Assembly: GCA_047626155.1 (NCBI GenBank) | Contig: JBLHRR010000013.1 | Span: forward strand, 270-64,269 | DNA from: Saprospiraceae bacterium | GTDB lineage: Bacteria; Bacteroidota; Bacteroidia; Chitinophagales; Saprospiraceae | Length of the DNA: 64,000 bases | Reading direction: 5' to 3' | Shown: positions 1-64,000 of the stretch, piece after piece | Position numbering within the stretch: the stretch's first letter is position 1 | Layout: each line of letters opens with the position of its first letter | Notes under the pieces: model-generated | The model's database searches: none | Seen by the model: only the letters and a program-made list of their open reading frames with translations | Told to the model about the DNA's origin: nothing | Position numbers and translations under genes: made by a program

Positions 1-2475
1 TCTAGAAACATTTAAACCAGTTTCTAAAAAGAAATGCTTTTTGCGAATTAGGTTCAAACTTAGAATGGCTTCAAACCCTTTGTTTTCTATTTCGCCAGTG
101 TTAATTTTTATATTTGAAGCACCCGAAGAACTTGGTATTGGTGCATTAAGGATTTGATCAAATGAATTGATTTTGTAGAAGGTGAAATCAAAATTGACTC
201 GTTCATCCCATAGGCCTATAGTCGTTCCGATTTCAAATGAAGTAGCTCGTTGTGGTACTAGTTTTACAGGAGGAATCGTACTTGGTCCTGTTGCCGTTTG
301 ATTTCCACCAAAAGTACCAATTCGATAGGTTTTTTCTAAAAGAAAAGGATCATCATCTGTCGCTGTGTTTGCAAGGGCTCCTCTTATTTTCCAGAAATTT
401 AGAAAGTCTAAATTCAAATCAAAAGCCTCTGTTGCAATAAAACTCAAAGAAGCGGAGGGATAGAAATAACTATTGGCATCTAGAGGAAGCGTTGAAGACC
501 AGTCATTACGACCGGTTAATTCTAGAAAAAGAAAATCATTATATCCTAAGTTGAGAAAACTATAAACAGAATTAATGACTTTATTGGACCTGAACTCTGG
601 AGGGGCATTAAATTCTAAAAATCCTTTTTCCGTATTTTGAAGCGCAAATAGCCATGGATTAGCCCAACCATTTGTCTGGCCTCTTAAACCATACAATTTT
701 CGTTCATATTTTGCGGCCCCTACGGAGAATCGAACATTAAAATCGGACTTGAATATTTTATCTTTTTTTGCAGAAATTAAAAAGTCACTATTTTGTACCA
801 CGTCTCGACCCAGTTCCGTCGAATAGAAACCACCTTCAATACCGATTAAGTCTGTGGGTGTGTTTTTGGTTTCAAACTGATTCAAGGTGAAATCTGTTCC
901 AATACGCCCTGTTATATTTAGCCAATCGGTTATGTCGTAGCTCAAAGACAATCCGCCAATAAGTTTATTTCTATCTAATGTAGTATTATTGTTGTAAGTG
1001 TTCCACCAAAGGTTGGCACCTGAATACTGGAACGGAGAAATACTGCTGAGATCAAATCGGGAACCATCTGAAGCAAAGTTTAATTCCTCTTCTAGTCCCT
1101 TGTAGCTTCGTGGGAAGCTATATAAAACACCTTTGGCAAAAGAGTTTTGATGATCGTCACCTAAGGTTGGTGTATTTTTTCGATGGTAATTAATATAACT
1201 AAGAGAGATATCTGCTTTTAATTTTTTCGAAATGTTGAGACTGGATCCAAGGTTAACGGTGTTTTGGCTAAATTCACTATTGGGAATAATAGCATTGTGA
1301 TCTGTTCTTGTTAATGAAGCACGCATCGTTCCCATCTCCCCTCCTCCTGAAAAAGAAAGATTATGAGTTGTTGTATTACCATTGTTGAAGAATTGCTGGA
1401 TGTTATCCGGTTGTGGAGAGAAAGGCCTCATTTCTCCATCCCACCAGCGAATCATTTGACCTTCCATTCGAGGCCCCCAGGAAACGCCACTACCGTAAGA
1501 ACCAAAACTCGTTGAGCTTGGTTCTCCTAAAGGTCCATCAGTTGGGTAAAGACCAGCCCTTGCCGGATGCGCGGGGTCTCCGTTTTCATCTATCCGGAAG
1601 GTAGGTTCTAAAAAAGTACTTGGAGAGCCAGCGCCATATACATTTTGGACATCTCGATAACGGTAGGGTTGAATAGTTTTATGTTGCAACGAATATTTAA
1701 TCCCAACGCCTTTTTGTTTTTTACCTTTCTTCATTGTGATAAGAACGACTCCATTCGCACCTCGAGAGCCGTATAAAGCGGAGGCTGTCGGGCCTTTGAG
1801 AATATTCATGGATTCTATATCTGCGGGGTTAATGTTATTTATTGCAGAACCCCAATCCTTTCCTCTCCCAACACTTGTGAGTCCTGGTTCGTTGGCCATT
1901 TGAACTCCATCAACTACAATTAAAGGTTGATTATTTCCACTGAAATTATTATTCCCCCGAATCGTAATCCGCGTCGTTCCGCCATCCACCCCGTTCGGGC
2001 TAACAATCTGTACACCTGCCGAACGACCACTGAGGGCGCTTACTAAATTGGGCGCATTGGATGTTTCCAACTGAACCCCATCAAAACTTTCTGTAGAATA
2101 ACCAATCTCCCTTTTTTGCCTTTTGATGCCCAAGGCAGTCACCTGTACTTCTGCCAATTGTTCCGCATCGGGTTTCATGACCATGTCGATTTTGACTTGT
2201 GTGCCAACGACTATTTCTACTTCTTTGTAACCAATGTATTGAAACAATAAGGTGGTTGATTCGGAGGGAACCGTAATACTGTAATTACCTTCGTAATCCG
2301 TAACAGTGCCTTTACCTTGATCCTCTTTTAGGATAATACTCAGACCGATCAAAGGGTCACCATATTCATCTATGACATTGCCACTAATAGTAATGTTTTG
2401 GCTAGATAGAAAAGGTGTAAATAGGAAGTAAAGGGGTAGGAAAAAACTGATTTTTGTAAAAATTTTCAAATGCAT
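1..2475 (-). CDS. SusC/RagA-type TonB-dependent outer-membrane receptor, partial (C-terminus lies beyond the window edge)
   Basis: Absent from the ORF track because it runs off the window. My minus-strand translation from the ATG at 2473-2475 stays open to position 1. It shows a signal peptide, a carboxypeptidase-regulatory-like domain (ISGNVIDEYGDPLIGLSIIL...GNYSITVP) and plug motifs (ITIRGNNN, PLIVVDGV, ESMNILKGPTASALYGSRGANGVVLITMKKG), followed by barrel-like sequence. Confidence 0.8.
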   Translation of the reverse strand, partial: MHLKIFTKISFFLPLYFLFTPFLSSQNITISGNVIDEYGDPLIGLSIILKEDQGKGTVTDYEGNYSITVPSESTTLLFQYIGYKEVEIVVGTQVKIDMVMKPDAEQLAEVQVTALGIKRQKREIGYSTESFDGVQLETSNAPNLVSALSGRSAGVQIVSPNGVDGGTTRITIRGNNNFSGNNQPLIVVDGVQMANEPGLTSVGRGKDWGSAINNINPADIESMNILKGPTASALYGSRGANGVVLITMKKGKKQKGVGIKYSLQHKTIQPYRYRDVQNVYGAGSPSTFLEPTFRIDENGDPAHPARAGLYPTDGPLGEPSSTSFGSYGSGVSWGPRMEGQMIRWWDGEMRPFSPQPDNIQQFFNNGNTTTHNLSFSGGGEMGTMRASLTRTDHNAIIPNSEFSQNTVNLGSSLNISKKLKADISLSYINYHRKNTPTLGDDHQNSFAKGVLYSFPRSYKGLEEELNFASDGSRFDLSSISPFQYSGANLWWNTYNNNTTLDRNKLIGGLSLSYDITDWLNITGRIGTDFTLNQFETKNTPTDLIGIEGGFYSTELGRDVVQNSDFLISAKKDKIFKSDFNVRFSVGAAKYERKLYGLRGQTNGWANPWLFALQNTEKGFLEFNAPPEFRSNKVINSVYSFLNLGYNDFLFLELTGRNDWSSTLPLDANSYFYPSASLSFIATEAFDLNLDFLNFWKIRGALANTATDDDPFLLEKTYRIGTFGGNQTATGPSTIPPVKLVPQRATSFEIGTTIGLWDERVNFDFTFYKINSFDQILNAPIPSSSGASNIKINTGEIENKGFEAILSLNLIRKKHFFLETGLNVSR

Positions 2476-2740
2476 ATAGGTATATTGAAATGGTCTTGTA
2501 AAACAGTAAGCTAAAGTACCATTTTTTTCAATTTTCTAAACTAAGTAATACTAAAAGAAGCAGATAGTTAGGATAAAAGGAAGCTAAGTTGCATATCAGT
2601 TCCTGTTATGACATTCTTTATAGAGAAGTAAACAAGTCTTGTCCATTAATTGCGTCTGAGGGGATGGCCTTATTTAGGGGCAGATGAAAGACACGGATTA
2701 TTGAATAGTCTCAGGGGAATGGGAAACGGAGTATTTGTCG

Positions 2741-3394
2741 TTACATTTCCAAGGCAAATTTTTTCACCACCGCCTTCCTCGTCTCATGCTTCCCCTCAAA
2801 AGGCCAAACCCGCATCTCTATCTTATTCGCTTTCGCAAACTCAATATGCTTTTCAATCCGGTTTTCTATTGTTAGAAATTGATCAGAAGTACCATAAGTA
2901 AAAATAATATCCTTCTGGGAAAGGTAGGGGAGGAGCGGCGCGTAATCAATATCTTCGGGCAAGGCACCACCCCAAAGAACGAGTTTGTTGAATTGAGGAC
3001 GTAGCGCATTTATCCATCTACATTGCGTAGCACAGCCCTGAGAAAAACCAAAGAGAATGATTTCTACTTCTGGGGAAAGCATTGTTATATACTGATCATA
3101 AATCTGCTGCAAAAAAGAAGTGAAATCTTTAATCTCGTCTACCCGATCCGCTTTCGTCATCCAAGAGGCCACCACATCACCAGAGAACCCATTCCAATAA
3201 AAACGATGAAAGCCCTCCGGAGCAAGAATGAAATTTTCTGCTGTATCCAATAATTGAAACTGCTGAATAAAGCGAGAAGCGAGTTGGCCATAACCATGAC
3301 AGACGATCCAAAAACGCTTTGTCTTTTTAGTAGGAATACCTAAGGTGTAGTAGTGTGCTGTTTTTTGAACGGAGGTATTATGTGCTGTGTACAT
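2741..3394 (-). CDS. alpha/beta-hydrolase esterase (phospholipase/carboxylesterase-like)
   Basis: 217-aa ORF with a GFSQG nucleophile elbow and a WIVCHGYGQ N-terminal strand typical of small serine esterases. Confidence 0.65.
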   Translation of the reverse strand: MYTAHNTSVQKTAHYYTLGIPTKKTKRFWIVCHGYGQLASRFIQQFQLLDTAENFILAPEGFHRFYWNGFSGDVVASWMTKADRVDEIKDFTSFLQQIYDQYITMLSPEVEIILFGFSQGCATQCRWINALRPQFNKLVLWGGALPEDIDYAPLLPYLSQKDIIFTYGTSDQFLTIENRIEKHIEFAKANKIEMRVWPFEGKHETRKAVVKKFALEM

Positions 3395-3549
3395 TTAGTT
3401 GGCGATTGAAAATTGAGAATAATTCTAACGCACCAATTTAGTGAAATTAACCGCAACGGCGCAACTAAGGTGCCACGCAAAGCCCTGTAGGCAGGGCTGA
3501 TCAGTTCTAGTTTTAGCGAATGTTGAAGAAAATTATTAATCAAAATTTC

Positions 3550-3606
3550 AATCAAAATCAAAAACCCGAGACGTGGGAATCACGATAGAAGGTTTTGATT
3601 TTGATT
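3550..3606. repeat. AT-rich 16-bp inverted repeat (AATCAAAATCAAAAACC / GGTTTTGATTTTGATT) enclosing a small CGTG..CACG hairpin; terminator-like
   Basis: Complementarity read directly. It lies just downstream of the stop of the minus-strand gene ending at 3632. The loop contains GTGGGAAT. Confidence 0.5.
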
Positions 3607-3631
3607 CACATTTTAATTTTGATTTAATCAC

Positions 3632-4552
3632 CTACTGCTTCCTCCCCATAATATCCACCTTTCTCCCTTTGCCCAAAACCGGAGCAGGCCTTGGCGCAGA
3701 TTCATAAACATGATCAAAAACTTTATCGACAAATACCCACTGACCATCTTTCAATTTATAGCCTCGGTAGCTCCCATCAGGCACATAGGAAGGCTGTCCG
3801 CCCATGTTGCTATGCGGAATTAAATTGTCGAACATGATCATATCCAGTTCCTTGTTGAAATTCAAAGTGATATTGGAACCTGCCGCATATTGCATGAGAA
3901 CTCGGTTCTTAGTCAGGTCCGTTCGGCGAGGGTCAAGAGGAGCGAAAACGGCAGCGCCGAAGATGGGCGTTCCATTTTCAAAAGTCAGTACATCAATGAT
4001 TTTTCTTTTGTTGAAAAAATGAAAGCCATCGTATCCGAATAGCAAATGCTTGGTGCCTTCCGGTGTGTCAAAACTCATGATGTTATAGTAAATCGCGCCA
4101 TACCAATTGTCTGCGGTCATGATTTCAAAGTCCAGAATTACATCATCCATATCCACTGATTTGTCGGACAGTTTGATGACCTTAGGCTGCTCCTCATTCG
4201 TCTGAATGAAACCAGCGTATTGATATTCGTTGATGTCTACATAAAGTTGCCAGGTAATGATTCGGAAACTAGTATCGGAAGGATATTGAATAGAGATGCT
4301 TTGCACGGAATCAAAAGGATAGAAGAAGCTTCCTTTTTTGCTCAGATTGGCCATCAGTTCTACGCCCAAATCTTTGTGTGCCTTCTTTCTGTTTTCAACC
4401 AGTGTGTCGGTAAGTATGGCCTTTCCATACTGAATCATGTTCTGCTCAAATTCCGACAAATCGGCCACCTCTTTTTGGACTTCTTCTACTGGTTGTGCCG
4501 AGAGGCTAATGGCTAAAAGGGTGAAAACAAAGAGAAACAGCTGATTTTTCAT
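3632..4552 (-). CDS. hypothetical secreted protein
   Basis: The ORF track gives 3632..4645. The internal ATG at 4550-4552 yields a clean signal peptide (MKNQLFLFVFTLLAISLSAQ). I recognise no domain. Confidence 0.55.
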   Translation of the reverse strand: MKNQLFLFVFTLLAISLSAQPVEEVQKEVADLSEFEQNMIQYGKAILTDTLVENRKKAHKDLGVELMANLSKKGSFFYPFDSVQSISIQYPSDTSFRIITWQLYVDINEYQYAGFIQTNEEQPKVIKLSDKSVDMDDVILDFEIMTADNWYGAIYYNIMSFDTPEGTKHLLFGYDGFHFFNKRKIIDVLTFENGTPIFGAAVFAPLDPRRTDLTKNRVLMQYAAGSNITLNFNKELDMIMFDNLIPHSNMGGQPSYVPDGSYRGYKLKDGQWVFVDKVFDHVYESAPRPAPVLGKGRKVDIMGRKQ

Positions 4553-4880
4553 CTTAAGTACGTTTAGATTATGGACAGAATTTGACCTTTTAATAAACGG
4601 AATGGGTGGGTGGAAATTGTGCGTTTTTTTTATGATGGGATTCATGCGTTCCGTATTTCATTCTAGATAACCACAAAGACCGCGAAGAGCACGAAGTTTT
4701 CATAAAGTATTAAATGAAATGCTTTAGCATTTTCATACTTATCTTCTTTGTGCAACTTTGTATTACAAGTCTAAGGTTTTGCTAAAAGCTTGTTCCGACC
4801 TTGTGGAAGGAAACAAAGGTTCAGATAAAATCACAGTGGCCCGCATCTTGGGTTTTGATTTCAATTTTTATTTTCAGCGG

Positions 4881-5975
4881 CTACCTCGACTTCCGCTTAT
4901 TATTCTTATAATCCATAAAAATAAACTCCCCCAACCCTTTCAAGCTACTATAAAAGGCCTTTCCATTATTGGCCTTAGTAAACTGATCTACAAACTTCAC
5001 CAAATAAGGATCGCGCGCAATCATAAAGGTGGTAATCGGAATCTGTATTTTACGGCAACGCGTTGCTAGATTCAAGGTCCGGGCAATAATCTTTCTATCC
5101 AAACCAAAACTGTTTTTGTAGTAATCTTTCCCCTTTTTAATACAAGTAGGTTTTCCATCAGTGATCATGAAAATCTGCTTGTTCGGGTTTCTTCTTTTAC
5201 GAAGTAAATCCATTGCCAATTCCAGACCAGCCACGGTGTTGGTATGGTAAGGCCCTACGTTGAGATAGGGGAGGTCTTTTATTTCAATTTGCCAAGCATC
5301 ATTGCCAAAAACGATAATGTCCAAAGTATCTTTAGGGTAGCGAGTCGTGATCAGCTCTGCCAGGGCCATTGCCACTTTTTTAGCGGGTGTAATTCGATCT
5401 TCACCATACAAAATCATGGAGTGCGAAATATCAATCATCAATACGGTACTCATCTGACTTTGGTAGAAAGTTTCCTGAACTTCCAGGTCATTCTGTGTCA
5501 GTTTAAATTCATCTAGTCCGTGATTGATTTGTGCATTTTTCAAAGATTCAGAAAAAGCGATATTCTCCAGACTGTCGCCAAATTCATAAGGGCGTCTGTC
5601 AGAAGTGGTCTCATCTCCCTTTCCTGTAATCCTAGTGTTATGGTTTCCTTTCTTTGCTTTTTTTAATTGACCAAAAATATCTTCTAGCGCTTTTTGGCGC
5701 AAGCCGATTTCCATTTTCTTTGTCGGTGCAAAACCACCATCTCCCGTTTCTGGCTGGTTGATGAAACCCTTGTCAATTAGATCCTGAATAAAATCGGCCA
5801 TTCCATAATCCGGCGTGGTCAGATCGTATTCCTTATCCAGTTGTGTCAACCAAGATAAAGCCTCTGATATATTTCCAGAAGTATGAATAAGCAACTCCTT
5901 GAAAAGCTTTAGCAGCTTATCAAAAGTACTTCCCTCCGTTGGGGCTTTATAATCTGAGAAATTCCAACCTGTCAT
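4881..5975 (-). CDS. von Willebrand factor A (VWA, CoxE-like) domain protein
   Basis: 364-aa ORF. The C-terminal half has a MIDAS-type DxSxS motif (LMIDISHSM) and VWA-like strand/helix alternation. Confidence 0.7.
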   Translation of the reverse strand: MTGWNFSDYKAPTEGSTFDKLLKLFKELLIHTSGNISEALSWLTQLDKEYDLTTPDYGMADFIQDLIDKGFINQPETGDGGFAPTKKMEIGLRQKALEDIFGQLKKAKKGNHNTRITGKGDETTSDRRPYEFGDSLENIAFSESLKNAQINHGLDEFKLTQNDLEVQETFYQSQMSTVLMIDISHSMILYGEDRITPAKKVAMALAELITTRYPKDTLDIIVFGNDAWQIEIKDLPYLNVGPYHTNTVAGLELAMDLLRKRRNPNKQIFMITDGKPTCIKKGKDYYKNSFGLDRKIIARTLNLATRCRKIQIPITTFMIARDPYLVKFVDQFTKANNGKAFYSSLKGLGEFIFMDYKNNKRKSR

Positions 5976-5998
5976 GTTTTTTATTTTTGACTACCCCT

Positions 5999-6550
5999 CT
6001 ATGTGGCAGTTGCTTTTTCAAAAGCTCGTTTCAATAAACCCTCATAATCGGGAAGCTCGGAAGCCCTTCTATGAATATAGCTTTCAATGATTTCATTTTT
6101 AAATAAGGTGAAAATACCAGGCATTTGCGTGACATCTCCCAACTGTTTAGCCAACTCTAACTTGTGTGGTTTATTTTTGACAGACATGCCGCGAATCCAG
6201 GTACTCAATCCGTAAAGCTGAGAGAAGCGACCTTTTGCTAAACCAAAATCCTGATAATAGCGCATGTTAGGGTCCGAGACATGCGATACATCTTCTAGTT
6301 TATAAGTAGAAAAATATTTCTCTGCCAGATCGTTCGTGGCCATGTGCACCACTACAAGGTGAATATTCTTATTGCGAATCGTATCCAACATTTCCGAAAG
6401 ATCGGACAAGGCTTCTTTACAAAAAACGCAGCCAAAGTGACGAAGAAAGACTAAAAAGACCGGCTTTTTAGTAGACAGATCCTTAAGACTATCCCCATGG
6501 TTGGTACGCATGCTGGAAAGAACATTTGTATTTATTAGTGGTGAGATCAT
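5999..6550 (-). CDS. thioredoxin-fold, AhpC/TSA-like (peroxiredoxin-like) protein
   Basis: 183-aa ORF with CxxC in a thioredoxin-like context (VFLVFLRHFGCVFCKE). Confidence 0.6.
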   Translation of the reverse strand: MISPLINTNVLSSMRTNHGDSLKDLSTKKPVFLVFLRHFGCVFCKEALSDLSEMLDTIRNKNIHLVVVHMATNDLAEKYFSTYKLEDVSHVSDPNMRYYQDFGLAKGRFSQLYGLSTWIRGMSVKNKPHKLELAKQLGDVTQMPGIFTLFKNEIIESYIHRRASELPDYEGLLKRAFEKATAT

Positions 6551-6774
6551 TTTGTATTAGAATATAATATGTAATTATAACAATAAAAAAGGCGAATGGT
6601 TGCCACAAGATACGAACTTAAACGAATGTCAGAATTGCAATTTGGATGAAATGTTTCATCTTTAGTATGAATTGTCGGATTGAATTATTTTTGTTGGTTT
6701 CCAAAAAAAAAAGCCACCCGCTGTTAAACAACGAATGGCTTTTATATTTTGTCTATTTGACTAGCTAGATTAAG

Positions 6775-7824
6775 CTATTTCTTAGCCGCTTTAGCCTTCG
6801 GAGGGCTAGCTTTCTTAGCTGCTGTCTTTTTCACAGCTGCTTTCTTCTTCGCTGGTTTTTTCTTCGCTTCCGCTTCTGCTTCTGCTTCTGCTTTTTTAGC
6901 AATGGCATCATAAGTTTTCATAACAGAAGTAACTGCTGCGTTTGACTTCTTCAGCAAGTTCATTTCTGCTTTGTTCAACTTAAGCTCGATAATCTGTTCG
7001 ATACCGTTTTTACCCAGTTTTACAGGCACGCCTAAATAAGTGTCTTTCATGCCGTATTCACCGTTAAGTGCAGTACAACAAGGGAAGATTCTGTTGTCGT
7101 CTTTTACGATAGATTCCACCATTTGAGCGGCAGCAGCACCTGGAGCATACCAAGCAGAAGTCCCCATCAATTTAACCAATTCTCCTCCTCCTTTCTTCGT
7201 TCTTTCAACGATGGCTTTCAACTTACCTTTTTCGATCAACTCTGTTACAGGAATACCAGCAACAGTAGTATAACGTGGAAGTGGTACCATAGTATCACCG
7301 TGGCCACCCATCAAAACAGCTTGTAAATCCTTAGGAGACACATTCAGTTCTGTTGCCAAAAAGGCGCGGTAACGAGCGGTATCCAGAATACCTGCCATTC
7401 CGAAAACACGGTTAGATTTCAAACCAGAAGCCTTGTGAGCTGCATAGGTCATTACATCCAACGGATTAGAAACAACAATAATAATAGGATTCTTAGAATA
7501 CTTCATGATTGACTTCGTCACACTACTAACGATTCCCGCATTGATAGCGATCAAATCGTCACGGGTCATACCAGGCTTACGTGGCAAACCTGCAGTGATG
7601 ACAACGATGTCAGAATTTTTAGTATCTCTGTAATCACCAGTACCTTTCATGCTAGTACTGTAGTAATCAATAGGTGCTTGTTGCCAAGAATCAAGGGCTT
7701 TACCCTTTGCGAAGTCGCCTTTCAAATCCAACAATACGATTTCTTTTACAATGTCTTTGTGGGCCAATACATTAGCAACGGTAGCGCCAACATTTCCAGC
7801 TCCAACAACGGTTACTTTACTCAT
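6775..7824 (-). CDS. mdh: malate dehydrogenase (LDH-like MDH) with an Ala/Lys-rich C-terminal extension
   Basis: The ORF track gives 6775..7965. The true start is probably the ATG at 7822-7824 (MSKVTVVGAGNVGATVANVLA, a Rossmann GxGxxG). Catalytic-region motifs are present (ITAGLPRKPGMTRDDL, GGHGDTMVP). The protein ends with AEAEAEAEAKKKPAKKKAAVKKTAAKKASPPKAKAAKK. Confidence 0.9.
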   Translation of the reverse strand: MSKVTVVGAGNVGATVANVLAHKDIVKEIVLLDLKGDFAKGKALDSWQQAPIDYYSTSMKGTGDYRDTKNSDIVVITAGLPRKPGMTRDDLIAINAGIVSSVTKSIMKYSKNPIIIVVSNPLDVMTYAAHKASGLKSNRVFGMAGILDTARYRAFLATELNVSPKDLQAVLMGGHGDTMVPLPRYTTVAGIPVTELIEKGKLKAIVERTKKGGGELVKLMGTSAWYAPGAAAAQMVESIVKDDNRIFPCCTALNGEYGMKDTYLGVPVKLGKNGIEQIIELKLNKAEMNLLKKSNAAVTSVMKTYDAIAKKAEAEAEAEAKKKPAKKKAAVKKTAAKKASPPKAKAAKK

Positions 7825-8221
7825 GTGAATTAACTTAAGTTTTTTAGGAAAAAGGAGATCACTTAATGAAGTCAAATTGGGACAACATTTGATCTGCCAT
7901 TCCTGTGAATTGATAATTTCTGTAAAAGTAATTATTTTTTTGAGGGGATGTACCCACTGGAACATAATTATCTTACAGAAATAAAGAAGAGGACAACTTA
8001 AGGGACTTAATATTGTTTTAAAATTAGATATGCATTTCTTCAGTCTTATGATTTGACTTCAGAGAGACAGAAGAGCGGATGATTTTTTACTATCTTTACG
8101 TCTGAAATTATATTTACATATTCAATTTATTTTGACTTATTACCCATAGAGGCATGAAAACTGCTGCATTAGCACTTGATCAAATGCTTCTTTTTTACAA
8201 AAAATAAAACAGTTCTAAGAC

Positions 8222-9766
8222 ATGAAAAAAGTACTGCTACTACTAGGCCTTATGACGGCTATTTTTGCTGCTCCAACTTACGCACAACATGAACATGGCG
8301 TTTGCGGCGTAACTCACGAGCAAGGGCTCGTTATCAAAGAGCGTATGCTCAACAACAGAAAAGAAACTCCAAATTACGTACGTACGAGAGGGGTGACTAC
8401 TTATGTACCTATAAAAGTCCACTTGGTTGGAAAAGATGACGGTACCGGTTACTCTACTCAGGATCGCGTATTGGATATGCTTTGTGTACTTAATGAAGGT
8501 TGGGAAACTGCTGATATTCAGTTCTACCTAAAAGGAGACATCAACTACATTGATAATAGCTTCGTCTTTACCCATGATGGTTTCAATAATCCAAACGGAA
8601 ATTTGGCAATATGGAACGAAGCGAATGCTTATAAAGTAAATAACGCAATCAACGTTTTTGTAACCAGTAACGTAGGAGGTAGCAATGGTAACGGTGTAAC
8701 GCTTGCTTACTACACTCCTGTAATTGACTGTGTTTTCGTACGTAAGCAATCTATGCTTGAGGCTTCGACTTTACCTCATGAAATGGGACATTTCTTTAGC
8801 TTAAATCATCCTTTCTTGGGATGGGAATCTGAGGAATGGGATGCTGCCACACATGGACTTCAGGTTGGTTTCTCCAGCCCTGGCGGCAATCTAAATGAAA
8901 AAGTAGATGATCCTCAATGTGCTACTGTAGCTGATGGAATCTGTGATACACCACCAGATTATTTGTTCGCTTTCCACCCTTCTCAAAGTGGAGGTTGTGG
9001 TGAATTTACGGGAGGTGCAATGGATCCAGTCGGCGTATTGATCGATCCGCTGGAAAATAATATGATGAGCTACTTTTCAAATTGTGACTACGTCTTCACA
9101 GAAGATCAGATGAACGTGGCTGTGTCAGATTTGAATAAGCCTTACCGTAACTACGTGAATCCAGGCATTACGCCTAACTTAGACGTAGTGAATGAATTGG
9201 CGGTAGCTATCAGCCCAATAAACGGAGAAGAAAAGTCTTACAATGCAGTTGAGTTAAAGTGGGATCCTGTTCCAGGTGCGACTCATTACATCGTAGAACT
9301 GGATCGTTTTACATCTTTCGATTGGATGCCGCTTAGAGAAGTGGTTACAACCAACTCTGCTTTCATCGGTAATTTCTGTACGCCAAATGTAGAATACTTC
9401 TGGAGAGTGCGCCCATTCAATGAATACAGTACTTGTGACTCCTCTTTCGGAGATGCTTTTTCGTTTAATACAAACGCCATTGCTTCTAAAGTAGAAACAG
9501 TAGAAGGTGTAAATTACTGGAGTGTCAGACCTAATCCTGCAAATAGCTCAGATGCCATCTTCGTAGATGTTGAAGCGCTACAATCAATGGATGCTACCGT
9601 AAATATGTACGGTGTAACTGGTCAACTGATTTCTAGCAGCAAGCAGCTTTTCGCTACAGGAAACAATACAATAGAACTAGCAACTTCTAACTTGACTGCT
9701 GGTCTTTACATGGTTTCTATCGAAACAAAAACTGGTGTAACTACTAAGCGTTTGGTTATTCGATAA
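8222..9766 (+). CDS. secreted zinc metalloprotease (metzincin, M43/pappalysin-like) with T9SS C-terminal sorting domain
   Basis: Signal peptide, an HEMGHFFSLNHPF (HExxHxxxxxH) zinc site, and a C-terminal RPNPA...LYMVSIETKTGVTTKRLVIR motif typical of T9SS CTDs. Confidence 0.75.
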   Translation: MKKVLLLLGLMTAIFAAPTYAQHEHGVCGVTHEQGLVIKERMLNNRKETPNYVRTRGVTTYVPIKVHLVGKDDGTGYSTQDRVLDMLCVLNEGWETADIQFYLKGDINYIDNSFVFTHDGFNNPNGNLAIWNEANAYKVNNAINVFVTSNVGGSNGNGVTLAYYTPVIDCVFVRKQSMLEASTLPHEMGHFFSLNHPFLGWESEEWDAATHGLQVGFSSPGGNLNEKVDDPQCATVADGICDTPPDYLFAFHPSQSGGCGEFTGGAMDPVGVLIDPLENNMMSYFSNCDYVFTEDQMNVAVSDLNKPYRNYVNPGITPNLDVVNELAVAISPINGEEKSYNAVELKWDPVPGATHYIVELDRFTSFDWMPLREVVTTNSAFIGNFCTPNVEYFWRVRPFNEYSTCDSSFGDAFSFNTNAIASKVETVEGVNYWSVRPNPANSSDAIFVDVEALQSMDATVNMYGVTGQLISSSKQLFATGNNTIELATSNLTAGLYMVSIETKTGVTTKRLVIR

Positions 9767-9814
9767 GCAAAGCTATTTCGTACATTTTTCTATATCAGTA
9801 AAATGTATTTAAAA

Positions 9815-9854
9815 AATCCCGGATGATTGATTTACAATCGTTCGGGATTTTTTC
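9815..9854 (+). terminator. intrinsic terminator after the M43 peptidase gene
   Basis: AATCCCG (9815-9821) pairs with CGGGATT (9843-9849). There is an inner GATTG/CAATC stem, an A-run upstream and a T-run downstream. Confidence 0.7.
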
Positions 9855-9866
9855 GTTTCCCACGTT

Positions 9867-10049
9867 CGCTCGGTAAATGCTTTGCATTTTCATCGAGTCA
9901 TCCTGTGGTCTCTGCCATTTAAGGAAAAACAATAAACTCACAAGAACGATTTGAAAGCACTATTTTATGATGAAGTAGAGCAGGAGTTGTAATGTAAATG
10001 GCAAGAGTCCATAAAGGTGTAGATCTAAATGCAAAGCATTTACCGAGCG
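9867..10049. repeat. 183-bp element bounded by a perfect 23-bp inverted repeat (candidate MITE or long-hairpin sRNA)
   Basis: 9867-9889 (CGCTCGGTAAATGCTTTGCATTT) is the exact reverse complement of 10027-10049. An inner complementary pair is TGCCATTTA (9913-9921) / TAAATGGCA (9995-10003). Confidence 0.6.
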
Positions 10050-10139
10050 GAGAATGGTCGTTCAATAAAATCGCAGTGTAATCGTAGCGTCCTCGTAGCG
10101 CCGCTGCGGTTACCAACTCGCGTTAAAGGGCTTTTTTTT

Positions 10140-10667
10140 TCACTTCCTTTTTCGCCTCAACTTAAAAGACCAAGTGACCATCACCCGACAAACCTCCTCC
10201 TCTTGCTCATTCCGTCCAATACCCGTCATTGTGATTGGGACAGCCTCTCCCGTATCCAAAACCCGTTGCATCACATCAATTACTTCTTGTCCATCCTCGC
10301 AAGTAAAAGTAATCTTTCCAATAGCCTTCTTAGAAAAAGTAGCCTCCTGCTTCAGCACCAACATAGCGATGTCCTTTCTATTCTGAATGGCAATGATCGC
10401 CAACATACCTGTCGACAACTCACCTGCTCCAGCCAAAGCCGCAAAATAAATGGACTTAAAAGGATTCTTCGTTCGCCATCCATAAGGAATAACTACCTCC
10501 GAACGATAAGGAGTACAGGATTTTACACTAAAGCTCCACCAAGCGGCGGAAGGCAACTTGGATAAGAAAAAGAAAAATAATTTGAAGTTATTCTGAAAAG
10601 AATTGATTATGTATTTAGTAGCCTCAGAATTAGGATCAAAGTAGGAAGCTGTGTTTGATTTTGACAT
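10140..10667 (-). CDS. hotdog-fold thioesterase-like protein (DUF4442-like)
   Basis: The ORF track gives 10140..10706. I prefer the ATG at 10665-10667 (MSKSNTASYF). The family assignment is from memory of DUF4442-type sequences and is moderate only. Confidence 0.5.
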   Translation of the reverse strand: MSKSNTASYFDPNSEATKYIINSFQNNFKLFFFFLSKLPSAAWWSFSVKSCTPYRSEVVIPYGWRTKNPFKSIYFAALAGAGELSTGMLAIIAIQNRKDIAMLVLKQEATFSKKAIGKITFTCEDGQEVIDVMQRVLDTGEAVPITMTGIGRNEQEEEVCRVMVTWSFKLRRKRK

Positions 10668-11001
10668 TTTAGTAGGTTGTTCTATTGTTAGTTGTATCCA
10701 ACTCATTACGCAAATAGTTGGACTAAAGGTCTAATTTGTTTTCTTAAATATTGATTAGAAGGGGAGAAGTACAGACAAAATGGGGCAATATAATAGATCC
10801 GCTCCAAGTCAAAGTTAAGTTTTCTCCCTCGCATACCAAATCCCCTTTGAATTAAACCTAAGAAATTGTACTTTTGCCCACTCAAAATTAGAGTTCACAC
10901 TCTAAGAATTGGTACGGTCGGTCAAAAACCGGACACCGTTATACCATAAACCGAATAAATTCTATTGAAATCAATCCATTAATCAAACTCAATATTCAAA
11001 T

Positions 11002-12216
11002 ATGAATCTTCACGAGTATCAAGGAAAAGAGCTTTTGCAAAAATTTGGTGTTGCCATTCAACATGGTATCGTAGCAGACACCGTTGAAGAAGCGGTTGCC
11101 GCTTTCGAAAAATTACAAGCAGACAGAGGAGCCAAAATGGCCGTTGTCAAAGCGCAAATTCACGCTGGTGGCCGAGGTAAAGGTGGCGGAGTGAAATTAG
11201 CTAAAGACATGGAGGAGCTAAAAGAACATGCAGGGAATATCCTTGGTATGATGCTCAAGACTCCTCAGACACCAGGAGGAATGGAAGGACTAGGTAAATT
11301 GGTAAACAAAATATTAGTTGCCGAAGATTGCTACGCTCCTGATTTCGATTCTTGTAAAGAGTACTACTTTTCTGTCCTTATGGACCGTGAAAAGAAATGT
11401 AACGTAATTGTTTACTCTACTCAGGGTGGTATGGACATCGAAGCGGTGGCTGAAGAAACGCCTGAGTTGTTACACAAAGAATACATCGATCCTTCTTTAG
11501 GATTACAGGCTTTCCAAACGCGTAAGATCGCTTTCAACCTTGGTTTGAGCGGACAGGCGTTTAAGGAAATGACAAAATTCACAGCTTCTTTATACAAAGC
11601 TTTTGTCGAATCTGATGCTTCTCTTTTTGAAATCAATCCTTGTCTACACACTGGAAATGACAACATTCTTGCTGTGGACTGTAAAGTAACTTTGGATGAG
11701 AATGCATTGTTCCGTCACCCGGATCTTGCTGCACAAAGAGATACTTCAGAAGAAGATCCTGTTGAAGTAGAAGCAAAGGGCTATGGCTTGAACTTTGTAA
11801 ACCTAGACGGAAACGTAGGTTGCATGGTAAACGGTGCCGGTCTTGCAATGGCAACGATGGACATCATTAAACTATCTGGTGGTGAGCCTGCCAACTTCCT
11901 TGACGTAGGAGGTACCGCAGATGCAGAGCGTGTAGAACAAGCATTCCGAATCATCTTAAGAGACGATAAGGTAAAAGCAATCTTAATAAACATCTTTGGA
12001 GGAATCGTTCGTTGTGACCGTGTTGCTCAGGGAGTTGTGGACGCTTACAAAAACATGGGTAACATCACTGTTCCAATCATTGTACGTTTACAAGGTACAA
12101 ATGCAGACATCGCTAAAACGATCATCGACGAATCTGGTTTAGAAGTACACTCTGCCACTCTTCTACAGGAAGCAGCGGATCTTGTATCCAAGGTATTGTC
12201 AGCTGATAAAGCATAA
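11002..12216 (+). CDS. sucC: succinate--CoA ligase (ADP-forming) beta subunit
   Basis: The 404-aa ORF begins [17 protein letters not shown]. It has the ATP-grasp motif [14 protein letters not shown] and the C-terminal CoA-ligase domain [15 protein letters not shown]. Confidence 0.95.
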
Positions 12217-12278
12217 AAACGATTACGTTTGTAAACTACCAATTTCAGCGTAGTTACTTTCTTGAAATTATAAAAAAA

Positions 12279-12312
12279 AGGGTCGAAGCTTATTTAGCTT
12301 CGGCCCTTTTTT
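12279..12312. terminator. bidirectional intrinsic terminator between convergent sucC and the galactose-oxidase-like gene
   Basis: AGGGTCGAAGC (12279-12289) pairs with GCTTCGGCCCT (12297-12307) with one G.T. It has an A-run upstream and a T-run downstream. Confidence 0.8.
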
Positions 12313-12335
12313 AATGCGTCTTCAAGGGCAGCTCT

Positions 12336-15300
12336 TTACTCGCGAGCAACCATCACCTTCTTACTCAAGACTTTCCGATCAGCCATTCTCACCACCACCA
12401 CATACAAACCACTCTCAAAATTACTCGTCGAAAAGCGCAAAGCCCCTTCCGAAATTTCATCCTCAGAACGCTCCGTCATCAATTGTCCAAATGCATTATA
12501 AATGGAAATTGTCCCTGACTCTCCAACAAAATCACTCAACTGAATAAAAAACTCATCTTTCGCTGGATTAGGGAAAACGGTAAAGTTGTTCACCATTTCA
12601 TCGAAGGTCAAAGTTCTAACTTCAGAATAGGCCACCGTTCCGTCTTGATGTGTTTTTTTGATTCTGTAGTAATTCGTTCCAACTTGAGGGGCAACATCTT
12701 TTCCACTATAATTGAAATGGGCGTTCCAGTAATTATTATCAGATTCTTTTTCATCCACGACTTCAAAGTCAATGTTATTTAAAGAGCGTTCTACTTCGAA
12801 ATATTCATTTTTGTATTCTGTATTGGTCACCCAATAAAGTCTCGCTGCTCGGCCGTCTTTAACCGCAGAGAATAGGAAATCCTCTGAATCTTGCTGCGCT
12901 ACCAAATTGGTACTACTATTCACAAAAGCCTCTTTGTTACAGACCGTAGACCAGGAACTAGTATATAAGGATGCTTTTACAAAGTAGGTATCATTAGCTA
13001 ATGGAAGTACTTCGGTACCATTGCAATCTCCGGCACAATTAAATACTTCAGACCAGGAGCTATTGAAAACCTGAAGAATAGAAACAGGTCGGCTATCCAA
13101 ACCAGTTACGGTCAGGTTGGTTCCGTCATAAGTAAAGTTAATATTGTCGCAATCAACACCTCCGCCGCCAACGGTTACGAACTCTTCCACATCACAGATG
13201 ACAGTCCAATTGGCAGTATACAATCGGGCTTTGACAAAGTAGGTGCCGTTTGCCAAGTTGTTGATCGTTTGAGTAGGCGCGTCGCAGTTGCCTGCACAAT
13301 TCAGAATGGTAGTCCAACTAGGATCAAAAATTTGAACTTGTGTGATAGGGGAGTTTAAGCCACTTACACTAATAGAACCTGAACCTGCTGTTATTGAAAT
13401 GAAGCTACAATCATTTGGTCCAGTAGATGGGGTACCTTCACAGGTGCAACCATCCGATTGGATGACGTCATTGTTGGTATTTGCATTATTATCATTACAA
13501 GCGCTCCCAACTGTTGCTGGTAGATTAGGATCATTATCATTACAATCTACATTTGCACAAATGCCATCATTGTCATTGTCCGGGCAGCCACCACCCCCTC
13601 CAACAGTATAAGAGTCGTTGACCTGGCAGACTTGAATATAATTTTCATTAAAATATTTTACATAAACGAAGTAATTCCCATCAGGTACAGATATGTTTTC
13701 CGTAGGGAGATTACAATCCGCAAAACAACTGTAAACAGTAGTCCAATTGGAGTTGAATACCTGGACAGAGCTAATGGGGGCACCATCTAAACCAGTAACA
13801 GTAATTACACCAGCTCCGGTGCTGACGCCAATATTATTACAATCCGGGGTACCTCCGCCTCCGGGTGTTCCTGCGCAGGAACAGTTAGCGAGGTAAACAT
13901 CATCGGTTGTATTAGGATTTCCATCATCGCAAGAAGTACCGATAAGGCTGTCGTTAAAATTAGGACAAGAGTCATTGGCATCGCAAACGCCATCGTTATC
14001 GGAGTCCTGTTCGGTACCGGCACAATTACAATTGCTATCGTAAATATCATTTACAGTACAAGCGTTCCCATCATTACAGTTGCTGCCAACTGTGCAATTC
14101 CCGGAAGGTGGAAATAAATTGTTAGATGGAATGATTTCCTTATTGATGCCCGGGCCAGACCAAGATAATTGTATAAGTGCGTCGCCCGAACTTTCGTAAT
14201 ATTCCAGACGAATGGTATAATGTTGATTGGCTTCCAATTGAATCATAGCAATGTCCTCCTCTGTAGTATGGTTGGTCCAGTTATCCACCATAGGTACACC
14301 GTTGACCCAAAGTCGAACACCATCATCACTGTTAGTGTAAAAGGTGTAGGTTCCGCTTCTTGGAACCTCAATTTCTCCTTCCCATCTAACGGAGAAATTA
14401 TCTACAGGAAGGCCGGTAGGGCCAGCTGTTCCCCAACTAAAGTCTATAGTTGGATCTACTTGAGTGGATACCGTGCCACTTAGGTTTATACTATTGAAAT
14501 AAGTAGCTTCCAGTCCTGTTCCACCACTGACGTTGTTGGATAGGGGAGTACAATTGTTTATATCATTTCCTATCTGAATAATTTTGGAAACAGAAGGCGT
14601 CCCCGCAGCATTCATTGCAAATAACATATAACTTCCGGGGGGCAGTATATTCCTGTTAGAAATATTAAGTTGGTACTGATTGCCTCCCAGGTTCGTAGCG
14701 GAAACAGGTATTCTCCGTTGGTCATTATTAGTACTATGCGTAACTGCAGAATTTCTAACTAGGGAAAAAGAGCTAACGCTACTGTTCATTCCTACGGTTA
14801 TGTTACTGTTGTAATTTGCCGTTGTAGGAGCATTGTTGATGACGGGGCGAGTTGCCAGCGTCCCATTGCTGTTGAAAAGATATGGAGGGCTGAAAATCTC
14901 CGCATCCGGATGGTTGGTCGAACAACTACCGCAAAGACCGCTACCTGCTACAAAAACACGTCCGTCAGCTAATAGTAAAGCGATACTGTGGTAATTACGA
15001 GGAGTTTGCATCGCTGCCATTTGCGACCAGCTTTGTGTATTCGGATTCCATAATTCAGGGATCAATCTGGAGTTGGCATCAGAAAATAAAAAGGAGGTAG
15101 GCATTCCTCCAAAAGTGACTACTTCGCCTGAGGGAAGTACCACCGCATTATGGCAGTTACGACTGTAATTTAGATTGCCTGACGGTGTGACTTGGGGTGT
15201 ATTGCTGTTGAGGTCAATGACATAAGTTTTGTTGTTTGCAGCACTTTGTTCTTCGAAAGTAGTGGCACCACCAAGCTTTAGAATTTTTCCAATATCATAC

Positions 15301-16211
15301 ATTACAGTATTGCCATTTATGGAATAGTCATCATCGCCTCGTAATCCGGCAGAAGTATAGCTGCCAAGACCATCTGTATCAATCCAATGCATGGTCGTAC
15401 TTGGGCCGGCATGGAATAGTTTGCCATTTGGAGCCACCCATAACCAAGGGAAATAATCATCATGCTGTACTGGCTGATTAGAATTTGTACCATCCGTAAT
15501 GGCCGTAACAGGAATGCCCGGAGTCCGGAACCAGCCCGATTTTTCTGACCAGATTTCAGCATCTTTTCCACCTAGACCACCAGACCAGGAACCGCCAATA
15601 GTAAAGGTTGCTCCACTAGCTAGTGTGACTTGAGATTGATAGCCACGAGGAATGTTCAGCGCATCGTTGGTACTCCAGTCTCCGGTGTACGGGTCGTATA
15701 TAGAACTTTTGTCAGAGCTTGAACCACCAGTAGCCATCACCCGTCCATCGGGTAAAGTCGTCACTCCAGGGCAAAACATATCGTGTTGGGTATTGGTAAT
15801 AAGGAACTCCGCAGAACTATTGTTAGAAGGGTCGAAGATAGTTGTCCATGTTCTACCCAGGTTTCCACCGAAAGAGAGTTTATCTTTAGCAGACCAGGTC
15901 ATCAATTTACCGTTGGGTAGATTGGCCCCTGCAATAGCAACCAGCGGCATTTGGATCACCGAACTCCAGGCGCCTACCGTATTATTGACGAAACTCTGTC
16001 GGTAAGGAATAAAATCCTTGCTACCGAAAGACTCCAGTTTAATGTCATATTCATCGGCGTTGAGCCTTTTAAACATAAGGTATTCATCCCAGTTCATTTC
16101 TTTACCAGAACATAATTTCACAATGGGGTCTCCATTATTTGCGTATGCAAAAGAGGAGAGTAGCAGGCCTAGAATTAGGAATCTTACCTTGAGGGGAAAT
16201 GATTTGGTCAT
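12336..16211 (-). CDS. galactose-oxidase-like radical copper oxidase fused to PA14, Cys-rich/TSP3-like modules, three tandem ~90-aa repeats and a T9SS sorting domain
   Basis: The ORF track gives 12336..16283. The likely start is the ATG at 16209-16211 (MTKSFPLKVRFLILGLLLSSFAYA). It matches the galactose oxidase active-site context as I remember it: HDMFCPG (Cys of the Cys-Tyr cofactor), PRGYQS, RNYHSIALLLADGRVF and AVTHSTNNDQRRIP. A PA14-like block (FSVRWEGEIEVPRSGTYTFYTNSDDGVRLWVNG) is present, and a T9SS CTD is at the C-terminus. Confidence 0.85.
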   Translation of the reverse strand: MTKSFPLKVRFLILGLLLSSFAYANNGDPIVKLCSGKEMNWDEYLMFKRLNADEYDIKLESFGSKDFIPYRQSFVNNTVGAWSSVIQMPLVAIAGANLPNGKLMTWSAKDKLSFGGNLGRTWTTIFDPSNNSSAEFLITNTQHDMFCPGVTTLPDGRVMATGGSSSDKSSIYDPYTGDWSTNDALNIPRGYQSQVTLASGATFTIGGSWSGGLGGKDAEIWSEKSGWFRTPGIPVTAITDGTNSNQPVQHDDYFPWLWVAPNGKLFHAGPSTTMHWIDTDGLGSYTSAGLRGDDDYSINGNTVMYDIGKILKLGGATTFEEQSAANNKTYVIDLNSNTPQVTPSGNLNYSRNCHNAVVLPSGEVVTFGGMPTSFLFSDANSRLIPELWNPNTQSWSQMAAMQTPRNYHSIALLLADGRVFVAGSGLCGSCSTNHPDAEIFSPPYLFNSNGTLATRPVINNAPTTANYNSNITVGMNSSVSSFSLVRNSAVTHSTNNDQRRIPVSATNLGGNQYQLNISNRNILPPGSYMLFAMNAAGTPSVSKIIQIGNDINNCTPLSNNVSGGTGLEATYFNSINLSGTVSTQVDPTIDFSWGTAGPTGLPVDNFSVRWEGEIEVPRSGTYTFYTNSDDGVRLWVNGVPMVDNWTNHTTEEDIAMIQLEANQHYTIRLEYYESSGDALIQLSWSGPGINKEIIPSNNLFPPSGNCTVGSNCNDGNACTVNDIYDSNCNCAGTEQDSDNDGVCDANDSCPNFNDSLIGTSCDDGNPNTTDDVYLANCSCAGTPGGGGTPDCNNIGVSTGAGVITVTGLDGAPISSVQVFNSNWTTVYSCFADCNLPTENISVPDGNYFVYVKYFNENYIQVCQVNDSYTVGGGGGCPDNDNDGICANVDCNDNDPNLPATVGSACNDNNANTNNDVIQSDGCTCEGTPSTGPNDCSFISITAGSGSISVSGLNSPITQVQIFDPSWTTILNCAGNCDAPTQTINNLANGTYFVKARLYTANWTVICDVEEFVTVGGGGVDCDNINFTYDGTNLTVTGLDSRPVSILQVFNSSWSEVFNCAGDCNGTEVLPLANDTYFVKASLYTSSWSTVCNKEAFVNSSTNLVAQQDSEDFLFSAVKDGRAARLYWVTNTEYKNEYFEVERSLNNIDFEVVDEKESDNNYWNAHFNYSGKDVAPQVGTNYYRIKKTHQDGTVAYSEVRTLTFDEMVNNFTVFPNPAKDEFFIQLSDFVGESGTISIYNAFGQLMTERSEDEISEGALRFSTSNFESGLYVVVVRMADRKVLSKKVMVARE

Positions 16212-16421
16212 AATGTTAGGTTTTGAACGGAAAGATAAAATAGAACTGGTCAGTATAAAGCAATAGATAGTTGACGAAGGCAACGAGAGAATAAAGAGTC
16301 AGAATAAGGTAAGGTTGGATATGTGTGTATTACGAGAAATAGTATCAAGGGTGAATTTCTAGCAAGGTTATTCACTCTAGTAAAGATAAATGAATTGTCA
16401 GAATTTTTTAGTGTAGACAAA

Positions 16422-16460
16422 TAAAAAGCCCGAATTCGCATGACAAATTCGGGCTTTTTA
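16422..16460 (-). terminator. intrinsic (bidirectional-type) terminator downstream of the peroxidase-like gene
   Basis: AGCCCGAATT (16427-16436) pairs with AATTCGGGCT (16446-16455), flanked by an A-run and a T-run. Confidence 0.75.
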
Positions 16461-16475
16461 TTCAAAAATGATTTT

Positions 16476-17135
16476 TTATCTCAAAAAAGGATCAGAGAAT
16501 TTCTCGTCCGTTCTAAAGCTTTCTCCGGATAGTGTTTTGAGAAAGGCTACAAGTCCTTCTTTTTCCAATTCCGTCAGATTCATACGTTGAGGTTGTACGT
16601 TTCCTGTTGTTTGATCGAAACTTTTGAAATGCCAGCTTAGTTGTGGATGGTTTTTTATGCCACTATTATAGTGTTCCACCACTTCTTCGAGTGTGCCGAA
16701 AGGGCCATCGTGCATGTAAGGAGCCGTAAGCCCTATATTTCTTAAGGACGGTATTTTGAATTGTCCGCTATTAATAATTCCTAAAGGGTTCTCTACAAAA
16801 ATCAACTGACCATCTTCAGTTACAACTTGCGTAAACGTAGAGCTTACCCCTGGGTCTTCATAGATCAAGTCGAGGCCAATATTAGCAGAAGCACCTCCCC
16901 AAGACGGAGAAAAGAGCGGATCAACATGGCAACCTGAACAATTTGCTTTTTCAAAGAACACAGCCTTGCCTAGACTTTCTAAAGGGGAGAAGTTGCTGAA
17001 GTTATTGTCAACTCCTTGATCGTATTTACTGTCAAAGCTGGTAATGGACTGTATGAACTCTGATACAGCTATACTGATTCCTTCAGGTGTCATTTCATCA
17101 ATGCCATACCATCGAACCCTGTAGTAAACAACCAT
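16476..17135 (-). CDS. cytochrome c peroxidase/MauG-family protein, C-terminal heme domain only (truncated or frameshifted)
   Basis: 219-aa ORF with a single CxxCH (CSGCHVDPLF) and the family motif PSLRNIGLTAPYMHDG. The N-terminal heme domain expected for this family is missing. Confidence 0.6.
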   Translation of the reverse strand: MVVYYRVRWYGIDEMTPEGISIAVSEFIQSITSFDSKYDQGVDNNFSNFSPLESLGKAVFFEKANCSGCHVDPLFSPSWGGASANIGLDLIYEDPGVSSTFTQVVTEDGQLIFVENPLGIINSGQFKIPSLRNIGLTAPYMHDGPFGTLEEVVEHYNSGIKNHPQLSWHFKSFDQTTGNVQPQRMNLTELEKEGLVAFLKTLSGESFRTDEKFSDPFLR

Positions 17136-17500
17136 CGCTTTCCAATCTCGTGTTGTTTTTCTCCTCCCAATCGGAGGTCAAATGCCATAAAGGTTTGATT
17201 GAAAGGGACTATTGAATTGCCTTCATCTCCAGAAATACGATTAACGTCTACACCAAGCCCCAGTCGGAATGCTTTATCACCGTTTATTTTTTTATAAGTA
17301 AGTAGGTAACCCCCCGAATCCGTTTCGTTTCCATTTAAGGAAAGAAACTGATTGGCGAACCCTGTAGCATTGAGCCCCCATTCATTATTGTAAGAGGGCG
17401 TTTCGGTACTTTTCTGTGCTTTCATAACAGTAAAATTACAAAGTACGCAGAAGAATAGAAGGCTGGTGATGTTTTTTGTAATAAAGTTGTTAGTAGTCAT
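17090..17500 (-). CDS. hypothetical secreted protein fragment overlapping the peroxidase ORF in another frame
   Basis: 136-aa ORF with a signal-peptide-like N-terminus. It overlaps 16476..17135 by 46 nt. No heme motif. Confidence 0.35.
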   Translation of the reverse strand: MTTNNFITKNITSLLFFCVLCNFTVMKAQKSTETPSYNNEWGLNATGFANQFLSLNGNETDSGGYLLTYKKINGDKAFRLGLGVDVNRISGDEGNSIVPFNQTFMAFDLRLGGEKQHEIGKRWLFTTGFDGMALMK

Positions 17501-17533
17501 AGTTTTTTGTTGTATGATTTTTAAAAAGGATAA

Positions 17534-18298
17534 TCAAACATACTCTTTCCTTTGAACATATTTGGCCCAGAAGGCCCGAAGAATAATCCAGCTATGTGCA
17601 AAGAGGTTAGGGAAAAAACCATATTGCTTTTGTAAAATCTGATATCGATCCTTTAAACTCTGTTGATGCCTGTTCTTGGAAATCCCTCCCGTCAGATAAT
17701 GAGCCAGGATGATATTTGTCTGACTAGTCCTCCTGCTTTTCTTCAAACACTCGATAACCCAGTTGATATCTGCACTTAAATTATTCATCATGTATTTGGG
17801 CACAATTGTTCTCCTTGGCAAGAATCCTTGATGACAGACTACCATTCCATAACGCAATGATTTCCAAGTCAGTTGCTTGGGCAATTGTTGAGTCGTACAC
17901 TCACTACGAGTACCCAAAGCTTCCCGATGTTCATTGACTAACATAACTTCTCCGTAAAGCACATCCGTATCCTCTTCGCAACAAGCCACCATTTTACGGA
18001 CCGTATCTTTTGTTGGAATCGTATCTCCTGCGTTCATAAACCAAATAAAATCTCCGGTTGCCAAATCAATCCCTTTATTCATGGCATCGTATAAACCCTT
18101 ATCCGGTTCCGAAATCCAACGATCAATTTGTTCGTCTTTCTTCTGAATGAGCGCTAAGGAACCATCTGTAGAAGCACCATCCACTATGACATATTCAATA
18201 TTAGGATAGTCCTGTTCAAATACAGACATCATGGTCATCTCTAAAAGAGAGGCACTATTATAAACTACGGTAATGATACTGATAGTAGGTTGAGTCAT
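17534..18298 (-). CDS. family 2 glycosyltransferase
   Basis: ISIITVVYNSASLL...YVIVDGASTDGS is a typical GT2 N-terminal signature. 254 aa. Confidence 0.8.
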   Translation of the reverse strand: MTQPTISIITVVYNSASLLEMTMMSVFEQDYPNIEYVIVDGASTDGSLALIQKKDEQIDRWISEPDKGLYDAMNKGIDLATGDFIWFMNAGDTIPTKDTVRKMVACCEEDTDVLYGEVMLVNEHREALGTRSECTTQQLPKQLTWKSLRYGMVVCHQGFLPRRTIVPKYMMNNLSADINWVIECLKKSRRTSQTNIILAHYLTGGISKNRHQQSLKDRYQILQKQYGFFPNLFAHSWIILRAFWAKYVQRKEYV

Positions 18299-18349
18299 AG
18301 ATTTAACATACTGTAAAACAAAAATGGAGTTTCAAAGAAAGCTGCTAAA

Positions 18350-18472
18350 TAACAATAAAAAATTAACTTATAACAGTTCAAGCTTTTAGATAAAGCTAAA
18401 CGACTGCAGGGAGAGTGATTTAGCTAAGAGCTTGAGCGTAAACTGTTATAAATTATTTTTTGTGTAATATTA
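18350..18472 (+). repeat. family-1 long-hairpin element, divergent copy (different stems, same loop and flanks)
   Basis: The 5' flank is AACAATAAAAAATTAA. The outer stem TTATAACAGTT (18368-18378) pairs with AACTGTTATAA (18441-18451). The loop is AAACGACTGCAGGGAGAG and the 3' flank is AATTATTTTTTGTGTAATAT. Confidence 0.8.
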
Positions 18473-18837
18473 AAGATCAATAAAAAACCTAAGGATATGG
18501 CATATCCCCTTCAAAGATCGAAGATCGCAGGGAGATATGTCCTATCAGAGGAGGAACAATTCGGAATGCGTTCGGTGTGATTGGTTGTTGTATTTGAGCT
18601 GCCGCTATAAACGTGCAGTCAGTGTTGAACTGTCATACTGAGTGAACGCAGGCAGTCAAACAAGCAAAGACCAACTCCTATTCATCCCGAGCAAGGTACG
18701 AGTCGAATTCTATGATACTTGAAATCTACCTCCAAACTCAGATACCGTTTCTCAAATACCGCGCTGGAACAGTCTCCAACGAATTTCGTAACTATTACTA
18801 AAAAGCTTACCTTCGGCCAATAAATTCTTAGAACACA

Positions 18838-21396
18838 ATGAACAATACACCTTTCGGAAAATTCGTCCCGCACCTGATAGCTTACGCCATCTTTATGTGC
18901 ATCTCCTTCGCTTTCTTTTCTCCTTACCTCACTCAAGATAAAGCCCTTACCCAATCGGATAATAGCCGGGCTTATGGAATGCAGGGGGAGTCGACCAAAG
19001 TTTTTAATGAAACTGGAGACTGGCCACTGTGGACCAATTCGCAGTTTGGAGGGATGCCAGCCTTTCAGGTCAAGGGGTCTTACGACAATAATGTCAACAA
19101 ATACCTTTATCGAGCGATGCTTTTATTTCAAGGCATTGTGGACGTACCCTTTGTCATTCTGATGGCGATGTTCTGTTGTTATCTTTTTCTAATAGTACTT
19201 GGCGTGGATTGGCGAATCGGAATAATTGGTGCTATTGCCTTTGGACTCTCTACTTACTTCTGTGATATAGCTGAAGCAGGGCACTCTACCAAAATGGTAG
19301 TGGTAGCCCTGGTACCCGGTTTTTTTGCAGGAGCAGTGTTGGCTTTCCGGCAACGCTACATCATAGGAGGGGTGCTGTTCGGTATCTTTTTATCCATTGG
19401 TATTTTAGCCAACCACGTGCAAATTATTTATTACGCCGCCTTATTGCTGATCATTTTAGGAATTATAGAATTGGTGAAAGCCGTTCGAGGAAATACTTTA
19501 CCCGCTTTCGCTAAATCGGCTGGCGTTCTTGTTGTAGCAGGATTGTTGGCCGTTCTGTCTAATGCTTCAATGCTTTGGACCACTTATGAATACAGTAAAG
19601 AAACCATCCGTGGTAAATCAGAATTGGCCTCCAACGCAAAAAAAGGAGACGGTCTGGATAAGGAATATATCTGGCAGTGGAGTTATGGGATCAAAGAGTC
19701 AATGACATTCTTGGTTCATAATATTAATGGGGGAGGAGCTTCACACAATATGAGTGGAACGGAATTTCACAAGAGGCAGGCTCCAGGCCAAATTCAGCAA
19801 TTGACACAACAAGGTTATCCTATTGATGCCGCGAAAAAAGCGGCAGGACAATCCATTGCTTCCGTCTTCTATTATGGTGATCAACCCTTTGTTGGAACGG
19901 CAATTTACTTTGGTGCGGTTATCCTATTTTTCTTTTTTGTAGGATTAGTGTTGGTCCCTGGGACTGTGAAATGGTGGTTGGCGATTTCGGCCTTCTTCTC
20001 CTTGAGTATCGCCTGGGGTGGTAACTTTCCACTCAATAATTTTTTAGTGGATTACTTCCCAATGTTTAATAAATTTCGTGCAGTTTCCATGGCATTGGGC
20101 CTAACCCATCTTTGTGTTATCGCACTATCTGTTTTAGGATTGCAGGAACTACTCAATCAAAAAAGATCAACAGCGGATCGACAGAAAGCCATGTATATCG
20201 CTTTGGGAATTACCGGAGCATGGTGCCTTTTTGCCTTGATGTTGAGTGGAGGGGATTTGGGGAACCCGGCGAAAGATGGTCGCTATCCAGCTACTATGCT
20301 GGACTTGATTAAAGGGGATCGTGCAAGTATGATACAAGCAGATGCTTTTAAAGCATTGGTTTATATTTTGATTTGCGCTGCTTTGGTTTGGGCTTACCTC
20401 AAAGGAAAAATCAAAGCTATTGTATTAGTCGGCCTTGTAGGTTTTTTGGTATTAACAGACAGTTGGTCGGCATCCAAAAGAATCATCTATGCCGAAAAAT
20501 ATGAACAAAAAATAGAAAACCCAAGACAACGAACAATGGGTGCTGTAGATGAACAGATTCTGAAGACGGAAAAGGATATTCATTATCGGGTACTAGATTT
20601 ACGAGCTAATCCTTTTACCTCAACAGACGCGTCTTATTTTCATAAAAGTCTCGGTGGTTATCATGCTGCTAAGCTGATGCGTTATCAGGAAGTAATAGAA
20701 CGTTACCTCAGTAAGCCTGGTGAAAATATGCACATCATTGGCATGCTCAATGGTAAATATATCATCCAAAATCAGGGAGGAACCACTCGGGCAATACCGG
20801 TTCCGGAGGCTTTAGGAAATGCCTGGTTTGTAAATAACTATAAAGTTGTTGAAAATGGAGATGCAGAAATTGCAGCATTGGGATCTTTAAAACCAGCCAC
20901 TGAAGCCGTTGTTCAAAAACAATATGCTTCCGCATTGGAAGGTTTACAAATTCAACCTGATCCTTCGGCTACTATAAGTCTGACGAGTTACCACCCTGAT
21001 AAAATGGCCTACAGTTACAATACCAATTCTGAACAACTGGTGGTCTTCTCAGAAATTTTTTACCCGCCTTCCAAAGGTTGGAACCTGTATCTTGATGGAA
21101 CAGATACTAAAGTGGAGATCATCAAAGCCGATTATTTGCTTCGTGCAGCACGGCTTCCTGCAGGAAAGCATAGCTTGGAAATGCGCTTTGAACCAAAGTC
21201 GTTTTATGTTGGAGAAACGCTGAGTTTGATTTCTTCCTTGTTGTTGTTATTAGGTGGAATTGGCGGAATATTTCTGTTCTTTAAAAACAATACTATTCCG
21301 GATGTCAATCGGTTTGGAGAAGAAGTATTGGTAGCGCCGAAACAGAAAGTGAAGAAGACGGAATCGACGAAGGCTAAGAAGAAGGGGAAGAAGTAA
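18838..21396 (+). CDS. YfhO-family polytopic membrane protein (putative glycosyltransferase)
   Basis: 852 aa with many hydrophobic segments. The N-terminal region (LWTNSQFGGMPAFQV) resembles Bacteroidetes YfhO proteins as I recall them. Lys-rich C-terminal tail. Confidence 0.65.
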   Translation: MNNTPFGKFVPHLIAYAIFMCISFAFFSPYLTQDKALTQSDNSRAYGMQGESTKVFNETGDWPLWTNSQFGGMPAFQVKGSYDNNVNKYLYRAMLLFQGIVDVPFVILMAMFCCYLFLIVLGVDWRIGIIGAIAFGLSTYFCDIAEAGHSTKMVVVALVPGFFAGAVLAFRQRYIIGGVLFGIFLSIGILANHVQIIYYAALLLIILGIIELVKAVRGNTLPAFAKSAGVLVVAGLLAVLSNASMLWTTYEYSKETIRGKSELASNAKKGDGLDKEYIWQWSYGIKESMTFLVHNINGGGASHNMSGTEFHKRQAPGQIQQLTQQGYPIDAAKKAAGQSIASVFYYGDQPFVGTAIYFGAVILFFFFVGLVLVPGTVKWWLAISAFFSLSIAWGGNFPLNNFLVDYFPMFNKFRAVSMALGLTHLCVIALSVLGLQELLNQKRSTADRQKAMYIALGITGAWCLFALMLSGGDLGNPAKDGRYPATMLDLIKGDRASMIQADAFKALVYILICAALVWAYLKGKIKAIVLVGLVGFLVLTDSWSASKRIIYAEKYEQKIENPRQRTMGAVDEQILKTEKDIHYRVLDLRANPFTSTDASYFHKSLGGYHAAKLMRYQEVIERYLSKPGENMHIIGMLNGKYIIQNQGGTTRAIPVPEALGNAWFVNNYKVVENGDAEIAALGSLKPATEAVVQKQYASALEGLQIQPDPSATISLTSYHPDKMAYSYNTNSEQLVVFSEIFYPPSKGWNLYLDGTDTKVEIIKADYLLRAARLPAGKHSLEMRFEPKSFYVGETLSLISSLLLLLGGIGGIFLFFKNNTIPDVNRFGEEVLVAPKQKVKKTESTKAKKKGKK

Positions 21397-21471
21397 GTAT
21401 ATGGCTCTTTTTCTATTTTAATTTAATATTGAAGAGAATGGTTTACCTTAAGGCGGGACAAAAGTTCCGTC

Positions 21472-22026
21472 TTAAGATAAACTCTCCTTCAAATACTTCA
21501 CAGCTACGCCGTCTGTAAGCCAAACATTATTGTCAGAAACGAAAAAGTCAAAACCATCCCGATACATTTCCTCCGCTAACACTTCAAGAATGACGACTTT
21601 CCCATGTCGTTTCCCAACGCTGGTAGCCGTGTCTAAATCCGCACTTAAGTGAACATGATGCCTATTCCTTTTCCCCAAACCTGTAGTAAAAATACTGTCG
21701 ATGAAACGCTGAGCGGTACCGTGGTATAAAATATTAGGAGGTTGCTGTGGCTGATAGCCTAAGTTGATGGAAAGGGAGTGGCCTTGATTGGCTCTGATTC
21801 GATTGGTTTCTGAATCTATGGCGTATCGCTTTTTATTATTGTTAGCGACAATATACTCAAGGGTTTCGCGATCAATGGATTTTCCGTGATCATTCATTTT
21901 CTCAAGTAGGGTAGGGATGTTTGTCCAACCCTGTTCATCTAATTCTATCCCGATTTCCTCGGGCTTATGTCTTAATATATAACGGAGAAATTTTCCTAAG
22001 CGGAATAGTTGTTTTTCGTTTTTCAT
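21472..22026 (-). CDS. kptA: RNA 2'-phosphotransferase (Tpt1/KptA family)
   Basis: 184 aa. LGKFLRYILRHKPEEIGIELDEQGWTNIPTLL and RIRANQGHS, HGT, HVHLS are characteristic KptA motifs. Confidence 0.85.
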   Translation of the reverse strand: MKNEKQLFRLGKFLRYILRHKPEEIGIELDEQGWTNIPTLLEKMNDHGKSIDRETLEYIVANNNKKRYAIDSETNRIRANQGHSLSINLGYQPQQPPNILYHGTAQRFIDSIFTTGLGKRNRHHVHLSADLDTATSVGKRHGKVVILEVLAEEMYRDGFDFFVSDNNVWLTDGVAVKYLKESLS

Positions 22027-22105
22027 GTCAGAATAACACGAGTTAGTTTTTTATGGTTCCCCAAAAAAAAGAGAATTTCGAACCTTGTAAGTAAAGGAAA
22101 TTAAC

Positions 22106-22168
22106 GTTGCGCTCTCTTTGCGCTCTCTTTGCGCTCGTTGCGGTAAAAAATAAAATTGGCGGAACGCC
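22106..22168 (-). repeat. ACCGCAA-type repeat (tandem TTTGCGCTCTC units + GGCGGAACGCC hairpin)
   Basis: The reverse complement reads GGCGTTCCGCC-AATTTTATTTTTTACCGCAACGAGCGCAAAGAGAGCGCAAAG. This is homologous to 26098-26140 on the + strand. Confidence 0.6.
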
Positions 22169-22182
22169 AACCCCTCAACCTC

Positions 22183-22572
22183 TCAAACAAAATCCTGATC
22201 ATCCCACTCTTTACGCAGCTTCTTAAACTCCCGTAATTCCAACTCATCTTCTGGTAAGGCTAAAGGTTCCGATGGGGCTGCTCCCCGAATTCGCCTCTGT
22301 CTGTTCATCTCTTTTTCCATTTCCTCCTCTTCCCATTTAGAACTCATCTTACCACCAGGTAATCCAAAAACAGATAAGTAATGAATGGCAATACTAATGC
22401 CCCAGGGAAGCATCGGGTAAAAGAACCAAAGGTCTCCATCATAGTTTAGAATATTCATGATGAAGAAAAAGAGAAACAGCGTAAAATAGACCCCAAGGTG
22501 GGAATAGAAGCCTTTTTTAGCTCTGACCTTCTTCTTTGCTTTGCGATAAATTTCTTCTTCAGTATAGCCCAT
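22183..22572 (-). CDS. 2TM-domain membrane protein
   Basis: 129 aa. A basic N-terminus is followed by two hydrophobic helices (GFYSHLGVYFTLFLFFFIMNIL, LPWGISIAIHYLSVFG) and then an acidic tail. Confidence 0.55.
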   Translation of the reverse strand: MGYTEEEIYRKAKKKVRAKKGFYSHLGVYFTLFLFFFIMNILNYDGDLWFFYPMLPWGISIAIHYLSVFGLPGGKMSSKWEEEEMEKEMNRQRRIRGAAPSEPLALPEDELELREFKKLRKEWDDQDFV

Positions 22573-22748
22573 AAATTGAATAACGTGTGGTGAAATAATA
22601 ATATAGCGGGTGTAAATTTTTCGTGAAAAATCAGAAAATTAAATATAAGCTTTAATATACAAGCTTGTAATATAAATAGATAAACATGATTTCCTTTGGG
22701 AAATACAGCTAAAAATGAACGACCATTCAATTGCTATTCATCCAAAGA

Positions 22749-23099
22749 CTACCGAAAGCCCCATCTGCCAAGGCTTCCTGTCAAAGTAGCCATTCCACCG
22801 ACGAGACCACCTATTAGCGCGGTTACCAGTATTAGCATTTTACCGTCTACTCCTAATCCTTCTGGAATTTCAGCCATGCGCGCAGATAGAATACCAGCTG
22901 ATTCCATATCAAGGTAAAAGGCATAACCACCCCACAAAATTGCAATAGCTAAAAAGCCAGTGAGAAAACTGCCAAAGCCTTTCATTCCAGCTACTCCGCC
23001 AATGAGAAAACAAACAATAGTCATAACCCACCAAGGGAAGTAAAATTGAGCTAAAGCTGATAGTCCGGCGATGCTTAATAAAGTTAGTATGAATTTCAT
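22749..23099 (-). CDS. small polytopic membrane protein, unknown function
   Basis: 116 aa with four hydrophobic, Gly-rich segments. No recognisable family. Confidence 0.5.
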   Translation of the reverse strand: MKFILTLLSIAGLSALAQFYFPWWVMTIVCFLIGGVAGMKGFGSFLTGFLAIAILWGGYAFYLDMESAGILSARMAEIPEGLGVDGKMLILVTALIGGLVGGMATLTGSLGRWGFR

Positions 23100-23130
23100 T
23101 TTGTAATAGTATTGTTGTAGATAAAATAGT

Positions 23131-25563
23131 TTATTTCAAATCGATTTGGTATAAAGCTCGTTCTCCCAATTCCTCAGCTTGTTCCACAAACAGGAGTTTA
23201 TAATAATCTCCATTCGCCCAGTCTTTTATCATATTGTCATAATAGATAGAACCAGGATTCCCAGACTGTCCGCCTGGGTAAATACCGAAAGCTTCCAGTT
23301 CTTCTCCAAAGGAAACAACCATACGCCAGGAAGGGCCAAATCCATTTGGGTTCATAGCGTTCAAGGCATTTGGAGAGCCACCGATGGAAATATTTTCAGC
23401 ACCAAAAAAATGCCCCTGAGTTAAGTGCTTGATTTTTACGTTTTGCTGATCGTGCCACAGCAAAGATTCTTTTGCATCCTCTTTTTTTGAAATGTTGGTA
23501 CACATGATCTTAAAAGCTTTATTGACAACCGCTTTTGCATTTTCTTTCTCTGGCGTATTCTTAATGTCAAAGAATTCATTGTTGGGAGCATCTGCGAGTA
23601 AAGCAATGGTGCGCCATTCTTCTGGTACTAAAATATCCTTTCCCTTTTTAAGCGCTTCCATCTCATCCCAGGTCATTTTATAAAAAGAATTAAACCATTG
23701 TTCAAATAAGACAGGAGCGGTAGAATTTGGACTATAGCGATAATCCCATTGGGTGAGTTGTCTCAGATAATCTCGTTCCCACTCATCCAAATTAGTCCGA
23801 TCGATGAGAGGCAGCATGATTTCCAGTGCTTCTTTAGCTTTTAATGAAAAAGTATTGCTTTGCAAATCCATCATATCCTTAGGAATGATATTATCCATTT
23901 TTTCAAGAAAGCTATTCAGCGCTCGGCCCCGATAATCTTCAAATTGACCATTATAATAATAAGGGTAATCTTTTCCCGTAGATCGCTGATTAGCGGAAGC
24001 AACAAAACCACGTTTCGGATTTTTCACTTTGGGGTTGTGCGCCTCAGGTATAAAGCCCTGCCAATCGTTGCTGCTTTTGCTACCATCCTGAATGAAACGC
24101 CCTTGGGTATTTCTTTTAATTGGAAAACGACCTTGTACCTTCAACGCAATGTCTCCTTCTCTGCTTGCAAAGACAAAATTCTGAGCTGGTACTGCGTATG
24201 GTTTTAAAGCTACGGCATAATCGTCATAGTTTTTGGCTTTGTTTAGGTTGTTGATCACTTCTATTTCAGAAGCTTCCGGTTCGAAATGAGCCATCCAGCG
24301 CATGGCGAGATCTTGTTTCGCATGTCCCTTTGATTCATAAACGACAGGTCCCCAAACAGTATATTTCACGGTATCATATACAACTCCTTGTCCCTTTATT
24401 TCATAGCGCTCCACTACTTTATCTACCGCCATTAATTTTCCATCATAAAAATAAGATTCCTTCTTGGCCTCTGCCCAGTTAATGGTATACCAATCGAGAA
24501 CGTCATGAGCGACATTGGTCATTCCCCAAGCAATATCTTTATTGAAACCGATCATTACACCAGGAACACCCGGAAGGCTTACGCCATATACGTTTAGTCC
24601 CGGACTGTGCAGTTGTACTTCATACCAAACAGAAGGCAAGGTCAACGGCAAATGCGGGTCGTTACAAAGAATGGGGCCTTTTGTGTTGGTTTTGCTACCG
24701 GCCACCGCCCAATTATTACTACCAATACCGTCAGGCATCTGTGTACCTTCTCGGCGGGGTAGTGGAAGCTGGCTAAGAGTTGAGTTTATAATACTGTCTT
24801 GTAATTGTTGTTTGAAATTCCATTTAATCTCCGCTGGAATGACAGGGGATTCTTTTGGATTATTATCTGAGTATAATAAATCAAAAGTTTCCTGTCCGAA
24901 ATGAGCCAGTGTATTAGTCGCTTCTAAATCCATATTTCGGATACAAAGCGTTTGCGCCATGTTTTTCAGCATCAGACTCGTTTTCAGCGGAGTCCATGTT
25001 TCAGGGCTATAGTCGAGTAATTTGAATTCAACTGGATAATCCTTAGGCTTTAGTTTATTGATATAAGCATTAACCCCGGCGGTATAAGCCTCCAGCTTGG
25101 CAAAAGCAGCAGGTGATTCCTTCCAGACTTTCAAAGTGTTCGTTGCAGCATAGACCATACCCAGCCTTCGTTGATCCTTATCTGTTGATAAAGTAACATC
25201 CCCAAATATTTCTGATAATCGCCCTGCAGCTTTTCTACTGGCTAGGTCCATTTGGAACAAACGATGTTGAGCGGTAATATACCCTTGAGCGAAATATGCA
25301 TCTTTTTCATTTTGTGCAAAAATGTGAGGGACAAGCCGGTCATCGAGGGTAATTTTCACTGGTTCATTTAAACCGGCCAAATCGTAAGATTCGGACGGAT
25401 ATTTTGTTTGCTCTCCATTTTGCCAAAAACCAGTAAAGGGATTTAAGAGGTTTCCTAAGGGAGGTATGCTAGGGTTTTGAGGATTAGGGCGAATAGAGTT
25501 ACTTAATAGCCAGATAAGAGCGACGGTTATGGCAAGACTGAGGAAAAATAGGAAGCTGCGCAT
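23131..25563 (-). CDS. penicillin acylase-family Ntn hydrolase (possible acyl-homoserine-lactone acylase)
   Basis: 810 aa. It has a signal/anchor sequence and the autoprocessing/nucleophile context GIGSNNWAVAGSKT followed by NDPHL, as in S45-family acylases. Confidence 0.85.
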   Translation of the reverse strand: MRSFLFFLSLAITVALIWLLSNSIRPNPQNPSIPPLGNLLNPFTGFWQNGEQTKYPSESYDLAGLNEPVKITLDDRLVPHIFAQNEKDAYFAQGYITAQHRLFQMDLASRKAAGRLSEIFGDVTLSTDKDQRRLGMVYAATNTLKVWKESPAAFAKLEAYTAGVNAYINKLKPKDYPVEFKLLDYSPETWTPLKTSLMLKNMAQTLCIRNMDLEATNTLAHFGQETFDLLYSDNNPKESPVIPAEIKWNFKQQLQDSIINSTLSQLPLPRREGTQMPDGIGSNNWAVAGSKTNTKGPILCNDPHLPLTLPSVWYEVQLHSPGLNVYGVSLPGVPGVMIGFNKDIAWGMTNVAHDVLDWYTINWAEAKKESYFYDGKLMAVDKVVERYEIKGQGVVYDTVKYTVWGPVVYESKGHAKQDLAMRWMAHFEPEASEIEVINNLNKAKNYDDYAVALKPYAVPAQNFVFASREGDIALKVQGRFPIKRNTQGRFIQDGSKSSNDWQGFIPEAHNPKVKNPKRGFVASANQRSTGKDYPYYYNGQFEDYRGRALNSFLEKMDNIIPKDMMDLQSNTFSLKAKEALEIMLPLIDRTNLDEWERDYLRQLTQWDYRYSPNSTAPVLFEQWFNSFYKMTWDEMEALKKGKDILVPEEWRTIALLADAPNNEFFDIKNTPEKENAKAVVNKAFKIMCTNISKKEDAKESLLWHDQQNVKIKHLTQGHFFGAENISIGGSPNALNAMNPNGFGPSWRMVVSFGEELEAFGIYPGGQSGNPGSIYYDNMIKDWANGDYYKLLFVEQAEELGERALYQIDLK

Positions 25564-26004
25564 GTAAGGAAGTTTAGGTTTCTTTTAGTGTGTTTGGCAT
25601 AGATCAATGCTTTTAGTGGCATCGAATTATGAATTTTGTATGTATAAATTGACTTCCTTGGTATAGAAAGTACTTTATGTGACAGCAAAATAGGGCAATA
25701 AATGGAATTTCCTAAGACTAAACTCTAAAAAGAACGTGATAGAAAAAAAATAATGCATTTATATCGATTTACGAACTTTTGGCCTTAAATTTGAAAATAG
25801 ATAGATCATACGACGCGATGTATGTGGAAAATTATTAAACAATTTAATTCACTAACTTAGAAACATTCGATTCTGGAGCCTCGTTAAAAGAATAGAGGTG
25901 GTTTGGTGGATTTGTGACAGCATTCTTTTTTACAATATGATATATAAGACAGACTTTGTTCTGTTTTTAAAGATAGTTTTTGTGTTTATTTGTTTGGGTT
26001 AGAG

Positions 26005-26040
26005 ACCCTTGCTTTTCTAAAGCAAGGGTTTTCTTTTTTT
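26005..26040 (+). terminator. strong intrinsic terminator in an otherwise gene-free gap
   Basis: ACCCTTGCT (26005-26013) pairs with AGCAAGGGT (26021-26029), followed by TTTTCTTTTTTT. Confidence 0.75.
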
Positions 26041-26097
26041 GTATTGGGAGGTAATTTGGGGCAATAAATGATTTCATTTGGTGATAGCCAGTAAATT

Positions 26098-26200
26098 GGC
26101 GCTCCGCCAAGCATATTTTTTTACCGCAAAGGCGAAAAGAAACGCCATAAAGAAACTTTCCAGGAATTTAATGTTGCGAACCTTTGTGTTTTTGCGGTAA
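26098..26200 (+). repeat. ACCGCAA-type repeat forming an 80-nt hairpin
   Basis: A GGCGCTCCGCC hairpin lies at 26098-26108. TTACCGCAAA (26121-26130) is the exact complement of TTTGCGGTAA (26191-26200). An inner GGCG..CGCC hairpin is also present. Confidence 0.65.
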
Positions 26201-26346
26201 GATTGATTCATTCGTTTTGCTCTGCGGCCTCTGACTGAGTAATCCGGATAAGCTATTTCAGTATTATAATACGATAGTGAGAAGTTGATAATGAAATACG
26301 TTAGAAGGGTTGCGCTTAGGTATTCAATTCAATTACACATTAAAAT

Positions 26347-26382
26347 AAAAAAGCCCGATTGACTTAATCAATCGGGCTTTTT
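26347..26382 (-). terminator. intrinsic terminator of the DUF1573 gene
   Basis: AAGCCCGATTG (26351-26361) pairs with CAATCGGGCTT (26369-26379), flanked by an A-run and a T-run. Confidence 0.8.
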
Positions 26383-26400
26383 ACAAGAAACAAGTGGAAA

Positions 26401-26886
26401 TTACTTCCCTCCCTGTGGAGACAAAATACTAGGCTCGCTTGTAGGCAATGCAGCAGGTTCAGCTGTTCTTTTCAAAACAGTTCCTCTGATTGTCAATACA
26501 CGACTCTGGCCACTTGGCTCATTCGTAGAAACAGTTACTTTCTTTACGAAAGGCTTTCCACTATCACGTTTAGTGTCGTAGCGTACTTTGATTTCAGCTG
26601 ATTCTCCTGGGAAAATTGGCTCTTTTGGATACTCAGGAATGGTACATCCACAACTTCCTTTTGCATGAGTGATCTGAAGTGGTTCGTTACCTGTATTTTT
26701 AAAGGCAAAAGATCGATAAGGATCAGAATTGTATTCAATGGTACCGTAATCAACCTCTGTTGTTTCGAATTCCATTACTGGTCCGTCAGTTGATGGAGTT
26801 GGAGCAGCTGCTTCTGTAGCTGTTTGGGCACTAAGGGTTCCAAGAGTTAAAGTGAAAGCCATTAGTAAAGACAATAAGTTTTTCAT
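26401..26886 (-). CDS. DUF1573-domain secreted protein
   Basis: 161 aa. It has a signal peptide and VDYGTIEYNSDPYRSFAFKNTGNEPLQITHAKGSCGCT, the pattern I associate with DUF1573. Confidence 0.7.
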   Translation of the reverse strand: MKNLLSLLMAFTLTLGTLSAQTATEAAAPTPSTDGPVMEFETTEVDYGTIEYNSDPYRSFAFKNTGNEPLQITHAKGSCGCTIPEYPKEPIFPGESAEIKVRYDTKRDSGKPFVKKVTVSTNEPSGQSRVLTIRGTVLKRTAEPAALPTSEPSILSPQGGK

Positions 26887-27131
26887 TTAAAATATAATTT
26901 AAAGTTCATGAATTAGTGAAGTATTTCAAGGGACTTATACCCACGAATGAAATTGTAGTAAAACAAATTGGCATCTATATAAAAGCCTTTTGTATCATCT
27001 TACAAACAAAAGTAGGGATAATAATGCCAAATTTAAAGGATTCTAAGGGTAATTTCAGTTAATGATTCGTTAACAGTTATGCAGAAATTGGCCGAAATTT
27101 TTTATATTTTTGCAATTAAATTAGAGTTTAT

Positions 27132-27276
27132 GTCTAGAGATTTAGTGTCGGAACCAAAAAGAGATTTTTGGGCTAACCGATAAACGCACGGAACCTAATA
27201 GCTTTAGTTATTAAGGGGAGTAGCTGAGCACAGTTGGCCTAAAAAGGTCATTGGGGCTCCATCTAAATCTCTAGTC
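27132..27276 (+). other. candidate structured RNA / 5' leader upstream of the E1 dehydrogenase gene
   Basis: A 12-bp closing stem pairs CTAGAGATTTAG (27134-27145) with CTAAATCTCTAG (27263-27274). An internal hairpin CCAAAAA-GAGA-TTTTTGG lies at 27154-27171. It is preceded by a TAnnTTTG-type -7 box (TATTTTTG, 27105-27112). Confidence 0.3.
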
Positions 27277-27455
27277 ATCAGCGCTAAACCATCAAAGTCG
27301 GAACAATACTGCCTAGGAGGTAGTTATAATATAGTACCATTTAAAGTTGTTTGATCAGTATTGGCTGATTATCACTTTTACGGTTGTTTTCCAATTGGAG
27401 TTGGTCATCCTTACCAAGTGACTAGAAATAACAGTCGTAAAACAAAACCTTTTTT

Positions 27456-29849
27456 ATGTCTAAAGACTTTCTTTTAGAAAAAAACACAAATAAAAAAATC
27501 GAAAATTCACTGGAACACCAAAAAGATATTTTATCAGATTACCACCTTTGCTGCCTCAGTCGTGAAGTCAGTATTATGGCAAGGCGAGAAGTTCTCACAG
27601 GAAAAGCCAAATTTGGAATTATCGGAGACGGTAAAGAATTGCCTCAATTGGCGATGTCCAAGGTTTTTCAAAAAGGGGACTGGCGCTCGGGCTATTACCG
27701 GGACCAAACGGTTATGATGGCTTTGGATGTCACAACAATTGAACAATTTTTTGCTCAACTCTACGCGGACACTTACAATGATCCATTTTCTGGCGGCCGT
27801 CAAATGAACAGTCACTACGCTACACCCACCGTAGATGAAAATGGAGAATGGACCAACCACCTCAATCAATACAATACTTCCTCAGATATTTCCAGTACTG
27901 GAGGCCAAATGGCACGTGGACTTGGACTGGCATTCGCTTCCAAAAAATATCGGGAATTGTCAAAGCAACTTGGGGGAAATACTTTTTCTGAAAAAGGAAA
28001 TGAAGTTTGTTTTGTAACTATAGGAGATGCTAGTACCTCGGAAGGTGTATTTTGGGAAACCATAAACGCTGCTGGAGTACTTCAGGTGCCAATGGTTGTT
28101 TCTGTATGGGACGATGGATATGGTATTTCTGTTCCAAAAGAAATTCAAACGACTAAAGGCTCTATTTCTAAAGTACTGGAGGGCTTTCGGGCAGAAGAGG
28201 AAGGAAATGGAATAGATATATATAATGTCAAAGGTTGGGATTACCCAGCTTTATTGGCGACTTACAAAAAGGCGATTGACCGAAGTAGAAAAACACATAT
28301 TCCTGCGTTAATTCATGTAGAAGAGCTGACTCAGCAAACCGGTCACTCCACTTCAGGTTCTCACGAAAGATATAAGTCTAAAGACAGATTGACTTGGGAA
28401 AAAGAGTATGATTGTAATCTGCAATTCCGAAATTGGATCGTAGCGGAAGGAGTCGCTGATGAAGAAACATTAAAAGAAATCGAAGAGCAGGCAAAAATAG
28501 AGGCGAAAGAAGGAAAGAATAATGCTTGGGCTGCTTACCTCAAACCCGTCAACGAAGCAGTAGAGGGTTTGTCAAATGTTTATTCTCAGGTAGGGGATTT
28601 AAACCCTTCTTATCAAGCTCTCTTTACAGAATCAAGTGAGAAGCTGGCTAAAATACTAAACCCAACTATTGGAGAAATAGTAGAGTATACACGTCGATTG
28701 AAATTTGAATTAGAAGATGCAGACGTAGACTTAGGTCCAATCGACAATTGGCTGAAAGCGACTTATGAAAAAGCAGAGGTCGACTACCATAGCAATCTAT
28801 ATAATGAAACAGTAACCAGCGCCATGAAGGTACCGGAAGTACCTGCTGTTTTCTCTGAAACTTCTGTGTCTAAAAATGGCTACGAAATCCTTAACGCCTT
28901 CTTCGATAAGATTTTTGAAAAATATAACAACGTATTTGCATTTGGAGAAGACGTCGGTCACATCGGTGATGTCAATCAGGGCTTTGCAGGGATTCAGGAA
29001 AAATACGGAATTGAAAGAGTTTTTGATACTGGAATTCGTGAATGGAGTATTATGGGGCAAGCGATCGGAATGGCCTTGAGAGGTTTACGCCCAATTGCAG
29101 AGATCCAATATTTGGATTATCTGATCTATGGTTTACAACCGCTGACAGATGACTTAGCTACGTTACATTATCGAACAGATGGTATCCAATTGGCTCCAGC
29201 TATTATCCGAACCCGAGGTCACCGTCTGGAAGGGATCTGGCACTCTGGTTCTCCAATGGGAATGATTATAAACTCCCTGAGAGGAATGCACATTTGTGTT
29301 CCCCGAAATATGACACAGGCTGCGGGTATGTATAGCACTTTGCTACAAGCAAATGACCCTGCTATCGTTATTGAATGTTTGAACGGCTATCGCCTCAAAG
29401 AGAAGATGCCGGACAACCTTTCTGAATTTACAGTACCACTCGGGGAGCCTGAAGTTTTACAGAAAGGAACAGACGTAACGTTGGTCACTTATGGCTCCTG
29501 CATTCGTATTGCGCAAGCCGGGATTAAATTGTTAGAAAAGAAAGGAATCTCTGTAGAATTGATCGACGTGCAAACATTGTTGCCTTTTGATGTCAACCAT
29601 AGAATTGTTGCATCACTGAAAAAGACGACCCGCATTGTTTTTATGGACGAAGATGTTCCCGGAGGTGCTACGGCTTACATGATGCAAGAGGTCATGGAAA
29701 AGCAAAAAGGTTTCTTCTATTTGGATGCTTCGCCAACGACCATTTCGGCTAAAGCGCATCGACCACCCTATGGTTCAGACGGAGATTACTTTACCAAACC
29801 AAATGCGGAGGATGTTTGTGAAGTGATTAGTAAATTGGTGAAAGAGTAA
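27456..29849 (+). CDS. 2-oxoacid (branched-chain-type) dehydrogenase E1 component, fused alpha+beta subunits
   Basis: 797 aa. The N-terminal half has a TPP-binding E1-alpha-like region (TIGDASTSEGVFWETINAAGV). The C-terminal half is transketolase-like E1-beta (FGEDVGHIGDVNQGF...). The fused form is common in Bacteroidetes. Confidence 0.85.
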   Translation: MSKDFLLEKNTNKKIENSLEHQKDILSDYHLCCLSREVSIMARREVLTGKAKFGIIGDGKELPQLAMSKVFQKGDWRSGYYRDQTVMMALDVTTIEQFFAQLYADTYNDPFSGGRQMNSHYATPTVDENGEWTNHLNQYNTSSDISSTGGQMARGLGLAFASKKYRELSKQLGGNTFSEKGNEVCFVTIGDASTSEGVFWETINAAGVLQVPMVVSVWDDGYGISVPKEIQTTKGSISKVLEGFRAEEEGNGIDIYNVKGWDYPALLATYKKAIDRSRKTHIPALIHVEELTQQTGHSTSGSHERYKSKDRLTWEKEYDCNLQFRNWIVAEGVADEETLKEIEEQAKIEAKEGKNNAWAAYLKPVNEAVEGLSNVYSQVGDLNPSYQALFTESSEKLAKILNPTIGEIVEYTRRLKFELEDADVDLGPIDNWLKATYEKAEVDYHSNLYNETVTSAMKVPEVPAVFSETSVSKNGYEILNAFFDKIFEKYNNVFAFGEDVGHIGDVNQGFAGIQEKYGIERVFDTGIREWSIMGQAIGMALRGLRPIAEIQYLDYLIYGLQPLTDDLATLHYRTDGIQLAPAIIRTRGHRLEGIWHSGSPMGMIINSLRGMHICVPRNMTQAAGMYSTLLQANDPAIVIECLNGYRLKEKMPDNLSEFTVPLGEPEVLQKGTDVTLVTYGSCIRIAQAGIKLLEKKGISVELIDVQTLLPFDVNHRIVASLKKTTRIVFMDEDVPGGATAYMMQEVMEKQKGFFYLDASPTTISAKAHRPPYGSDGDYFTKPNAEDVCEVISKLVKE

Positions 29850-29926
29850 GCGAAAAAAGACTCAAATATAAAAGGCCACGGAAAATCAGAAAGTATAAAA
29901 GCTTTGTGCTTCTTCGTGGCCTTTGT

Positions 29927-30047
29927 ATACAACGAAAAATTAAATCCCGATTTGGAAACGATTATGTAAATCAAAATGACTAAAGGGAGAGTGATTTATA
30001 TAATCGTTTCCACTAAAGAAATCGGGAAATTATTTTTGTGTAATACT
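29927..30047 (+). repeat. family-1 long-hairpin element, canonical copy
   Basis: ACAACGAAAAATTAA-ATCCCGATTT-GGAAACGATTATGTAAATCA-AAATGACTAAAGGGAGAG-TGATTTATATAATCGTTTCC-ACTAAAGAAATCGGG-AAATTATTTTTGTGTAATACT. Confidence 0.9.
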
Positions 30048-30162
30048 TTGTAGTTTTAAAGATGTCTTTTTACCGTTAGAAGGTTCTGCGTGATTATTCG
30101 TATATCATGTGCCCTCATTTTTTCACTTTTTTTCACATTCTCATTCGTTCCTCTCTTCTCTC

Positions 30163-31392
30163 TCAAAGGCTCACACTCAACTCTGCCGTAGCTTTCAATA
30201 AACAGTCAATGCCCTTTTTTCCAACAATAAAATTACTTAAGCTAATCTTCTGAATATCAATCGCCGCTTTAATACCATCCTTCGGCGAAAAACCCCTCAA
30301 TCGTTTCACCTCTTTCAGAGTAATAATATCATCCAATTTATATTGCAAACGCTCTTCCATTTCCTTCTTAATACGGTCGGAAAATAAATTCACAATACTT
30401 TTTTTCCAAAAGGAAGTAGCCTTCATTTCAAAGGCCTGTATTTGCATTGTTATTTGATTCTCTTGCTTATTGTAAATGGGAAGACAATCCATTTCAATGT
30501 TGCCTTCTATAAAACCAGACAAGCCAATATTGAAATGCAGCGCCGTATTAGTTTTGTTTAATTGTAAACTAGAAAAGATCACGGTTTTCTCCTTGTAAGA
30601 AAATGATTGACCTTTAAGCTGGCTTGCCAGTATTTGCTCAATGTCCGAATAGTGCAGGGACACATTTACATTGATATCACTTTGCTCATTTTCTTCTTTA
30701 ATATCAAAAGATGGGGTAGGGAGGGCTTCCTTTTTTTGCTCTTGTGGGATACTACTCAGATCAATATTGAGTAAGCAATCAAGCTGGGTAGAAAGTTCGG
30801 CGTCTTTTGTTACGGTCGGGGACAACTGAATACGCTCAGGTAAAAGCTGTAAAAACAAAGAAAGTCCCGGTCTAAGCTGATGCGATTTTTGAAAGAAAGC
30901 TTCTGCCATCATTGCTACTCCTGCCTTATTCCAAAAATTGGCAATAGCCTTATCTACTTCTCCTTCGATCTTTTTTTTGTTTTTCCCAAGAAATTGATCG
31001 GCCATTTTCTCGACGGAGAAATTCAAAATACTGAACTGCACATCCGGTTTGTCCAACCAAGTATATCGCTCTACCTTTGTATCCGTTATTAATTGCCAAT
31101 AAGGTTGAAAGTCAATCTTTGTTCTGAAAGATAATTCAATCGCCCCCTGTGCCTCTACCAAGCCAAGAAGTCTTTTTCCTATGAATTGAATACCCAAAGG
31201 AATCGAAAGCAGGATGTCCTGACCAATAATGTCGACTTTCAAATCTCCCTTTTTACTAAGGAATACCTCACCCATATCGATTTGTTGAGGAGGCAAAACA
31301 GAGACGGCTTGATCCACTTGCTGATTGATCAATTTTACGAATTTGTCTTTGTCTATATTAATACCAGCCTTAAGCGCCGCAGATTCTTTCAT
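30163..31392 (-). CDS. hypothetical protein (possibly DUF4403-like)
   Basis: 409-aa ORF with coding-like composition. The family guess is from weak recollection only. Confidence 0.45.
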   Translation of the reverse strand: MKESAALKAGINIDKDKFVKLINQQVDQAVSVLPPQQIDMGEVFLSKKGDLKVDIIGQDILLSIPLGIQFIGKRLLGLVEAQGAIELSFRTKIDFQPYWQLITDTKVERYTWLDKPDVQFSILNFSVEKMADQFLGKNKKKIEGEVDKAIANFWNKAGVAMMAEAFFQKSHQLRPGLSLFLQLLPERIQLSPTVTKDAELSTQLDCLLNIDLSSIPQEQKKEALPTPSFDIKEENEQSDINVNVSLHYSDIEQILASQLKGQSFSYKEKTVIFSSLQLNKTNTALHFNIGLSGFIEGNIEMDCLPIYNKQENQITMQIQAFEMKATSFWKKSIVNLFSDRIKKEMEERLQYKLDDIITLKEVKRLRGFSPKDGIKAAIDIQKISLSNFIVGKKGIDCLLKATAELSVSL

Positions 31393-31512
31393 TTTTTTGT
31401 ATAGGTTTGAAACAAATATCTCTTAATAAAGTAGCATAAACAACTAGTACTTAAATCTTGTTTATTAGAAGCATAAAATTATCTTTGCTCCTTATTCAGC
31501 AAACAAAAACAC

Positions 31513-32247
31513 GTGTCCAAGAATTTAGTCATAATTCCTACTTACAACGAGAAAGAGAATATCACCAAAATGATAAAGGTGGTTTCTGAACTCGATATGG
31601 ACTTCCACATACTAATTGTGGATGATGGTTCTCCTGATGGAACTGGCCAAATCGTTAAAGATCTTCAGGCTACTTACCCTGGGATATTGCATATAGAGGA
31701 GCGGAAGGGTAAGCTGGGTTTGGGTACCGCCTACATCCACGGATTTAAATGGGGGCTGAAAAGAGGCTACGACTACCTGATTGAAATGGATGCTGATTTT
31801 TCTCATAACCCAAAAGATTTGCTTCGTTTACAGCGGGCTTGTGCAGAAGAAGGTGCAGATGTGGCTGTTGGGTCCCGATATACAAAAGGGGGGAAAGTAG
31901 AAAACTGGCCTTTTGATAGAATCTTTTTATCCTACGGTGCGTCTATATATGTACGTGCCATTACTTGGATGCCTGTGAAAGATCCAACGGCAGGTTTTGT
32001 TTGTTATAAACGGAAAGTGCTGGAAACTTTGGATCTGGATAAGATCAGGTTCGTTGGTTATGCTTTTCAAATTGAAATGAAATTTGCTTCTCGTTCTTTA
32101 GGATTTAAGATAAAAGAAGTGCCCATTACCTTTATTGACAGGGTAGAAGGTGTTTCTAAAATGAATACAAGTATAGTGAATGAGGCTATTTTTGGCGTTT
32201 TGCAAATGAAGTGGGAAAGTTTCTCTACTTCTTATGCAAAGGATTAA
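31513..32247 (+). CDS. polyprenol-phosphate mannosyltransferase-like GT2 (Dpm1/PpmS-like)
   Basis: 244 aa (GTG start). Motifs include LVIIPTYNEKENI, ILIVDDGSPDGTG and EMDADFSHNPKDL. Confidence 0.8.
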   Translation: MSKNLVIIPTYNEKENITKMIKVVSELDMDFHILIVDDGSPDGTGQIVKDLQATYPGILHIEERKGKLGLGTAYIHGFKWGLKRGYDYLIEMDADFSHNPKDLLRLQRACAEEGADVAVGSRYTKGGKVENWPFDRIFLSYGASIYVRAITWMPVKDPTAGFVCYKRKVLETLDLDKIRFVGYAFQIEMKFASRSLGFKIKEVPITFIDRVEGVSKMNTSIVNEAIFGVLQMKWESFSTSYAKD

Positions 32248-32447
32248 TGTGGAAGAGTTAAGTGGCTTTGTGTTAAAATTGTTAATTCTAACACTGGCTA
32301 TGCCAAAAAAATCTAAATTTGCCCATCAGGTGGGAAAATACCTCCTAATTCGATAAAAAAAGAGTAGCGAAAGTGCTCTAAAACTGCAATTAAATACTAA
32401 GAATTTCCATGTATTGACAAATGTGGAAAACTTTTTTTGCCTCTGGG

Positions 32448-32473
32448 GTGGGGAAATGTGGAGTTTTGTGGGA
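32448..32473 (+). promoter_or_regulatory. putative MraZ operator: three GTGG(G/A)(G/A) boxes at exact 10-nt spacing
   Basis: GTGGGG is at 32448, GTGGAG at 32458 and GTGGGA at 32468, 45-70 nt upstream of the mraZ ATG. Extra boxes lie at 32330 (GTGGGA) and 32423 (GTGGAA). The layout matches the published MraZ repeat-box architecture. Confidence 0.6.
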
Positions 32474-32481
32474 AAATTATG

Positions 32482-32489
32482 TAGTTTTG
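32482..32489 (+). promoter_or_regulatory. Bacteroidetes-type -7 promoter box (TAGTTTTG) for the dcw operon
   Basis: Exact match to TAnnTTTG, 29 nt upstream of the mraZ ATG and immediately downstream of the GTGGG boxes. I found no convincing -33 TTG. Confidence 0.35.
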
Positions 32490-32517
32490 ATCATTATTAC
32501 GAAAGCAAACATACATA

Positions 32518-33003
32518 ATGTTCGAGAATATAGGCGAATTTGAATGTAAATTAGATGCGAAGGGCCGTTTCCGGATCCCTACAAATCTGCTTTCGAAGTA
32601 TGACAAGGGGATGGAGTTCGTAGTCAACAGAGGTTTTGAGAAGTGTTTGAATCTATATCCAAGACCTGTTTGGGGTAAAATGGTTGCTAAAGTGAACAGC
32701 CTTAACCCTTACAAAAAGAAGAACCGTCAGTTTATCCGCTTTATTCACAGAGGGGCTTCAGAAGCAAAACCGGATTCATCTGATCGAATTTTGTTGACTA
32801 AGACGCAGATGGAACATGGAGGAATTGAAAAAGAGATTATCCTTTTTGCGGTGAATAACTACATCGAAATATGGGACAAGGAGTTGTACCGAGCTGAAAT
32901 GGCAGTCGATCCTGACGCAATAGACGGCATCTCCGATATCGCAGATGAAATAGCAGACAACCTGGATTACCCCGAAAATAACTTCGGTAACCCAGAAACA
33001 TAA
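32518..33003 (+). CDS. mraZ: division/cell-wall cluster transcriptional regulator MraZ
   Basis: 161 aa. FECKLDAKGRFRIPTNLL is present, with a second SpoVT/AbrB-like repeat (DSSDRILLTK). It is first in the dcw cluster. Confidence 0.9.
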   Translation: MFENIGEFECKLDAKGRFRIPTNLLSKYDKGMEFVVNRGFEKCLNLYPRPVWGKMVAKVNSLNPYKKKNRQFIRFIHRGASEAKPDSSDRILLTKTQMEHGGIEKEIILFAVNNYIEIWDKELYRAEMAVDPDAIDGISDIADEIADNLDYPENNFGNPET

Positions 33004-33023
33004 AGAACAATAAAAACAAAAAA

Positions 33024-33920
33024 ATGGAATACCATGATCCCGTGCTACTCAAAGAGAGTCTAGAGGGATTAATCACCCGAGGCGATGGCATATATATAGA
33101 TGCAACCTTTGGAGGTGGCGGACATTCCAAAAAGATAATTGAAAAACTAAGTGCCGAAGGGCATTTATACGGCTTTGATCAAGACGCAGATGTATTGCCG
33201 AATATTACTGAGGATGAGCGTTTCACCTTTTTGCATTATAACTTTAGATACCTACAACGAATACTGAGGCTGCACGGAATCGAGAAGGTCGATGGTATAC
33301 TGGCAGACTTGGGTGTTTCTTCTCACCAATTTGATGATGCAAGTCGAGGATTTTCTTACCGTTTTGAGGCAGAATTGGATATGCGGATGGATCAACAACA
33401 GGCTATTACCGCTGCCGAAATTTTAAATACTTACGAAGTCGACACACTACAAAATATTTTTAGCCAATACGGAGAAGTTCGTAATGCAAAAACATTAGCA
33501 CAAGCTATTGTCAGGGAGCGAGGGAATAGGCCCATTACCACTACCGGTGATTTTATGATGGTCATCGACGGAGTAATTCGAGGAAACAGAATCAGATATC
33601 TCTCTCAGGTTTTTCAAGCATTGCGAATCGAAGTGAACGATGAGATGGGCGCACTTAAAGATTTCTTAGCAGGGAGTCTTGAAGTACTAAAACCTGGAGG
33701 ACGATTGGTAATCATTAGCTATCATTCTTTAGAAGATCGAATGGCCAAGCAGTTTCTGAAATCAGGAAACTTTGAAGGAACGGTGGAAAAGGATTTCTTT
33801 GGAAATATCAATCGACCATTCAAATTGATAAGTAAAAAAGCAATTAGTCCAACAGAGGAAGAAATAAAAAGAAACCCTAGAGCGAGGAGCGCGAAGATGA
33901 GAATAGGGGAGAAGAAGTAA
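33024..33920 (+). CDS. rsmH: 16S rRNA (cytosine1402-N4)-methyltransferase
   Basis: 298 aa. Motifs: YHDPVLLKESLE, DATFGGGGHS, DLGVSSHQFD and SYHSLEDR. Confidence 0.95.
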   Translation: MEYHDPVLLKESLEGLITRGDGIYIDATFGGGGHSKKIIEKLSAEGHLYGFDQDADVLPNITEDERFTFLHYNFRYLQRILRLHGIEKVDGILADLGVSSHQFDDASRGFSYRFEAELDMRMDQQQAITAAEILNTYEVDTLQNIFSQYGEVRNAKTLAQAIVRERGNRPITTTGDFMMVIDGVIRGNRIRYLSQVFQALRIEVNDEMGALKDFLAGSLEVLKPGGRLVIISYHSLEDRMAKQFLKSGNFEGTVEKDFFGNINRPFKLISKKAISPTEEEIKRNPRARSAKMRIGEKK

Positions 33921-34076
33921 GTGAAATAAAAATCAAAATAAAATTTCCCCTTAATACGCAAAATTAAAACCTGACTTCTAATTCTTTTCATAACTCTAAT
34001 TCTTTTTAAAAATAGGGTGATTTAAAACTTAACAGCCATAGAGTTAGGGGCAGCGCAGACAAAATCCTAAAGAGGT

Positions 34077-34400
34077 ATGGCCAAAAAGAAAAAAAAACTG
34101 ACAGAGTATCTATCTATAGGACAAATGAGTTCTGAGTGGGTTTTGAAGAATTTACCCTTCGTTTTGTTTATGGTTTTTTTGGTCATTGCTTACATCGCAA
34201 ATGCGCATTCTTCAGAAAAAAAAGTAAGAGCCATTCAGGGACTACAGCGAGAAGTGAAAGAATTGAGGTGGGAATATATGTCGCTAAAATCCAGTCTGAT
34301 GTTCAGTACCAAACAGTCGGAGATTGTCAAAGCAGTAGAGCCGATGGGATTAAAGCCAATGAAAGGCAAACCTAATAAGATTATTGTAAAGAGGAATTAA
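34077..34400 (+). CDS. ftsL: FtsL-like cell division protein
   Basis: 107 aa with a single TM helix followed by a coiled-coil-like segment. Its position between rsmH and ftsI supports the call. Confidence 0.65.
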   Translation: MAKKKKKLTEYLSIGQMSSEWVLKNLPFVLFMVFLVIAYIANAHSSEKKVRAIQGLQREVKELRWEYMSLKSSLMFSTKQSEIVKAVEPMGLKPMKGKPNKIIVKRN

Positions 34401-34431
34401 GCTTTTAATAATTGTAGTGATTTAGCAGTTT

Positions 34432-34489
34432 GCTTTTAGCTTCACTATAACATGCGAAAGTGGGAAGCTAACTGCCAGAAGCTAAAAGC
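34432..34489. repeat. family-2 (GTGGGAAG) element in the ftsL-ftsI spacer
   Basis: GCTTTTAGCTTC (34432-34443) is the exact complement of GAAGCTAAAAGC (34478-34489). The loop carries GCGAAAGTGGGAAG (GTGGGAAG at 34460-34467). Confidence 0.65.
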
Positions 34490-36668
34490 CACAAATTCAT
34501 TTAATCACTCATTCACTTATAGACTTCCTGTGGCAGTAGACATTAGAAACGAAGTATTGAGAAGAGTTTATTTGGTGCTCTTTTTTATCGTATTGATTGC
34601 CGTTGTGGTCTTTTTGAAGGCCGTGAAGATTTCAGTGACAGAGGGAGACAAGTGGAGAGAAAAAGGAAAAGACCTTTATGTATCACTAAAACCAGTGAAT
34701 GCAGAAAGAGGAAATATATTAACAGAAGATGGCAGTTTACTGGCCACTTCGTTACCGTTCTTTGAAATACGATTCGACCCTAACTCAACCGGCATGGCCG
34801 AGAAGGATTTTTATGACAATCTCGATTCCCTTGCCTTTTGCCTCTCTACTTTTGTAGACAAAACCTGGACCGTTGGTGGATGGCGCCAACGCTTGCTGGA
34901 AGAAAAAGACAAAGGTCAACGATACATGTTGATCAGTTCTTCTTCTTCTTATACCGAAACGGAACTGATTAGAAGTTTTCCTTTATTTAATAAAGGTCAG
35001 TATGGTGGAGGACTTCAAATTATTCCTAACCCCAAGCGAGAACGCCCTTTTAAAGGTTTGGCTCATCGGACCATTGGTTATACCCGCGAAGGTTATAATC
35101 CTGTTGGTTTGGAAGGTTTCTTTAATGGCCAATTGGTTGGTAAACAAGGAGCTAAAGTCATGTTTAAAGCGCCTGGGAATATTTGGCTGCCGATGTCTGA
35201 CCTTACGGAAATAGAACCTAAAAAAGGAGATGATATAGTCACCACTTTAGATGTAAACCTGTTAGATATCACCAATGAAGCTTTACTACGTGGTCTCAAC
35301 CACCATGAAGCAGAAAGCGGAACGGCGATTATCATGGAAGTGAAAACAGGGGCGATAAAGGCGATTACCAATTTAGGTAAAATCGAAAAAGGCTATTTTG
35401 AAAAATACAATTACGCAGTCGGAGAAGCTTATGAACCTGGTTCTACTTTCAAGATTGCATCCTTGATGGCTTTGATGGAAGATGGCTATGTTAATCTTTA
35501 TGATTCTATTGACATAGAAAAGGGAAAGCATACTTTTTATGAAGAAGAAATGGTAGATGCCAGTCGCGAAAGTTTTAGCCTGGATACCACTACCGTAATG
35601 CGTGCTTTAGAAATTTCGTCAAATGTTGGTATTGCAAAACTGGTTACTAAGTATTATGGAAATGACGATAAAGGACAAGCTCGGCAGTTCATAAAAAGAT
35701 TGAAGCAGTTCAAATTACACCTGCCAGTCAATATTGAAATTCAAGGAGAAGCCAATCCTTATATCAAAGAAGCTTACAGCAAAGAGGACAAATGGTCTGG
35801 TATCACTTTACCATGGATGTCCATCGGCTACGAAGTGTTATTAACGCCCGTTCAGTTGCTGACCTTCTTTAATACCATCGCAAATGATGGAAGAATGATG
35901 AAGCCTTATTTGGTTTCAGAAGTGCAACAATTCGGAACAACCGTGAAAAAAATAAAGCCTACAGTAGTTGATAAAAGCATTGCTTCAAAGAAGACCATTG
36001 ACAAAGTAAAATTATTGTTAGAATCTGTAGTTGAAAATGGGACAGCCCATAAGTTAAAAACAAATAAATACCGCTTTGCTGGTAAAACAGGAACGGCACA
36101 AATCGACTACAGAAAATTTAAAAGAAAAGAAGGGATGAAATACCGAGCCTCTTTTGCAGGCTACTTTCCAGCAGATAATCCGGTTTATACCTGCGTAGTT
36201 GTTGTGACCAACCCAACAAAAAATGGGATTTACGGAGGAGACGTTGCCGGTCCGATTTTTAGAGAAATCGCCGACAAATGTTTTGCACAAAAAATAGAAC
36301 TGCATAGCCCTTTAAATAATAAACCTAAACCAAGAATGGCAGATAAATACCTGCCTTCTTACCAAGTGGCACAAGGAAAAGATCTGGCACAAGTGCTGGA
36401 CCGATTGCAACTGCCATACATAAATTATACACAGGAGGACCATTGGGGAGTGTTGACTGCAGAATCAGACACACTCAACATCCTGACCCGTCAAATGGCG
36501 GAGAAGACAGTACCCAATGTAGTCGGTATGGGGCTCAAGGATGCACTATATGTTTTAGAAAACCTAGGATTGCAAGTAAAAGTCAGCGGCGTTGGTCGCG
36601 TTAGAAAGCAATCCATTATTCCAGGGACTAGGGTACAGGGACAAACTGTCAAGCTGACTTTAAGATAA
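34452..36668 (+). CDS. ftsI: penicillin-binding protein 3 / FtsI transpeptidase with C-terminal PASTA domain (start uncertain)
   Basis: 738-aa ORF with a TM anchor (VYLVLFFIVLIAVVVFL), a transpeptidase STFK motif (EPGSTFKIAS), a KTGT motif and a PASTA-like C-terminus. The first 26 codons overlap a repeat element, so the in-frame GTG at 34530 is a plausible true start. Confidence 0.9.
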   Translation: MRKWEANCQKLKATNSFNHSFTYRLPVAVDIRNEVLRRVYLVLFFIVLIAVVVFLKAVKISVTEGDKWREKGKDLYVSLKPVNAERGNILTEDGSLLATSLPFFEIRFDPNSTGMAEKDFYDNLDSLAFCLSTFVDKTWTVGGWRQRLLEEKDKGQRYMLISSSSSYTETELIRSFPLFNKGQYGGGLQIIPNPKRERPFKGLAHRTIGYTREGYNPVGLEGFFNGQLVGKQGAKVMFKAPGNIWLPMSDLTEIEPKKGDDIVTTLDVNLLDITNEALLRGLNHHEAESGTAIIMEVKTGAIKAITNLGKIEKGYFEKYNYAVGEAYEPGSTFKIASLMALMEDGYVNLYDSIDIEKGKHTFYEEEMVDASRESFSLDTTTVMRALEISSNVGIAKLVTKYYGNDDKGQARQFIKRLKQFKLHLPVNIEIQGEANPYIKEAYSKEDKWSGITLPWMSIGYEVLLTPVQLLTFFNTIANDGRMMKPYLVSEVQQFGTTVKKIKPTVVDKSIASKKTIDKVKLLLESVVENGTAHKLKTNKYRFAGKTGTAQIDYRKFKRKEGMKYRASFAGYFPADNPVYTCVVVVTNPTKNGIYGGDVAGPIFREIADKCFAQKIELHSPLNNKPKPRMADKYLPSYQVAQGKDLAQVLDRLQLPYINYTQEDHWGVLTAESDTLNILTRQMAEKTVPNVVGMGLKDALYVLENLGLQVKVSGVGRVRKQSIIPGTRVQGQTVKLTLR

Positions 36669-36798
36669 CACAACTAATCAGAGATGAAGCAATTGCAAAT
36701 TGACCAATTTTTTGATTAACAATTATCCCCTCATTCTTTGAAACACTATCCACCTACGCTACGGCGATAGGGGACAATTTTACACTAAACACTATTCT

Positions 36799-36859
36799 CC
36801 TGGAGTGAGTGGTAGATAAAGGAAGCTTCGGCTGAATTTATTTTCTTTCTCACTCCAGG
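36799..36859 (+). other. stable stem-loop in the ftsI-murE spacer
   Basis: CCTGGAGTGAG (36799-36809) is the exact complement of CTCACTCCAGG (36849-36859). There is an inner AGC-TTCG-GCT tetraloop hairpin (36824-36833) and no T-run. Confidence 0.55.
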
Positions 36860-36896
36860 GCACTATGAAACACTTTTCTAAAACATTGCAGCATTC

Positions 36897-38342
36897 TTGA
36901 GTAACTTACTGAGAAATATTAAAACAATAGCCTTACATCGTGACTTCCCAGAAGCCATAAGCGGAGTTGAATTTGATTCCAGAAAGGTTAAAAAAGGAAC
37001 CCTGTTCGTAGCCATTAAAGGGTTACAGTCTGATGGCCATGATTACATCGAACAGGCCATTATAAAAGGAGCAACCGCAATTATTTGTGAAGTGCTACCA
37101 GAGAAACGAAGTTCGGATGTTTGTTATGTGCAGGTAGAAAATTCTGCGAAAGCACTGGCCTTAGTGGCCGCTGAATATTACGGACATCCTTCAAAAAAAA
37201 TTAAACTGGTGGGTATTACTGGTACCAACGGAAAAACCACCACAGGAACATTATTGTATAAGCTGTTTACCCAATTGGGTTACAACGCAGGGCTGATCTC
37301 AACCGTTGAAAATAAAATAGGCAATGATACTTTGCCTACTGATTTTACCACCCCTGATGCCGTAGCGATAAACGAATTGCTACAAAAGATGATAGACGCA
37401 GGTTGCGAATTTGTCTTTATGGAAGTGAGTTCTCACGCTGTGGATCAGGAACGGATTGCCGGCTTACATTTTACCGGCGCAGTCTTTACCAACTTAACAC
37501 ACGAACACTTAGATTACCACAAGACTTTTAAGTCTTACTTAGAAGCCAAAAAGCGGTTTTTTGATCAGTTACCTGCGAACAGTTTTTCCCTGACTAATGT
37601 CGATGACAAAAACGGGAAAGTAATGTTGCAAAATACAAAAGCAAAAAAGTATACTTACGGCTTGAAAAGACAAGCCGATTACAAAGCAAAGATTATTGAA
37701 AATTCTTTTTCCGGTTTGCACCTAAATGTCAACGGAACAGAAATGATCTGTAGACTCATCGGAGAATTCAATGCTTACAACTTAATGGCCGTTTATGGAA
37801 CCGCTATTTTGTTGGATGCTGATCCGGAGGAGGTGCTGGTACACATTAGCAACTTGACAACAGCAGAGGGTCGTTTTGATTTTCAGGTAAGCCCTGATGG
37901 GAAAATAGGAATTGTCGATTATGCACACACACCAGATGCTTTGGAAAAAGTGCTAACAACAATTGCACATCTTAGGAAAGGAACGGAAAAAGTAATTGCA
38001 GTGGTCGGTTGCGGCGGAGATCGCGACAAAAGTAAAAGACCAGTGATGGCTAAAATCGCTTGTGAAAACAGTCAACAAGTAATTCTAACCTCAGACAATC
38101 CGAGGACGGAAGACGCCAATACCATCATTGAAGAAATGGAGGTCGGCATTCCACCACATTTGAAAAATAAAGTGTTGTCAATAACAGATAGAAAACAAGC
38201 CATTAAGACGGCAGTTCAATTGGCAAAAAAAGGAGATATCATTCTCGTAGCAGGCAAAGGCCACGAAAAATACCAGGACATCAACGGAGTAAAAAATCCA
38301 TTTGATGACAAAGAAATACTTAGAACATTGTTCAATAGCTAA
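36897..38342 (+). CDS. murE: UDP-N-acetylmuramoyl-L-alanyl-D-glutamate--2,6-diaminopimelate ligase
   Basis: 481 aa from a TTG start. Motifs: FDSRKVKKGTLFVAIKG, GITGTNGKTTT and DNPRTED. Confidence 0.93.
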   Translation: MSNLLRNIKTIALHRDFPEAISGVEFDSRKVKKGTLFVAIKGLQSDGHDYIEQAIIKGATAIICEVLPEKRSSDVCYVQVENSAKALALVAAEYYGHPSKKIKLVGITGTNGKTTTGTLLYKLFTQLGYNAGLISTVENKIGNDTLPTDFTTPDAVAINELLQKMIDAGCEFVFMEVSSHAVDQERIAGLHFTGAVFTNLTHEHLDYHKTFKSYLEAKKRFFDQLPANSFSLTNVDDKNGKVMLQNTKAKKYTYGLKRQADYKAKIIENSFSGLHLNVNGTEMICRLIGEFNAYNLMAVYGTAILLDADPEEVLVHISNLTTAEGRFDFQVSPDGKIGIVDYAHTPDALEKVLTTIAHLRKGTEKVIAVVGCGGDRDKSKRPVMAKIACENSQQVILTSDNPRTEDANTIIEEMEVGIPPHLKNKVLSITDRKQAIKTAVQLAKKGDIILVAGKGHEKYQDINGVKNPFDDKEILRTLFNS

Positions 38343-38433
38343 TAGCTGAACATGTTGAAGAACTATTATCATTCTCAGATTCTCGACAGCCGGTGGCGAG
38401 TGCAAATTTGCCCCAGCTGTTTTTTGAGAAGCT

Positions 38434-38516
38434 CGATAGTGGGCAGTTAAAGTTAACAGTTTACGTTTAGCTTGAATTAGTGGGAAGTTTACGTTAAAGT
38501 TAACCGTTTAAGTTAG
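38434..38516 (+). repeat. family-2 element, two tandem units in the murE-mraY spacer
   Basis: The two units are CGATAGTGGGCAGTTAAAGTTAACAGTTTACG and GAATTAGTGGGAAGTTTACGTTAAAGTTAACCGTTT. The GTGGG cores are at 38439 and 38480. Confidence 0.7.
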
Positions 38517-38633
38517 AAAAAAAGACATACTATTAACAGGAAACAGGAAGGAAAACAAATCTGAATTCTCTCCCAATCCGATAAGCAAAAATTTAGGCAA
38601 TAGCCTGATTTCACAGCAGGAAAAACAAACGAA

Positions 38634-39896
38634 ATGCTCTACTGGCTTGCAGAAATGTTACAGGAGAACGGGTACCAACAATTTAGGTTGTTCGAGTACC
38701 TCACATTCCGTGCGGCCTTGGCAATCATCATGTCTTTAGTTATTTCCATGTTATTAGGTGGTCGAATTATTCGTTATTTGCAGCAATTGCAAATAGGAGA
38801 GACCGTACGTGATCTTGGCTTAGTTGGTCAAAAAGAAAAGCAAGGAACCCCAACAATGGGAGGTATCATCATCATTATGGCGATCATAATTCCTTGTCTG
38901 CTCTTTGCAGATTTGACTAACGTGTACATCCTGTTGATGCTGGTAACAACCACTTGGATGGGGATTATCGGTTTCATTGATGATTATATCAAAGTGTTTA
39001 AAAAAGATAAAGAAGGACTGAGTGGGAAGTTTAAAGTATTGGGGCAGATTGGACTTGGAGTTATTGTCGCTTGTACAATGTTGTGGAGTCAGGATGTAGT
39101 GGTTCGTATGAATAAAAAGATTGCAATAGAAGAATATAAATTTGGAGCTGAAGATTTTGTCAATGAAATCCTCGTCGAGAAAGATGGTAAAGGGCCTGTA
39201 GAATTTGTAGATGTAAAAACAACTTTAACCAATGTTCCTTTCTTCAAGGGAAAAGAACCGGCTTACTCAGGTCTTCTTTTTTTCCTAGGAGCAAATGCAA
39301 AAGGTTTAGTTTGGTTGATTTATATACCATTTATCATTTTTATCATCACAGCAGTTTCAAACGGAGCGAATTTAACGGATGGAATAGATGGCTTGGCAAC
39401 TGGAACTTCCGCGATAATGGCTGGAACGCTGGCCTTACTAGCTTATGTTTCGGGTAACTCCAACTTAGCAAGTTATCTTACTATTCTGTACCTGCCAGGT
39501 ACCGGAGAATTGGTCGTTTTCGCAGCTTGTTTTCTCGGAGCTTGTATCGGCTTTTTATGGTACAACTCCTACCCGGCACAAGTCTTCATGGGAGACACCG
39601 GAAGTTTGACGATAGGAGCGATCATAGCAGTATTGGCCATAGCCATCAGAAAGGAATGGTTGATTCCAATTCTTTGCGGAATCTTTTTAGTAGAAAATTT
39701 ATCGGTAGTATTACAAGTGAGTTACTTCAAATATACCCGAAAGAAATACGGCGAAGGCCGACGAATATTTTTAATGTCACCCTTGCATCACCACTATCAA
39801 AAGAAAGGGATGCACGAGTCAAAAATTGTAACCCGATTCTGGATTGTAGGAATATTGTTGGCAGTAGTTACAATTTTAACTTTGAAACTTAGGTAA
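38634..39896 (+). CDS. mraY: phospho-N-acetylmuramoyl-pentapeptide transferase
   Basis: 420 aa, polytopic. Motifs: [19 protein letters not shown] and MGDTGSL. Confidence 0.95.
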
Positions 39897-39905
39897 ACCA
39901 AAATA

Positions 39906-40002
39906 AAAACGAAAACTGTTAACAAAAACTTCCCACTAACGCGTTATAGAGAAGTTTTCGTTTTAGTTAAATCACGAAAGTGGGAAGTTTATGTTAACAG
40001 TT
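39906..40002. repeat. family-2 element with inverted GTGGGAAG...GTTAACAG termini in the mraY-murD spacer
   Basis: CTGTTAAC-AA-AAACTTCCCACT (39916-39937) pairs with AGTGGGAAGTTT-AT-GTTAACAG (39979-40000). A competing pair is AAAACGAAAAC (39906-39916) with GTTTTCGTTTT (39954-39964). Confidence 0.75.
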
Positions 40003-40017
40003 AAAGTTAATAAAAAA

Positions 40018-41337
40018 ATGAAAGCAGTAATCTTAGGTGCTGGAGAAAGTGGAGTAGGAGCGGCATTATTGGCAAAGCAAGAAGGCTACAAAGTCTTCGT
40101 ATCTGATTTTGGAAAAATAAAAGAGAGCTTTAAAAAGGAATTGGAGCAACATCAAATCCCTTTTGAAGAAAACAAACATACAAACGAATTAATCTTTGAT
40201 GGGGATTGCATTATCAAAAGTCCGGGAATACCCGACACGGTAACTATCGTTCAGGAAGCACTGAATCGAAAAATACCAGTCATTTCGGACATTGAATTTG
40301 CAGCAAAATTCTGTAAAGGAAAAATAATCGCCATCACAGGTAGCAATGGGAAGACAACCACGACCAAACTAATTTACCACCTTCTCCACAAGGCTGGCCT
40401 TTCGGTCGGTATTGGCGGAAATGTAGGATTTAGCTTCGCTAGGTTACTCACCCATAAACAGCAAAAGGATTGTTATGTATTGGAGCTCAGTAGCTTCCAA
40501 TTAGACAATTGCTACGATTTTCGACCAGAGATTGCACTCTTGCTCAATATCACTGCCGATCACATGGATCGCTACGATTACAAGATCAGCAATTACGTTG
40601 CATCGAAATTTCGAATTATTCAAAAACAGCAGGATTCCGATCTTTTTATCTACAATGAAGCAGACGAAAATATCAAATCCTACCTAAATAAAAAGCCAGT
40701 TGGGATGAACACCATTCCGGTTAGTGATAAGTTCTTTGAAAATAAAACAATACGTACACGAGAAAATCAGTACACACTGAAAGGCACGAATTTAAAAGGC
40801 CCGCACAACGGATTTAATGCGACTTGTGCTCTACTCGTTGCTGAAAAGATGGGAATTGCTAAAGAAAGTTTACAAGAGAGTTTAACCACTTTCGTAAATG
40901 CGCCACATCGTTTAGAGTTCGTTGCCGAAATTAACGGAGTCGATTATATAAACGATAGCAAAGCGACCAATGTAGACTCTGTTTATTATGGTTTGCTAGC
41001 TATGGAAAAACCCTTGGTTTGGATCGCAGGCGGTATAGACAAAGGAAACGATTACAGTTCCATTTTACCACTAGTCAAAGAAAAGGTAAAGGCCATAGTT
41101 TGTTTAGGAGCCGACAACGAAAAGCTACTAAAAGAATTTTCACCACTAGTACAAATCATAAAGGAAACACAAAGCGTAACAGAAGCTATTGAACTGGCTG
41201 CTGCTTTTGCAGAACCAGGAATGACGGTTTTATTATCTCCCGCTTGTTCTAGCTTTGATCTTTTTGAAAACTATGAAAAGAGAGGAGAGCTATTTAAGGA
41301 GGCCGTGCATAATCGAAAATTGAAAGAGAACGAATAA
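40018..41337 (+). CDS. murD: UDP-N-acetylmuramoylalanine--D-glutamate ligase
   Basis: The ORF track starts at 39991 inside a repeat. The ATG at 40018 gives MKAVILGAGESGVGAALLA, a typical MurD N-terminus. GSNGKTTT is present. Confidence 0.93.
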   Translation: MKAVILGAGESGVGAALLAKQEGYKVFVSDFGKIKESFKKELEQHQIPFEENKHTNELIFDGDCIIKSPGIPDTVTIVQEALNRKIPVISDIEFAAKFCKGKIIAITGSNGKTTTTKLIYHLLHKAGLSVGIGGNVGFSFARLLTHKQQKDCYVLELSSFQLDNCYDFRPEIALLLNITADHMDRYDYKISNYVASKFRIIQKQQDSDLFIYNEADENIKSYLNKKPVGMNTIPVSDKFFENKTIRTRENQYTLKGTNLKGPHNGFNATCALLVAEKMGIAKESLQESLTTFVNAPHRLEFVAEINGVDYINDSKATNVDSVYYGLLAMEKPLVWIAGGIDKGNDYSSILPLVKEKVKAIVCLGADNEKLLKEFSPLVQIIKETQSVTEAIELAAAFAEPGMTVLLSPACSSFDLFENYEKRGELFKEAVHNRKLKENE

Positions 41338-41355
41338 TATTTTTTGTGTAATACT
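41335..41355 (+). repeat. solo copy of the family-1 3'-terminal motif, beginning at the murD stop codon
   Basis: The sequence is TAATATTTTTTGTGTAATACT. Its last 17 nt (41339-41355) are identical to 41465-41481, the 3' end of the adjacent full element. Confidence 0.8.
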
Positions 41356-41356
41356 T

Positions 41357-41481
41357 AGTAACAACGAAAAATTAACTTTCCGATTTGGAAACAATTATGT
41401 AAATCAAAACGACCAAAGGGAGAGTGATTTATATAATTGTTTCCACGAAAGAAATCGGGAAATTATTTTTTGTGTAATACT
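41357..41481 (+). repeat. family-1 long-hairpin element, canonical copy between murD and ftsW
   Basis: Full architecture is present. The inner stem carries the compensatory pair GGAAACAATTAT / ATAATTGTTTCC. The element ends 8 nt before the ftsW ATG. Confidence 0.9.
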
Positions 41482-41489
41482 TAACGTCC

Positions 41490-42623
41490 ATGTCAATAGG
41501 AAATAAAATATACGCAGAGTTACGAGGCGATAGAGCTGTTTGGATGATCCTACTTATGTTGGTCATCTTTTCCTTGTTGACGGTCTATAGCTCAACGGGG
41601 CATATGGCTTTTCAAAAGCAAGGCGGGAATACCGAATTTTACCTTTTGAAGCATTTTTTCTTCATCTGTATCGGTTTGACCCTGACTTACATTTGTTATG
41701 TTATGCATTATACACAGTATATGAAAATCGCACCGATACTGTTGGTTATTTGTATTCCACTGTTGATGTATACCATAGGATTTGGGGTGGAGGTAAATGA
41801 TGCGAGGCGTTGGTTGAGGATACCTTTTATAGGCTTAACCTTTCAGACATCGGATTTTGGAAAACTAGCTCTGATCATTTATGTAGCCCGCGCAATTTCA
41901 GCGAAACAGGATTATATAAAAGATTTTAAATCGGCTTTCTTACCGATCATCGTACCCATACTGATTATTTGTGGATTGATTGCTCCAGCGGATTTATCCT
42001 CAGCGCTTTTACTTTTTGTAACCTGTATCGGAATGATGTTTTTAGGAAGAGTAGCGGTACAATATATATTCCTGTTGCTCCTATTGGGGATTGTAGTTTT
42101 TGCAGGCTTGATTGTAATCGGAGAATTTTTTCCAGATTTTGTAAGAACAGATACCTGGATCGAAAGACTAAGAGCCTTCTTGGAGGAGACAGAACCGGGT
42201 CACCAGATTCTACATTCTAAAATAGCCATTGCCAACGGAGGCATATTCGGAGCAGGCCCAGGAAACAGTGTAATGCGGAATTATCTGCCAGCTCCTTACT
42301 CCGATTTTATCTATGCTATGATATGCGAAGAGTATGGTTTGGTTGGAGGCTTTACGATAATTTGTTTATATGTGTTTTTGTTTTTCCGTTGTGTAAGTAT
42401 TGTTACAAGAGCACCTAAGGCATTCGGAGCCATGTTGGTTATGGGATTGGGGATGTTGATGGTTATACAAGCATTGGCAAATATGGCTGTAACAGTACAG
42501 TTGGTTCCAGTAACCGGATTGACACTGCCACTGGTAAGTATGGGAGGAACCTCAATCGTATTTACCTGTATCTCTTTTGGAATGATACTAAGTGTGAGTC
42601 GATATATTGAAAAGACAAGTTAG
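41490..42623 (+). CDS. ftsW: SEDS-family cell division protein FtsW
   Basis: 377 aa, polytopic. RWLRIPFIGLTFQTSDFGKLALIIY, SDFIYAMICEEYGLVG and PLVSMGGTS are typical FtsW/RodA motifs. The dcw position supports the call. Confidence 0.9.
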   Translation: MSIGNKIYAELRGDRAVWMILLMLVIFSLLTVYSSTGHMAFQKQGGNTEFYLLKHFFFICIGLTLTYICYVMHYTQYMKIAPILLVICIPLLMYTIGFGVEVNDARRWLRIPFIGLTFQTSDFGKLALIIYVARAISAKQDYIKDFKSAFLPIIVPILIICGLIAPADLSSALLLFVTCIGMMFLGRVAVQYIFLLLLLGIVVFAGLIVIGEFFPDFVRTDTWIERLRAFLEETEPGHQILHSKIAIANGGIFGAGPGNSVMRNYLPAPYSDFIYAMICEEYGLVGGFTIICLYVFLFFRCVSIVTRAPKAFGAMLVMGLGMLMVIQALANMAVTVQLVPVTGLTLPLVSMGGTSIVFTCISFGMILSVSRYIEKTS

Positions 42624-42638
42624 GAAGGCCGAACGCGA

Positions 42639-42700
42639 CCCCTAAAGGGGAGACCTAACGCGCGCCCAGAGCTTACCGAGATGTAGCTCCCCTTTAGGGG
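42639..42700. repeat. GC-rich inverted repeat CCCCTAAAGGGGAG / CTCCCCTTTAGGGG after ftsW
   Basis: A 14-bp perfect complement joins 42639-42652 and 42687-42700. Each arm is also self-complementary (CCCC-TAAA-GGGG). Confidence 0.65.
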
Positions 42701-42839
42701 CAGGGGGTAAATGCATGGAAAGTTTTTACTAAAAGAATGTAAAATAATTGAACAGTTAATAGTCAGGAGTTAACGATTAATAGTTGGTAGTCAGTAGTAA
42801 AAAACTAAATTACCGTCTAACCAAATTATTTACTCAATT

Positions 42840-43958
42840 ATGAAATCAGAAAAAAGAAATAGAAAAGTAATAATCAGTGGCGGTGGTACAGGAGGCCATG
42901 TCTTCCCAGCAATCGCGATAGCAGATGCATTGAAGGAGAAAGATCCAACAATAGAAATACGCTTTGTAGGGGCGCAAGGGAAAATAGAAATGGAGAAAGT
43001 TCCAGCGGCAGGTTATCCAATAGATGGACTTTGGATCAGCGGCATACAGCGGAAACTCACTTTAAAAAATTTACTCTTTCCATTCAAGCTGATTAGCAGT
43101 ATGTGGAAAGCACATAAAATAATTGGTCGTTTTCGGCCAGATGTAGCAGTAGGCGTTGGAGGCTATGCGAGTTATCCAACCTTAGCAGTGGCTGCCAGAA
43201 GAGGCATTCCCACATTGATACAAGAGCAGAATTGCTATGCGGGTGTAACCAATAAGATGTTACAAAACAAAGTGTGCACTGTTTGTGTGGCTTATGATAA
43301 AATGGATCGCTACTTTCCAAAAGCAAATATCATCTGGACAGGAAATCCGGTACGGAAAGATATAGCAGAATTGGAAGGGAAGAAAGCAGAAGCATTGGCT
43401 CACTTTGGTTTTAAGTCAGATCGAAAGACCATTGTCATAATAGGCGGATCATTGGGCGCTCGAACTTTGAATGATAGCATGGGAGCTAATGTTGCTTTAC
43501 TGGCAAAACATCCAGAGGTACAGGTTTTGTGGCAAGCTGGAAAGTTGTACATCGAAGAGTTTAAGGACTCAGAGACTGCCCGTTTGGAAAATGTAAGAGT
43601 GCAAGCTTTTATCAAACGGATGGATTTAGCTTATGCGATGGCAGATGTAGTGATAGGAAGGGCAGGGGCTTTAACCATTTCTGAACTGTGCCTGGTCGCA
43701 AAACCAGCCATCTTAGTTCCTTCGCCAAACGTGGCTGAAGACCACCAAACGAAGAATGCAATGGCCTTGGTGGAGAAGGATGCAGCTATTTTAGTCAAAG
43801 ATAAAGATGCCAAAGGGATGATTCAAAACGCAATTGAACTGTTAGCCGATTTTGATAAGATGACTTTATTGTCACAAAATATTAAAACATTGGCCAAACC
43901 TGATGCTGCTGCTCAAATTGCAGACGAAGTGATGAAACTCATTGATAATCAGCCATAA
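42840..43958 (+). CDS. murG: UDP-N-acetylglucosamine--N-acetylmuramyl-(pentapeptide) pyrophosphoryl-undecaprenol GlcNAc transferase
   Basis: 372 aa. GGGTGGHVFPAIAIA, GGSLGA and the C-terminal HQTKNA motif are present. Confidence 0.95.
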   Translation: MKSEKRNRKVIISGGGTGGHVFPAIAIADALKEKDPTIEIRFVGAQGKIEMEKVPAAGYPIDGLWISGIQRKLTLKNLLFPFKLISSMWKAHKIIGRFRPDVAVGVGGYASYPTLAVAARRGIPTLIQEQNCYAGVTNKMLQNKVCTVCVAYDKMDRYFPKANIIWTGNPVRKDIAELEGKKAEALAHFGFKSDRKTIVIIGGSLGARTLNDSMGANVALLAKHPEVQVLWQAGKLYIEEFKDSETARLENVRVQAFIKRMDLAYAMADVVIGRAGALTISELCLVAKPAILVPSPNVAEDHQTKNAMALVEKDAAILVKDKDAKGMIQNAIELLADFDKMTLLSQNIKTLAKPDAAAQIADEVMKLIDNQP

Positions 43959-44120
43959 AGAGCATTATTATATTAAAATAAATTACAAATTACAAAACAA
44001 ATGAATAAATATTTTTTTATATAATAATTACGGCACATACTTTGATATTTAAGCCTGATGTACAGTGCTTTATAAAGATAAAAAGATACAATTAATAAAA
44101 ACTGTAATGTTAATAGACCT

Positions 44121-45512
44121 GTGATAAAAAAGCGCTTAGAACTCGAAGACCTAAAAACGATCTATTTGATCGGTATCGGTGGCATCGGAATGAGTGCATT
44201 GGCCAGATATTTTTTACAACGCGGTGCGGCCGTGTATGGCTACGATAAAACCGCAACAGTGCTTACCAGAAAGCTGGAAGCTGAAGGGATGACAATCCAC
44301 TACGACGAAGATGTAGCACGAATACCAAAAGGAGTTGATCTGGTAATTTTTACACCAGCCATTCCAGCGAAACATCGGGAATTACAGTACTTCCGTACCA
44401 ATGATTTTCCGATTATGAAACGCGCAGAGGTATTGGGATTGATCAGTCGAAACTTGAAAACCATAGCGGTTGCAGGGACACATGGAAAGACAACGACAAG
44501 CGCTATTGTGAGCCATATCATTCGAACGGGCGGGATTGATAGTACTGCTTTTTTAGGCGGCATAGCTCAGAATCTTGGCTCGAATTACGTTGGTGGAAAG
44601 AGCAACTGGATGGTGGTAGAAGCGGACGAGTTTGATCGTTCTTTTTTACACCTGAGTCCAGATTTAGCGATTATCCTTTCTATGGATCCAGATCATCTGG
44701 ATATATATGGAGCGCATGACGAGCTGAAGAAAACCTTCGCCGAATTTGCGGGACAGTTGAAAGAAGGCGGGCAGTTGTTTGTACAAGCCGACTTGCCTTT
44801 AGAGATGCCAGGACAAATGAGTTTTGGTTTAGAAAAGGGAGATTATTTTGTATATAATGAGCGGGTTGAAAATGGCTGTGCTGTTTTTGATTTCAAAAGT
44901 CCTAAAGGCAGTATTGATAACATTGTTTTTACAATGCCCGGCCGACACAATATAACAAACGCCTGTGCTGCCATTGCCGTAGCGCAGGAACTGAATATTT
45001 CGGCGAAAGCCATCAAAGACGCATTGGCTTCATTCAAAGGAATAAAGCGACGTTTTGAAAGAGTATATAGTGATGAACAAGTGGCGTATGTTGATGACTA
45101 CGCCCATCATCCAACAGAGTTAAAAGCAGCGATAGATGCGACCCGACAATTGTTTCCCGGAAGGAAAATAACAGGAATCTTTCAACCACATCTGTTTTCC
45201 AGAACCCGTGATTTTGTAAAGGGTTTCGCTGAAGCACTGGATGGTCTGGATGAATGTATACTAATGGATATCTACCCGGCAAGAGAAGAGCCGATACCGG
45301 GAGTTAGTTCTGCAATTATTTATAATAAGATGAATCTTGCAAGCCGGACACTAGTTAATAAAAAGACGCTGATGGAAGAGCTGGCTGAAAAAGAAATTGA
45401 TGTATTACTTACTTTAGGAGCTGGAGATATTGACAGGTTTGTGCAACCCATAAAAAGCTGGTTGGAACAAAGAGTTGGTTGGAACAAAGAAGACCATGAA
45501 AAAGAAGAATAA
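44121..45512 (+). CDS. murC: UDP-N-acetylmuramate--L-alanine ligase
   Basis: 463 aa (GTG start). Motifs: IGIGGIGMSALA, GTHGKTTT and DDYAHHPTE. Confidence 0.95.
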   Translation: MIKKRLELEDLKTIYLIGIGGIGMSALARYFLQRGAAVYGYDKTATVLTRKLEAEGMTIHYDEDVARIPKGVDLVIFTPAIPAKHRELQYFRTNDFPIMKRAEVLGLISRNLKTIAVAGTHGKTTTSAIVSHIIRTGGIDSTAFLGGIAQNLGSNYVGGKSNWMVVEADEFDRSFLHLSPDLAIILSMDPDHLDIYGAHDELKKTFAEFAGQLKEGGQLFVQADLPLEMPGQMSFGLEKGDYFVYNERVENGCAVFDFKSPKGSIDNIVFTMPGRHNITNACAAIAVAQELNISAKAIKDALASFKGIKRRFERVYSDEQVAYVDDYAHHPTELKAAIDATRQLFPGRKITGIFQPHLFSRTRDFVKGFAEALDGLDECILMDIYPAREEPIPGVSSAIIYNKMNLASRTLVNKKTLMEELAEKEIDVLLTLGAGDIDRFVQPIKSWLEQRVGWNKEDHEKEE

Positions 45513-46284
45513 AAAAAAGAACGCAACCTTTGTCCTGAATTTGTTCTGGTTGGTTTTGTTTTTCGTAGCAGCCATTTTAATAATTTGGTCCATCGAAAAG
45601 AAACAAGCCAAAATAACAGGAGAGTTGACGATAATAGTAGAAGACTTACCAGAAGGTAACAATCTACTTACAAAAGAGGATGTTTTGGAACGCTTACAGA
45701 AAAGTTTTGTTATAGGCTTGTCTGGACAGCCGGTAGGAGCGCTGGATGTAAAGCAGATAGAAGCAGTATTGGAAGAAGATCCTTTTGTGAAAGCTGCGGA
45801 AGTTTACATCAATGCAAAAAACAAAGTTCACATTGAATTGAAGCAAAGAGTACCATTGTTGCGAGTGATTGATGCAGAAGGAGAGAATTATTACTTAGAT
45901 AAAGCAGGCAACAAGATGCCGCTATCCAAACATTTTACCGCAAAGGTTTTAGTAGCGAATGGAAATATTCCACCGCACATTCCCAACTTTAGGGAAAAAC
46001 CAAAACATGCTTTGCGAGATTTGTTTGAATTGACAAATAGAATTTTAAAAGATGATTTTCTGGAACCATTAGTTGCACAGATTTACCGCGACAAAAAAGG
46101 GAGTTTTATACTGGTTCCAATCGTAGGAAATCAAAACATAGTCTTCGGACCTTATGAATCGGTAGAAGACAAGTTTTTTAGATTAGAGCAGTTTTATTTA
46201 AAAGCTGTACCATACACTGGATGGAATAAATACAAAACGATTAATCTGACATTCAAAAATCAGGTAGTTTGCGAAAAACGATAG
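45496..46284 (+). CDS. ftsQ: FtsQ-like cell division protein
   Basis: The ORF track starts at 45475. The ATG at 45496 gives a basic N-terminus followed by a TM helix (FVLNLFWLVLFFVAAILIIW) and a POTRA-like region. It overlaps the end of murC. Confidence 0.75.
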   Translation: MKKKNKKKNATFVLNLFWLVLFFVAAILIIWSIEKKQAKITGELTIIVEDLPEGNNLLTKEDVLERLQKSFVIGLSGQPVGALDVKQIEAVLEEDPFVKAAEVYINAKNKVHIELKQRVPLLRVIDAEGENYYLDKAGNKMPLSKHFTAKVLVANGNIPPHIPNFREKPKHALRDLFELTNRILKDDFLEPLVAQIYRDKKGSFILVPIVGNQNIVFGPYESVEDKFFRLEQFYLKAVPYTGWNKYKTINLTFKNQVVCEKR

Positions 46285-46331
46285 GATGATCCCATTTTCC
46301 GATTTTTTAAGCACTGCCAAAAAATTATACT

Positions 46332-47690
46332 ATGATGGATAACTTTAGTACAACACAAAAAAACCAAGTAGTTGTTGCCCTGGATATTGGGACTACAAAG
46401 GTATGTGCTATCGCGGGTCGTAAAGACGAACATGGAAAAATTGAAATCCTCGGTATTGGCAAAGTAGAATCTTCTGGTGTTTCCAGAGGCGTTGTTTCCA
46501 ATATTGAAAAGACAGTGAAAGCAATCAAAGAAGCGGTTGCTTCTGCTGAGCGCAACTCTGGTCAGGAAATCAAAATCGTGCATGTTGGAATTGCAGGTCA
46601 GCATATCAAAACTTTGCAACACCGCGGTATCCTTACCCGTGACAACGATTTGCAGGAAATTGATCAATCTGATATCGATCGTTTAATCAGTGACATGTAC
46701 AAATTGGTTTTACCTCCAGGAGATAAAATCTTACACGTTATTCCACAAGAATATACTGTTGACAACGAGCAGGGAATCACCGATCCAATTGGGATGTCTG
46801 GTGTTCGCCTCGAAGCCAACTTCCACATTATAACTGGTCAGATCACAGCCTCTAATAATATCTACCGTTGTATCGAACGCGTAGGTTTACGTGTGGCAGA
46901 TATGACTTTGGAGCCAATTGCTTCTGCTGCCTCAGTATTGAGTCAGGAAGAAAAAGAAGCAGGGGTTGCATTGGTAGATATCGGAGGCGGTACTACAGAT
47001 ATTACCATTTTCCAAGACGGCATCATTCGGCACACCGCTGTGATTCCTTTTGGAGGAGACGTTATTACAAAAGATATCAAGGAAGGCTGTACTGTAATGG
47101 AGCAACAGGCTGAAAAGCTGAAAGTGAAATTTGGTTCTGCATTATCTGAAGAGGTTTTTGAAAACAGAGTGATTACAATTCCTGGTTTGAAAGGCCATGA
47201 GCCAAAGGAAATTTCTGAAAAGAATCTGGCTTTGATTATTCAGGCAAGAGTAGAGGAAATTTTGGACTATGTGGTTTGGGAAATCCGTCGCTCTGGTTAT
47301 GATACCAAGTTGATTGGAGGCCTAGTTTTGACAGGTGGAGGATCATTGTTAGAACATATTGAAAAGTTGACAGCTTACCACACTGGTTTTAGTACACGTA
47401 TCGGAATGCCTATCGAGCACCTGGCACATGGCTACAATGAAAAAGTATGCAGCCCTATTTATGCAACCGCGATTGGCTTGCTCATCAATGGCATTAAGAG
47501 CGTAGAAAGTGGAAAGGTGGTTTACAAAAAAGTAGAAGTGGAGGAACCTGTAACTGTTGATGCCATTATTGAAGAGGAAGAAAAAGCAGCAGCAGAAGCT
47601 ATTCAACTTGCAGAAGATTCCAAATGGTATGAAAAGCTTTTTAATAAAACAAAAGAGTGGTTCGAGGCTGAGAGGGATACGGAATTTTAA
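46332..47690 (+). CDS. ftsA: cell division protein FtsA
   Basis: 452 aa with an actin-like ATPase fold (VVALDIGTTKVCAI, VDIGGGTTDI, LTGGGS) and a C-terminal amphipathic helix (WYEKLFNKTKEWF). Confidence 0.95.
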   Translation: MMDNFSTTQKNQVVVALDIGTTKVCAIAGRKDEHGKIEILGIGKVESSGVSRGVVSNIEKTVKAIKEAVASAERNSGQEIKIVHVGIAGQHIKTLQHRGILTRDNDLQEIDQSDIDRLISDMYKLVLPPGDKILHVIPQEYTVDNEQGITDPIGMSGVRLEANFHIITGQITASNNIYRCIERVGLRVADMTLEPIASAASVLSQEEKEAGVALVDIGGGTTDITIFQDGIIRHTAVIPFGGDVITKDIKEGCTVMEQQAEKLKVKFGSALSEEVFENRVITIPGLKGHEPKEISEKNLALIIQARVEEILDYVVWEIRRSGYDTKLIGGLVLTGGGSLLEHIEKLTAYHTGFSTRIGMPIEHLAHGYNEKVCSPIYATAIGLLINGIKSVESGKVVYKKVEVEEPVTVDAIIEEEEKAAAEAIQLAEDSKWYEKLFNKTKEWFEAERDTEF

Positions 47691-47732
47691 TATGGTAATA
47701 CTGTTACATAAAAGGATAAAAAAGCTGAGCTA

Positions 47733-47856
47733 AGTAACAACGAAAAATTAAATCCCGATTTGGAAACAATTATATAAATCAAAACGATCATAGGGAGAGT
47801 GGTTTACATAATTGTTTCCACGAAAAAAGGCGGGAAATTATTTTTGGTGTAATACT
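47733..47856 (+). repeat. family-1 long-hairpin element, canonical copy between ftsA and ftsZ
   Basis: Full architecture is present. The loop is AAAACGATCATAGGGAGAG. It shares the A:T compensatory inner-stem variant with the murD-ftsW copy. Confidence 0.9.
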
Positions 47857-47933
47857 AAATATCAGCAACTGAAATTATTAAGACTTAAGGATCGATTTAT
47901 TTAAACTTATTTAAACTCAAAAAAAGAAATATC

Positions 47934-49361
47934 ATGTTCGATATACCCAAAGAAGAAGGATCAATAATCAAGGTCATCGGTGTAGGTGGCGGTGGTAGCA
48001 ATGCGGTCTCTAACATGTTCCGTCAAGGAATCGTTGGTGTAGACTTCGCGATTTGTAACACAGATAACCAAGCGATGGACTTAAGTCCAGTACCTACAAA
48101 AATTTGTTTAGGTCCTGAATTGACGGAAGGCCGTGGAGCGGGTTCCCGCCCGACGATCGGAAAGCAAGCTTGTCAGGAATCCATAGAGGAAGTAAAAGTA
48201 TTTTTAGCTAATAATACCAAGATGTTATTCGTCACTGCAGGTATGGGCGGTGGTACCGGAACAGGTGCTGCACCAATTATTGCCAAAGCTGCACAGGAGA
48301 TGGACATCCTTACAATTGGTATTGTGACGTTACCATTTACTTTTGAAGGAAGAAAAAGAACGACTCAAGGAGTTGAAGGATTGGAAGAGCTAAAAGCAAA
48401 TGTAGATTCATTGATTGTTATTTCTAATGATAAATTGCGCCAGATTCATGGTAACTTATCACTAGGGGAGGCCTTCTGCGAAGCGGATAGTGTATTGACG
48501 ACTGCGGCCAAAGGTATTGCAGAAATCATCACAGTAGCCGGTTATGTAAACGTGGATTTCGAAGATGTAAACACTGTTATGCGTAGCTCAGGAGTTGCCA
48601 TTATGGGAACCTCACAAGCAGAAGGAGAAGATAGAGCGAAGCGTGCCGTTGATGAAGCATTGAACTCTCCATTATTGGAAGACAACCACATCAAAGGAGC
48701 ACAGCACATTCTGTTGAATATCACTTCTGGTACCAAGGAAGTAACAATGGATGAAGTTTTTGAGATTACAGAATTCGTTCAGGAGGAAGCGGGTTATGGA
48801 ACCAACTTAATCTGGGGTAACTGCTTTGATGAGACCTTGGGTGATGCCATTTCCGTAACGGTTATTGCTACTGGATTTGAGCATATAGAAAAGGATCAGG
48901 AAGCACCAGAAACAGAGAAGGTTCGTATTTCACTGGATGAAGACGATAGGAATAAACCAGGTTTCTACGAAGTTGGACACAATGATGGAGATAAAGCGAA
49001 GACTGTCGAATTCGATGATGTTCGTGACTCTCTAACAAGATACAACCGAACTGGATACTCTTACGAAGAACCTTATTTGAAAAGCGAGGAAAAGAAGCAG
49101 TTGGAAATGGAGCGTCGCTTATTGCAGGAGGAAGAAGCTTTGCGAAGAGAGAAAGAACGCTTACGTAATGCAAGAGTGAAGCTAAGCAACCCAAACACGG
49201 TAAGTGATTTGGAAAACCAACCGGCCTACCTTCGTAGAAGAGTAAATTTGGACGACAATCCAAAATCAGAAGAACTCAATCGTTCTCGTTGGACCATCAG
49301 CGATGATGAAGAACCAGAATTAAAATCGGACAATAGTTATCTGCATGATAATGTAGACTAG
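47934..49361 (+). CDS. ftsZ: cell division GTPase FtsZ
   Basis: 475 aa. GVGGGGSNAV and the tubulin signature GGGTGTGAAP are present, with a C-terminal QPAYLRRRV peptide followed by a ...SYLHDNVD tail. Confidence 0.97.
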   Translation: MFDIPKEEGSIIKVIGVGGGGSNAVSNMFRQGIVGVDFAICNTDNQAMDLSPVPTKICLGPELTEGRGAGSRPTIGKQACQESIEEVKVFLANNTKMLFVTAGMGGGTGTGAAPIIAKAAQEMDILTIGIVTLPFTFEGRKRTTQGVEGLEELKANVDSLIVISNDKLRQIHGNLSLGEAFCEADSVLTTAAKGIAEIITVAGYVNVDFEDVNTVMRSSGVAIMGTSQAEGEDRAKRAVDEALNSPLLEDNHIKGAQHILLNITSGTKEVTMDEVFEITEFVQEEAGYGTNLIWGNCFDETLGDAISVTVIATGFEHIEKDQEAPETEKVRISLDEDDRNKPGFYEVGHNDGDKAKTVEFDDVRDSLTRYNRTGYSYEEPYLKSEEKKQLEMERRLLQEEEALRREKERLRNARVKLSNPNTVSDLENQPAYLRRRVNLDDNPKSEELNRSRWTISDDEEPELKSDNSYLHDNVD

Positions 49362-49472
49362 TCGTTGAAAAAATAGCTGGGCAATCTCTTTATCTATCTT
49401 TTGGGTGTAATCCTTAATACCCGAAATAATATATTGTCCACCAAAATAGTTTAAATAAGTTATCCTTATCCA

Positions 49473-49509
49473 CAGGGCATTTCGATTAGTTCGGGATGCC
49501 TTGTTTTTT
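49473..49509 (+). terminator. intrinsic terminator ending the dcw cluster
   Basis: A 13-bp stem (with G.T pairs) joins 49473-49485 and 49491-49503, followed by TTTTTT. Confidence 0.65.
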
Positions 49510-50047
49510 ATTATATATTAAATGTTGCGCGATTGCAATATTTTTTAGCTAAATATTTGTCAAATAAAGATATTTAACTAATTTTATGTCAACAACTCCA
49601 ACCAACTCAAATCAAAAGGCTTTCCAAAAGCCGAGAATTACCTTGTTTTTGAAATTAAGCTTTGTGCTTAACTCTAAATTTTTAACTGATTAAATATAAA
49701 AGCCTATTTAGGTTTGTGCACTAAGATGGAATGTCTTGTGGATGTATTGTTATGTGTGTGACAGATCGTTTTGAAAGGTTTACTAAAATTGATATTATTC
49801 TTCGCCGTTTACAGCGGTAACAACTATTTTTTATAAATAGAACTGTTTCTATTCTTTTTTAGATTCCAGTTTTGAAAAACATCGCGGGTTAGTGATTATG
49901 TCAGGGAGTGTTTTATTGCACTCGCTTGGGTTAAATTGCTTTGTTCTTTTCCATCTTTGGTTATGGGAAAGTATTGTTGTGTGTAGATGGAGAATTATTG
50001 TTTGAACATTAACATTACTACTTTATAACCTTTTTAAAACTGTGATT

Positions 50048-51829
50048 ATGAAAAAAAGATTTACAAAATTATTAACAGTAATAGCCTTATTTCTACTGCC
50101 CTTTTCTTTGGTAGAGATACAGGCACAAGGAGAAACATGTGTAACAGCTTTGGCTGTAGCTGCGGGTCCTCATACCGCTGATGGCGCAGCATCTGGAAGC
50201 GGAGCATCTAATACTTGCTATTCAAGTGCTACCCATGCGGATTGGTATTCTTATACTGCACCGGCTGATGGTTTTGTTGACATTAGTGCCTGCCTGGGCG
50301 GAGTGGATACAAGACTTAGCGTATATGATGCTTGTGGGGGAACCTGTATTGCAAGTGATGATGACACCTGTCCATTTGCACCAGATGGTTCTGGAAGCTC
50401 TTATGCCTCGGAAGTGACTGGTATCGAAATGTGTAGTGGCAATACCATTTATATTGAATGGGATGACAGGTGGTCAACAAGCGGTTTTAACTGGAATTTG
50501 ACTTTTACTCCAGGTTCTCCTGCTGGTTGTGGTACTCCTACAGTGACTTGTGGTGCAACCACGAATGAGACATATTGTTATACTACCAACGATGCGACAA
50601 CTTGGGGCTATGTTTCCTCAGATGGGACTAGTCCTTTGACGCTTTCCTTTAATTTCGGTGGAATAGAATCCTGTTGTGATAATATAACGATCTATGATGG
50701 TTCCGATAATACCGGTACTGTATTATTTTCAGGAGCCAATGGAGGTGATTTGACAGGCGTAACGGCTACCTCTACCGGTTCTAATATTTTTATGGAAGTC
50801 GATTCAGATAGCTCAATAGATTGTGCTAGTGGTTCCGGTTGTTGTACTACGAGCTGGGATTGGGATGTGGATTGTACAGTTCCTGAGAATGATCTTTGTG
50901 CAAATGCAATGCTTATTTCATCTGGTTCCAGTACAGGAGGGACAACAGTTTATGCAACAACTACTGGTGAGCCACCAACATGCGTTACCACCGTTACTGC
51001 TGGAGGTGTCTGGTATGTTTATAACTCTATTACTGCAGAGACCGTAACAGTAGACATATGTGGGGCGCCTTATGATTCAAAAATAGGAGTATATTCAGGA
51101 TCTTGTGGTGGTTTTACCTGTGTAATTGGAGAGGATGATGATTTTTCAATTTGTGGCACCGATGACCCTTCTGTAGAGTTTGTTACAACCGCGAGTTTTG
51201 CGGCTGAGGACTACTACATATATGTAAATGGTTTTGGAGGAGGTCAGGGTACTTTTGTAATAACAATTGCAGGAGTGCCTCTCCCAGTAGAACTCATTTC
51301 TTTCGAAGGCCAAACCATTGAGAAAGAAAACAAACTTACTTGGGTCACCGCTTCCGAGGAAAACACCGAATGGCACATCATTGAGCGATCTATCGATGGC
51401 CAAAAAGACTGGACAGAAATCGGAAGAACTCGTGCGGCAGGTACGACAGCTGAACTTCAGCGATATGAAATGATGGACAGAGCTCCTTTGGCTCAAGCTT
51501 ACTATCGGGTGAAGTCTGTTGATTATGACCTTCGTTTTGAGTACTCTAATTTGGTTGAACTACAAAGAGAAGATGCACCTGGTGACATCACGGTATATCC
51601 AAACCCAGTAAGTCAGGAATTAAATGTTGACTTCACTTTAGCGAAAGCACAAGAAGTGAGTATTGATATTTCTGATGTAACGGGTAAGTTGATCTCTGTA
51701 GAAAATTTCGAGGCTTCACGTGGGCTTAACAACCATAACATCAATTTCAGTAACTTGAATAGCGGTGTATACTTTGTGACGATGACCAGCTCCAATGGGA
51801 CGGTTACCAAACGAGTAGTGAAGAACTAA
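50048..51829 (+). CDS. secreted T9SS cargo protein with PPC-like and CUB-like domains
   Basis: The ATG at 50048 gives MKKRFTKLLTVIALFLLPFSLV. Two Cys-rich PPC-like modules are present (DWYSYTAPADGFVDISAC...RLSVYDAC). There is a CUB-like block (CCDNITIYDGSDNTGTVLFSG...SNIFMEVDSDSS) and a C-terminal T9SS sorting domain (VYPNPVSQELNV...GVYFVTMTS). Confidence 0.6.
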   Translation: MKKRFTKLLTVIALFLLPFSLVEIQAQGETCVTALAVAAGPHTADGAASGSGASNTCYSSATHADWYSYTAPADGFVDISACLGGVDTRLSVYDACGGTCIASDDDTCPFAPDGSGSSYASEVTGIEMCSGNTIYIEWDDRWSTSGFNWNLTFTPGSPAGCGTPTVTCGATTNETYCYTTNDATTWGYVSSDGTSPLTLSFNFGGIESCCDNITIYDGSDNTGTVLFSGANGGDLTGVTATSTGSNIFMEVDSDSSIDCASGSGCCTTSWDWDVDCTVPENDLCANAMLISSGSSTGGTTVYATTTGEPPTCVTTVTAGGVWYVYNSITAETVTVDICGAPYDSKIGVYSGSCGGFTCVIGEDDDFSICGTDDPSVEFVTTASFAAEDYYIYVNGFGGGQGTFVITIAGVPLPVELISFEGQTIEKENKLTWVTASEENTEWHIIERSIDGQKDWTEIGRTRAAGTTAELQRYEMMDRAPLAQAYYRVKSVDYDLRFEYSNLVELQREDAPGDITVYPNPVSQELNVDFTLAKAQEVSIDISDVTGKLISVENFEASRGLNNHNINFSNLNSGVYFVTMTSSNGTVTKRVVKN

Positions 51830-51960
51830 TGATTCTTTAATTTGATACTATAAAATCAATTATAAAAAGAGTATCCCGTCAATTAACTTTGGCGGGATAC
51901 TTTTTTTATTGGCTTCAATGTGTAATTTTGATCTTTATTTCAAAATTACAATGACAGCTT

Positions 51961-53220
51961 ATGAATATCCAGAAAATTACTCTACCTCTTTTATTACTTG
52001 TTTTGCTTTTAAGCAGTGCCTGCAAAACCACCAAACTCCTCTCCGATCAATCCATTAGCATCGAAGCCATCAAAAAAGACGTCTACTTCCTTGCCGATGA
52101 CAAACTCGAAGGTCGCGAAATAGGAACCAATGGCGAACTCATCGCAGCAGAGTACATCGTTAAGCGATTCAAAGAAATTGGAGTTGCACCTGTCGGAACC
52201 GACGGGAGCTATTACCAATCCTTCACTGGAAAAGCAGAAGTAGATCCTCACGGAAACAAGGTCGACAGCGAAAATAAGCCACCACGTGGAATTAATGTTA
52301 TCGGTTTCTTAGATAACAGCGCCCCTACAACAATCATCATCGGAGCTCATTATGATCACTTGGGTTATGGTAAATTCGGATCACTTCATGCTGGAGAGCC
52401 GGAAATTCATAACGGAGCGGACGACAATGCCTCTGGAGTTTCGGCTATGTTGCAACTGGCGGAGCATTTGAAAAATCGATACACTGCTAATAACTATTTG
52501 TTAATTGCTTTCTCAGGTGAAGAAAAAGGATTGTGGGGCTCGAACTACTTTTCTAAAAATCCAACCATCGAAAAAAGCACGATGAACTATATGATCAATC
52601 TGGATATGGTGGGACGTTTGAAACCAGAAAAAACCATTGCTATTAATGGGGTAGGGACCTCTCCTTCTTGGGTACCCGTAATTGATAAACTCAAAGTAAA
52701 TGGCCTCAAACCCGTAACGACAGAATCAGGAATTGGCCCTTCTGATCATACTTCCTTTTATTTAATTGATGTCCCAGCTATTGCTTTTTTTACGGGACAG
52801 CATGCTGATTACCACAAACCAACAGATGATGCTGATAAGGTCAATTACCCTGGAATTCAGTCGGTTGTGCAATATGTTGATGCTTTGATTGGGAAATTGA
52901 ATGGCCGTGGAAAATTGACATTCACTAAAACAAAAGACGATTCGATGGGAGGTGACACCCCGCGTTTTACAGTCACCTTAGGTGTTATGCCTGATTATTT
53001 GTTCGGAGACAAAGGAATGCGCATAGATGGTGTTAGAGAAGGCCGCCCAGCTTCTAATGCGAAGATGTTGGCTGGTGATATTGTCATCCAAATGGGAGAG
53101 CACAAAGTGGACGACATGAATGGCTATATGGATGCCTTAAGTAAGTTTAAAAAAGGAGATACGACAGTTGTGAAATTTAAAAGAGGGGAGGAGTTGATGG
53201 AGACAACTGTTAACTTTTAA
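51961..53220 (+). CDS. M28-family aminopeptidase with C-terminal PDZ domain
   Basis: 419 aa with a lipoprotein-like signal (LLSSACK), the M28 metal-site context (GAHYDHLGYG, NGADDNASGVSAML, FSGEEKGLWGS) and a PDZ-like C-terminus (GDIVIQMGEHKVDDMNGYMDAL). Confidence 0.8.
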   Translation: MNIQKITLPLLLLVLLLSSACKTTKLLSDQSISIEAIKKDVYFLADDKLEGREIGTNGELIAAEYIVKRFKEIGVAPVGTDGSYYQSFTGKAEVDPHGNKVDSENKPPRGINVIGFLDNSAPTTIIIGAHYDHLGYGKFGSLHAGEPEIHNGADDNASGVSAMLQLAEHLKNRYTANNYLLIAFSGEEKGLWGSNYFSKNPTIEKSTMNYMINLDMVGRLKPEKTIAINGVGTSPSWVPVIDKLKVNGLKPVTTESGIGPSDHTSFYLIDVPAIAFFTGQHADYHKPTDDADKVNYPGIQSVVQYVDALIGKLNGRGKLTFTKTKDDSMGGDTPRFTVTLGVMPDYLFGDKGMRIDGVREGRPASNAKMLAGDIVIQMGEHKVDDMNGYMDALSKFKKGDTTVVKFKRGEELMETTVNF

Positions 53221-53266
53221 GCGTTAGCTATTAAATCCAACTTATTAAATCCAACTATTGTGTTAT

Positions 53267-53309
53267 AAAAAAGCCCATGATTTTCTTTTTAGGAAATCGT
53301 GGGCTTTTA
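53267..53309. terminator. bidirectional intrinsic terminator between convergent genes
   Basis: AAGCCCATGATTT (53271-53283) pairs with AAATCGTGGGCTT (53294-53306) with one G.T. It is flanked by an A-run and a T-run. Confidence 0.8.
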
Positions 53310-53354
53310 CATTTTTATTAATCTAATAAAGCTAGTGGCCTTATTAAGTTATCA

Positions 53355-53390
53355 ATGCGATAGTGGGAAGTTTACGTTTACGTTAAAAGT
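53355..53390 (+). repeat. family-2 (GTGGGAAG) unit outside the dcw cluster
   Basis: The sequence is ATGCGATAGTGGGAAGTTTACGTTTACGTTAAAAGT, with GTGGGAAG at 53363-53370. Confidence 0.6.
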
Positions 53391-53394
53391 TGAT

Positions 53395-53772
53395 TTATCC
53401 TCCCGTTTCCTGTCGAAGGACCTTAATTTGACTTTCCCATAATTGACGTTGATCGTCTTCTTCTCCTTCGTCACAATAATCGGTGATCTCAAGGATGGTT
53501 TCATTAGTAACAGGAGATTTACGGAATCGGAATTCTAGATACTCGTCTTCATCGGCGTCTTCCCATCTGAAGCGTACTCTATCGTCTTCTATATCATCAA
53601 TAAGCTCAGCGACTTCCTCTGAACCGTTCCAGGAGAAGGTGTACACATCATCCTGAATGTCTACTTTGTCACAAAACCAACGAACCAAGCAAGCAGGAGT
53701 GGTCATGAAAGTGTAAAGGATCGTCGGGGACGCTCTAAACAAAAATTCGATTTCTACGGAGACTCTATTCAT
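53395..53772 (-). CDS. START/SRPBCC-like (AHSA1-type) small acidic protein
   Basis: The ORF track gives 53395..53904. The ATG at 53770-53772 gives a ~125-aa protein (MNRVSVEIEFLFRASPTILYTFMTTPACLVRWF). The family is from memory and is moderate only. Confidence 0.5.
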   Translation of the reverse strand: MNRVSVEIEFLFRASPTILYTFMTTPACLVRWFCDKVDIQDDVYTFSWNGSEEVAELIDDIEDDRVRFRWEDADEDEYLEFRFRKSPVTNETILEITDYCDEGEEDDQRQLWESQIKVLRQETGG

Positions 53773-54120
53773 AAAGGAAATATGGATTTGATCTTTGACA
53801 AAGAAAACAGTGATTAGGTCAAAGAAGCGTACAGTTATTACACAAAAATTTGTTTGCACAAAGTGTATTAGCGGCAATAAGAAATAAATATCTGGCTTTT
53901 CCAAATTTTAAATTCATCAATTGTGGATATTCTCATTAAAAACCCTTATTTTAGGACAGATCGCATGATTAATACCCATCACCTCGCTTTTTACAAGAAT
54001 CATTACCGTTTTCAAGCTCAAAAGATAAGGAAGAAAGCTCTTGTATTCCTGCACTTGACAAGCAGAGATAAAAAGCTTACTTTTGCGCCGTATTTGAGAG
54101 ATGTTGGGCAATTGTACATC

Positions 54121-54237
54121 AAAAAAAATTAACTTAGATCGCTGCAATCATTTTTTTAATGCAAAACGACCACAGGGAGAGTGCTTTAACTAAATGATTG
54201 AGAGTATAGTGATCTAAATTATTTTTTGTGTCATAAT
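54121..54237 (+). repeat. family-1 long-hairpin element, second divergent copy (different stems, same loop and flanks)
   Basis: The 5' flank is AAAAAAAATTAA. TTAGATC (54134-54140) pairs with GATCTAA (54211-54217), and CAATCATTT (54145-54153) pairs with AAATGATTG (54192-54200). The loop is AAAACGACCACAGGGAGAG and the 3' flank is AATTATTTTTTGTGTCATAAT. Confidence 0.75.
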
Positions 54238-54696
54238 GATATTTCAATAATTTAGAATTGAATTTCTGTTTTTCTCATCACCGATTCACTTACGGACCCC
54301 ATTCTAACAAATTTTTAAGTTTTTACGCTATACTATTTTTAATAAATTAGCGTCTATTTAATCCCATCGAAAAAATCTTCTTAACGGAAGAACTGACTTC
54401 AACACGCTTTTACACACCTATCTGCTTTGGCAGGTAGCTAAAACGAGAATACCTATTAAATCTGAACTTCATACGTATATTCGCTGTTAAATATATTGTA
54501 TGGGCTATCGGATCTAATAGGAAAAGTGACTTAATATTAAAAATAAGCCTTATTAGTAAGTGAGTGATTGTCTATTTATAGTTGGGAGTTATAGCTTTAC
54601 ATAGAATTAGAGGTAACAAATCAGCAAAAAGACCATTATTCAACCTTATGAAAAGACAGATTTCTTTTTACATATAAATTTATAAACTGTTATTGC

Positions 54697-55566
54697 ATGA
54701 GACAACTTAAAATTACAAAATCAATTACCAATCGGGAAAGTCAATCCTTAGAGAAGTACCTGCAGGAAATTGGAAAAGTTGATCTGTTAACCCCCGAAGA
54801 AGAGGTGGATTTAGCTAAAAAAATCAAGCAAGGAGACCAAGCGTCCCTTGAAAAACTAACAAAAGCTAATCTCCGTTTCGTAGTTTCCGTGGCCAAACAG
54901 TATCAAAACCAAGGTCTATCTCTCTCTGATTTGATCAACGAAGGTAATCTAGGTCTTATCAAAGCCGCTCAGCGTTTTGATGAAACCAGAGGTTTTAAAT
55001 TTATCTCTTACGCAGTATGGTGGATTCGTCAGTCTATTCTTCAAGCACTCGCAGAACAATCTCGTATCGTTCGTCTTCCCCTCAATAAAGTTGGATCTCT
55101 AAACAAGATCAATAAAGCTTTCTCTGAGCTGGAACAAGAATTCGAAAGAGAACCCTCTTCTGAGGAATTAGCGGAGATGCTAGAAATACCGACTGAAGAA
55201 GTAGAAACAACACTTGGGGTCGCTGCCCGTCACGTATCTATGGATGCTCCATTCGTAGAAGGAGAGGATAACTCTCTATTAGACGTGTTGGAAAACAGCG
55301 GAACACCTGGTACCGACAAAGCTTTGGAATACAAGGAGTCTTTGAGCCGTGAAATCAACCGCTCACTTAGCACCCTTACTGATCGCCAATGCGACGTTAT
55401 CAAACTTTATTTCGGTATAGGTATAGAACACCCCATGTCTTTGGAAGATATCGGAGACAAATTCGGTCTCACCAGAGAACGTGTTCGCCAAATTAAGGAC
55501 AAAGCCATCAACAAATTGCGTAACACTTCAAGAAGTAAATTACTCAAGAATTATTTGGGCGCTTAA
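54697..55566 (+). CDS. rpoD: primary RNA polymerase sigma factor (Bacteroidetes sigma-A type)
   Basis: 289 aa. It begins [15 protein letters not shown]. Region 2 ([45 protein letters not shown]) and region 4 ([18 protein letters not shown]) are present. Confidence 0.92.
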
Positions 55567-55659
55567 AAAGCCCTTACCCATTTTTCGTTTAGAGCATTGC
55601 GATAAGCAATTATAGTATTGCCCTTAACCATGATGAAATATAACAAAGAAATAACTACT

Positions 55660-55694
55660 GCGCCTCGGATTGATTTCCGGGGCGCTTTTTTTTT
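55660..55694 (+). terminator. intrinsic terminator of rpoD
   Basis: GCGCCTCGG (55660-55668) pairs with CCGGGGCGC (55677-55685) with one G.T, followed by a run of nine T. Confidence 0.8.
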
Positions 55695-55982
55695 GCGAGC
55701 CCCGTTTTTTTGCGAGTCCCGAGCGGCGGCTCGGGTGAATGTAGGGTTGACTCCTCTAGGGGCTTTCGGGAGATACGAAAATACCTCGCTCGGATGTCCT
55801 TTCATGAAAATATAAGGATCGAAAGTATTGCTTCTGTCTAAAGTAGTATTTTCAAAACCTTCTCCGTAAATTTGCATCGTTTTAGACTACCTACCGTTAT
55901 AATTTAAACACCATTAAATTAGCAATGTCCACAATTACCATTGTTGCTATTTTTTTTTAAAACCATTTAATCTTTACCATTC

Positions 55983-57458
55983 ATGAACGAAAAAGAATTA
56001 TTGCTCCGAAACCAGGCCGATGCCTCTTTGCAGGATTGGAGAGAAAAAGAAAAAACCGCACTAGAGTTGCTCAAGGTTGCTGGTGACCTTCGCTTTGACA
56101 GATCTATCGAATTAGTCATCTTCCGACGTAATATCTACGATAGCAGAGCGAGTGAAATTTTGAACAATCATTTGTTTGCTCAAAACTATGTCAACCAACC
56201 GCTGTCTGTTGATTTGAGTTTGGAATTAGCTAATGCTATTGCTGTAATTCCTGATCTTGGCCCAGCCAAATTGGATATTGGAAAACTAGGTGCTGAATGG
56301 TTAGAGCAAAAAGATCAATACAAAACTGTGGTGGACTTCATTCACGACAAGTTGAAAAATAACATTACTAATACAGATGATGGAATCAATTCAAAAGACG
56401 TTGTTCTTTATGGATTTGGTCGTATCGGTCGAATAGCCGCTCGTATCATTATTGGAAACACGGGTAGGGGAGAGCAGTTGCGATTGAAAGCAATTGTACT
56501 TCGTCAAAAAATGAAGAACCGTAAAGAAGAAGCGGAAAAAAGAGCTGCATTATTGGAAGAAGATTCTGTGCACGGAAGATTTCGTGGAACCATTGCCGTT
56601 TCTGAAGATGGCGAGGAGCTAATCATTAACGGTAACCGGGTAAAACTAATTTACGCTAGTAGCCCAACAGAAATTGATTACACTTCTTACGGAATTAACA
56701 ATGCGCTTGTTATTGATAATACTGGTGTTTGGAGAGACAAAGAAGAGCTAAGTATTCATCTTCGTCCGGGGATAGACCAAGTCTGCTTATCTGCGCCAGG
56801 AAAGGGAATTCCAAATGTCGTATTTGGCGTAAACCACAAAACATTCAAACCAGAGGAAGATCAGATTTTCTGCGCTGCCTCTTGTACAACAAACGCTATT
56901 GCTCCTATTCTAAAGGTCATCAATGATAACCTCGGTATTCAAAGAGGACACTTGGAAACGATTCATGCTTACACTAGCGATCAAAACCTTTTGGACAACT
57001 TCCATAAGAAGCCAAGAAGAGGAAGAGGCGCTGCTGTAAACATGGTGTTAACCAGTACTGGTGCTGCCAACGCAGTGAATATTGTAATGCCGGAATTGGC
57101 TGGAAAGCTGACTGGAAATGCGGTTCGTGTTCCTACGCCAAATGTCTCTTTAGTAATCCTGAACCTAACGATTGATAAAGAAACTTCAGTAGAAACTTTA
57201 AATAAAATGTTCAAGGAGGCTTCTATTTACGGAGACCTTATTGAGCAGATTCATTATTCTGAATCAACAGAGTTTGTATCTACACAAGCGGTTGGTATGA
57301 CAACGACTTCGGTCTTCGATGCCCCTTCTACAATCGTTTCGCCGGATGGTAAAAATATTACGATCTATGCTTGGTATGACAACGAGTTTGGCTACACCAG
57401 TCAGTTGGTACGATTGGCGAAGTATGCAGCTAAAGTGAGACGTTTTTCTTACTATTAG
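55983..57458 (+). CDS. gap: glyceraldehyde-3-phosphate dehydrogenase, long (~480-490 aa) form
   Basis: 491 aa. It has an N-terminal extension, then a Rossmann motif (VVLYGFGRIGR), the catalytic ASCTTNAIAP and the C-terminal WYDNEFGY. Confidence 0.85.
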   Translation: MNEKELLLRNQADASLQDWREKEKTALELLKVAGDLRFDRSIELVIFRRNIYDSRASEILNNHLFAQNYVNQPLSVDLSLELANAIAVIPDLGPAKLDIGKLGAEWLEQKDQYKTVVDFIHDKLKNNITNTDDGINSKDVVLYGFGRIGRIAARIIIGNTGRGEQLRLKAIVLRQKMKNRKEEAEKRAALLEEDSVHGRFRGTIAVSEDGEELIINGNRVKLIYASSPTEIDYTSYGINNALVIDNTGVWRDKEELSIHLRPGIDQVCLSAPGKGIPNVVFGVNHKTFKPEEDQIFCAASCTTNAIAPILKVINDNLGIQRGHLETIHAYTSDQNLLDNFHKKPRRGRGAAVNMVLTSTGAANAVNIVMPELAGKLTGNAVRVPTPNVSLVILNLTIDKETSVETLNKMFKEASIYGDLIEQIHYSESTEFVSTQAVGMTTTSVFDAPSTIVSPDGKNITIYAWYDNEFGYTSQLVRLAKYAAKVRRFSYY

Positions 57459-57518
57459 TGGAGTGATAAAGAGGGAAAGGGCGTTTAGCTTTTGCTTTCT
57501 TTGTATAGAAAATGAATA

Positions 57519-57561
57519 AAAAAAACTATTAACTGGCCTTAGGCTGGTTAATAGTTTTTTT
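57519..57561. terminator. bidirectional intrinsic terminator between convergent gap and the lipoprotein gene
   Basis: AAACTATTAACTGGCC (57523-57538) pairs with GGCTGGTTAATAGTTT (57542-57557), flanked by an A-run and a T-run. Confidence 0.85.
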
Positions 57562-57578
57562 GTTAAATCAAGTTGTAT

Positions 57579-58466
57579 CTAATTAGAAAGAGACACCGCT
57601 TTCTTATTATTCGTCTCATCACATTCCCTCACTGCAAGATACGGATCCAATTGTATGATAAGCATGGAAGAGTATTTTGTTTTCTTGGTAATGTCCAGGC
57701 GAATAACGCCGGTGTAAACTTCTCCGGGTTTCAACAAATCCTGATCATTGATGAAAGCTCCACCAATAGGGATGGACCCTTTCGATAATTTACCTGTTCT
57801 ATTTAAGAAGGCCTTAATGGCCAAGTTCCTTTCTCCTTTTCCTGATTCTCCTTTAAAGGAAGCAGGGCCTTTTCCATTATTGGAAATACGGTATTCAATG
57901 GTCGCCCATTTTCTTGTTTGGCGTGTTATTATCAATGTATCAAGGCGAAGGTCAGGACAGAAGTTTCGGGCAATATAGTCTTTACCTTTTGAGCTGTTGT
58001 CTCCAACAGAAATGGTAAAGGAATCATCTTCCTCTTCTTCAGCTAACTTGCGATTTGGATCAAGACGTAATTTCATTGTTTGTTTTTTCAATGATTGTCC
58101 TGCCTCTAATGTAATGTCATTGTTGAGCACTTGCTGGATAATATCATTTTTATAAGCAAGTAGGGCTGCTTTTTTAAGACTTTTATCAAATTCGAAGTAA
58201 ATGGGAGGTTTTGTGCGCTCTCCCTTTTTATGGAAAATGGTTTCCCGGCCAGTATTGATGAGCTTGTATTGTAGCTGCGCAGATTTAGATTTTTTCTTCT
58301 TTACTACGATGTCAGCAACCACAATGCGGTAACCATTATAGGCCCGTGTGACGCTAGGAAGGCTATCTACTGTTACGTTTTTGGGACTTGAACAGGCAGT
58401 CAGACTTTGGAGCAGTAAGATCGGAAAGACAAAGAATAAGTCAGACCATTTTAATTTAAAAATCAT
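57579..58466 (-). CDS. lipoprotein with two CARDB-like domains
   Basis: 295 aa with a lipobox (LLLQSLTACSS). A repeated Ig-like module ends in the CARDB-style motif VRECDETNN. Confidence 0.55.
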   Translation of the reverse strand: MIFKLKWSDLFFVFPILLLQSLTACSSPKNVTVDSLPSVTRAYNGYRIVVADIVVKKKKSKSAQLQYKLINTGRETIFHKKGERTKPPIYFEFDKSLKKAALLAYKNDIIQQVLNNDITLEAGQSLKKQTMKLRLDPNRKLAEEEEDDSFTISVGDNSSKGKDYIARNFCPDLRLDTLIITRQTRKWATIEYRISNNGKGPASFKGESGKGERNLAIKAFLNRTGKLSKGSIPIGGAFINDQDLLKPGEVYTGVIRLDITKKTKYSSMLIIQLDPYLAVRECDETNNKKAVSLSN

Positions 58467-58611
58467 TTTCTCAGTTTGTGATCGAAGTACTGTTCTCAGT
58501 CAAAGGTTTTAACTTGATGACATAGAATATATCTGGTACTCTTTAATTTGTTTACTTGGTATTTAGGCAAAAATGAAGCCGTAGCCGAATCAGTACTATA
58601 AGAAAGTTATA

Positions 58612-58736
58612 AGTAACAACAAAAAATTAACTTCCCGATTTGGAAACGATTATGTAAACCAAAATGACCAAAGGGAGAGTGATTTATATAATCGTTTCCA
58701 TGAAAGAAATCGGGGAATTATTTTTTGTGTAATATT
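58612..58736 (+). repeat. family-1 long-hairpin element, canonical copy
   Basis: Full architecture is present. The element ends 3 nt before the stop codon (58740-58742, minus strand) of the dynamin-like gene. Confidence 0.9.
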
Positions 58737-58739
58737 AAG

Positions 58740-60464
58740 CTACACAGATAATGCATTTTCCAGGTCTTTTAGTCGATTTTCAATGTCTTTTTGCTTCCCT
58801 TCTATCTGAGTAATTTGAGTTTCCTCCTCCTTTAAAAGCGTATCAAACTCATCAAAATTACCGTCAATCTTGTCTTTTATATTTCGGATGTACTGATTTA
58901 GCTTAGTCGTCACTTCCCCTTCCAGCTGTTGTCTTCCCTTTTCTATCTCCACTCGGTAGCCGTTGATGACCTTTTTCCGTTGAATTCCCACAGAGACGCC
59001 TGCGAACAACAATCCTATAGTGGTCAGAATGCCGCCGGTAATGTCAAAGACCATCCCATTGGTAACCGTAGCTAGAATAACACCGATGACGGCGATACCC
59101 GAACCTGTAGCGACATTGGGTGACATGGACTTATGGCCGGGGAAAAGCTCTTCATCTGTGAAATTCTCCGAACGGTTCATAAACCGAGTAAACGCTTCTT
59201 GTAAATCCTGAATGACATGAGTTCGCTTTTCAGCAATTTCACTAAACAAATCATGATTTTCTTTCAGAATGGTTTTACTATTTCTAATTTTTAGATCAAT
59301 CATGTGGGCCATTTGCTGAATGCTGTCGGCTATATCGACGACTCCGGAATTGAGTCGGTCTTTCATTGCAGCGTTGAGGTCACGTTCTAGGTTTTTAGCA
59401 ATGTCGCCAAGCCATTCCTGCGCCGATTCTTTTTTACTAAAGAAAGAAGAAAAGGAACGTTTTAGTAGCGTAAAGAAATTCAGTCCTTCACTCAGTTCTC
59501 TTTCTGTCTTCAATGTTATTCTATCATAAGCGGCCAGTAAATTTTCAATCAAGGTATTGACCTGATATTGCGATTTCTTTTCTTGGTCATCTAGAGTTTG
59601 CTGAACATCCTTTCGGAAAAAAGTATCCGCGTCCCATTGTTGTTTTCGGATGAGCATTCCTTGGGAGATTCGGTCGTTGAGATTTTGCGCCGTTTGCACA
59701 TTACTTTGCAATTTTAACAAAGGTGCTTTTCCTCCCGTAATATGTTCCATGATGTATGCACGAATGTTTTTAAATCCGCTGATTTCTTTTTCGCCTTCTA
59801 TTTCCTGCTTGGCAGAAACGGCAAAAACCAAAGGAGATTCAATTCCTTTATCTTTAGCATATTTTTTAACGCCTTCAGTATTAATCGCGAGGTCCTCCTC
59901 ATTCATCAAATCTTTTTGCTGTAAAACAAAAACAATCTTCTTACGCCAGTCGTCATGGATGTAATTGAAGAAATCCCAGGCGGATTGGCGATAAGGATTT
60001 TTAGCTTCAAAAACAAAAACGATTAGGTCAGAAGCAGGTATAAATTTTTCGGTAATTTCCTGATGATGATCCACGATGGTGTTTGTACCCGGTGTATCTA
60101 CGATGGCAATTTCCTTTAGGATTTCTACCGGTTGTGTTATCCTTTTCAGAAAAGGAGAAATATCTGTGAAGCTTTCTTCAGCGCCATAAACGATCTGTTG
60201 AATGGTATCTGTCATTGGCGAAGGAGCTACCTTACAAATTTCTTTACCCGCATCTAAAAGTGCATTGATGAAACTGCTCTTTCCAGCCTTTACCTCACCC
60301 ACAATGACGAACATAAAAGGTTCGTTGATGCGTTCCTTCAAATCCTGAATCGTTTGCTGAAGTTCGTGGTGACCAATTTCTTGGGTCAGTCCATGCAACT
60401 CGCCAACGATATGGTTAATTTGGATGCGTTGATTTTTTAGTTTTTGATCTAAGATTTCGTTCAT
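58740..60464 (-). CDS. dynamin-family (BDLP/mitofusin-like) large GTPase
   Basis: 574 aa with a P-loop (GEVKAGKSSFINALL), G3 (VDTPGTNT) and G4-like (LQQKD) motifs. A helical region is followed by a hydrophobic hairpin (GSGIAVIGVILATVTNGMVFDITGGILTTIGLLFAGVSVGI) and a C-terminal coiled coil. Confidence 0.75.
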   Translation of the reverse strand: MNEILDQKLKNQRIQINHIVGELHGLTQEIGHHELQQTIQDLKERINEPFMFVIVGEVKAGKSSFINALLDAGKEICKVAPSPMTDTIQQIVYGAEESFTDISPFLKRITQPVEILKEIAIVDTPGTNTIVDHHQEITEKFIPASDLIVFVFEAKNPYRQSAWDFFNYIHDDWRKKIVFVLQQKDLMNEEDLAINTEGVKKYAKDKGIESPLVFAVSAKQEIEGEKEISGFKNIRAYIMEHITGGKAPLLKLQSNVQTAQNLNDRISQGMLIRKQQWDADTFFRKDVQQTLDDQEKKSQYQVNTLIENLLAAYDRITLKTERELSEGLNFFTLLKRSFSSFFSKKESAQEWLGDIAKNLERDLNAAMKDRLNSGVVDIADSIQQMAHMIDLKIRNSKTILKENHDLFSEIAEKRTHVIQDLQEAFTRFMNRSENFTDEELFPGHKSMSPNVATGSGIAVIGVILATVTNGMVFDITGGILTTIGLLFAGVSVGIQRKKVINGYRVEIEKGRQQLEGEVTTKLNQYIRNIKDKIDGNFDEFDTLLKEEETQITQIEGKQKDIENRLKDLENALSV

Positions 60465-60573
60465 GTATGTCTATGTTAAGTAAATAACAATTAATTAAAT
60501 TCTACTACCTCCTCGGGTGGCAGCCCCTCCTTTAGGAGGCTTGGAGGTTGCGCTGGCAAAAGGGTATAGTAAC

Positions 60574-61212
60574 TTATTCTACAATGCAACTTTCTAAAAT
60601 AAGCCCTGCTCCTGGTCCGCTACAAAAAAGCAAGTCTAAGATACTCAAATTGCTCAAAAATCCATGTCTGTCTTCAAATGCTTGGGGATAATAGGCTGCT
60701 TTAAAATGTTCATCTGCCCGTTGTTTATGTTGCTTCGGATGAATAGCGTTGCGCCAATCTGCTGTATCACCAGAAGGGGCTGCTTGATATTCAGCAGTCA
60801 AAGTTATGGAAACGTCCAGTTGTAACTTTTTTGTTATCCAAAGGAGTAAATCGTAATTGAAGTCCCAAAGGTATTCATATTCCTTTTGGTAAAAAGCCTT
60901 TAGTTCATCTCCGTAATATTCAAAGAAAGGACTGTTGCCATAAGCAGATTGTATGGTTCGCCAATGTTGGTTTCGCCAGCTGCTGTCCTCCTCCGAAATG
61001 CGGGTTTGACGGATATCCTGTTGTTCATTTTTTCCTTTTACCAATGGGATAGAAAGCATCAAAACGCCATTAGCACCAGCAATATAGCAGCGATTGCGAT
61101 AACTCCCTTTTCGGTAATGTTCTTTTTGTTCTAACAAGACCTCTTCATGCCGCAGTAACTTAGCAAAGTACTGGGTGGAAGGGAGGTATTGAAGTTCTAT
61201 AAGTAGTGGCAT
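60574..61212 (-). CDS. WbqC-family protein
   Basis: 212 aa. The N-terminus LLIELQYLPSTQYFAKLL...QKEHYRKGSYRNRCYIAGANG matches my memory of the WbqC family. Confidence 0.7.
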   Translation of the reverse strand: MPLLIELQYLPSTQYFAKLLRHEEVLLEQKEHYRKGSYRNRCYIAGANGVLMLSIPLVKGKNEQQDIRQTRISEEDSSWRNQHWRTIQSAYGNSPFFEYYGDELKAFYQKEYEYLWDFNYDLLLWITKKLQLDVSITLTAEYQAAPSGDTADWRNAIHPKQHKQRADEHFKAAYYPQAFEDRHGFLSNLSILDLLFCSGPGAGLILESCIVE

Positions 61213-61256
61213 GGGCGTAAAGGTATGGAAATATTAATTTTAAGGGAGCGTACTTT

Positions 61257-61382
61257 AGGTATTACACTAAAAATAATATCCCGATTTTTTTCGTGGAAAC
61301 GATTATGTAAACCACTCTCCCTGTGGTCGTTTTGATTTACATAATCGTTTCCAAATCGGGAAGTTAATTTTTCGTTGTTACT
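61257..61382 (-). repeat. family-1 long-hairpin element, canonical copy in reverse orientation
   Basis: The reverse complement reads AGTAACAACGAAAAATTAACTTCCCGATTTGGAAACGATTATGTAAATCAAAACGACCACAGGGAGAGTGGTTTACATAATCGTTTCCACGAAAAAAATCGGGATATTATTTTTAGTGTAATACCT. Confidence 0.9.
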
Positions 61383-61494
61383 AGACAGATGATTCCATTA
61401 TAAAGATTGTCAAACCAGCCCCCCGCCCGTCTGCGACAGTCGGACTGGTTCCGGTCAGGCGAGTTTGTCTTAAACTATAGGTATCTTCGCCGCT

Positions 61495-62847
61495 ATGAAA
61501 AGCCTCCGAAAGCACTTGCATGACCTAGCCGCTGGCACCACTATATCCAATGCTGATTTGGATATGAGTATTACGACACCATATCTTGAAAAACGGGCAC
61601 TCTTTCCTGCGCAAATCAGTTCTACCCCTGATCCGAACTTAGAAATAATTGTTGTTATTCCCGCTAAAGATGAGAGACAGCTGCTCAAAAGTCTCGAATC
61701 ATTGCGAGAAGCAAAGCAACCTCCTGCTGCCGTTGAAGTGATAGTGGTCATCAATGACTCCGAGAAAGATGAGGAGAAGCTAATCAAGCGAAATTCAAAA
61801 CTTTTTGCGAAAGCTACAAAATGGGCTGCCGAAAATAGTACGGCCTCAAAGAAATTCCATATTCTTTATCATAGTAGTCTTCCGGCCAAACATGCTGGGG
61901 TTGGTTTAGCCAGGAAAATAGGAATGGATGAAGCTGTTTACCGCTTTGCGCAAATAGAGCGAATGAATGGAATCATTGTTTGTTTTGATGCGGATACGCT
62001 TTGTCAGCCAAATTATTTTAAAGTTATACAACAATACTTTTCCGAAAGGCCAAAATTGCAAGCTGCGGGCATTTATTATGAGCATCCATTGGAAGGTTCG
62101 GCGTATCCGAAAATGGTCTATCGGGCTATTACTTTGTATGAATTACATCTGCGGTATTATACCCATGCACAGCGTTATGCCGGTTTTCCATTTGCTTGCG
62201 AAACCATTGGTTCGGCGATGATCGCTCGGGCCGATGCCTATCAACAACAGGGAGGAATGAATAAGCGGAAGGCAGGGGAAGATTTCTATTTCTTACATAA
62301 ATTTACGCCGCTCGGTCATTTTGGAGAAATCAAAAAAACGATTGTTATGCCATCACCACGGCGTTCTGATCGGGTGCCTTTCGGAACGGGAAAGGCGGTG
62401 GCCACTATGACGGAAAATACTAAGGAAGAGGTGAAAACCTATGCGCCCGAAAGCTTTGAAGATCTAAAAGTACTTTTTGAAAAAGTACCGACATTGCGAA
62501 AATGGAAAACAGAAAACGCAGAGACTATTTTGGGCTCCCTTCCCGAATCCATTCAGGCGTTCTTAAAGAGCATTAACGTAGATAAGAACTTAACCGAAAT
62601 TATTAAGAATACCTCTAGTGCTGCTAATTTTGAAAATCGTTTTTTCCGCTGGTTTAATGCGTTTATTATTATGAAATATGTTCACTTCGCTAGAGACCAA
62701 TTTTACCCAAATGTAAAGGTAGAAGAAGCTGCGAATTGGTTGTTGAAGACACATTTTCGGAAACGACTGAGGGGAGAGCAGACCGCGAAATCGCTGTTGT
62801 TGCTATTACGTAAAGAAGATAAAAAGGCGAAATATTTCTTTAAGTAG
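61495..62847 (+). CDS. glycosyltransferase (GT2-like); start uncertain
   Basis: 450-aa ORF. Motifs: LEIIVVIPAKDE, VIVVINDSE and the DxD-like CFDADT. The in-frame ATG at 61564 is an alternative start. Confidence 0.65.
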   Translation: MKSLRKHLHDLAAGTTISNADLDMSITTPYLEKRALFPAQISSTPDPNLEIIVVIPAKDERQLLKSLESLREAKQPPAAVEVIVVINDSEKDEEKLIKRNSKLFAKATKWAAENSTASKKFHILYHSSLPAKHAGVGLARKIGMDEAVYRFAQIERMNGIIVCFDADTLCQPNYFKVIQQYFSERPKLQAAGIYYEHPLEGSAYPKMVYRAITLYELHLRYYTHAQRYAGFPFACETIGSAMIARADAYQQQGGMNKRKAGEDFYFLHKFTPLGHFGEIKKTIVMPSPRRSDRVPFGTGKAVATMTENTKEEVKTYAPESFEDLKVLFEKVPTLRKWKTENAETILGSLPESIQAFLKSINVDKNLTEIIKNTSSAANFENRFFRWFNAFIIMKYVHFARDQFYPNVKVEEAANWLLKTHFRKRLRGEQTAKSLLLLLRKEDKKAKYFFK

Positions 62848-62952
62848 GGAAAAATAATAAGATGATTGCTAGCTAAAAGCAACGATTTGCGGCAAAAAAG
62901 AACTATTTTTGCGCGCATTTTATTTTAAATAAATCAAAATCATAATTTCGAT

Positions 62953-63876
62953 ATGAAATCATTACTCTATTTAATTCCTGTACTTTGCCTAACAATTGCA
63001 TGTGGTTCAGGTGGGCCATCCGTAGGTGGAGGTTCTACTGCATTAACAACTTTTGAAGACAGCCTTTGCTATTCTTTCGGTAGCTTAACAGCTGATGATT
63101 TAAAAACACGTGGTGTAAGTCTAGAACCTGCTGCTTTTGGAGCAGGAGTCGAAAAAGAATTGGACGGTTCTTCTACAATGACTGAAGAAGAAATGTTCGG
63201 TACTTTCGCTGCTTTTTCTAAGGAGTTGCAAACAGCGGGAGGTGCATTCACTGAAGTTACGCCAACGACCATCAACATTGATTCTTTGTCTTATGCCATT
63301 GGTAAAAACCTTGGGGCGCAATTGAAAACGGGTGAAGTAAAAGTTAACGTTGCTGCAACAATAAATGGTTTGAATGATGTTTATGCAAGCACGCTTAAAA
63401 TTGATAAAGTAACTGCTGAAAAAATTATGAAGACGTATACGGTTCAGGCTCGCCAAAAGGAAATGGATGCTAACGCCGCCAAGTTGAAACCAAACATCGA
63501 AGAAGGTGAAGCTTTCCTAAAAGAAAACGGAACAAAGGAAGGGGTGAAAACAACAGAATCTGGTTTGCAATACAAAGTACTTACAGCGGGTAAAGGAGCG
63601 AAACCTGCACCTACTGACAGAGTGCTTGTTCACTATGAAGGACGATTGTTAAACGGAGAAGTTTTTGACAGCTCTATTGAAAGAGGAGAACCGATTGAGT
63701 TTGGTTTGAATCAGGTAATCAAAGGATGGACAGAAGGTGTATCGTTGATGAGTCCTGGAGCAAAATATCAATTGTACATTCCTTATAACTTGGCTTACGG
63801 TATGCAGGGAAGCCCTCCAAAAATTGGTGGAGGTGCTACTTTGATATTTGATGTGGAGTTGTTGGAAGTGAAGTAA
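62953..63876 (+). CDS. FKBP-type peptidyl-prolyl cis-trans isomerase (FkpA/Mip-like lipoprotein)
   Basis: 307 aa with a lipobox (LTIACGS), an N-terminal helical dimerisation-type region and a C-terminal FKBP domain (VLVHYEGRLLNGEVFDSS...VIKGWTEG...GATLIFDVELLEV). Confidence 0.88.
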   Translation: MKSLLYLIPVLCLTIACGSGGPSVGGGSTALTTFEDSLCYSFGSLTADDLKTRGVSLEPAAFGAGVEKELDGSSTMTEEEMFGTFAAFSKELQTAGGAFTEVTPTTINIDSLSYAIGKNLGAQLKTGEVKVNVAATINGLNDVYASTLKIDKVTAEKIMKTYTVQARQKEMDANAAKLKPNIEEGEAFLKENGTKEGVKTTESGLQYKVLTAGKGAKPAPTDRVLVHYEGRLLNGEVFDSSIERGEPIEFGLNQVIKGWTEGVSLMSPGAKYQLYIPYNLAYGMQGSPPKIGGGATLIFDVELLEVK

Positions 63877-63900
63877 TTACCTTTTAACTTAGTTTACAAT

Positions 63901-63944
63901 AAAAAGCCCCTGAAGTTTTAAACTTCAGGGGCTTTTTATTTTTG
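63901..63944 (+). terminator. intrinsic terminator of the FKBP gene
   Basis: AGCCCCTGAAGTTT (63905-63918) pairs with AAACTTCAGGGGCT (63920-63933). It has an A-run upstream and TTTTTATTTTT downstream. Confidence 0.85.
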
Positions 63945-64000
63945 TACTGTTCTTTTTTTTATTCAAAGGGATCGCTAAAGCGGGGATCTTCTAGAAGGTA

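Follow-up and report, generated by a model that had tools for sequence, protein, structure and literature searches.

A new family of ~123-bp non-coding MITEs with covarying arms in uncultured Saprospiraceae

The repeats at 18350-18472 and 54121-54237 are members of a new family of non-coding MITEs, about 123 bp long, in uncultured Saprospiraceae. The family is new within a known kind of element, and it is marked by unusually clear covariation and by a conserved apical motif. Seven copies, all located between ORFs, were found in the window (the whole 64-kb stretch of DNA that was analysed), and at least 20 copies are known from four sources: the 13 copies outside the window come from a related Saprospiraceae MAG and from two sets of metagenome contigs.

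Copies and anatomy of the element

The copies of the window are given below with their target site duplications (TSDs), their scores with a covariance model (CM) and the main parts of the divergent copies.

18349-18470, plus strand: divergent copy 1, a complete 122-bp element with its own arm type; CM score 121.9 bits, hairpin z = -5.6
18346-18348 (left) and 18471-18473 (right), plus strand: TSD TAA of divergent copy 1, from flank comparison
18349-18367, plus strand: 5' terminal inverted repeat of divergent copy 1, ATAACAATAAAAAATTAAC, from alignments; pairs with the 3' end as helix 1
18399-18415, plus strand: conserved tip motif of divergent copy 1, AACGACTGCAGGGAGAG, a mini-stem with tandem G.A closing a triloop
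18449-18470, plus strand: 3' terminal inverted repeat of divergent copy 1, TAAATTATTTTTTGTGTAATAT, from motif search and alignment
29925-30046, plus strand: canonical copy, TSD TTT, between convergent genes
41335-41354, plus strand: solo 3' end remnant, TAATATTTTTTGTGTAATAC, adjoining the copy at 41358-41480
41358-41480, plus strand: canonical copy, TSD TTA, in the murD-ftsW spacer
47734-47855, plus strand: canonical copy, TSD TAA, in the ftsA-ftsZ spacer; site empty in relatives
54114-54236, plus strand: divergent copy 2, with a third arm type and a decayed 5' end; CM score 110.9 bits, z = -4.1; no recognisable TSD at its flanks
54165-54181, plus strand: conserved tip motif of divergent copy 2, AACGACCACAGGGAGAG
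58613-58735, plus strand: canonical copy, TSD TAA, antisense between two minus-strand genes
61259-61381, minus strand: canonical copy, TSD CTA, 46 nt upstream of a WbqC-like gene

The copies listed in the first-pass annotation are real, but the canonical minus-strand copy at 61259-61381 had been overlooked. Motif searches in the window returned 8 matches to the tip motif AGGGAGAGTGNTTTA (0.59 expected) and 9 matches to the 3' flank motif (0.19 expected). A repeat search grouped four canonical copies (starting at about 29924, 41357, 47732 and 58612) and paired 18357-18469 with 54123-54235, at 78% identity. The seven window copies served to build the CM. Representative genomes were scanned with a loose pattern, which listed mostly chance matches, the only real ones being in the Saprospiraceae MAG SGMAG-66 (GCA_045105695.1), with at least 8 copies among the matches listed; the CM confirms these 8 at 58-91 bits. 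The dcw contig of the same MAG holds a ninth copy. Only 3 further copies came from a metagenome scan, and one more from a search of protein databases with the open frame of a canonical copy, made to catch spurious ORFs. CM scores of the 20 copies range from 58 to 151 bits; with the motif statistics, they exclude the reading of the repeats as chance look-alikes. Family statistics refer to these 20 copies from four sources, many of which are related by descent.

Element length ranges from 121 to 125 bp. Three parts are common to 20/20 copies: the 5' end G(T/C)AACAACGAAAAATTAAC, the tip AACGACC-NNN-GGGAGAG and the 3' end GAAATTATTTTTTGTGTAATAC. Expressed as end motifs, the element runs from GYAACAACGAAAAATTAAC to GAAATTATTTTTTGTGTAATAC. 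Its ends are terminal inverted repeats (GTAACAACGAAAAATTAAC compared with the reverse complement GTATTACACAAAAAATAATTTC), imperfect and roughly 20 nt long. Like other MITEs, which are under about 500 bp long, the element is thus small, non-coding, multi-copy, mostly intergenic and bounded by terminal inverted repeats. In the canonical copies one frame is open across the whole element (window 41340-41500, frame +3; locus L181, 429-599), and P0241, a 56-aa 'hypothetical protein' of the JGI annotation, is simply a translated copy. No coding frame is conserved, because the divergent copies have stops in all frames.

The window contains a Bacteroidota-type dcw cluster (mraZ ... murD-ftsW-murG-murC-ftsQ-ftsA-ftsZ), a 289-aa RpoD and several proteins with type IX secretion (Por_Secre_tail) domains. 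The closest homologues of its FtsA and of a glycosyltransferase belong to Saprospiraceae MAGs, and SGMAG-66 is a close relative (FtsA 94% identical, glycosyltransferase 78%). The protein encoded at 17534-18298 is identical to a public entry, P0121, labelled 'Polaribacter sp.' MAG; this label is probably wrong, since all close FtsA and glycosyltransferase relatives are Saprospiraceae. At about 24000-32000 the GC skew passes from near zero or negative to clearly positive, and gene orientation from mostly minus to mostly plus, which may reflect a replication-related strand switch or a mere effect of gene orientation.

Several local features were observed around individual copies. The solo 3' end at 41335-41354 immediately precedes the intact copy 41358-41480 on its 5' side; the TTA between them is the same TTA that is duplicated at the far side of the copy, and translation of murD stops at the first TAA of the remnant. 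The remnant may have been left by a tandem or adjacent insertion that later suffered a deletion. The possibility that MurD had gained a C-terminal extension from the MITE was rejected, the MurD tail of a relative being equally long. Two genomes have an antisense copy that ends, on its 3' side, 4-5 nt from the stop codon of a gene on the minus strand (window 58735-58742; locus L038, 1943-1950), which indicates that insertions are tolerated right at gene ends; insertions at such places may supply or shift the stop context. Just 3' of the copy 18349-18470, at 18494-18545, are small palindromes (GGATATGGCATATCC and GATCGAAGATCG) and the motif AGGGAGAT, within a stretch of about 290 nt absent from the close relative L178. 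The TAA insertion site of the ftsA-ftsZ copy is located in the loop of a short inverted repeat, GCTGA...TCAGC (window 47700-47733 and 47856-47875), also present at the empty site of a relative (L170, 11357-11466); by eye, no similar inverted repeat was evident at the flanks of the other window copies.

Pairing and covariation of the arms

On the strength of the two divergent copies, conservation at the level of structure had been proposed for this repeat. This is real and broader than the window shows: at least nine arm types, from four sources, keep their pairing while ends and tip stay constant. All the coordinates and pairings then quoted are present in the sequence. In copy 1, TTATAACAGTT (18368-18378) pairs with AACTGTTATAA (18441-18451), and TCAAGCT (18378-18384) with AGCTTGA (18429-18435); in copy 2, TTAGATC (54134-54140) pairs with GATCTAA (54211-54217), and CAATCATTT (54145-54153) with AAATGATTG (54192-54200). 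The double change from G:C to A:T in the copies starting at about 41357 and 47732 was found as described. Whichever strand is folded, all copies form one long hairpin, with z values between -4 and -8.5, and the fold of the sense RNA is more stable than that of the antisense in 6/6 copies.

Covariation was examined on an alignment of the 20 copies fitted to the RNA structure model. Standard pairs make up 92.9% of its cells, compared to 73% with shuffled columns and 36-51% when the partners are slid by 1-3 columns. Both sides have changed at 26 of the 42 pairs. Double changes concern 25 of the 28 pairs of the two variable helices, and the outer helix, formed by the ends, is almost invariant. Because this alignment had been fitted to the model, the analysis was rerun with plain MAFFT and RNAalifold, which gave 30 pairs, 16 of them compensated. 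The rerun agrees, so the structural claim holds and is stronger than the window alone had shown. Mean identity among 8 arm types is 0.83 for the 5' end, 0.86 for the tip and 0.93 for the 3' end, against 0.40-0.55 for the arms: the arm sequences drift freely with compensatory changes. Intermediates also exist, such as G.U states between G:C and A:U, and together with the nine pairing arm types they establish both divergent copies as true family members, not chance resemblances.

Other points of the initial description have to be modified. The stems had been called unrelated: this applies to the middle helix, which is fully replaced relative to the canonical copies (1-2 of 9 positions identical), but the arms of the inner helix are still 55-75% identical among the three window types. 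The flanks, regarded as a mere conserved single strand, in fact pair with each other as terminal inverted repeats; they form an outer helix of 11 pairs (95% paired, 6 pairs invariant) and are bordered by the 3-bp target duplication. The apical segment is conserved as stated, but it is partly structured rather than a single-stranded loop, with C-G, G.A, A.G, C-G and C-G closing a variable triloop. Most changes in its three-pair mini-stem replace C by U and so retain a U.G pair (8 cells, compared with 3 that are unpaired). Across subfamilies and genomes the parts kept are therefore the terminal inverted repeats, the 17-nt apical motif AA-C-GA-CC-NNN-GG-GA-G-AG, and the pairing of the arms, including a bulge of about 6 nt on the 3' side.

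Mobility and class of the element

A resident RNA or ssDNA gene had been implied for these repeats. The element is instead a mobile non-coding transposon, as indicated by its TSDs, terminal inverted repeats, empty sites and deletion stubs. With the element taken as G(T/C)AAC...AATAC and the register fixed, 11 of the 18 scored copies have an exact 3-bp TSD; tolerating a 1-nt indel raises this to 13. The offset controls gave a mean of 0.37 and a maximum of 3. In the window, 6 of the 7 copies have a TSD (TTT, TTA, TAA, TAA, CTA and TAA). The intact duplications include TTA (six times), TAA (four times), CTA, TAT, TTT and ATA, all of the fixed 3-bp length. The element thus inserts by a 3-bp staggered cut at A/T-rich, T-W-A-like triplets, which it duplicates.

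Orthologous sites are polymorphic for the presence of the element. Comparison with the spacers of relatives, suggested in the first-pass annotation as a check on structure, revealed empty sites or deletion stubs, that is, mobility rather than a resident gene. In GCA_964508085.1, whose FtsA is 96% identical, the ftsA-ftsZ spacer lacks the copy and reads GCTG..TAA..ATCAGC, an empty site. In all, the empty site was seen in two close relatives, in loci L170, L171 and L182; the last of these is from SGMAG-66, whose ftsA-ftsZ spacer of 128 bp holds no copy detectable by the model. Conversely, SGMAG-66 has a copy between murG and murC, where the window has none, so that the dcw clusters of these sister genomes carry insertions at different sites. 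At the orthologous site of copy 18349-18470, relative L178 retains TAA and the first 15 nt of the 5' end, the rest being lost; with its TSD and 5' stub, this site indicates an old insertion. For copy 54114-54236, relative L170 has a short 5' stub, with a deletion bounded by TCAA microhomology. These empty sites and stubs mark the divergent copies as older insertions, from earlier subfamilies, and the canonical copies as younger; successive subfamilies co-exist. Neither model R1 nor model R2 detected a copy in the roughly 190 kb that came from relatives other than SGMAG-66, and R2, the broader model, added no further or degenerate copies in 305 kb. Such a patchy distribution is typical of mobile elements. 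Taken together, the TSDs, the terminal inverted repeats, the empty sites, the stubs and the differing dcw insertions identify the element as a MITE.

Attribution to a transposase family is a lead only, because no transposase was found: searches of the window with NCBIfam and Pfam returned none, and neither the window nor the fetched loci contain an autonomous element with these ends. Apart from the remnant at 41335-41354 and its copies in the same-species loci L050-L052, no solo end occurs in the window or the searched loci, and the remnant flanks no ORF; a near-match of the end motif in L005 turned out to be the start of a gene. The lead comes from the 3-bp duplication at T-W-A-like targets, which the element shares with IS5/PIF-Harbinger elements and which would suit an IS5/DDE-like assignment. 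The ISL2 and IS1031 subgroups of IS5 make 3-bp target duplications. Elements of both subgroups occur in Bacteroidota (PMC3196728). For Tourist-like MITEs and PIF-Harbinger elements, 3-bp target duplications, typically TTA/TAA, are described (PMC2213677). The likeness of the element, whose ends read GTAAC..., to all of these concerns the duplication. No match to the window was obtained in Rfam at the gathering threshold, and permissive settings gave only generic sub-threshold hairpin matches on two copies. BLAST searches of plasmid and phage collections gave no match, viral contigs gave chance matches only, and the sequence motifs of the element are absent from the literature searched.

Among described families the closest case is bcr1 of the Bacillus cereus group, a MITE-like repeat of about 155 bp that is transcribed and shows compensatory base changes read at the RNA level (PMC3184786). 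Both are small non-coding mobile repeats with short direct repeats and a compensated long hairpin, and the distribution of bcr1, like that of the Saprospiraceae element, is not conserved between related strains (PMC3184786). The two differ, on a comparison of descriptions rather than sequences, in their direct repeats (5 bp for bcr1, 3 bp here) and in their hosts (Firmicutes and Bacteroidota). Unlike bcr1, the Saprospiraceae element replaces whole sets of arms between subfamilies while its 17-nt tip is fixed. ERIC/IRU and the Correia elements of Neisseria (NEMIS) are intergenic MITEs of 100-160 bp with terminal inverted repeats, which form long hairpins when co-transcribed, and a central functional motif, an IHF site, is described for Correia (PMC2229807). 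They resemble the present element, again by description and not by sequence, in size, intergenic location, terminal inverted repeats and long hairpin. However, they duplicate TA and not 3 bp, their subfamilies differ mainly by indels and not by fully covarying arms, and a G.A-containing apical mini-stem is not known to be described for them.

Why the arms pair, and what it means

The explanation that we hold to be, on balance, the probable one is that of a new MITE mobilised by a transposase in trans, in which the ends and tip act in cis and the arms are required to pair as a folded sense single strand. The transposase would read the ends of the element, and a 3-bp T-W-A duplication is typical of DDE enzymes of IS5/PIF-Harbinger type; the tip would serve as a second cis-acting site. 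At some step that decides which lineages propagate, the element would be read as a folded single strand in the sense orientation, either a transcript or transiently single-stranded DNA. Transcript processing, outward promoter activity and other effects on the host would be of secondary importance.

The mismatches in the arms bear on this point. The initial statement that they are mostly G.T, with two A.C, is borne out in the window by the alignment fitted to the RNA model (21 G.T against 2 A.C), but the lean is weaker in a strand-neutral recount. For the 20 copies the model-fitted alignment gives a ratio of 57:9, biased by the RNA model and by shared descent. In the strand-neutral count each 5' arm was aligned to the reverse complement of its own 3' arm: isolated mismatches are then 24 G.T and 16 A.C, 12 of the A.C being one conserved site at the junction of end and stem. 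Within the variable helices only, the same count gives 24 G.T against 4 A.C, or about 14 against 4 independent events. This strand asymmetry moderately favours a fold of the single-stranded sense strand. Since the arm mismatches lean to G.T in that strand, folding as a single strand, either RNA or ssDNA, is probably important for propagation, and the arms most likely need to pair in single-stranded form. Orientation was also considered. In spacers of tandem genes, 5 copies are co-oriented with transcription and 2 anti-oriented, without significant bias; relative to GC skew the numbers are 9 and 7, also without bias. Neither an RNA-level role nor a role as lagging-strand ssDNA is therefore independently supported by orientation. 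To our knowledge, no double-strand DDE transposase needs a single-stranded fold.

A possible but rather unlikely alternative keeps the same MITE and regards the complementarity of the arms as a passive by-product at the DNA level: in a foldback palindrome, template switching within the element (correction of quasi-palindromes), or the manner in which subfamilies arise, would keep the arms alike. Tip and ends would then be double-stranded sites for the transposase or for a DNA-bending protein, and no fold of RNA or ssDNA would be selected. Template-switch correction of quasi-palindromes is an established mutational process; the mobility evidence fits this explanation equally well, as does the absence of orientation bias to transcription or replication, and a central bend or cruciform would help to join the ends of a 123-bp element. 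Three observations are less easily accommodated. Young canonical copies carry 2-5 uncorrected single mismatches each, which shows that correction from arm to arm is not fast. In one strand, most of the mismatches that remain in the helices are G.T (the ratio of 24 to 4), which a double-strand or cruciform mechanism does not predict. Finally, the asymmetric 3' bulge and the asymmetric tip have been preserved and not symmetrised.

A more specific proposal, which goes further than the probable one and which we regard as doubtful, is that the element propagates through a strand-specific folded intermediate or cofactor, its own transcript or an ssDNA hairpin, recognised through the paired ends and the G.A-containing apical mini-stem. 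If true, this would be a structure-read transposon that still makes 3-bp duplications, a mode undescribed for bacterial MITEs or their DDE partners.

It is improbable that the fold and tip are kept by host selection, the transcripts acting as cis-regulatory RNA (a hairpin for processing or stability, a terminator or attenuator, or an outward promoter). Some copies do occupy spacers within operons of essential genes (murD-ftsW, ftsA-ftsZ), and copies are also found at 11-80 nt upstream of genes with the same orientation; pairing is also still good in the old copies 18349-18470 and 54114-54236, though a relative has lost them. But close relatives have these sites empty or deleted, so that no copy is indispensable. 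The 3' end holds TTATTTTT(T)G, near the Bacteroidota -7 box, which we take to be TAnnTTTG, but the exact match occurs in only 3 of the 20 copies. As to termination, a consensus scan for intrinsic terminators, which consist of a short G+C-rich stem and a T run immediately after it, in 41000-48200 flags neither copy of that region, and the T run itself pairs with the 5' A run. The ratio of 5 to 2 co-oriented copies is not significant, and selection on individual insertions cannot explain why tip and ends are conserved across subfamilies that are still spreading.

A known type of single-strand recombination or transposition site (attC-like, a palindrome of IS200/IS605 type, or a REPIN mobilised by a RAYT) is very improbable. 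An attC site is a folded single strand with a conserved base that pairs with itself, a variable paired middle and asymmetric extrahelical bases; the present element, with its long hairpin, its structure conserved beyond sequence, its asymmetric bulge and its strand-biased mismatches, resembles this arrangement. The TSDs nevertheless exclude these readings: both flanks carry the duplicated triplet, which differs between copies, and attC, IS200/IS605 and REPIN make no such duplication. Moreover, attC sites stand in cassette arrays next to an integrase, with RYYYAAC/GTTRRRY cores and a variable tip, and none of this is true of the Saprospiraceae element, whose ends lack R''/R' cores and whose copies are solitary. 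There is no GTAG/CGTC head and no fixed 5' target tetranucleotide, and no integrase, TnpA-Y1 or RAYT gene was found in the window. Lastly, a non-mobile family of small-RNA genes, or chance look-alikes of a decaying repeat, is barely credible: the covariation does resemble that of an RNA family, but TSDs, insertion polymorphism, patchy distribution, the lack of a conserved promoter upstream of the element and of an Rfam match speak against such genes, and CM scores and motif statistics against look-alikes.

These results carry a caution for the discovery of RNA motifs: covariation alone would call this element a non-coding RNA, and it is the 3-bp duplications and empty sites that reveal a transposon. 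The insertions within the dcw spacers murD-ftsW and ftsA-ftsZ differ between sister genomes and may thereby alter the expression of division genes. Model R2 and the end motifs provide a handle for finding the partner transposase in Saprospiraceae. In this family a mobile element is seen to evolve as structured RNAs do: ends and tip are frozen, and the arms can change if pairing is kept. The frozen ends and tip mark the parts that are probably read by the mobilisation machinery.

Follow-up and report, generated by a model that had tools for sequence, protein, structure and literature searches.

Tourist-like/PIF-Harbinger elements and IS5-derived MITEs are small, AT-rich and non-coding, are bounded by terminal inverted repeats and by a 3-bp duplication which is mostly TAA or TTA, and occur in high copy number between genes, the IS5-related MITEs of Porphyromonas gingivalis being an example of the IS5-derived ones (PMC4596501). 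Canonical Harbinger elements, which are related to IS5, produce 3-bp target-site duplications (TSDs), TWA being the hallmark of the Tourist/PIF-Harbinger group (PMC12730594). These features are shared by the family described here, a hairpin element of ~123 bp (~125 bases with the hairpin as first described) which is scattered over a 64,000-nt stretch of the genome of an uncultured Saprospiraceae bacterium (Bacteroidota; assembly GCA_047626155.1; this whole stretch is called the window below), and its TWA duplication indeed looks Tourist/IS5-like. It differs from these MITEs, however, in a conserved motif at the hairpin apex and in stems that co-vary between subfamilies, and ~250 kb of the source lineage revealed no autonomous partner, i.e., neither a cognate transposase gene nor an IS with the same ends.

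Other interspersed repeats share part of this organization. Nezha in cyanobacteria and Correia/CREE in Neisseria are likewise hairpins over their whole length (105-170 bp) and can carry internal protein-binding or expression signals. The mobility of Nezha was deduced, as here, by comparing sister species for empty and filled orthologous sites (PMC3184786). Neither has any sequence similarity to the Saprospiraceae element, and Correia duplicates TA and carries an IHF site, whereas our element duplicates 3 bp and displays no IHF consensus on a quick look. In the Bacillus cereus group, bcr1 is an interspersed repeat of ~155 bp with short direct-repeat flanks, in which compensatory changes keep an RNA structure (PMC3184786), but its flanking repeats are 5 bp long, it folds as a two-hairpin cruciform, it belongs to a different phylum and it has no sequence similarity to the present family. 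Known interspersed repeats with a terminator-like hairpin base and flanking A/T tracts share its layout (PMC10969869, PMC3049150); the Saprospiraceae hairpin differs from them in its length of ~40 bp, its structured apex of 18 nt and its presence inside essential operons, and it is not called by a terminator scan. Finally, REP/REPIN-RAYT systems resemble it as very abundant extragenic palindromes, conserved through their structure and served by an enzyme encoded elsewhere. A REP is defined as a palindromic unit of 20-40 nt with a conserved GTAG or CGTC tetranucleotide (PMC3733652). The present ends (GTAAC…/…AATAC) lack this tag, a single GTAG flank (L107:10056) being the duplicated target, the unit is ~123 bp long, a 3-bp target duplication is present and no RAYT gene was seen in the window, so that the REP/BIME-like identity proposed in an earlier note on this DNA is not supported. 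Hairpin MITEs of Bacteroidota are little documented in the literature searched.

Copies in the window and in related genomes

The earlier note had reported seven copies. Exactly seven were found with the three-block pattern AAAAATTAA-N33-50-AGGGAGAGTG-N28-44-ATTATTTTT, six in + and one in - orientation, whereas chance expects none (a match in 0 of 100 shuffles). A covariance model (CM, model R1), built on a MAFFT alignment of the window copies, recovered the same seven loci and no other in the window, and the coordinates first given lay within 2-9 nt of its matches, the flanking 3-bp duplications included. The copies, together with one solo terminus, are as follows (coordinates with the duplications in brackets).

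18349-18470 (18346-18474), + strand: subfamily C copy in a divergent spacer; TSD TAA/TAA; CM score 119.4 bits; its stem sequence is different, its termini and apex are those of the other copies

29925-30046 (CM match 29923-30051), + strand: reference copy, subfamily A (canonical); TSD TTT at 29922-24 and 30047-49, after a 1-nt indel adjustment needed at the 5' end; CM score 127.7 bits; RNA fold of -43.2 kcal/mol, z -7.9; inserted directly 3' of the hairpin terminator that follows the upstream E1 dehydrogenase gene

41333-41354, + strand: solo 3' terminus, AATAATATTTTTTGTGTAATAC, which differs from the family's 3' terminus by 2 mismatches and extends across the murD stop codon (41335-41337); left over from an older copy

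41358-41480 (41355-41484), + strand: canonical copy in the murD-ftsW spacer; TSD TTA/TTA, ending 6 nt 5' of the ftsW ATG; CM score 147.3 bits

47734-47855 (47731-47859), + strand: canonical copy in the ftsA-ftsZ spacer; TSD TAA/TAA

54115-54236 (54112-54240), + strand: subfamily B copy of greater age, its ends and TSD blurred, located in the leader region of a sigma-70 gene

58613-58735 (58610-58739), + strand: canonical copy; TSD TAA/TAA; adjoins the stop codon of a dynamin-like GTPase gene on the - strand; antisense to its neighbors on either side

61259-61381 (61255-61384), - strand: canonical copy; TSD CTA/CTA; CM score 149.9 bits; 46 nt upstream of a co-oriented WbqC-family gene

The seven copies amount to ~1.35% of the window and to ~9% of its intergenic DNA. 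All seven lie between open reading frames (ORFs), in convergent, divergent and co-directional spacers, as had been claimed, and such placement is not expected by chance (P ~2e-6 at a coding density of 84%). Their neighbors are a Bacteroidota set, with T9SS-sorted proteins, a DUF4403 protein and the dcw cluster in the order mraZ-mraW-…-murD-ftsW-murG-murC-ftsQ-ftsA-ftsZ, and the genes between copies are housekeeping genes (dcw cluster, rpoD-like, gap). Several copies end 5-11 nt 5' of a start codon, e.g., that of the essential ftsW, and family members were present inside the essential dcw cluster in three genomes. The element itself has no coding capacity: five of its six frames are closed and the sole open one has no start codon. 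The database "hypothetical proteins" P0001-P0006 are read-through translations of its copies, which means that the element produces spurious entries in public databases.

Further contigs were reached through these database proteins and by extension of both window ends. With the CM, 14 copies were counted in ~126 kb of the source organism (window and further contigs) and four in 20 kb of a second MAG (GCA_047631915.1), i.e., a density of about one copy per 9 kb in the source lineage. Matches were far rarer in 80 related Saprospiraceae, only five (L022, L032, L083, L037 and L040) being present in 1.2 Mb of sequence from around their dcw clusters with either CM, a second model that included the distant members having added no further relatives. 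The family is old and widespread at low copy number, with a burst in the source lineage. The exact FtsZ protein of the window was found only on JGI and Logan metagenome contigs, and the closest GTDB genomes by FtsZ identity are uncultured Saprospiraceae MAGs (96%, 93% and 80%). The exact three-block pattern had no match in GTDB representative genomes; a looser version had 12 in JGI metagenome contigs, all of them chance matches according to the CM, the source samples being evidently outside these collections. No similar sequence was found in plasmids and phages (blastn) or in viral contigs (loop pattern).

Empty sites, target duplication and termini

Mobility was clearly visible at orthologous sites. 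Comparison of the window with the sister species L021 (~85% DNA identity) by blastn revealed two clean empty sites within flanks that are ~85% identical: window 47728-47857 corresponds to 5 bp in the sister species, and window 54126-54260 to 0 bp. In the ftsA-ftsZ spacer, the empty site reads …AAGCTGTTTT-TAA-CATCAGC… (short form …GCTGTTTT-TAA-CATCAGC…) and the filled site of the window …AAGCTGAGC-TAA-[GTAACAAC…GTGTAATAC]-TAA-ATATCAGC…. Conversely, two of the relatives carry a family member in a spacer that is empty in the window, between murG and murC in L022 and between ftsQ and ftsA in L032. Within one population, insertion sites were identical in all samples examined, which gives no sign of ongoing activity. 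In four other assemblies, contigs end inside the ftsA-ftsZ copy, which is the usual effect of a high-copy repeat on assemblies.

Identical 3-mers abut the termini, directly outside the 5' G and the 3' C, in 16 of 18 full copies (~0.3 of 18 expected by chance). The sequences duplicated were TAA and TTA (seven times each), CTA, GTA and TTT, and the reconstructed target is roughly Y-TWA-R. Since the bases adjoining the duplication do not co-vary, whether outward or inward, the duplication is exactly 3 bp long. The two copies with no clean duplication are the old one at window 54112 and one that lies beside a remnant (L111:10047).

The ends are imperfect inverted repeats of ~20 bp, 5'-GTAACAACGAAAAATTAAC … AATTATTTTTTGTGTAATAC-3', or GTAACAACGAAAAATT…/…TTTTTTGTGTAATAC in the short form for the family. 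The 5' end GTAACAACGAAAAATTAAC compares with GTATTACACAAAAAATAATT for the 3' end read as its reverse complement; the two ends form helix 1 of the hairpin, in which 94% of positions are paired. A search for termini with at most three mismatches in all 120 loci retrieved the full copies, three solo remnants and two chance matches inside ftsA, and nothing else; isolated pairs of termini 0.7-3 kb apart were absent from these loci. The three solo termini (window 41333-41354, L101:10038 and L111:10181) stand beside full copies, and these and nested remnants adjoining full copies point to repeated insertion and decay.

The hairpin, its subfamilies and its apex

The layout first described, with an A-rich 5' end, an outer stem, an inner stem of ~20 bp, an apical segment of ~18 nt and a T-rich 3' end, was present throughout. 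In the reference copy, its parts are:

29935-29952, + strand: 5' arm of the outer helices (helices 1-2, inverted repeat), an A-tract plus CCCGATTT; its partner is 30019-30037

29953-30012, + strand: inner helix (helices 3-4, inverted repeat) of 20-21 bp, with arms 29953-29973 and 29992-30012

29974-29991, + strand: apex of 18 nt, AAATGACTAAAGGGAGAG, interpreted from its base upward as U·G (where most copies have C-G), the G·A/A·G tandem, two base pairs and a triloop

Each window copy folds as a single long hairpin, at -31 to -44 kcal/mol (z -4.1 to -8.4 relative to shuffled sequences). In an alignment of 17 sequences fitted to the model, standard pairs occupy 95.6% of stem positions, and both partners have changed in 20 of 42 pairs; this combination of pairing and compensation was reached by 0 of 500 shuffles, and pairing fell to ~38-51% when the partner columns were slid as a control. 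An independent MAFFT/RNAalifold analysis of the seven copies gave 13 compensatory pairs. The long hairpin is thus under selection.

Its stem sequence, on the other hand, varies. The five canonical copies share 85-93% pairwise identity (mean 90%), i.e., they differ at ~9-18 positions, which is more than the handful that had been estimated by eye. At least five subfamilies were distinguished: A (canonical), B (window 54112 and L107:18550), C (window 18346), D (L022) and E (L032 and L083). Between them, identity is 82-100% in the apex and 55-100% in the termini, but only 22-60% in the stem arms, where 40-78% of positions differ. Subfamily B copy L107:18550-18678 has intact termini and a perfect TTA/TTA duplication; subfamily B therefore propagates separately and is not a decayed A copy. 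As judged from these comparisons, successful copies inherit the ends, the pairing and the apex, and not the stem sequence.

The apical segment had been described as invariant and unpaired; the first term does not hold, and the second probably does not. Over 22 sequences, its consensus is 5'-[C/U]-G-A-[C/U]-[C/U]-(ACA | GAAA | GACA…)-[G/A]-[G/A]-G-A-[G/A]-3', in which G57, A58 and A67 are found in all 22 and the middle positions vary. In place of the flanking C-G pair, three copies have U·G and L040 has U-A; the inner pairs CC/GG become UU/AA in L032, and the terminal loop is either ACA or GAAA/GACA. From this covariation, the apex probably folds as a C-G pair, a tandem of sheared G·A/A·G pairs, two further pairs and a tri- or tetraloop. 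The tandem is possible on the + strand only, the - strand having C·U/U·C mismatches instead.

Two further asymmetries concern the same strand. Stem positions hold 49 G·U and six A·C oppositions, an excess which is partly inherited from one master copy; counted as distinct states within canonical subfamily A, the figures are 14 and five, which is only suggestive. In 16 of 19 copies, the + strand gives the more stable fold, with a mean advantage of 4.9 kcal/mol over the - strand, and DNA parameters lead to a difference in the same direction. Taken together, the apex, the G·U pairs and the folding asymmetry argue for a functional form that is a single strand of defined polarity, either ssDNA or RNA. 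The strand-specific recognition of the apex suggested in the earlier note is thus supported as an inference, the conservation of apex and termini despite the change of stems being a further reason for it.

Mode of spread and alternative readings

The element is very probably a MITE mobilized in trans, with a 3-bp TWA duplication, which has newly expanded in one Saprospiraceae lineage. This reading follows from the empty and filled orthologous sites, the 3-bp duplications of fixed length and the inverted termini of a multi-copy, non-coding unit that is well below the ~500 bp expected of a MITE, and among the identities first proposed, the MITE is the one that these observations favor. From a mechanistic point of view, a DDE transposase encoded elsewhere in the genome would act in trans through cuts staggered by 3 bp. 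An enzyme of the IS5-family/PIF-Harbinger type would best fit the TWA target, and an IS30- or IS3-type enzyme would also be compatible, as these types produce 3-bp duplications as well. The GTA…TAC termini are unlike the GG/GA termini which we take to be typical of the IS5 family. In agreement with the earlier note, no transposase, integrase or RAYT-like gene was seen in the window, no transposase, integrase or HUH domain being present among the ORFs tested or the JGI gene calls that cover it. The further loci retrieved for this lineage encode no transposase either.

Neither a conserved apex nor strand asymmetry is readily explained by a cut-and-paste transposase that acts on double-stranded DNA. 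Beyond the ends, propagation may select the long + strand hairpin and the apex. Since the subfamilies amplify independently yet keep their termini, pairing and apex, the apex is most likely a protein-recognition site, which would be read on the folded single strand (ssDNA or a transcript) by the transposase or a cofactor. It is less certain than the MITE itself that selection on the hairpin and its tandem-GA apex operates through the propagation of the element; a protein reading the folded + strand is the likely reason for this selection, and we infer the link between structure and mobilization. Inserted copies would be co-transcribed with their neighbors and give very stable stem-loops in UTRs and operon spacers, whose effects on mRNA processing, mRNA stability or partial termination would probably be a side effect.

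Such effects may also be seen as the reason why copies are kept. The family would then have spread as a MITE and been recruited by the host as a cis-acting RNA module, retained for a protein-bound + strand stem-loop, which could serve as a bidirectional attenuator or terminator, an mRNA stabilizer or an RNase III/E processing site, with a host protein on the apex; we consider this unlikely. It would account for the tolerance of G·U and the rarity of A·C, for the better + strand fold and for the tandem G·A apex, a typical protein-binding motif of RNA, and precedents exist in bcr1 of Bacillus, with an RNA structure kept by compensatory changes (PMC3184786), and in the Correia, ERIC and SPRITE elements, which affect transcripts (PMC10969869). 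Moreover, 12 of 17 copies lie in the sense direction of one or both adjacent genes; however, the other five are antisense to both neighbors, and 12:5 is not significant. (GC skew tracks gene orientation in this DNA and is uninformative for a replication-strand as opposed to a transcription-strand bias.) In the antisense copies, the G·U pairs of the master persist and become A·C mismatches in the RNA made there, and the sister species has no copies at the same sites. Host selection also poorly explains why the apex is retained in separate subfamilies that still transpose.

As regards termination, the A-tract/hairpin/U-tract layout resembles the base of the genome's own bidirectional terminators, one of which, at 57510-57572, is a weak match to the CM. 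These terminators are short palindromes (17-21 bp) with an A-tract, a GC-rich stem and a T-tract, and a scan for canonical intrinsic terminators over 41000-48200 (short GC-rich stem, loop of 3-8 nt, T-run 0-2 nt from the stem) called neither of the two elements located there. Insertions in the essential dcw cluster also argue against efficient termination. Bidirectional termination, another identity offered at first, is therefore not supported as the property that defines the family.

The strand-specific features may instead be combined with the duplication in a single pathway, in which the hairpin with its tandem-G·A apex is itself the substrate of mobilization and moves as a folded single-stranded intermediate (ssDNA or RNA), with a 3-bp TSD nevertheless. 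We know of no described bacterial transposition pathway that combines the two, and this reading seems distinctly improbable. The low probability given to it covers, jointly, a variant in which a dedicated RNA-binding protein docks on the apex; if this variant were true, hundreds of insertions would constitute a genome-wide post-transcriptional regulon.

More doubtful still is a mobile promoter cassette, in which the T-rich 3' end would carry an outward Bacteroidetes promoter (TTG-N19-TAnnTTTG) that drives the downstream gene. The box TAnnTTTG is exact at the 3' end of three of 16 copies, TTG lies 19 nt before the TA in subfamilies B, C and D, and the position of several copies 5-11 nt before a start codon would suit such a role. 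However, the other 13 copies have TATTTTTTG or TATTTTTA (an extra T, or G replaced by A), none of the 16 has the full sigma-A motif (TTG-N17-21-TAnnTTTG, with an exact -7 box and the -33 element at the right spacing), and seven of 17 copies have no co-oriented downstream gene. An outward sigma-A promoter was thus rejected as a feature of the family.

The least probable reading, a REP/REPIN-like or other ssDNA hairpin transposon whose folded + strand and apex are read by a single-copy HUH enzyme (RAYT/IS200-type), would suit the conservation of structure and apex but not of stem sequence, the defined strand with the better hairpin (with DNA parameters too) and the very high copy number with no transposase nearby, as for REPINs, but HUH insertion leaves no target duplication whereas 16 of 18 copies have a variable one of 3 bp, and the family consists of one 123-bp unit with inverted termini, not of a pair of REPs of 20-40 nt, without the GTAG/CGTC tetranucleotide of the definition (PMC3733652) at its ends and with no RAYT gene seen in the window.

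Other identities were discarded on simpler grounds. An integron attC site is defined by R''-L''/L'-R' boxes (RYYYAAC…GTTRRRY) that bound promoterless cassettes next to an integrase; here, there is no GTTRRRY box at the 3' end, no integrase, and housekeeping genes lie between copies. An IHF site in the apex (WATCAANNNNTTR) was dropped since, by eye, subfamily A matches its first half only and the other subfamilies do not match. A kink-turn does not fit, as no 3-nt bulge adjoins the G·A pairs, and the apex is called a symmetric tandem-GA loop instead. The element had not been recognized as a named ncRNA family, and the whole window indeed gave no match to Rfam 15 at the gathering threshold; at a permissive E-value, one copy retrieved sub-threshold generic hairpins, the best being Plastid-ccsA-ndhD-2 (38.8 bits, with 51.5 needed).

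The family described here as a MITE is thus a familiar kind of element, unusual only in the conserved, structured tip of its hairpin. For the host, insertions inside the dcw cluster and 5-11 nt upstream of essential genes such as ftsW are candidates for altered operon expression. As the repeat breaks metagenome assemblies at each copy, it is also a practical concern for the binning of this Saprospiraceae lineage. Finally, the clean split between a stem sequence that evolves freely and the ends, pairing and tandem-GA apex that are kept makes the family a good system in which to learn what the spread of a mini-transposon needs besides terminal repeats.

Solo termini of the element beside full copies

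Solo termini of the hairpin mini-transposon were found directly next to other copies of the element, as follows.

Window 41333-41354: solo 3' terminus (AATAATATTTTTTGTGTAATAC), directly 5' of the full copy in the murD-ftsW spacer
L111:10177-10205: solo 5' terminus (CTAAGTAACAACAAAAAATAAAGAG), straight after the 3' duplication of the copy at 10047-10176 of this element-bearing locus

The murD stop codon (41335-41337) lies within the first of these, and similarity of murD to the sister species stops at window 41319, so that the final codons of the gene and its stop may be left over from an earlier copy that lost its interior. The position of the second, adjoining a target-site duplication, suggests that new copies tend to insert at TWA sites formed at the edges of older ones.

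Database proteins, taxonomic labels and assembly breaks

Public "hypothetical proteins" of 46-74 aa (P0001-P0006) are the single open frame of the element, translated by read-through, at these loci:

L101:10001-10225
L107:10001-10195
L111:10001-10180
L112:1-210

The NCBI records of the organism carry the labels "Polaribacter sp." or "Flavobacteriales bacterium", which are probably wrong, since its FtsZ places it in the Saprospiraceae. In several independent metagenome assemblies, contigs end inside element copies (5' ends of loci L003, L004, L006 and L008; 3' ends of L003 and L113), and the repeat fragments assemblies of this organism.

A segment of 2.5 kb (window 49509-52018) is represented by ~220 bp at its place in the sister species (L021). 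It contains the following gene, and the difference is a secreted-protein gene indel between close relatives.

Window 50042-51829: gene of a 595-aa protein that carries a T9SS C-terminal sorting domain

Terminator-like sites and other hairpins

Seven sites in the window look like the genome's own bidirectional terminators, each having a short GC-rich stem with a small loop between an A-tract and a T-tract:

9811-9853
12274-12312
16420-16462
51862-51909
53269-53308
57519-57561
63898-63940

The base of the mini-transposon (AAAAATTAA-CCCGATTT…AAATCGGG-AAATTATTTTT) resembles this layout, and the covariance model of the element gave a weak match at a terminator-like site, window 57510-57572. At 3538-3627, in the spacer 5' of the gene at 3632-4645, short repeats (AATCAAAATTTCAATCAAAATCAAAA / TTTTGATTTTGATT…) and inverted repeats form an AT-rich group that has no relation to the family.

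Long-hairpin repeats unrelated to the element were also observed in spacers of the dcw cluster (window 39914-40002; L021:3489-3623; L022:4007-4109, from a relative). In L021 the murD-ftsW spacer is filled by a GC-rich hairpin, which has the 13-mer TTCCCACTAACGC in common with the hairpin of the mraY-murD spacer in the window, and the ftsA-ftsZ spacer of L022 holds a further, different palindrome (GTCTTTGGTCTTTAG…CTAAAGACCAA). The same dcw spacers are occupied by different hairpin families, depending on the species.

Follow-up and report, generated by a model that had tools for sequence, protein, structure and literature searches.

A long direct repeat in the murD-ftsW spacer of a Saprospiraceae bacterium is probably the product of two stacked events of one MITE family

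The murD and ftsW genes of the dcw operon lie on the forward strand of the 64,000-nt window that we analysed, to which all positions below refer. The murD coding sequence (39991-41337) was taken from the list of open reading frames and ends in a TAA stop codon at 41335-41337; the identical protein in other assemblies has Mur ligase Pfam domains. The ftsW coding sequence (41490-42623, from the same list) opens with the ATG at 41490, 8 nt past the end of the element described here, and its MSIGNKIY... start is kept in congeners. Between them lies a spacer of 152 nt (41338-41489), composed, all on the forward strand, of five parts. Directly 3' of the murD stop codon is a 17-nt relic, TATTTTTTGTGTAATAC (41338-41354), which matches the end of the element's 3' terminus. 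It is followed by a TTA (41355-41357) that serves both as the flanking TTA of the relic and as the left copy of the target-site duplication (TSD) of a complete element, as judged by the TSD register in sets of 143 and 222 copies. The complete element itself, a MITE of 123 nt reading GTAACAACGAAAAATTAAC...ATTATTTTTTGTGTAATAC, occupies 41358-41480 and was delimited by repeat families, alignment, fold and an nhmmer score of 122.9. The right TSD copy, again TTA (41481-41483), was placed by the sequence and the same register, and the hexamer ACGTCC (41484-41489) contains the sole spacer bases not explained by element sequence. The initial annotation had the element filling the spacer exactly, which holds bar these last 6 of 152 nt.

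The direct repeat that brackets the element is real and had been slightly understated. All of the coordinates first given for this spacer were verified, including the 17-nt repeat ATTTTTTGTGTAATACT at 41339-41355 and 41465-41481, but the repeat is really 20 nt long, TATTTTTTGTGTAATACTTA, spanning 41338-41357 and 41464-41483. Flanking repeats longer than 8 nt are found in only 2 of the 143 high-scoring copies of the family, of which this is one. The arrangement is not an assembly artefact, because 11 other assemblies of the same strain (JGI, Logan), located by exact-protein look-up, are base-identical over the part of the spacer that they cover. All 11 carry the occupied arrangement; 4 span the spacer fully and 7 break inside the repeat.

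The element is non-coding, with no open reading frame fitting inside it, and is predicted to form a long hairpin (−43.6 kcal/mol; z = −6.2 relative to shuffled sequences), its stem about 30 bp in length, its loop of 18 nt and its base rich in A/U. In the predicted fold, an outer A-tract/T-tract helix (41364-41375 with 41462-41473) encloses a basal stem (41377-41386 with 41453-41461), after which UUAUUUUUU follows directly. Above a 3' bulge (41446-41452) stands an apical stem of 20 bp (41387-41406 with 41425-41445), capped by the loop AAACGACCAAAGGGAGAG (41407-41424), which was defined from alignments of divergent copies. These alignments indicate that the apical loop sequence is kept across subfamilies whose stems differ, and that the stems covary. 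The termini are the most conserved parts of the element across subfamilies and species. The whole element is a near-palindrome, and its terminal inverted repeat is imperfect, with consensus positions 1-4 pairing with 121-124 and 8-16 with 108-116.

The MITE comes from an uncultured Saprospiraceae bacterium and belongs to a family that is apparently undescribed. The 5.9 Mb genome contains about 222 full copies (nhmmer) and about 140 solitary termini; another 18 derivatives have internal deletions, the shortest being 32 nt long. A census of termini yielded 275 3' ends and 286 5' ends, against 1 and 12 for reversed-pattern controls, with 66 of the 3' ends and 73 of the 5' ends lying outside full copies as solitary motifs. 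The relic at 41338-41354 is one such solitary 3' motif, and would be the sole remainder of a 5'-truncated copy. A search of the window against Rfam 15 returned no match at the gathering score, and the sub-threshold matches were generic AT-rich hairpins alone. The clear 3-bp duplication of the family sets it apart from single-strand hairpin elements of the IS200/IS605 or REP/RAYT type, which make no such duplication and insert beside a fixed tetra- or pentanucleotide.

The duplication takes the form TWA and is free of mismatches in 94 of the 143 high-scoring copies (116 of 222 overall), with TAA, TTA and ATA as the dominant versions; shifted registers, used as a control, yield far fewer matches. 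Its central base agrees in the direct and not in the inverted sense (A-A 62, T-T 55, discordant A/T 15; n = 143). The target consensus, C-TWA-R, is one that the element's own ...ATAC end followed by TWA fits. A second copy in the dcw cluster, in the ftsA-ftsZ spacer, has the same organization on the same strand (TAA at 47731-47733, element at 47734-47855, TAA at 47856-47858), and the nearest congener (G004) has an empty orthologous site: one TAA is present there, and the joined flanks of the copy align to it without a gap. The suggestion that the murD-ftsW repeat might be a long target-site duplication is therefore excluded: insertion duplicates 3 bp, and just one TAA stands at the empty ftsA-ftsZ site, so the 17-20-mer did not arise as a TSD. 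A degenerate version of the terminal motif had also been noted after the ftsA stop codon. The string exists, but it aligns to the spacer GAAATACT of the element-free congener, and its 8-mer GTAATACT is no commoner genome-wide than a reversed control (308 versus 259); from these comparisons it is most likely native spacer sequence.

At murD-ftsW itself the empty-site comparison was uninformative, as the congener spacers have diverged too far. The spacers of five congeners contain neither the 17-mer nor this element. In congeners an A-rich tract stands in place of ACGTCC. The murD-ftsW spacer holds different palindromic elements in different species. No empty allele of the site, and none with the relic alone (...GTGTAATACTTAACGTCCATG in the absence of a full copy), was found, and when metagenome contigs were scanned for the exact end of murD, one chance match was returned, in an unrelated gene. 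Because no such allele was recovered, we infer the origin of the relic and the order of the two events.

A search for a transposase carrying the termini of the element, which was not exhaustive and was made in MAGs, a kind of assembly that loses IS copies, found none. Long-range pairs of termini enclose ordinary genes and no transposase, the MAG has no multi-copy open reading frames, and the rve, DDE_Tnp_1 and DDE_Tnp_4 loci from six genomes of the genus are devoid of the 3' terminus with one exception, a locus that merely adjoins a truncated element copy. In one genome (G003) the termini numbered only 8 and 3, and no two were paired at IS length. Because no partner transposase was found, the MITE assignment is based on the TSDs, the one empty site, the copy number and the terminal inverted repeat.

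We consider it likely that the spacer records two stacked events of one MITE family at one TTA, with ftsW expressed by read-through. Of one copy, only the final 17 nt of the 3' terminus would survive, next to the murD stop codon and with the flanking TTA still in place, and a complete copy would have come to sit at that TTA, with a TTA on either side. The 20-nt direct repeat would then consist of the relic terminus plus TTA on one side and the terminus plus TTA of the complete copy on the other. Nearly all of the ancestral spacer, which is about 75 nt in relatives, would have been displaced by the two copies, and the arrangement is fixed across the sampled population. Among the explanations first offered for the repeat, the remnant of a neighbouring or tandem copy fits best, as the architecture recurs at a second locus and solitary termini occur by the dozen. 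That second long-repeat locus (C56:5403), just past a stop codon, consists of a 3' fragment of about 30 nt, TAA, a full copy and TAA. Mirror-image loci, with a full copy, TWA and then a 5' fragment, are present at C2:74530 and C21:49934, and a nested insertion is present at C175. With 67,871 intergenic TWA sites in the genome, 1.8-3.0 landings on a TWA beside an existing terminus are expected by chance. The idea of a preferred insertion motif survives weakly, in that C-TWA-R fits the element end, but special targeting of ends is not needed as a mechanism when two to three events are expected by chance. A 5' truncation of the retro-element style was likewise rejected, since solitary 5' ends match solitary 3' ends in abundance. 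We also considered that the relic might be a mini-element that has no hairpin and extends into murD, as suggested by the resemblance of AACGAATAAT to the 5' terminus AACGAAAAAT; this reading was rejected when GAGAAC...GAAT proved common to the murD end of a congener (G002), and is hence native coding sequence.

Two other origins for the repeat deserve weighing against this reading. The spacer could derive from a tandem dimer formed by local duplication, through slippage between two TTA repeats or through transposition of a resident copy into its own flanking TTA, with most of the upstream copy then lost as far as the murD stop codon, probably with the aid of its hairpin. Evidence for such a route comes from C56, where the fragment and the adjacent full copy share the uncommon AAATTGGG (8 of 145 copies) and the same base at a variable position, a coincidence with a joint chance of about 3% were the two independent, and one that favours local duplication or a hop from the neighbour over two unrelated insertions. 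Junctions of abutted ends are known intermediates in some IS families, such as IS30, and the 18 internally deleted derivatives attest that hairpin deletions are frequent in this family. However, the assembly contains no intact dimer in head-to-tail arrangement, a pair of full direct repeats should collapse into one copy and not into a 17-nt stump, the 20 nt shared at murD-ftsW contain no diagnostic variant, and chance reuse of a flanking TWA already explains the number of cases, so that we regard the dimer as rather unlikely. It is far less probable, and indeed scarcely credible, that the 17-mer is a native murD-ftsW motif, for example an old promoter or leader, that acted as the target of the element or the source of its 3' end. 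Several of the roughly 66 solitary 3' motifs do lie 9-20 nt upstream of start codons, and the ...ATAC end of the motif supplies the C at −1 of the target consensus. Against this, the 17-mer is missing from the spacers of five of five congeners, solitary 5' termini are equally common (73 versus 66), solitary 3' motifs point toward gene starts in 35 versus 23 cases, no excess over the expected 55%, and many seemingly solo 3' motifs keep variable lengths of upstream element sequence, which marks them as truncations.

A different kind of alternative concerns function rather than origin. The element could be a regulatory cassette in the dcw operon, whose hairpin and T-run terminate or attenuate transcription after murD and whose outward promoter restarts it for ftsW, the ftsA-ftsZ copy doing likewise for ftsZ. 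The very stable hairpin with TTATTTTTT immediately after it would suit such a role, and both dcw copies are sense-oriented. Across the genome, sense copies outnumber antisense copies between co-directional gene pairs (72 versus 40, p = 0.003), and in older subfamilies the 3' end is directed toward a gene start in 45 versus 12 cases (p ~3e-4). The copies at about 29924-29927 and 47732-47733 do read the exact box TATTTTTG, as the initial annotation stated, and promoters do occur in Correia elements (PMC10969869). The promoter statistics of this genome speak against an outward promoter in the murD-ftsW copy. TAnnTTTG is enriched upstream of genes (884 sense versus 552 antisense), with a TTG peak 19-20 nt upstream of it, whereas the one-T-longer form, TAnnnTTTG, is depleted on the sense strand (352 versus 507). 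The murD-ftsW copy reads TATTTTTTG, which is the longer form; the closest TTG lies 24 nt before the box, and its TTTG is 17 nt from the ATG. Its sequence departs from the Bacteroidota sigma-A pattern (−33 TTTG / −7 TAnnTTTG), of the 222 copies just 13 have an exact box, unbiased in orientation (7 versus 5), and the proposed promoter for ftsW is thus unsupported. The orientation bias of the older subfamilies is independent of any box or TTG spacing, and the main subfamily, to which the murD-ftsW copy belongs, has no bias (68 versus 56). Nor do operon-internal copies differ from those in other contexts in T-run length or hairpin energy, and a scan for consensus terminators between 41000 and 41800 found none. 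On balance the cassette is an improbable reading. A comparably small probability attaches to the proposal that the family was recruited as a binding module for a specific factor, in the form of transcribed RNA or single-stranded DNA, with the dcw copies then setting the stoichiometry of murD, ftsW and ftsZ through processing or attenuation. That proposal draws on the invariant apical loop (AAACGACC..GGGAGAGTG), on compensatory stem changes and on the orientation-specific retention of older copies.

Under the preferred reading of two stacked events, transcription of the dcw operon would most likely run through the element into ftsW, because the element has no convincing promoter and ends 8 nt before the ATG. 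In the mRNA it would form an interrupted double-stranded hairpin of about 30 bp, followed by UUAUUUUUU. A role in termination, pausing or processing is plausible, and by analogy with the Correia elements of Neisseria the effect is most likely modest and post-transcriptional, the hairpin acting as an RNase III processing or stability site, or as a leaky attenuator. It is less likely that the element has an adaptive regulatory role. Cleavage by RNase III may be expected from what is reviewed for Correia elements (PMC10969869). RNase III seems absent from the genome only because the assembly breaks off 90 nt into rnc, where a contig (C78) ends, and the gene is intact beside fabF in other assemblies of the same strain. 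The GC-rich module before the T-run was considered as a terminator hairpin and set aside, as it folds weakly (−9.6 kcal/mol). The bias of the old subfamilies hints at an orientation-dependent effect of the 3' end that the two-insertion model leaves unexplained. Almost none of the older copies lie between convergent genes. CATAAT, which resembles an extended −10 motif, was rejected as the cause of the bias, since GTAATA ends have the same bias.

Comparison with known systems places the family among small mobile repeats of several kinds. Correia elements (CREE/NEMIS) are non-coding palindromic MITEs of 100-155 bp, present in hundreds of copies in Neisseria, with documented effects on promoters, termination and RNase III processing (PMC10969869). 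The Saprospiraceae element resembles them in being mostly intergenic, in often abutting genes, in probably forming a long hairpin in mRNAs and in having a conserved central region. Correia elements, however, duplicate TA and carry sigma-70 promoters and an IHF site, whereas this element duplicates TWA, resides in a Bacteroidota genome that uses TAnnTTTG, has no supported promoter and combines covarying stems with a fixed apical loop. With Tourist-like MITEs (PIF/Harbinger) and those that stem from the related IS5 family of bacteria it shares a 3-bp TTA/TAA duplication, small size, an AT-rich hairpin and a preference for sites near genes, a likeness that comes down to the TSD, as no DDE_Tnp_4 or DDE_Tnp_1 with matching termini was found in the genome or its congeners. 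Members of the IS30 family make duplications of 2-3 bp and target their own ends, and the 3' end, 3 bp and 5' end that succeed one another at 41347-41365 formally make up an abutted-end junction like those of (IS)2 intermediates. Unlike IS30, the element has no IS30-like partner identified and the rve-domain loci lack its termini; unlike IS30 dimers, its junctions are no more numerous than chance predicts and one partner is always truncated. The pneumococcal BOX, RUP and SPRITE repeats, the last of which resembles a rho-independent terminator (PMC10969869), are also small repeats that insert beside or into each other in intergenic DNA, but their sequences and hosts are unrelated, and the Saprospiraceae family is distinguished by clear 3-bp TSDs and by one long hairpin.

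The long direct repeat around the murD-ftsW copy would thus be ordinary transposon stratigraphy, in which an element with a 3-bp TSD can give the appearance of a long target duplication. An RNA hairpin of about 30 bp, placed 8 nt from the ftsW start codon, is evidently tolerated in an essential and tightly packed operon, and the dcw spacers are hot spots of turnover in this Saprospiraceae lineage. The termini and loop of the family stay fixed while its stems covary, and its study at the RNA level, in wastewater and bioreactor communities, would therefore be worthwhile.

Re-examination of the sequence and its ORFs reproduced exactly the coordinates that the initial annotation had assigned to the murD–ftsW spacer, which extends from the murD stop codon (TAA, 41335-41337) to the ftsW start at 41490. 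Both copies of the direct repeat it described, ATTTTTTGTGTAATACT (41339-41355 and 41465-41481), are present; the true length of the repeat, however, is 20 nt rather than 17 nt (TATTTTTTGTGTAATACTTA, 41338-41357 and 41464-41483). The complete copy between the repeat units (41358-41480) is one of seven in the window of a hairpin MITE family of about 123 nt, and it folds as a long interrupted hairpin (-43.6 kcal/mol, z = -6.2) that no shuffled sequence equalled in stability. Nearly all of the ancestral spacer has been displaced by element sequence, ACGTCC (41484-41489) being the sole unexplained bases. In 11 other JGI/Logan assemblies of the same strain the spacer is identical to that of the window wherever it is covered (4 cross the whole spacer, while 7 end within the repeat, as is usual for repeats), and the arrangement is thus real and apparently fixed. 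A pattern scan of metagenome contigs and the 11 same-strain assemblies yielded no empty allele, nor one holding only the solitary 17-nt 3′ terminus (41338-41354) that follows the murD stop codon.

The family itself makes short target-site duplications. Among 143 high-scoring copies, 94 carry an exact 3-bp direct duplication (TAA in 46, TTA in 29 and ATA in 9), as do 116 of all 222 full-length copies, and shifted-register controls gave far fewer matches. In the direct sense, the middle bases of the two flanks pair as A–A in 62 and T–T in 55 of the 143 copies, with 15 discordant A/T pairs, and the target rebuilt from the flanks reads C–TWA–R. Ninety-six copies follow a co-directional gene, and in 17 of them the duplicated 5′ TWA overlaps that gene's stop codon, either as TAA or as TA plus the G of the element; insertion into a TAA stop codon remakes a stop and is therefore tolerated.

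Comparison with relatives for an empty site had been named as the test that could refute a long target duplication. The nearest congener, G004, whose murD and ftsW are about 86% identical to those of the window, has an ftsA–ftsZ spacer of 110 nt as against 243 nt in the window, and the window's ftsA–ftsZ flanks, joined with one TAA, are collinear with the congener's sequence, where TAA is single. The element thus inserted with a 3-bp duplication within the same operon. Downstream of the ftsA stop codon, the degenerate TAATATGGTAATACT that was previously taken for a version of the element's terminal motif aligns to native TAAGAAATACT in this congener and is consequently most likely not a relic; the 8-mer GTAATACT is no more frequent genome-wide than the reversed control pattern.

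Among the 143 copies, only 2 have flanking repeats of more than 8 nt, those in murD–ftsW and at C56:5403 on another contig, which have a common architecture: a 5′-truncated 3′ terminus (17 nt and about 30 nt, respectively, in both cases directly after the upstream gene's stop codon), TWA, a complete copy and the same TWA. Mirror-image cases, in which a full copy and TWA precede a 5′ fragment, lie at C2:74530 and C21:49934, and on contig C175 a copy of the young main subfamily is nested within an older divergent one. The simplest reading of the murD–ftsW repeat is that two copies of a family with 3-bp duplications are stacked there. The relic and the complete copy would have one TTA in common, and the two units of the 20-nt repeat would be the relic terminus and the terminus of the complete copy, each with its TTA. 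Given 561 termini and 67,871 intergenic TWA sites, 1.8–3.0 insertions on TWA beside an existing terminus are expected by chance, so special end-targeting is unnecessary. The long target duplication that had been proposed is excluded, since the family duplicates 3 bp and the empty ftsA–ftsZ site has a single TAA. The main alternative, a local dimer of the element that later suffered a deletion, is somewhat supported by C56: there, the fragment and the adjoining full copy both carry AAATTGGG, a variant seen in few copies (8 of 145), whereas the murD–ftsW repeat holds no diagnostic variant.

Between murD and ftsW, both the 17-mer and the element are absent from all five congeners. The spacers of G002 and G001 are about 75 nt long, with an A-rich tract just before the ATG. 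That of G004 holds an unrelated, G+C-richer palindrome of about 110 nt, gggtggatgagggttgatgagggcagataatggtagataagggttccc ... gggaacccttatc... (C89:10740-10960, minus strand), whose opening bases double as the final murD codons and the TGA stop codon. The G005 hairpin (C22:40885-41250, minus strand) has a loop, AAAAGCGACCAAAGGAAGCC, resembling the family's conserved loop, but lacks the family termini and has different ends. In G003, a stretch of about 45 nt from the murD 3′ end (gcgcagtttaaaaatcaagttcaaa..attaataat) recurs on either side of a roughly 120-nt insert (C30:10920-11245, minus strand); here, a long flanking duplication does exist. The differing inserts indicate that the murD–ftsW spacer is a turnover hot spot.

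A profile search of the window's genome (5.93 Mb, 278 contigs, 39.7% G+C) recovered the 222 non-overlapping full-length copies, about 146 in the young main subfamily and 76 more divergent, and the repeat is also found on related contigs from uncultured Saprospiraceae MAGs. The termini are more numerous, with 286 matches to the 5′ terminus GTRACAACRAAAAATTAA (reversed control, 12) and 275 to the 3′ terminus ATTATTTTTNGTGTAATAC (reversed control, 1). Besides the full copies, the genome contains 18 internally deleted derivatives of 32–168 nt (for example C18:45020-45079, C150:12543-12604 and C143:5191-5279), as well as solitary termini of the 5′ (73) and 3′ (66) ends; many of the 3′ ones are truncations, because upstream element sequence of variable length remains on them. 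Deletions recur in the forms 1-25 + 84-125, 1-35 + 97-125 and 1-62 + 92-125, along with a 32-nt minimal form, which suggests that the hairpin is often lost by slippage between short AAATTA repeats close to both termini. At 18 places (for example C259:1875, C19:10430, C154:9523, C11:38625 and C12:49047) the genome also holds a roughly 25-nt module, CCAGCCCGTTCCGGTCAGGCGG. With few exceptions it is placed precisely where the basal stem (…CTAAA) meets the terminal TTATTTTTTG in a copy or a solitary 3′ terminus, and it may represent another mini-insert, nested within the element and exact in its choice of target. No Rfam family matches the element, and a full-text literature search for Saprospiraceae with 'miniature inverted-repeat' returned no title or abstract about such an element. 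Inspection of terminus-pair intervals and a check for multi-copy ORFs in the window's genome, together with the rve, DDE_Tnp_1 and DDE_Tnp_4 loci retrieved from six genomes of the genus, revealed no partner transposase. The family appears to be undescribed; elements of its kind are known.

We calibrated the promoter signal on the window's genome, with elements masked, over the 200 nt that precede genes. There the sense strand is enriched in the Bacteroidota -7 box, TAnnTTTG (884 vs 552), with a TTG peak 19–20 nt upstream of it (46 and 41 vs a background of about 15). The box forms of most copies are unenriched on that strand (TAnnTTTT, 1055 vs 1387; TAnnnTTTG, 352 vs 507). The exact box is indeed present in the copies at 29924 and 47732 (earlier placed at 29927 and 47733); it occurs in 13 of the 222 copies, with no preferred orientation (7 vs 5). 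The murD–ftsW copy reads TATTTTTTG, its closest TTG is 24 nt upstream and only 17 nt separate TTTG from the ATG. On these grounds, the outward promoter envisaged for ftsW is unlikely, one in the ftsA–ftsZ copy is possible, and the promoter part of the regulatory reading is unsupported.

TTATTTTTT directly follows the hairpin, as TTAATTTTT does on the opposite strand, so that the hairpin resembles a terminator in both directions. It differs from a canonical compact G+C-rich terminator, and a terminator scan was negative. T-run length and hairpin energy are alike in sense operon-internal, antisense, divergent and convergent contexts, and 18 sense copies occupy spacers of <200 nt, which leave no room for a separate promoter. 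Together, these features argue for substantial read-through of the element. With a perfect helix of 20 bp stacked on one of 10 bp, the element is a plausible candidate substrate of RNase III, as Correia elements are (PMC10969869). A whole-genome family search wrongly reports this enzyme as absent because a contig end cuts rnc 90 nt past its start (C78:24815-24906) and the rest is missing from the assembly; we rejected that absence, as an intact 252-aa rnc lies beside fabF in other same-strain assemblies.

Between co-directional genes, 72 copies are sense and 40 antisense (p = 0.003). The main subfamily is unbiased as to whether its 3′ end faces a gene start (68) or a gene end (56). Copies of the divergent subfamilies (in the window, for example, 18357-18469 and 54123-54235) point the 3′ end towards a gene start in 45 cases and a gene end in 12, where about 55% start-facing is expected (p = 2.5e-4), and 1 lies between convergent genes as against 20 between divergent genes. 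The 5′ end has no such bias, and that of the divergent subfamilies is independent of the -7 box, TTG spacing and terminal variant. This age dependence points to some orientation-dependent filtering at the 3′ end over time. Across subfamilies the termini and apical loop are kept while the stems are swapped by compensatory changes, the basal stem having 3–4 Watson–Crick pair types per position among 28 representatives of <80% identity. This pairing of a conserved loop with covarying stems, and the biased orientation of the older copies, make up the main interest of the family.
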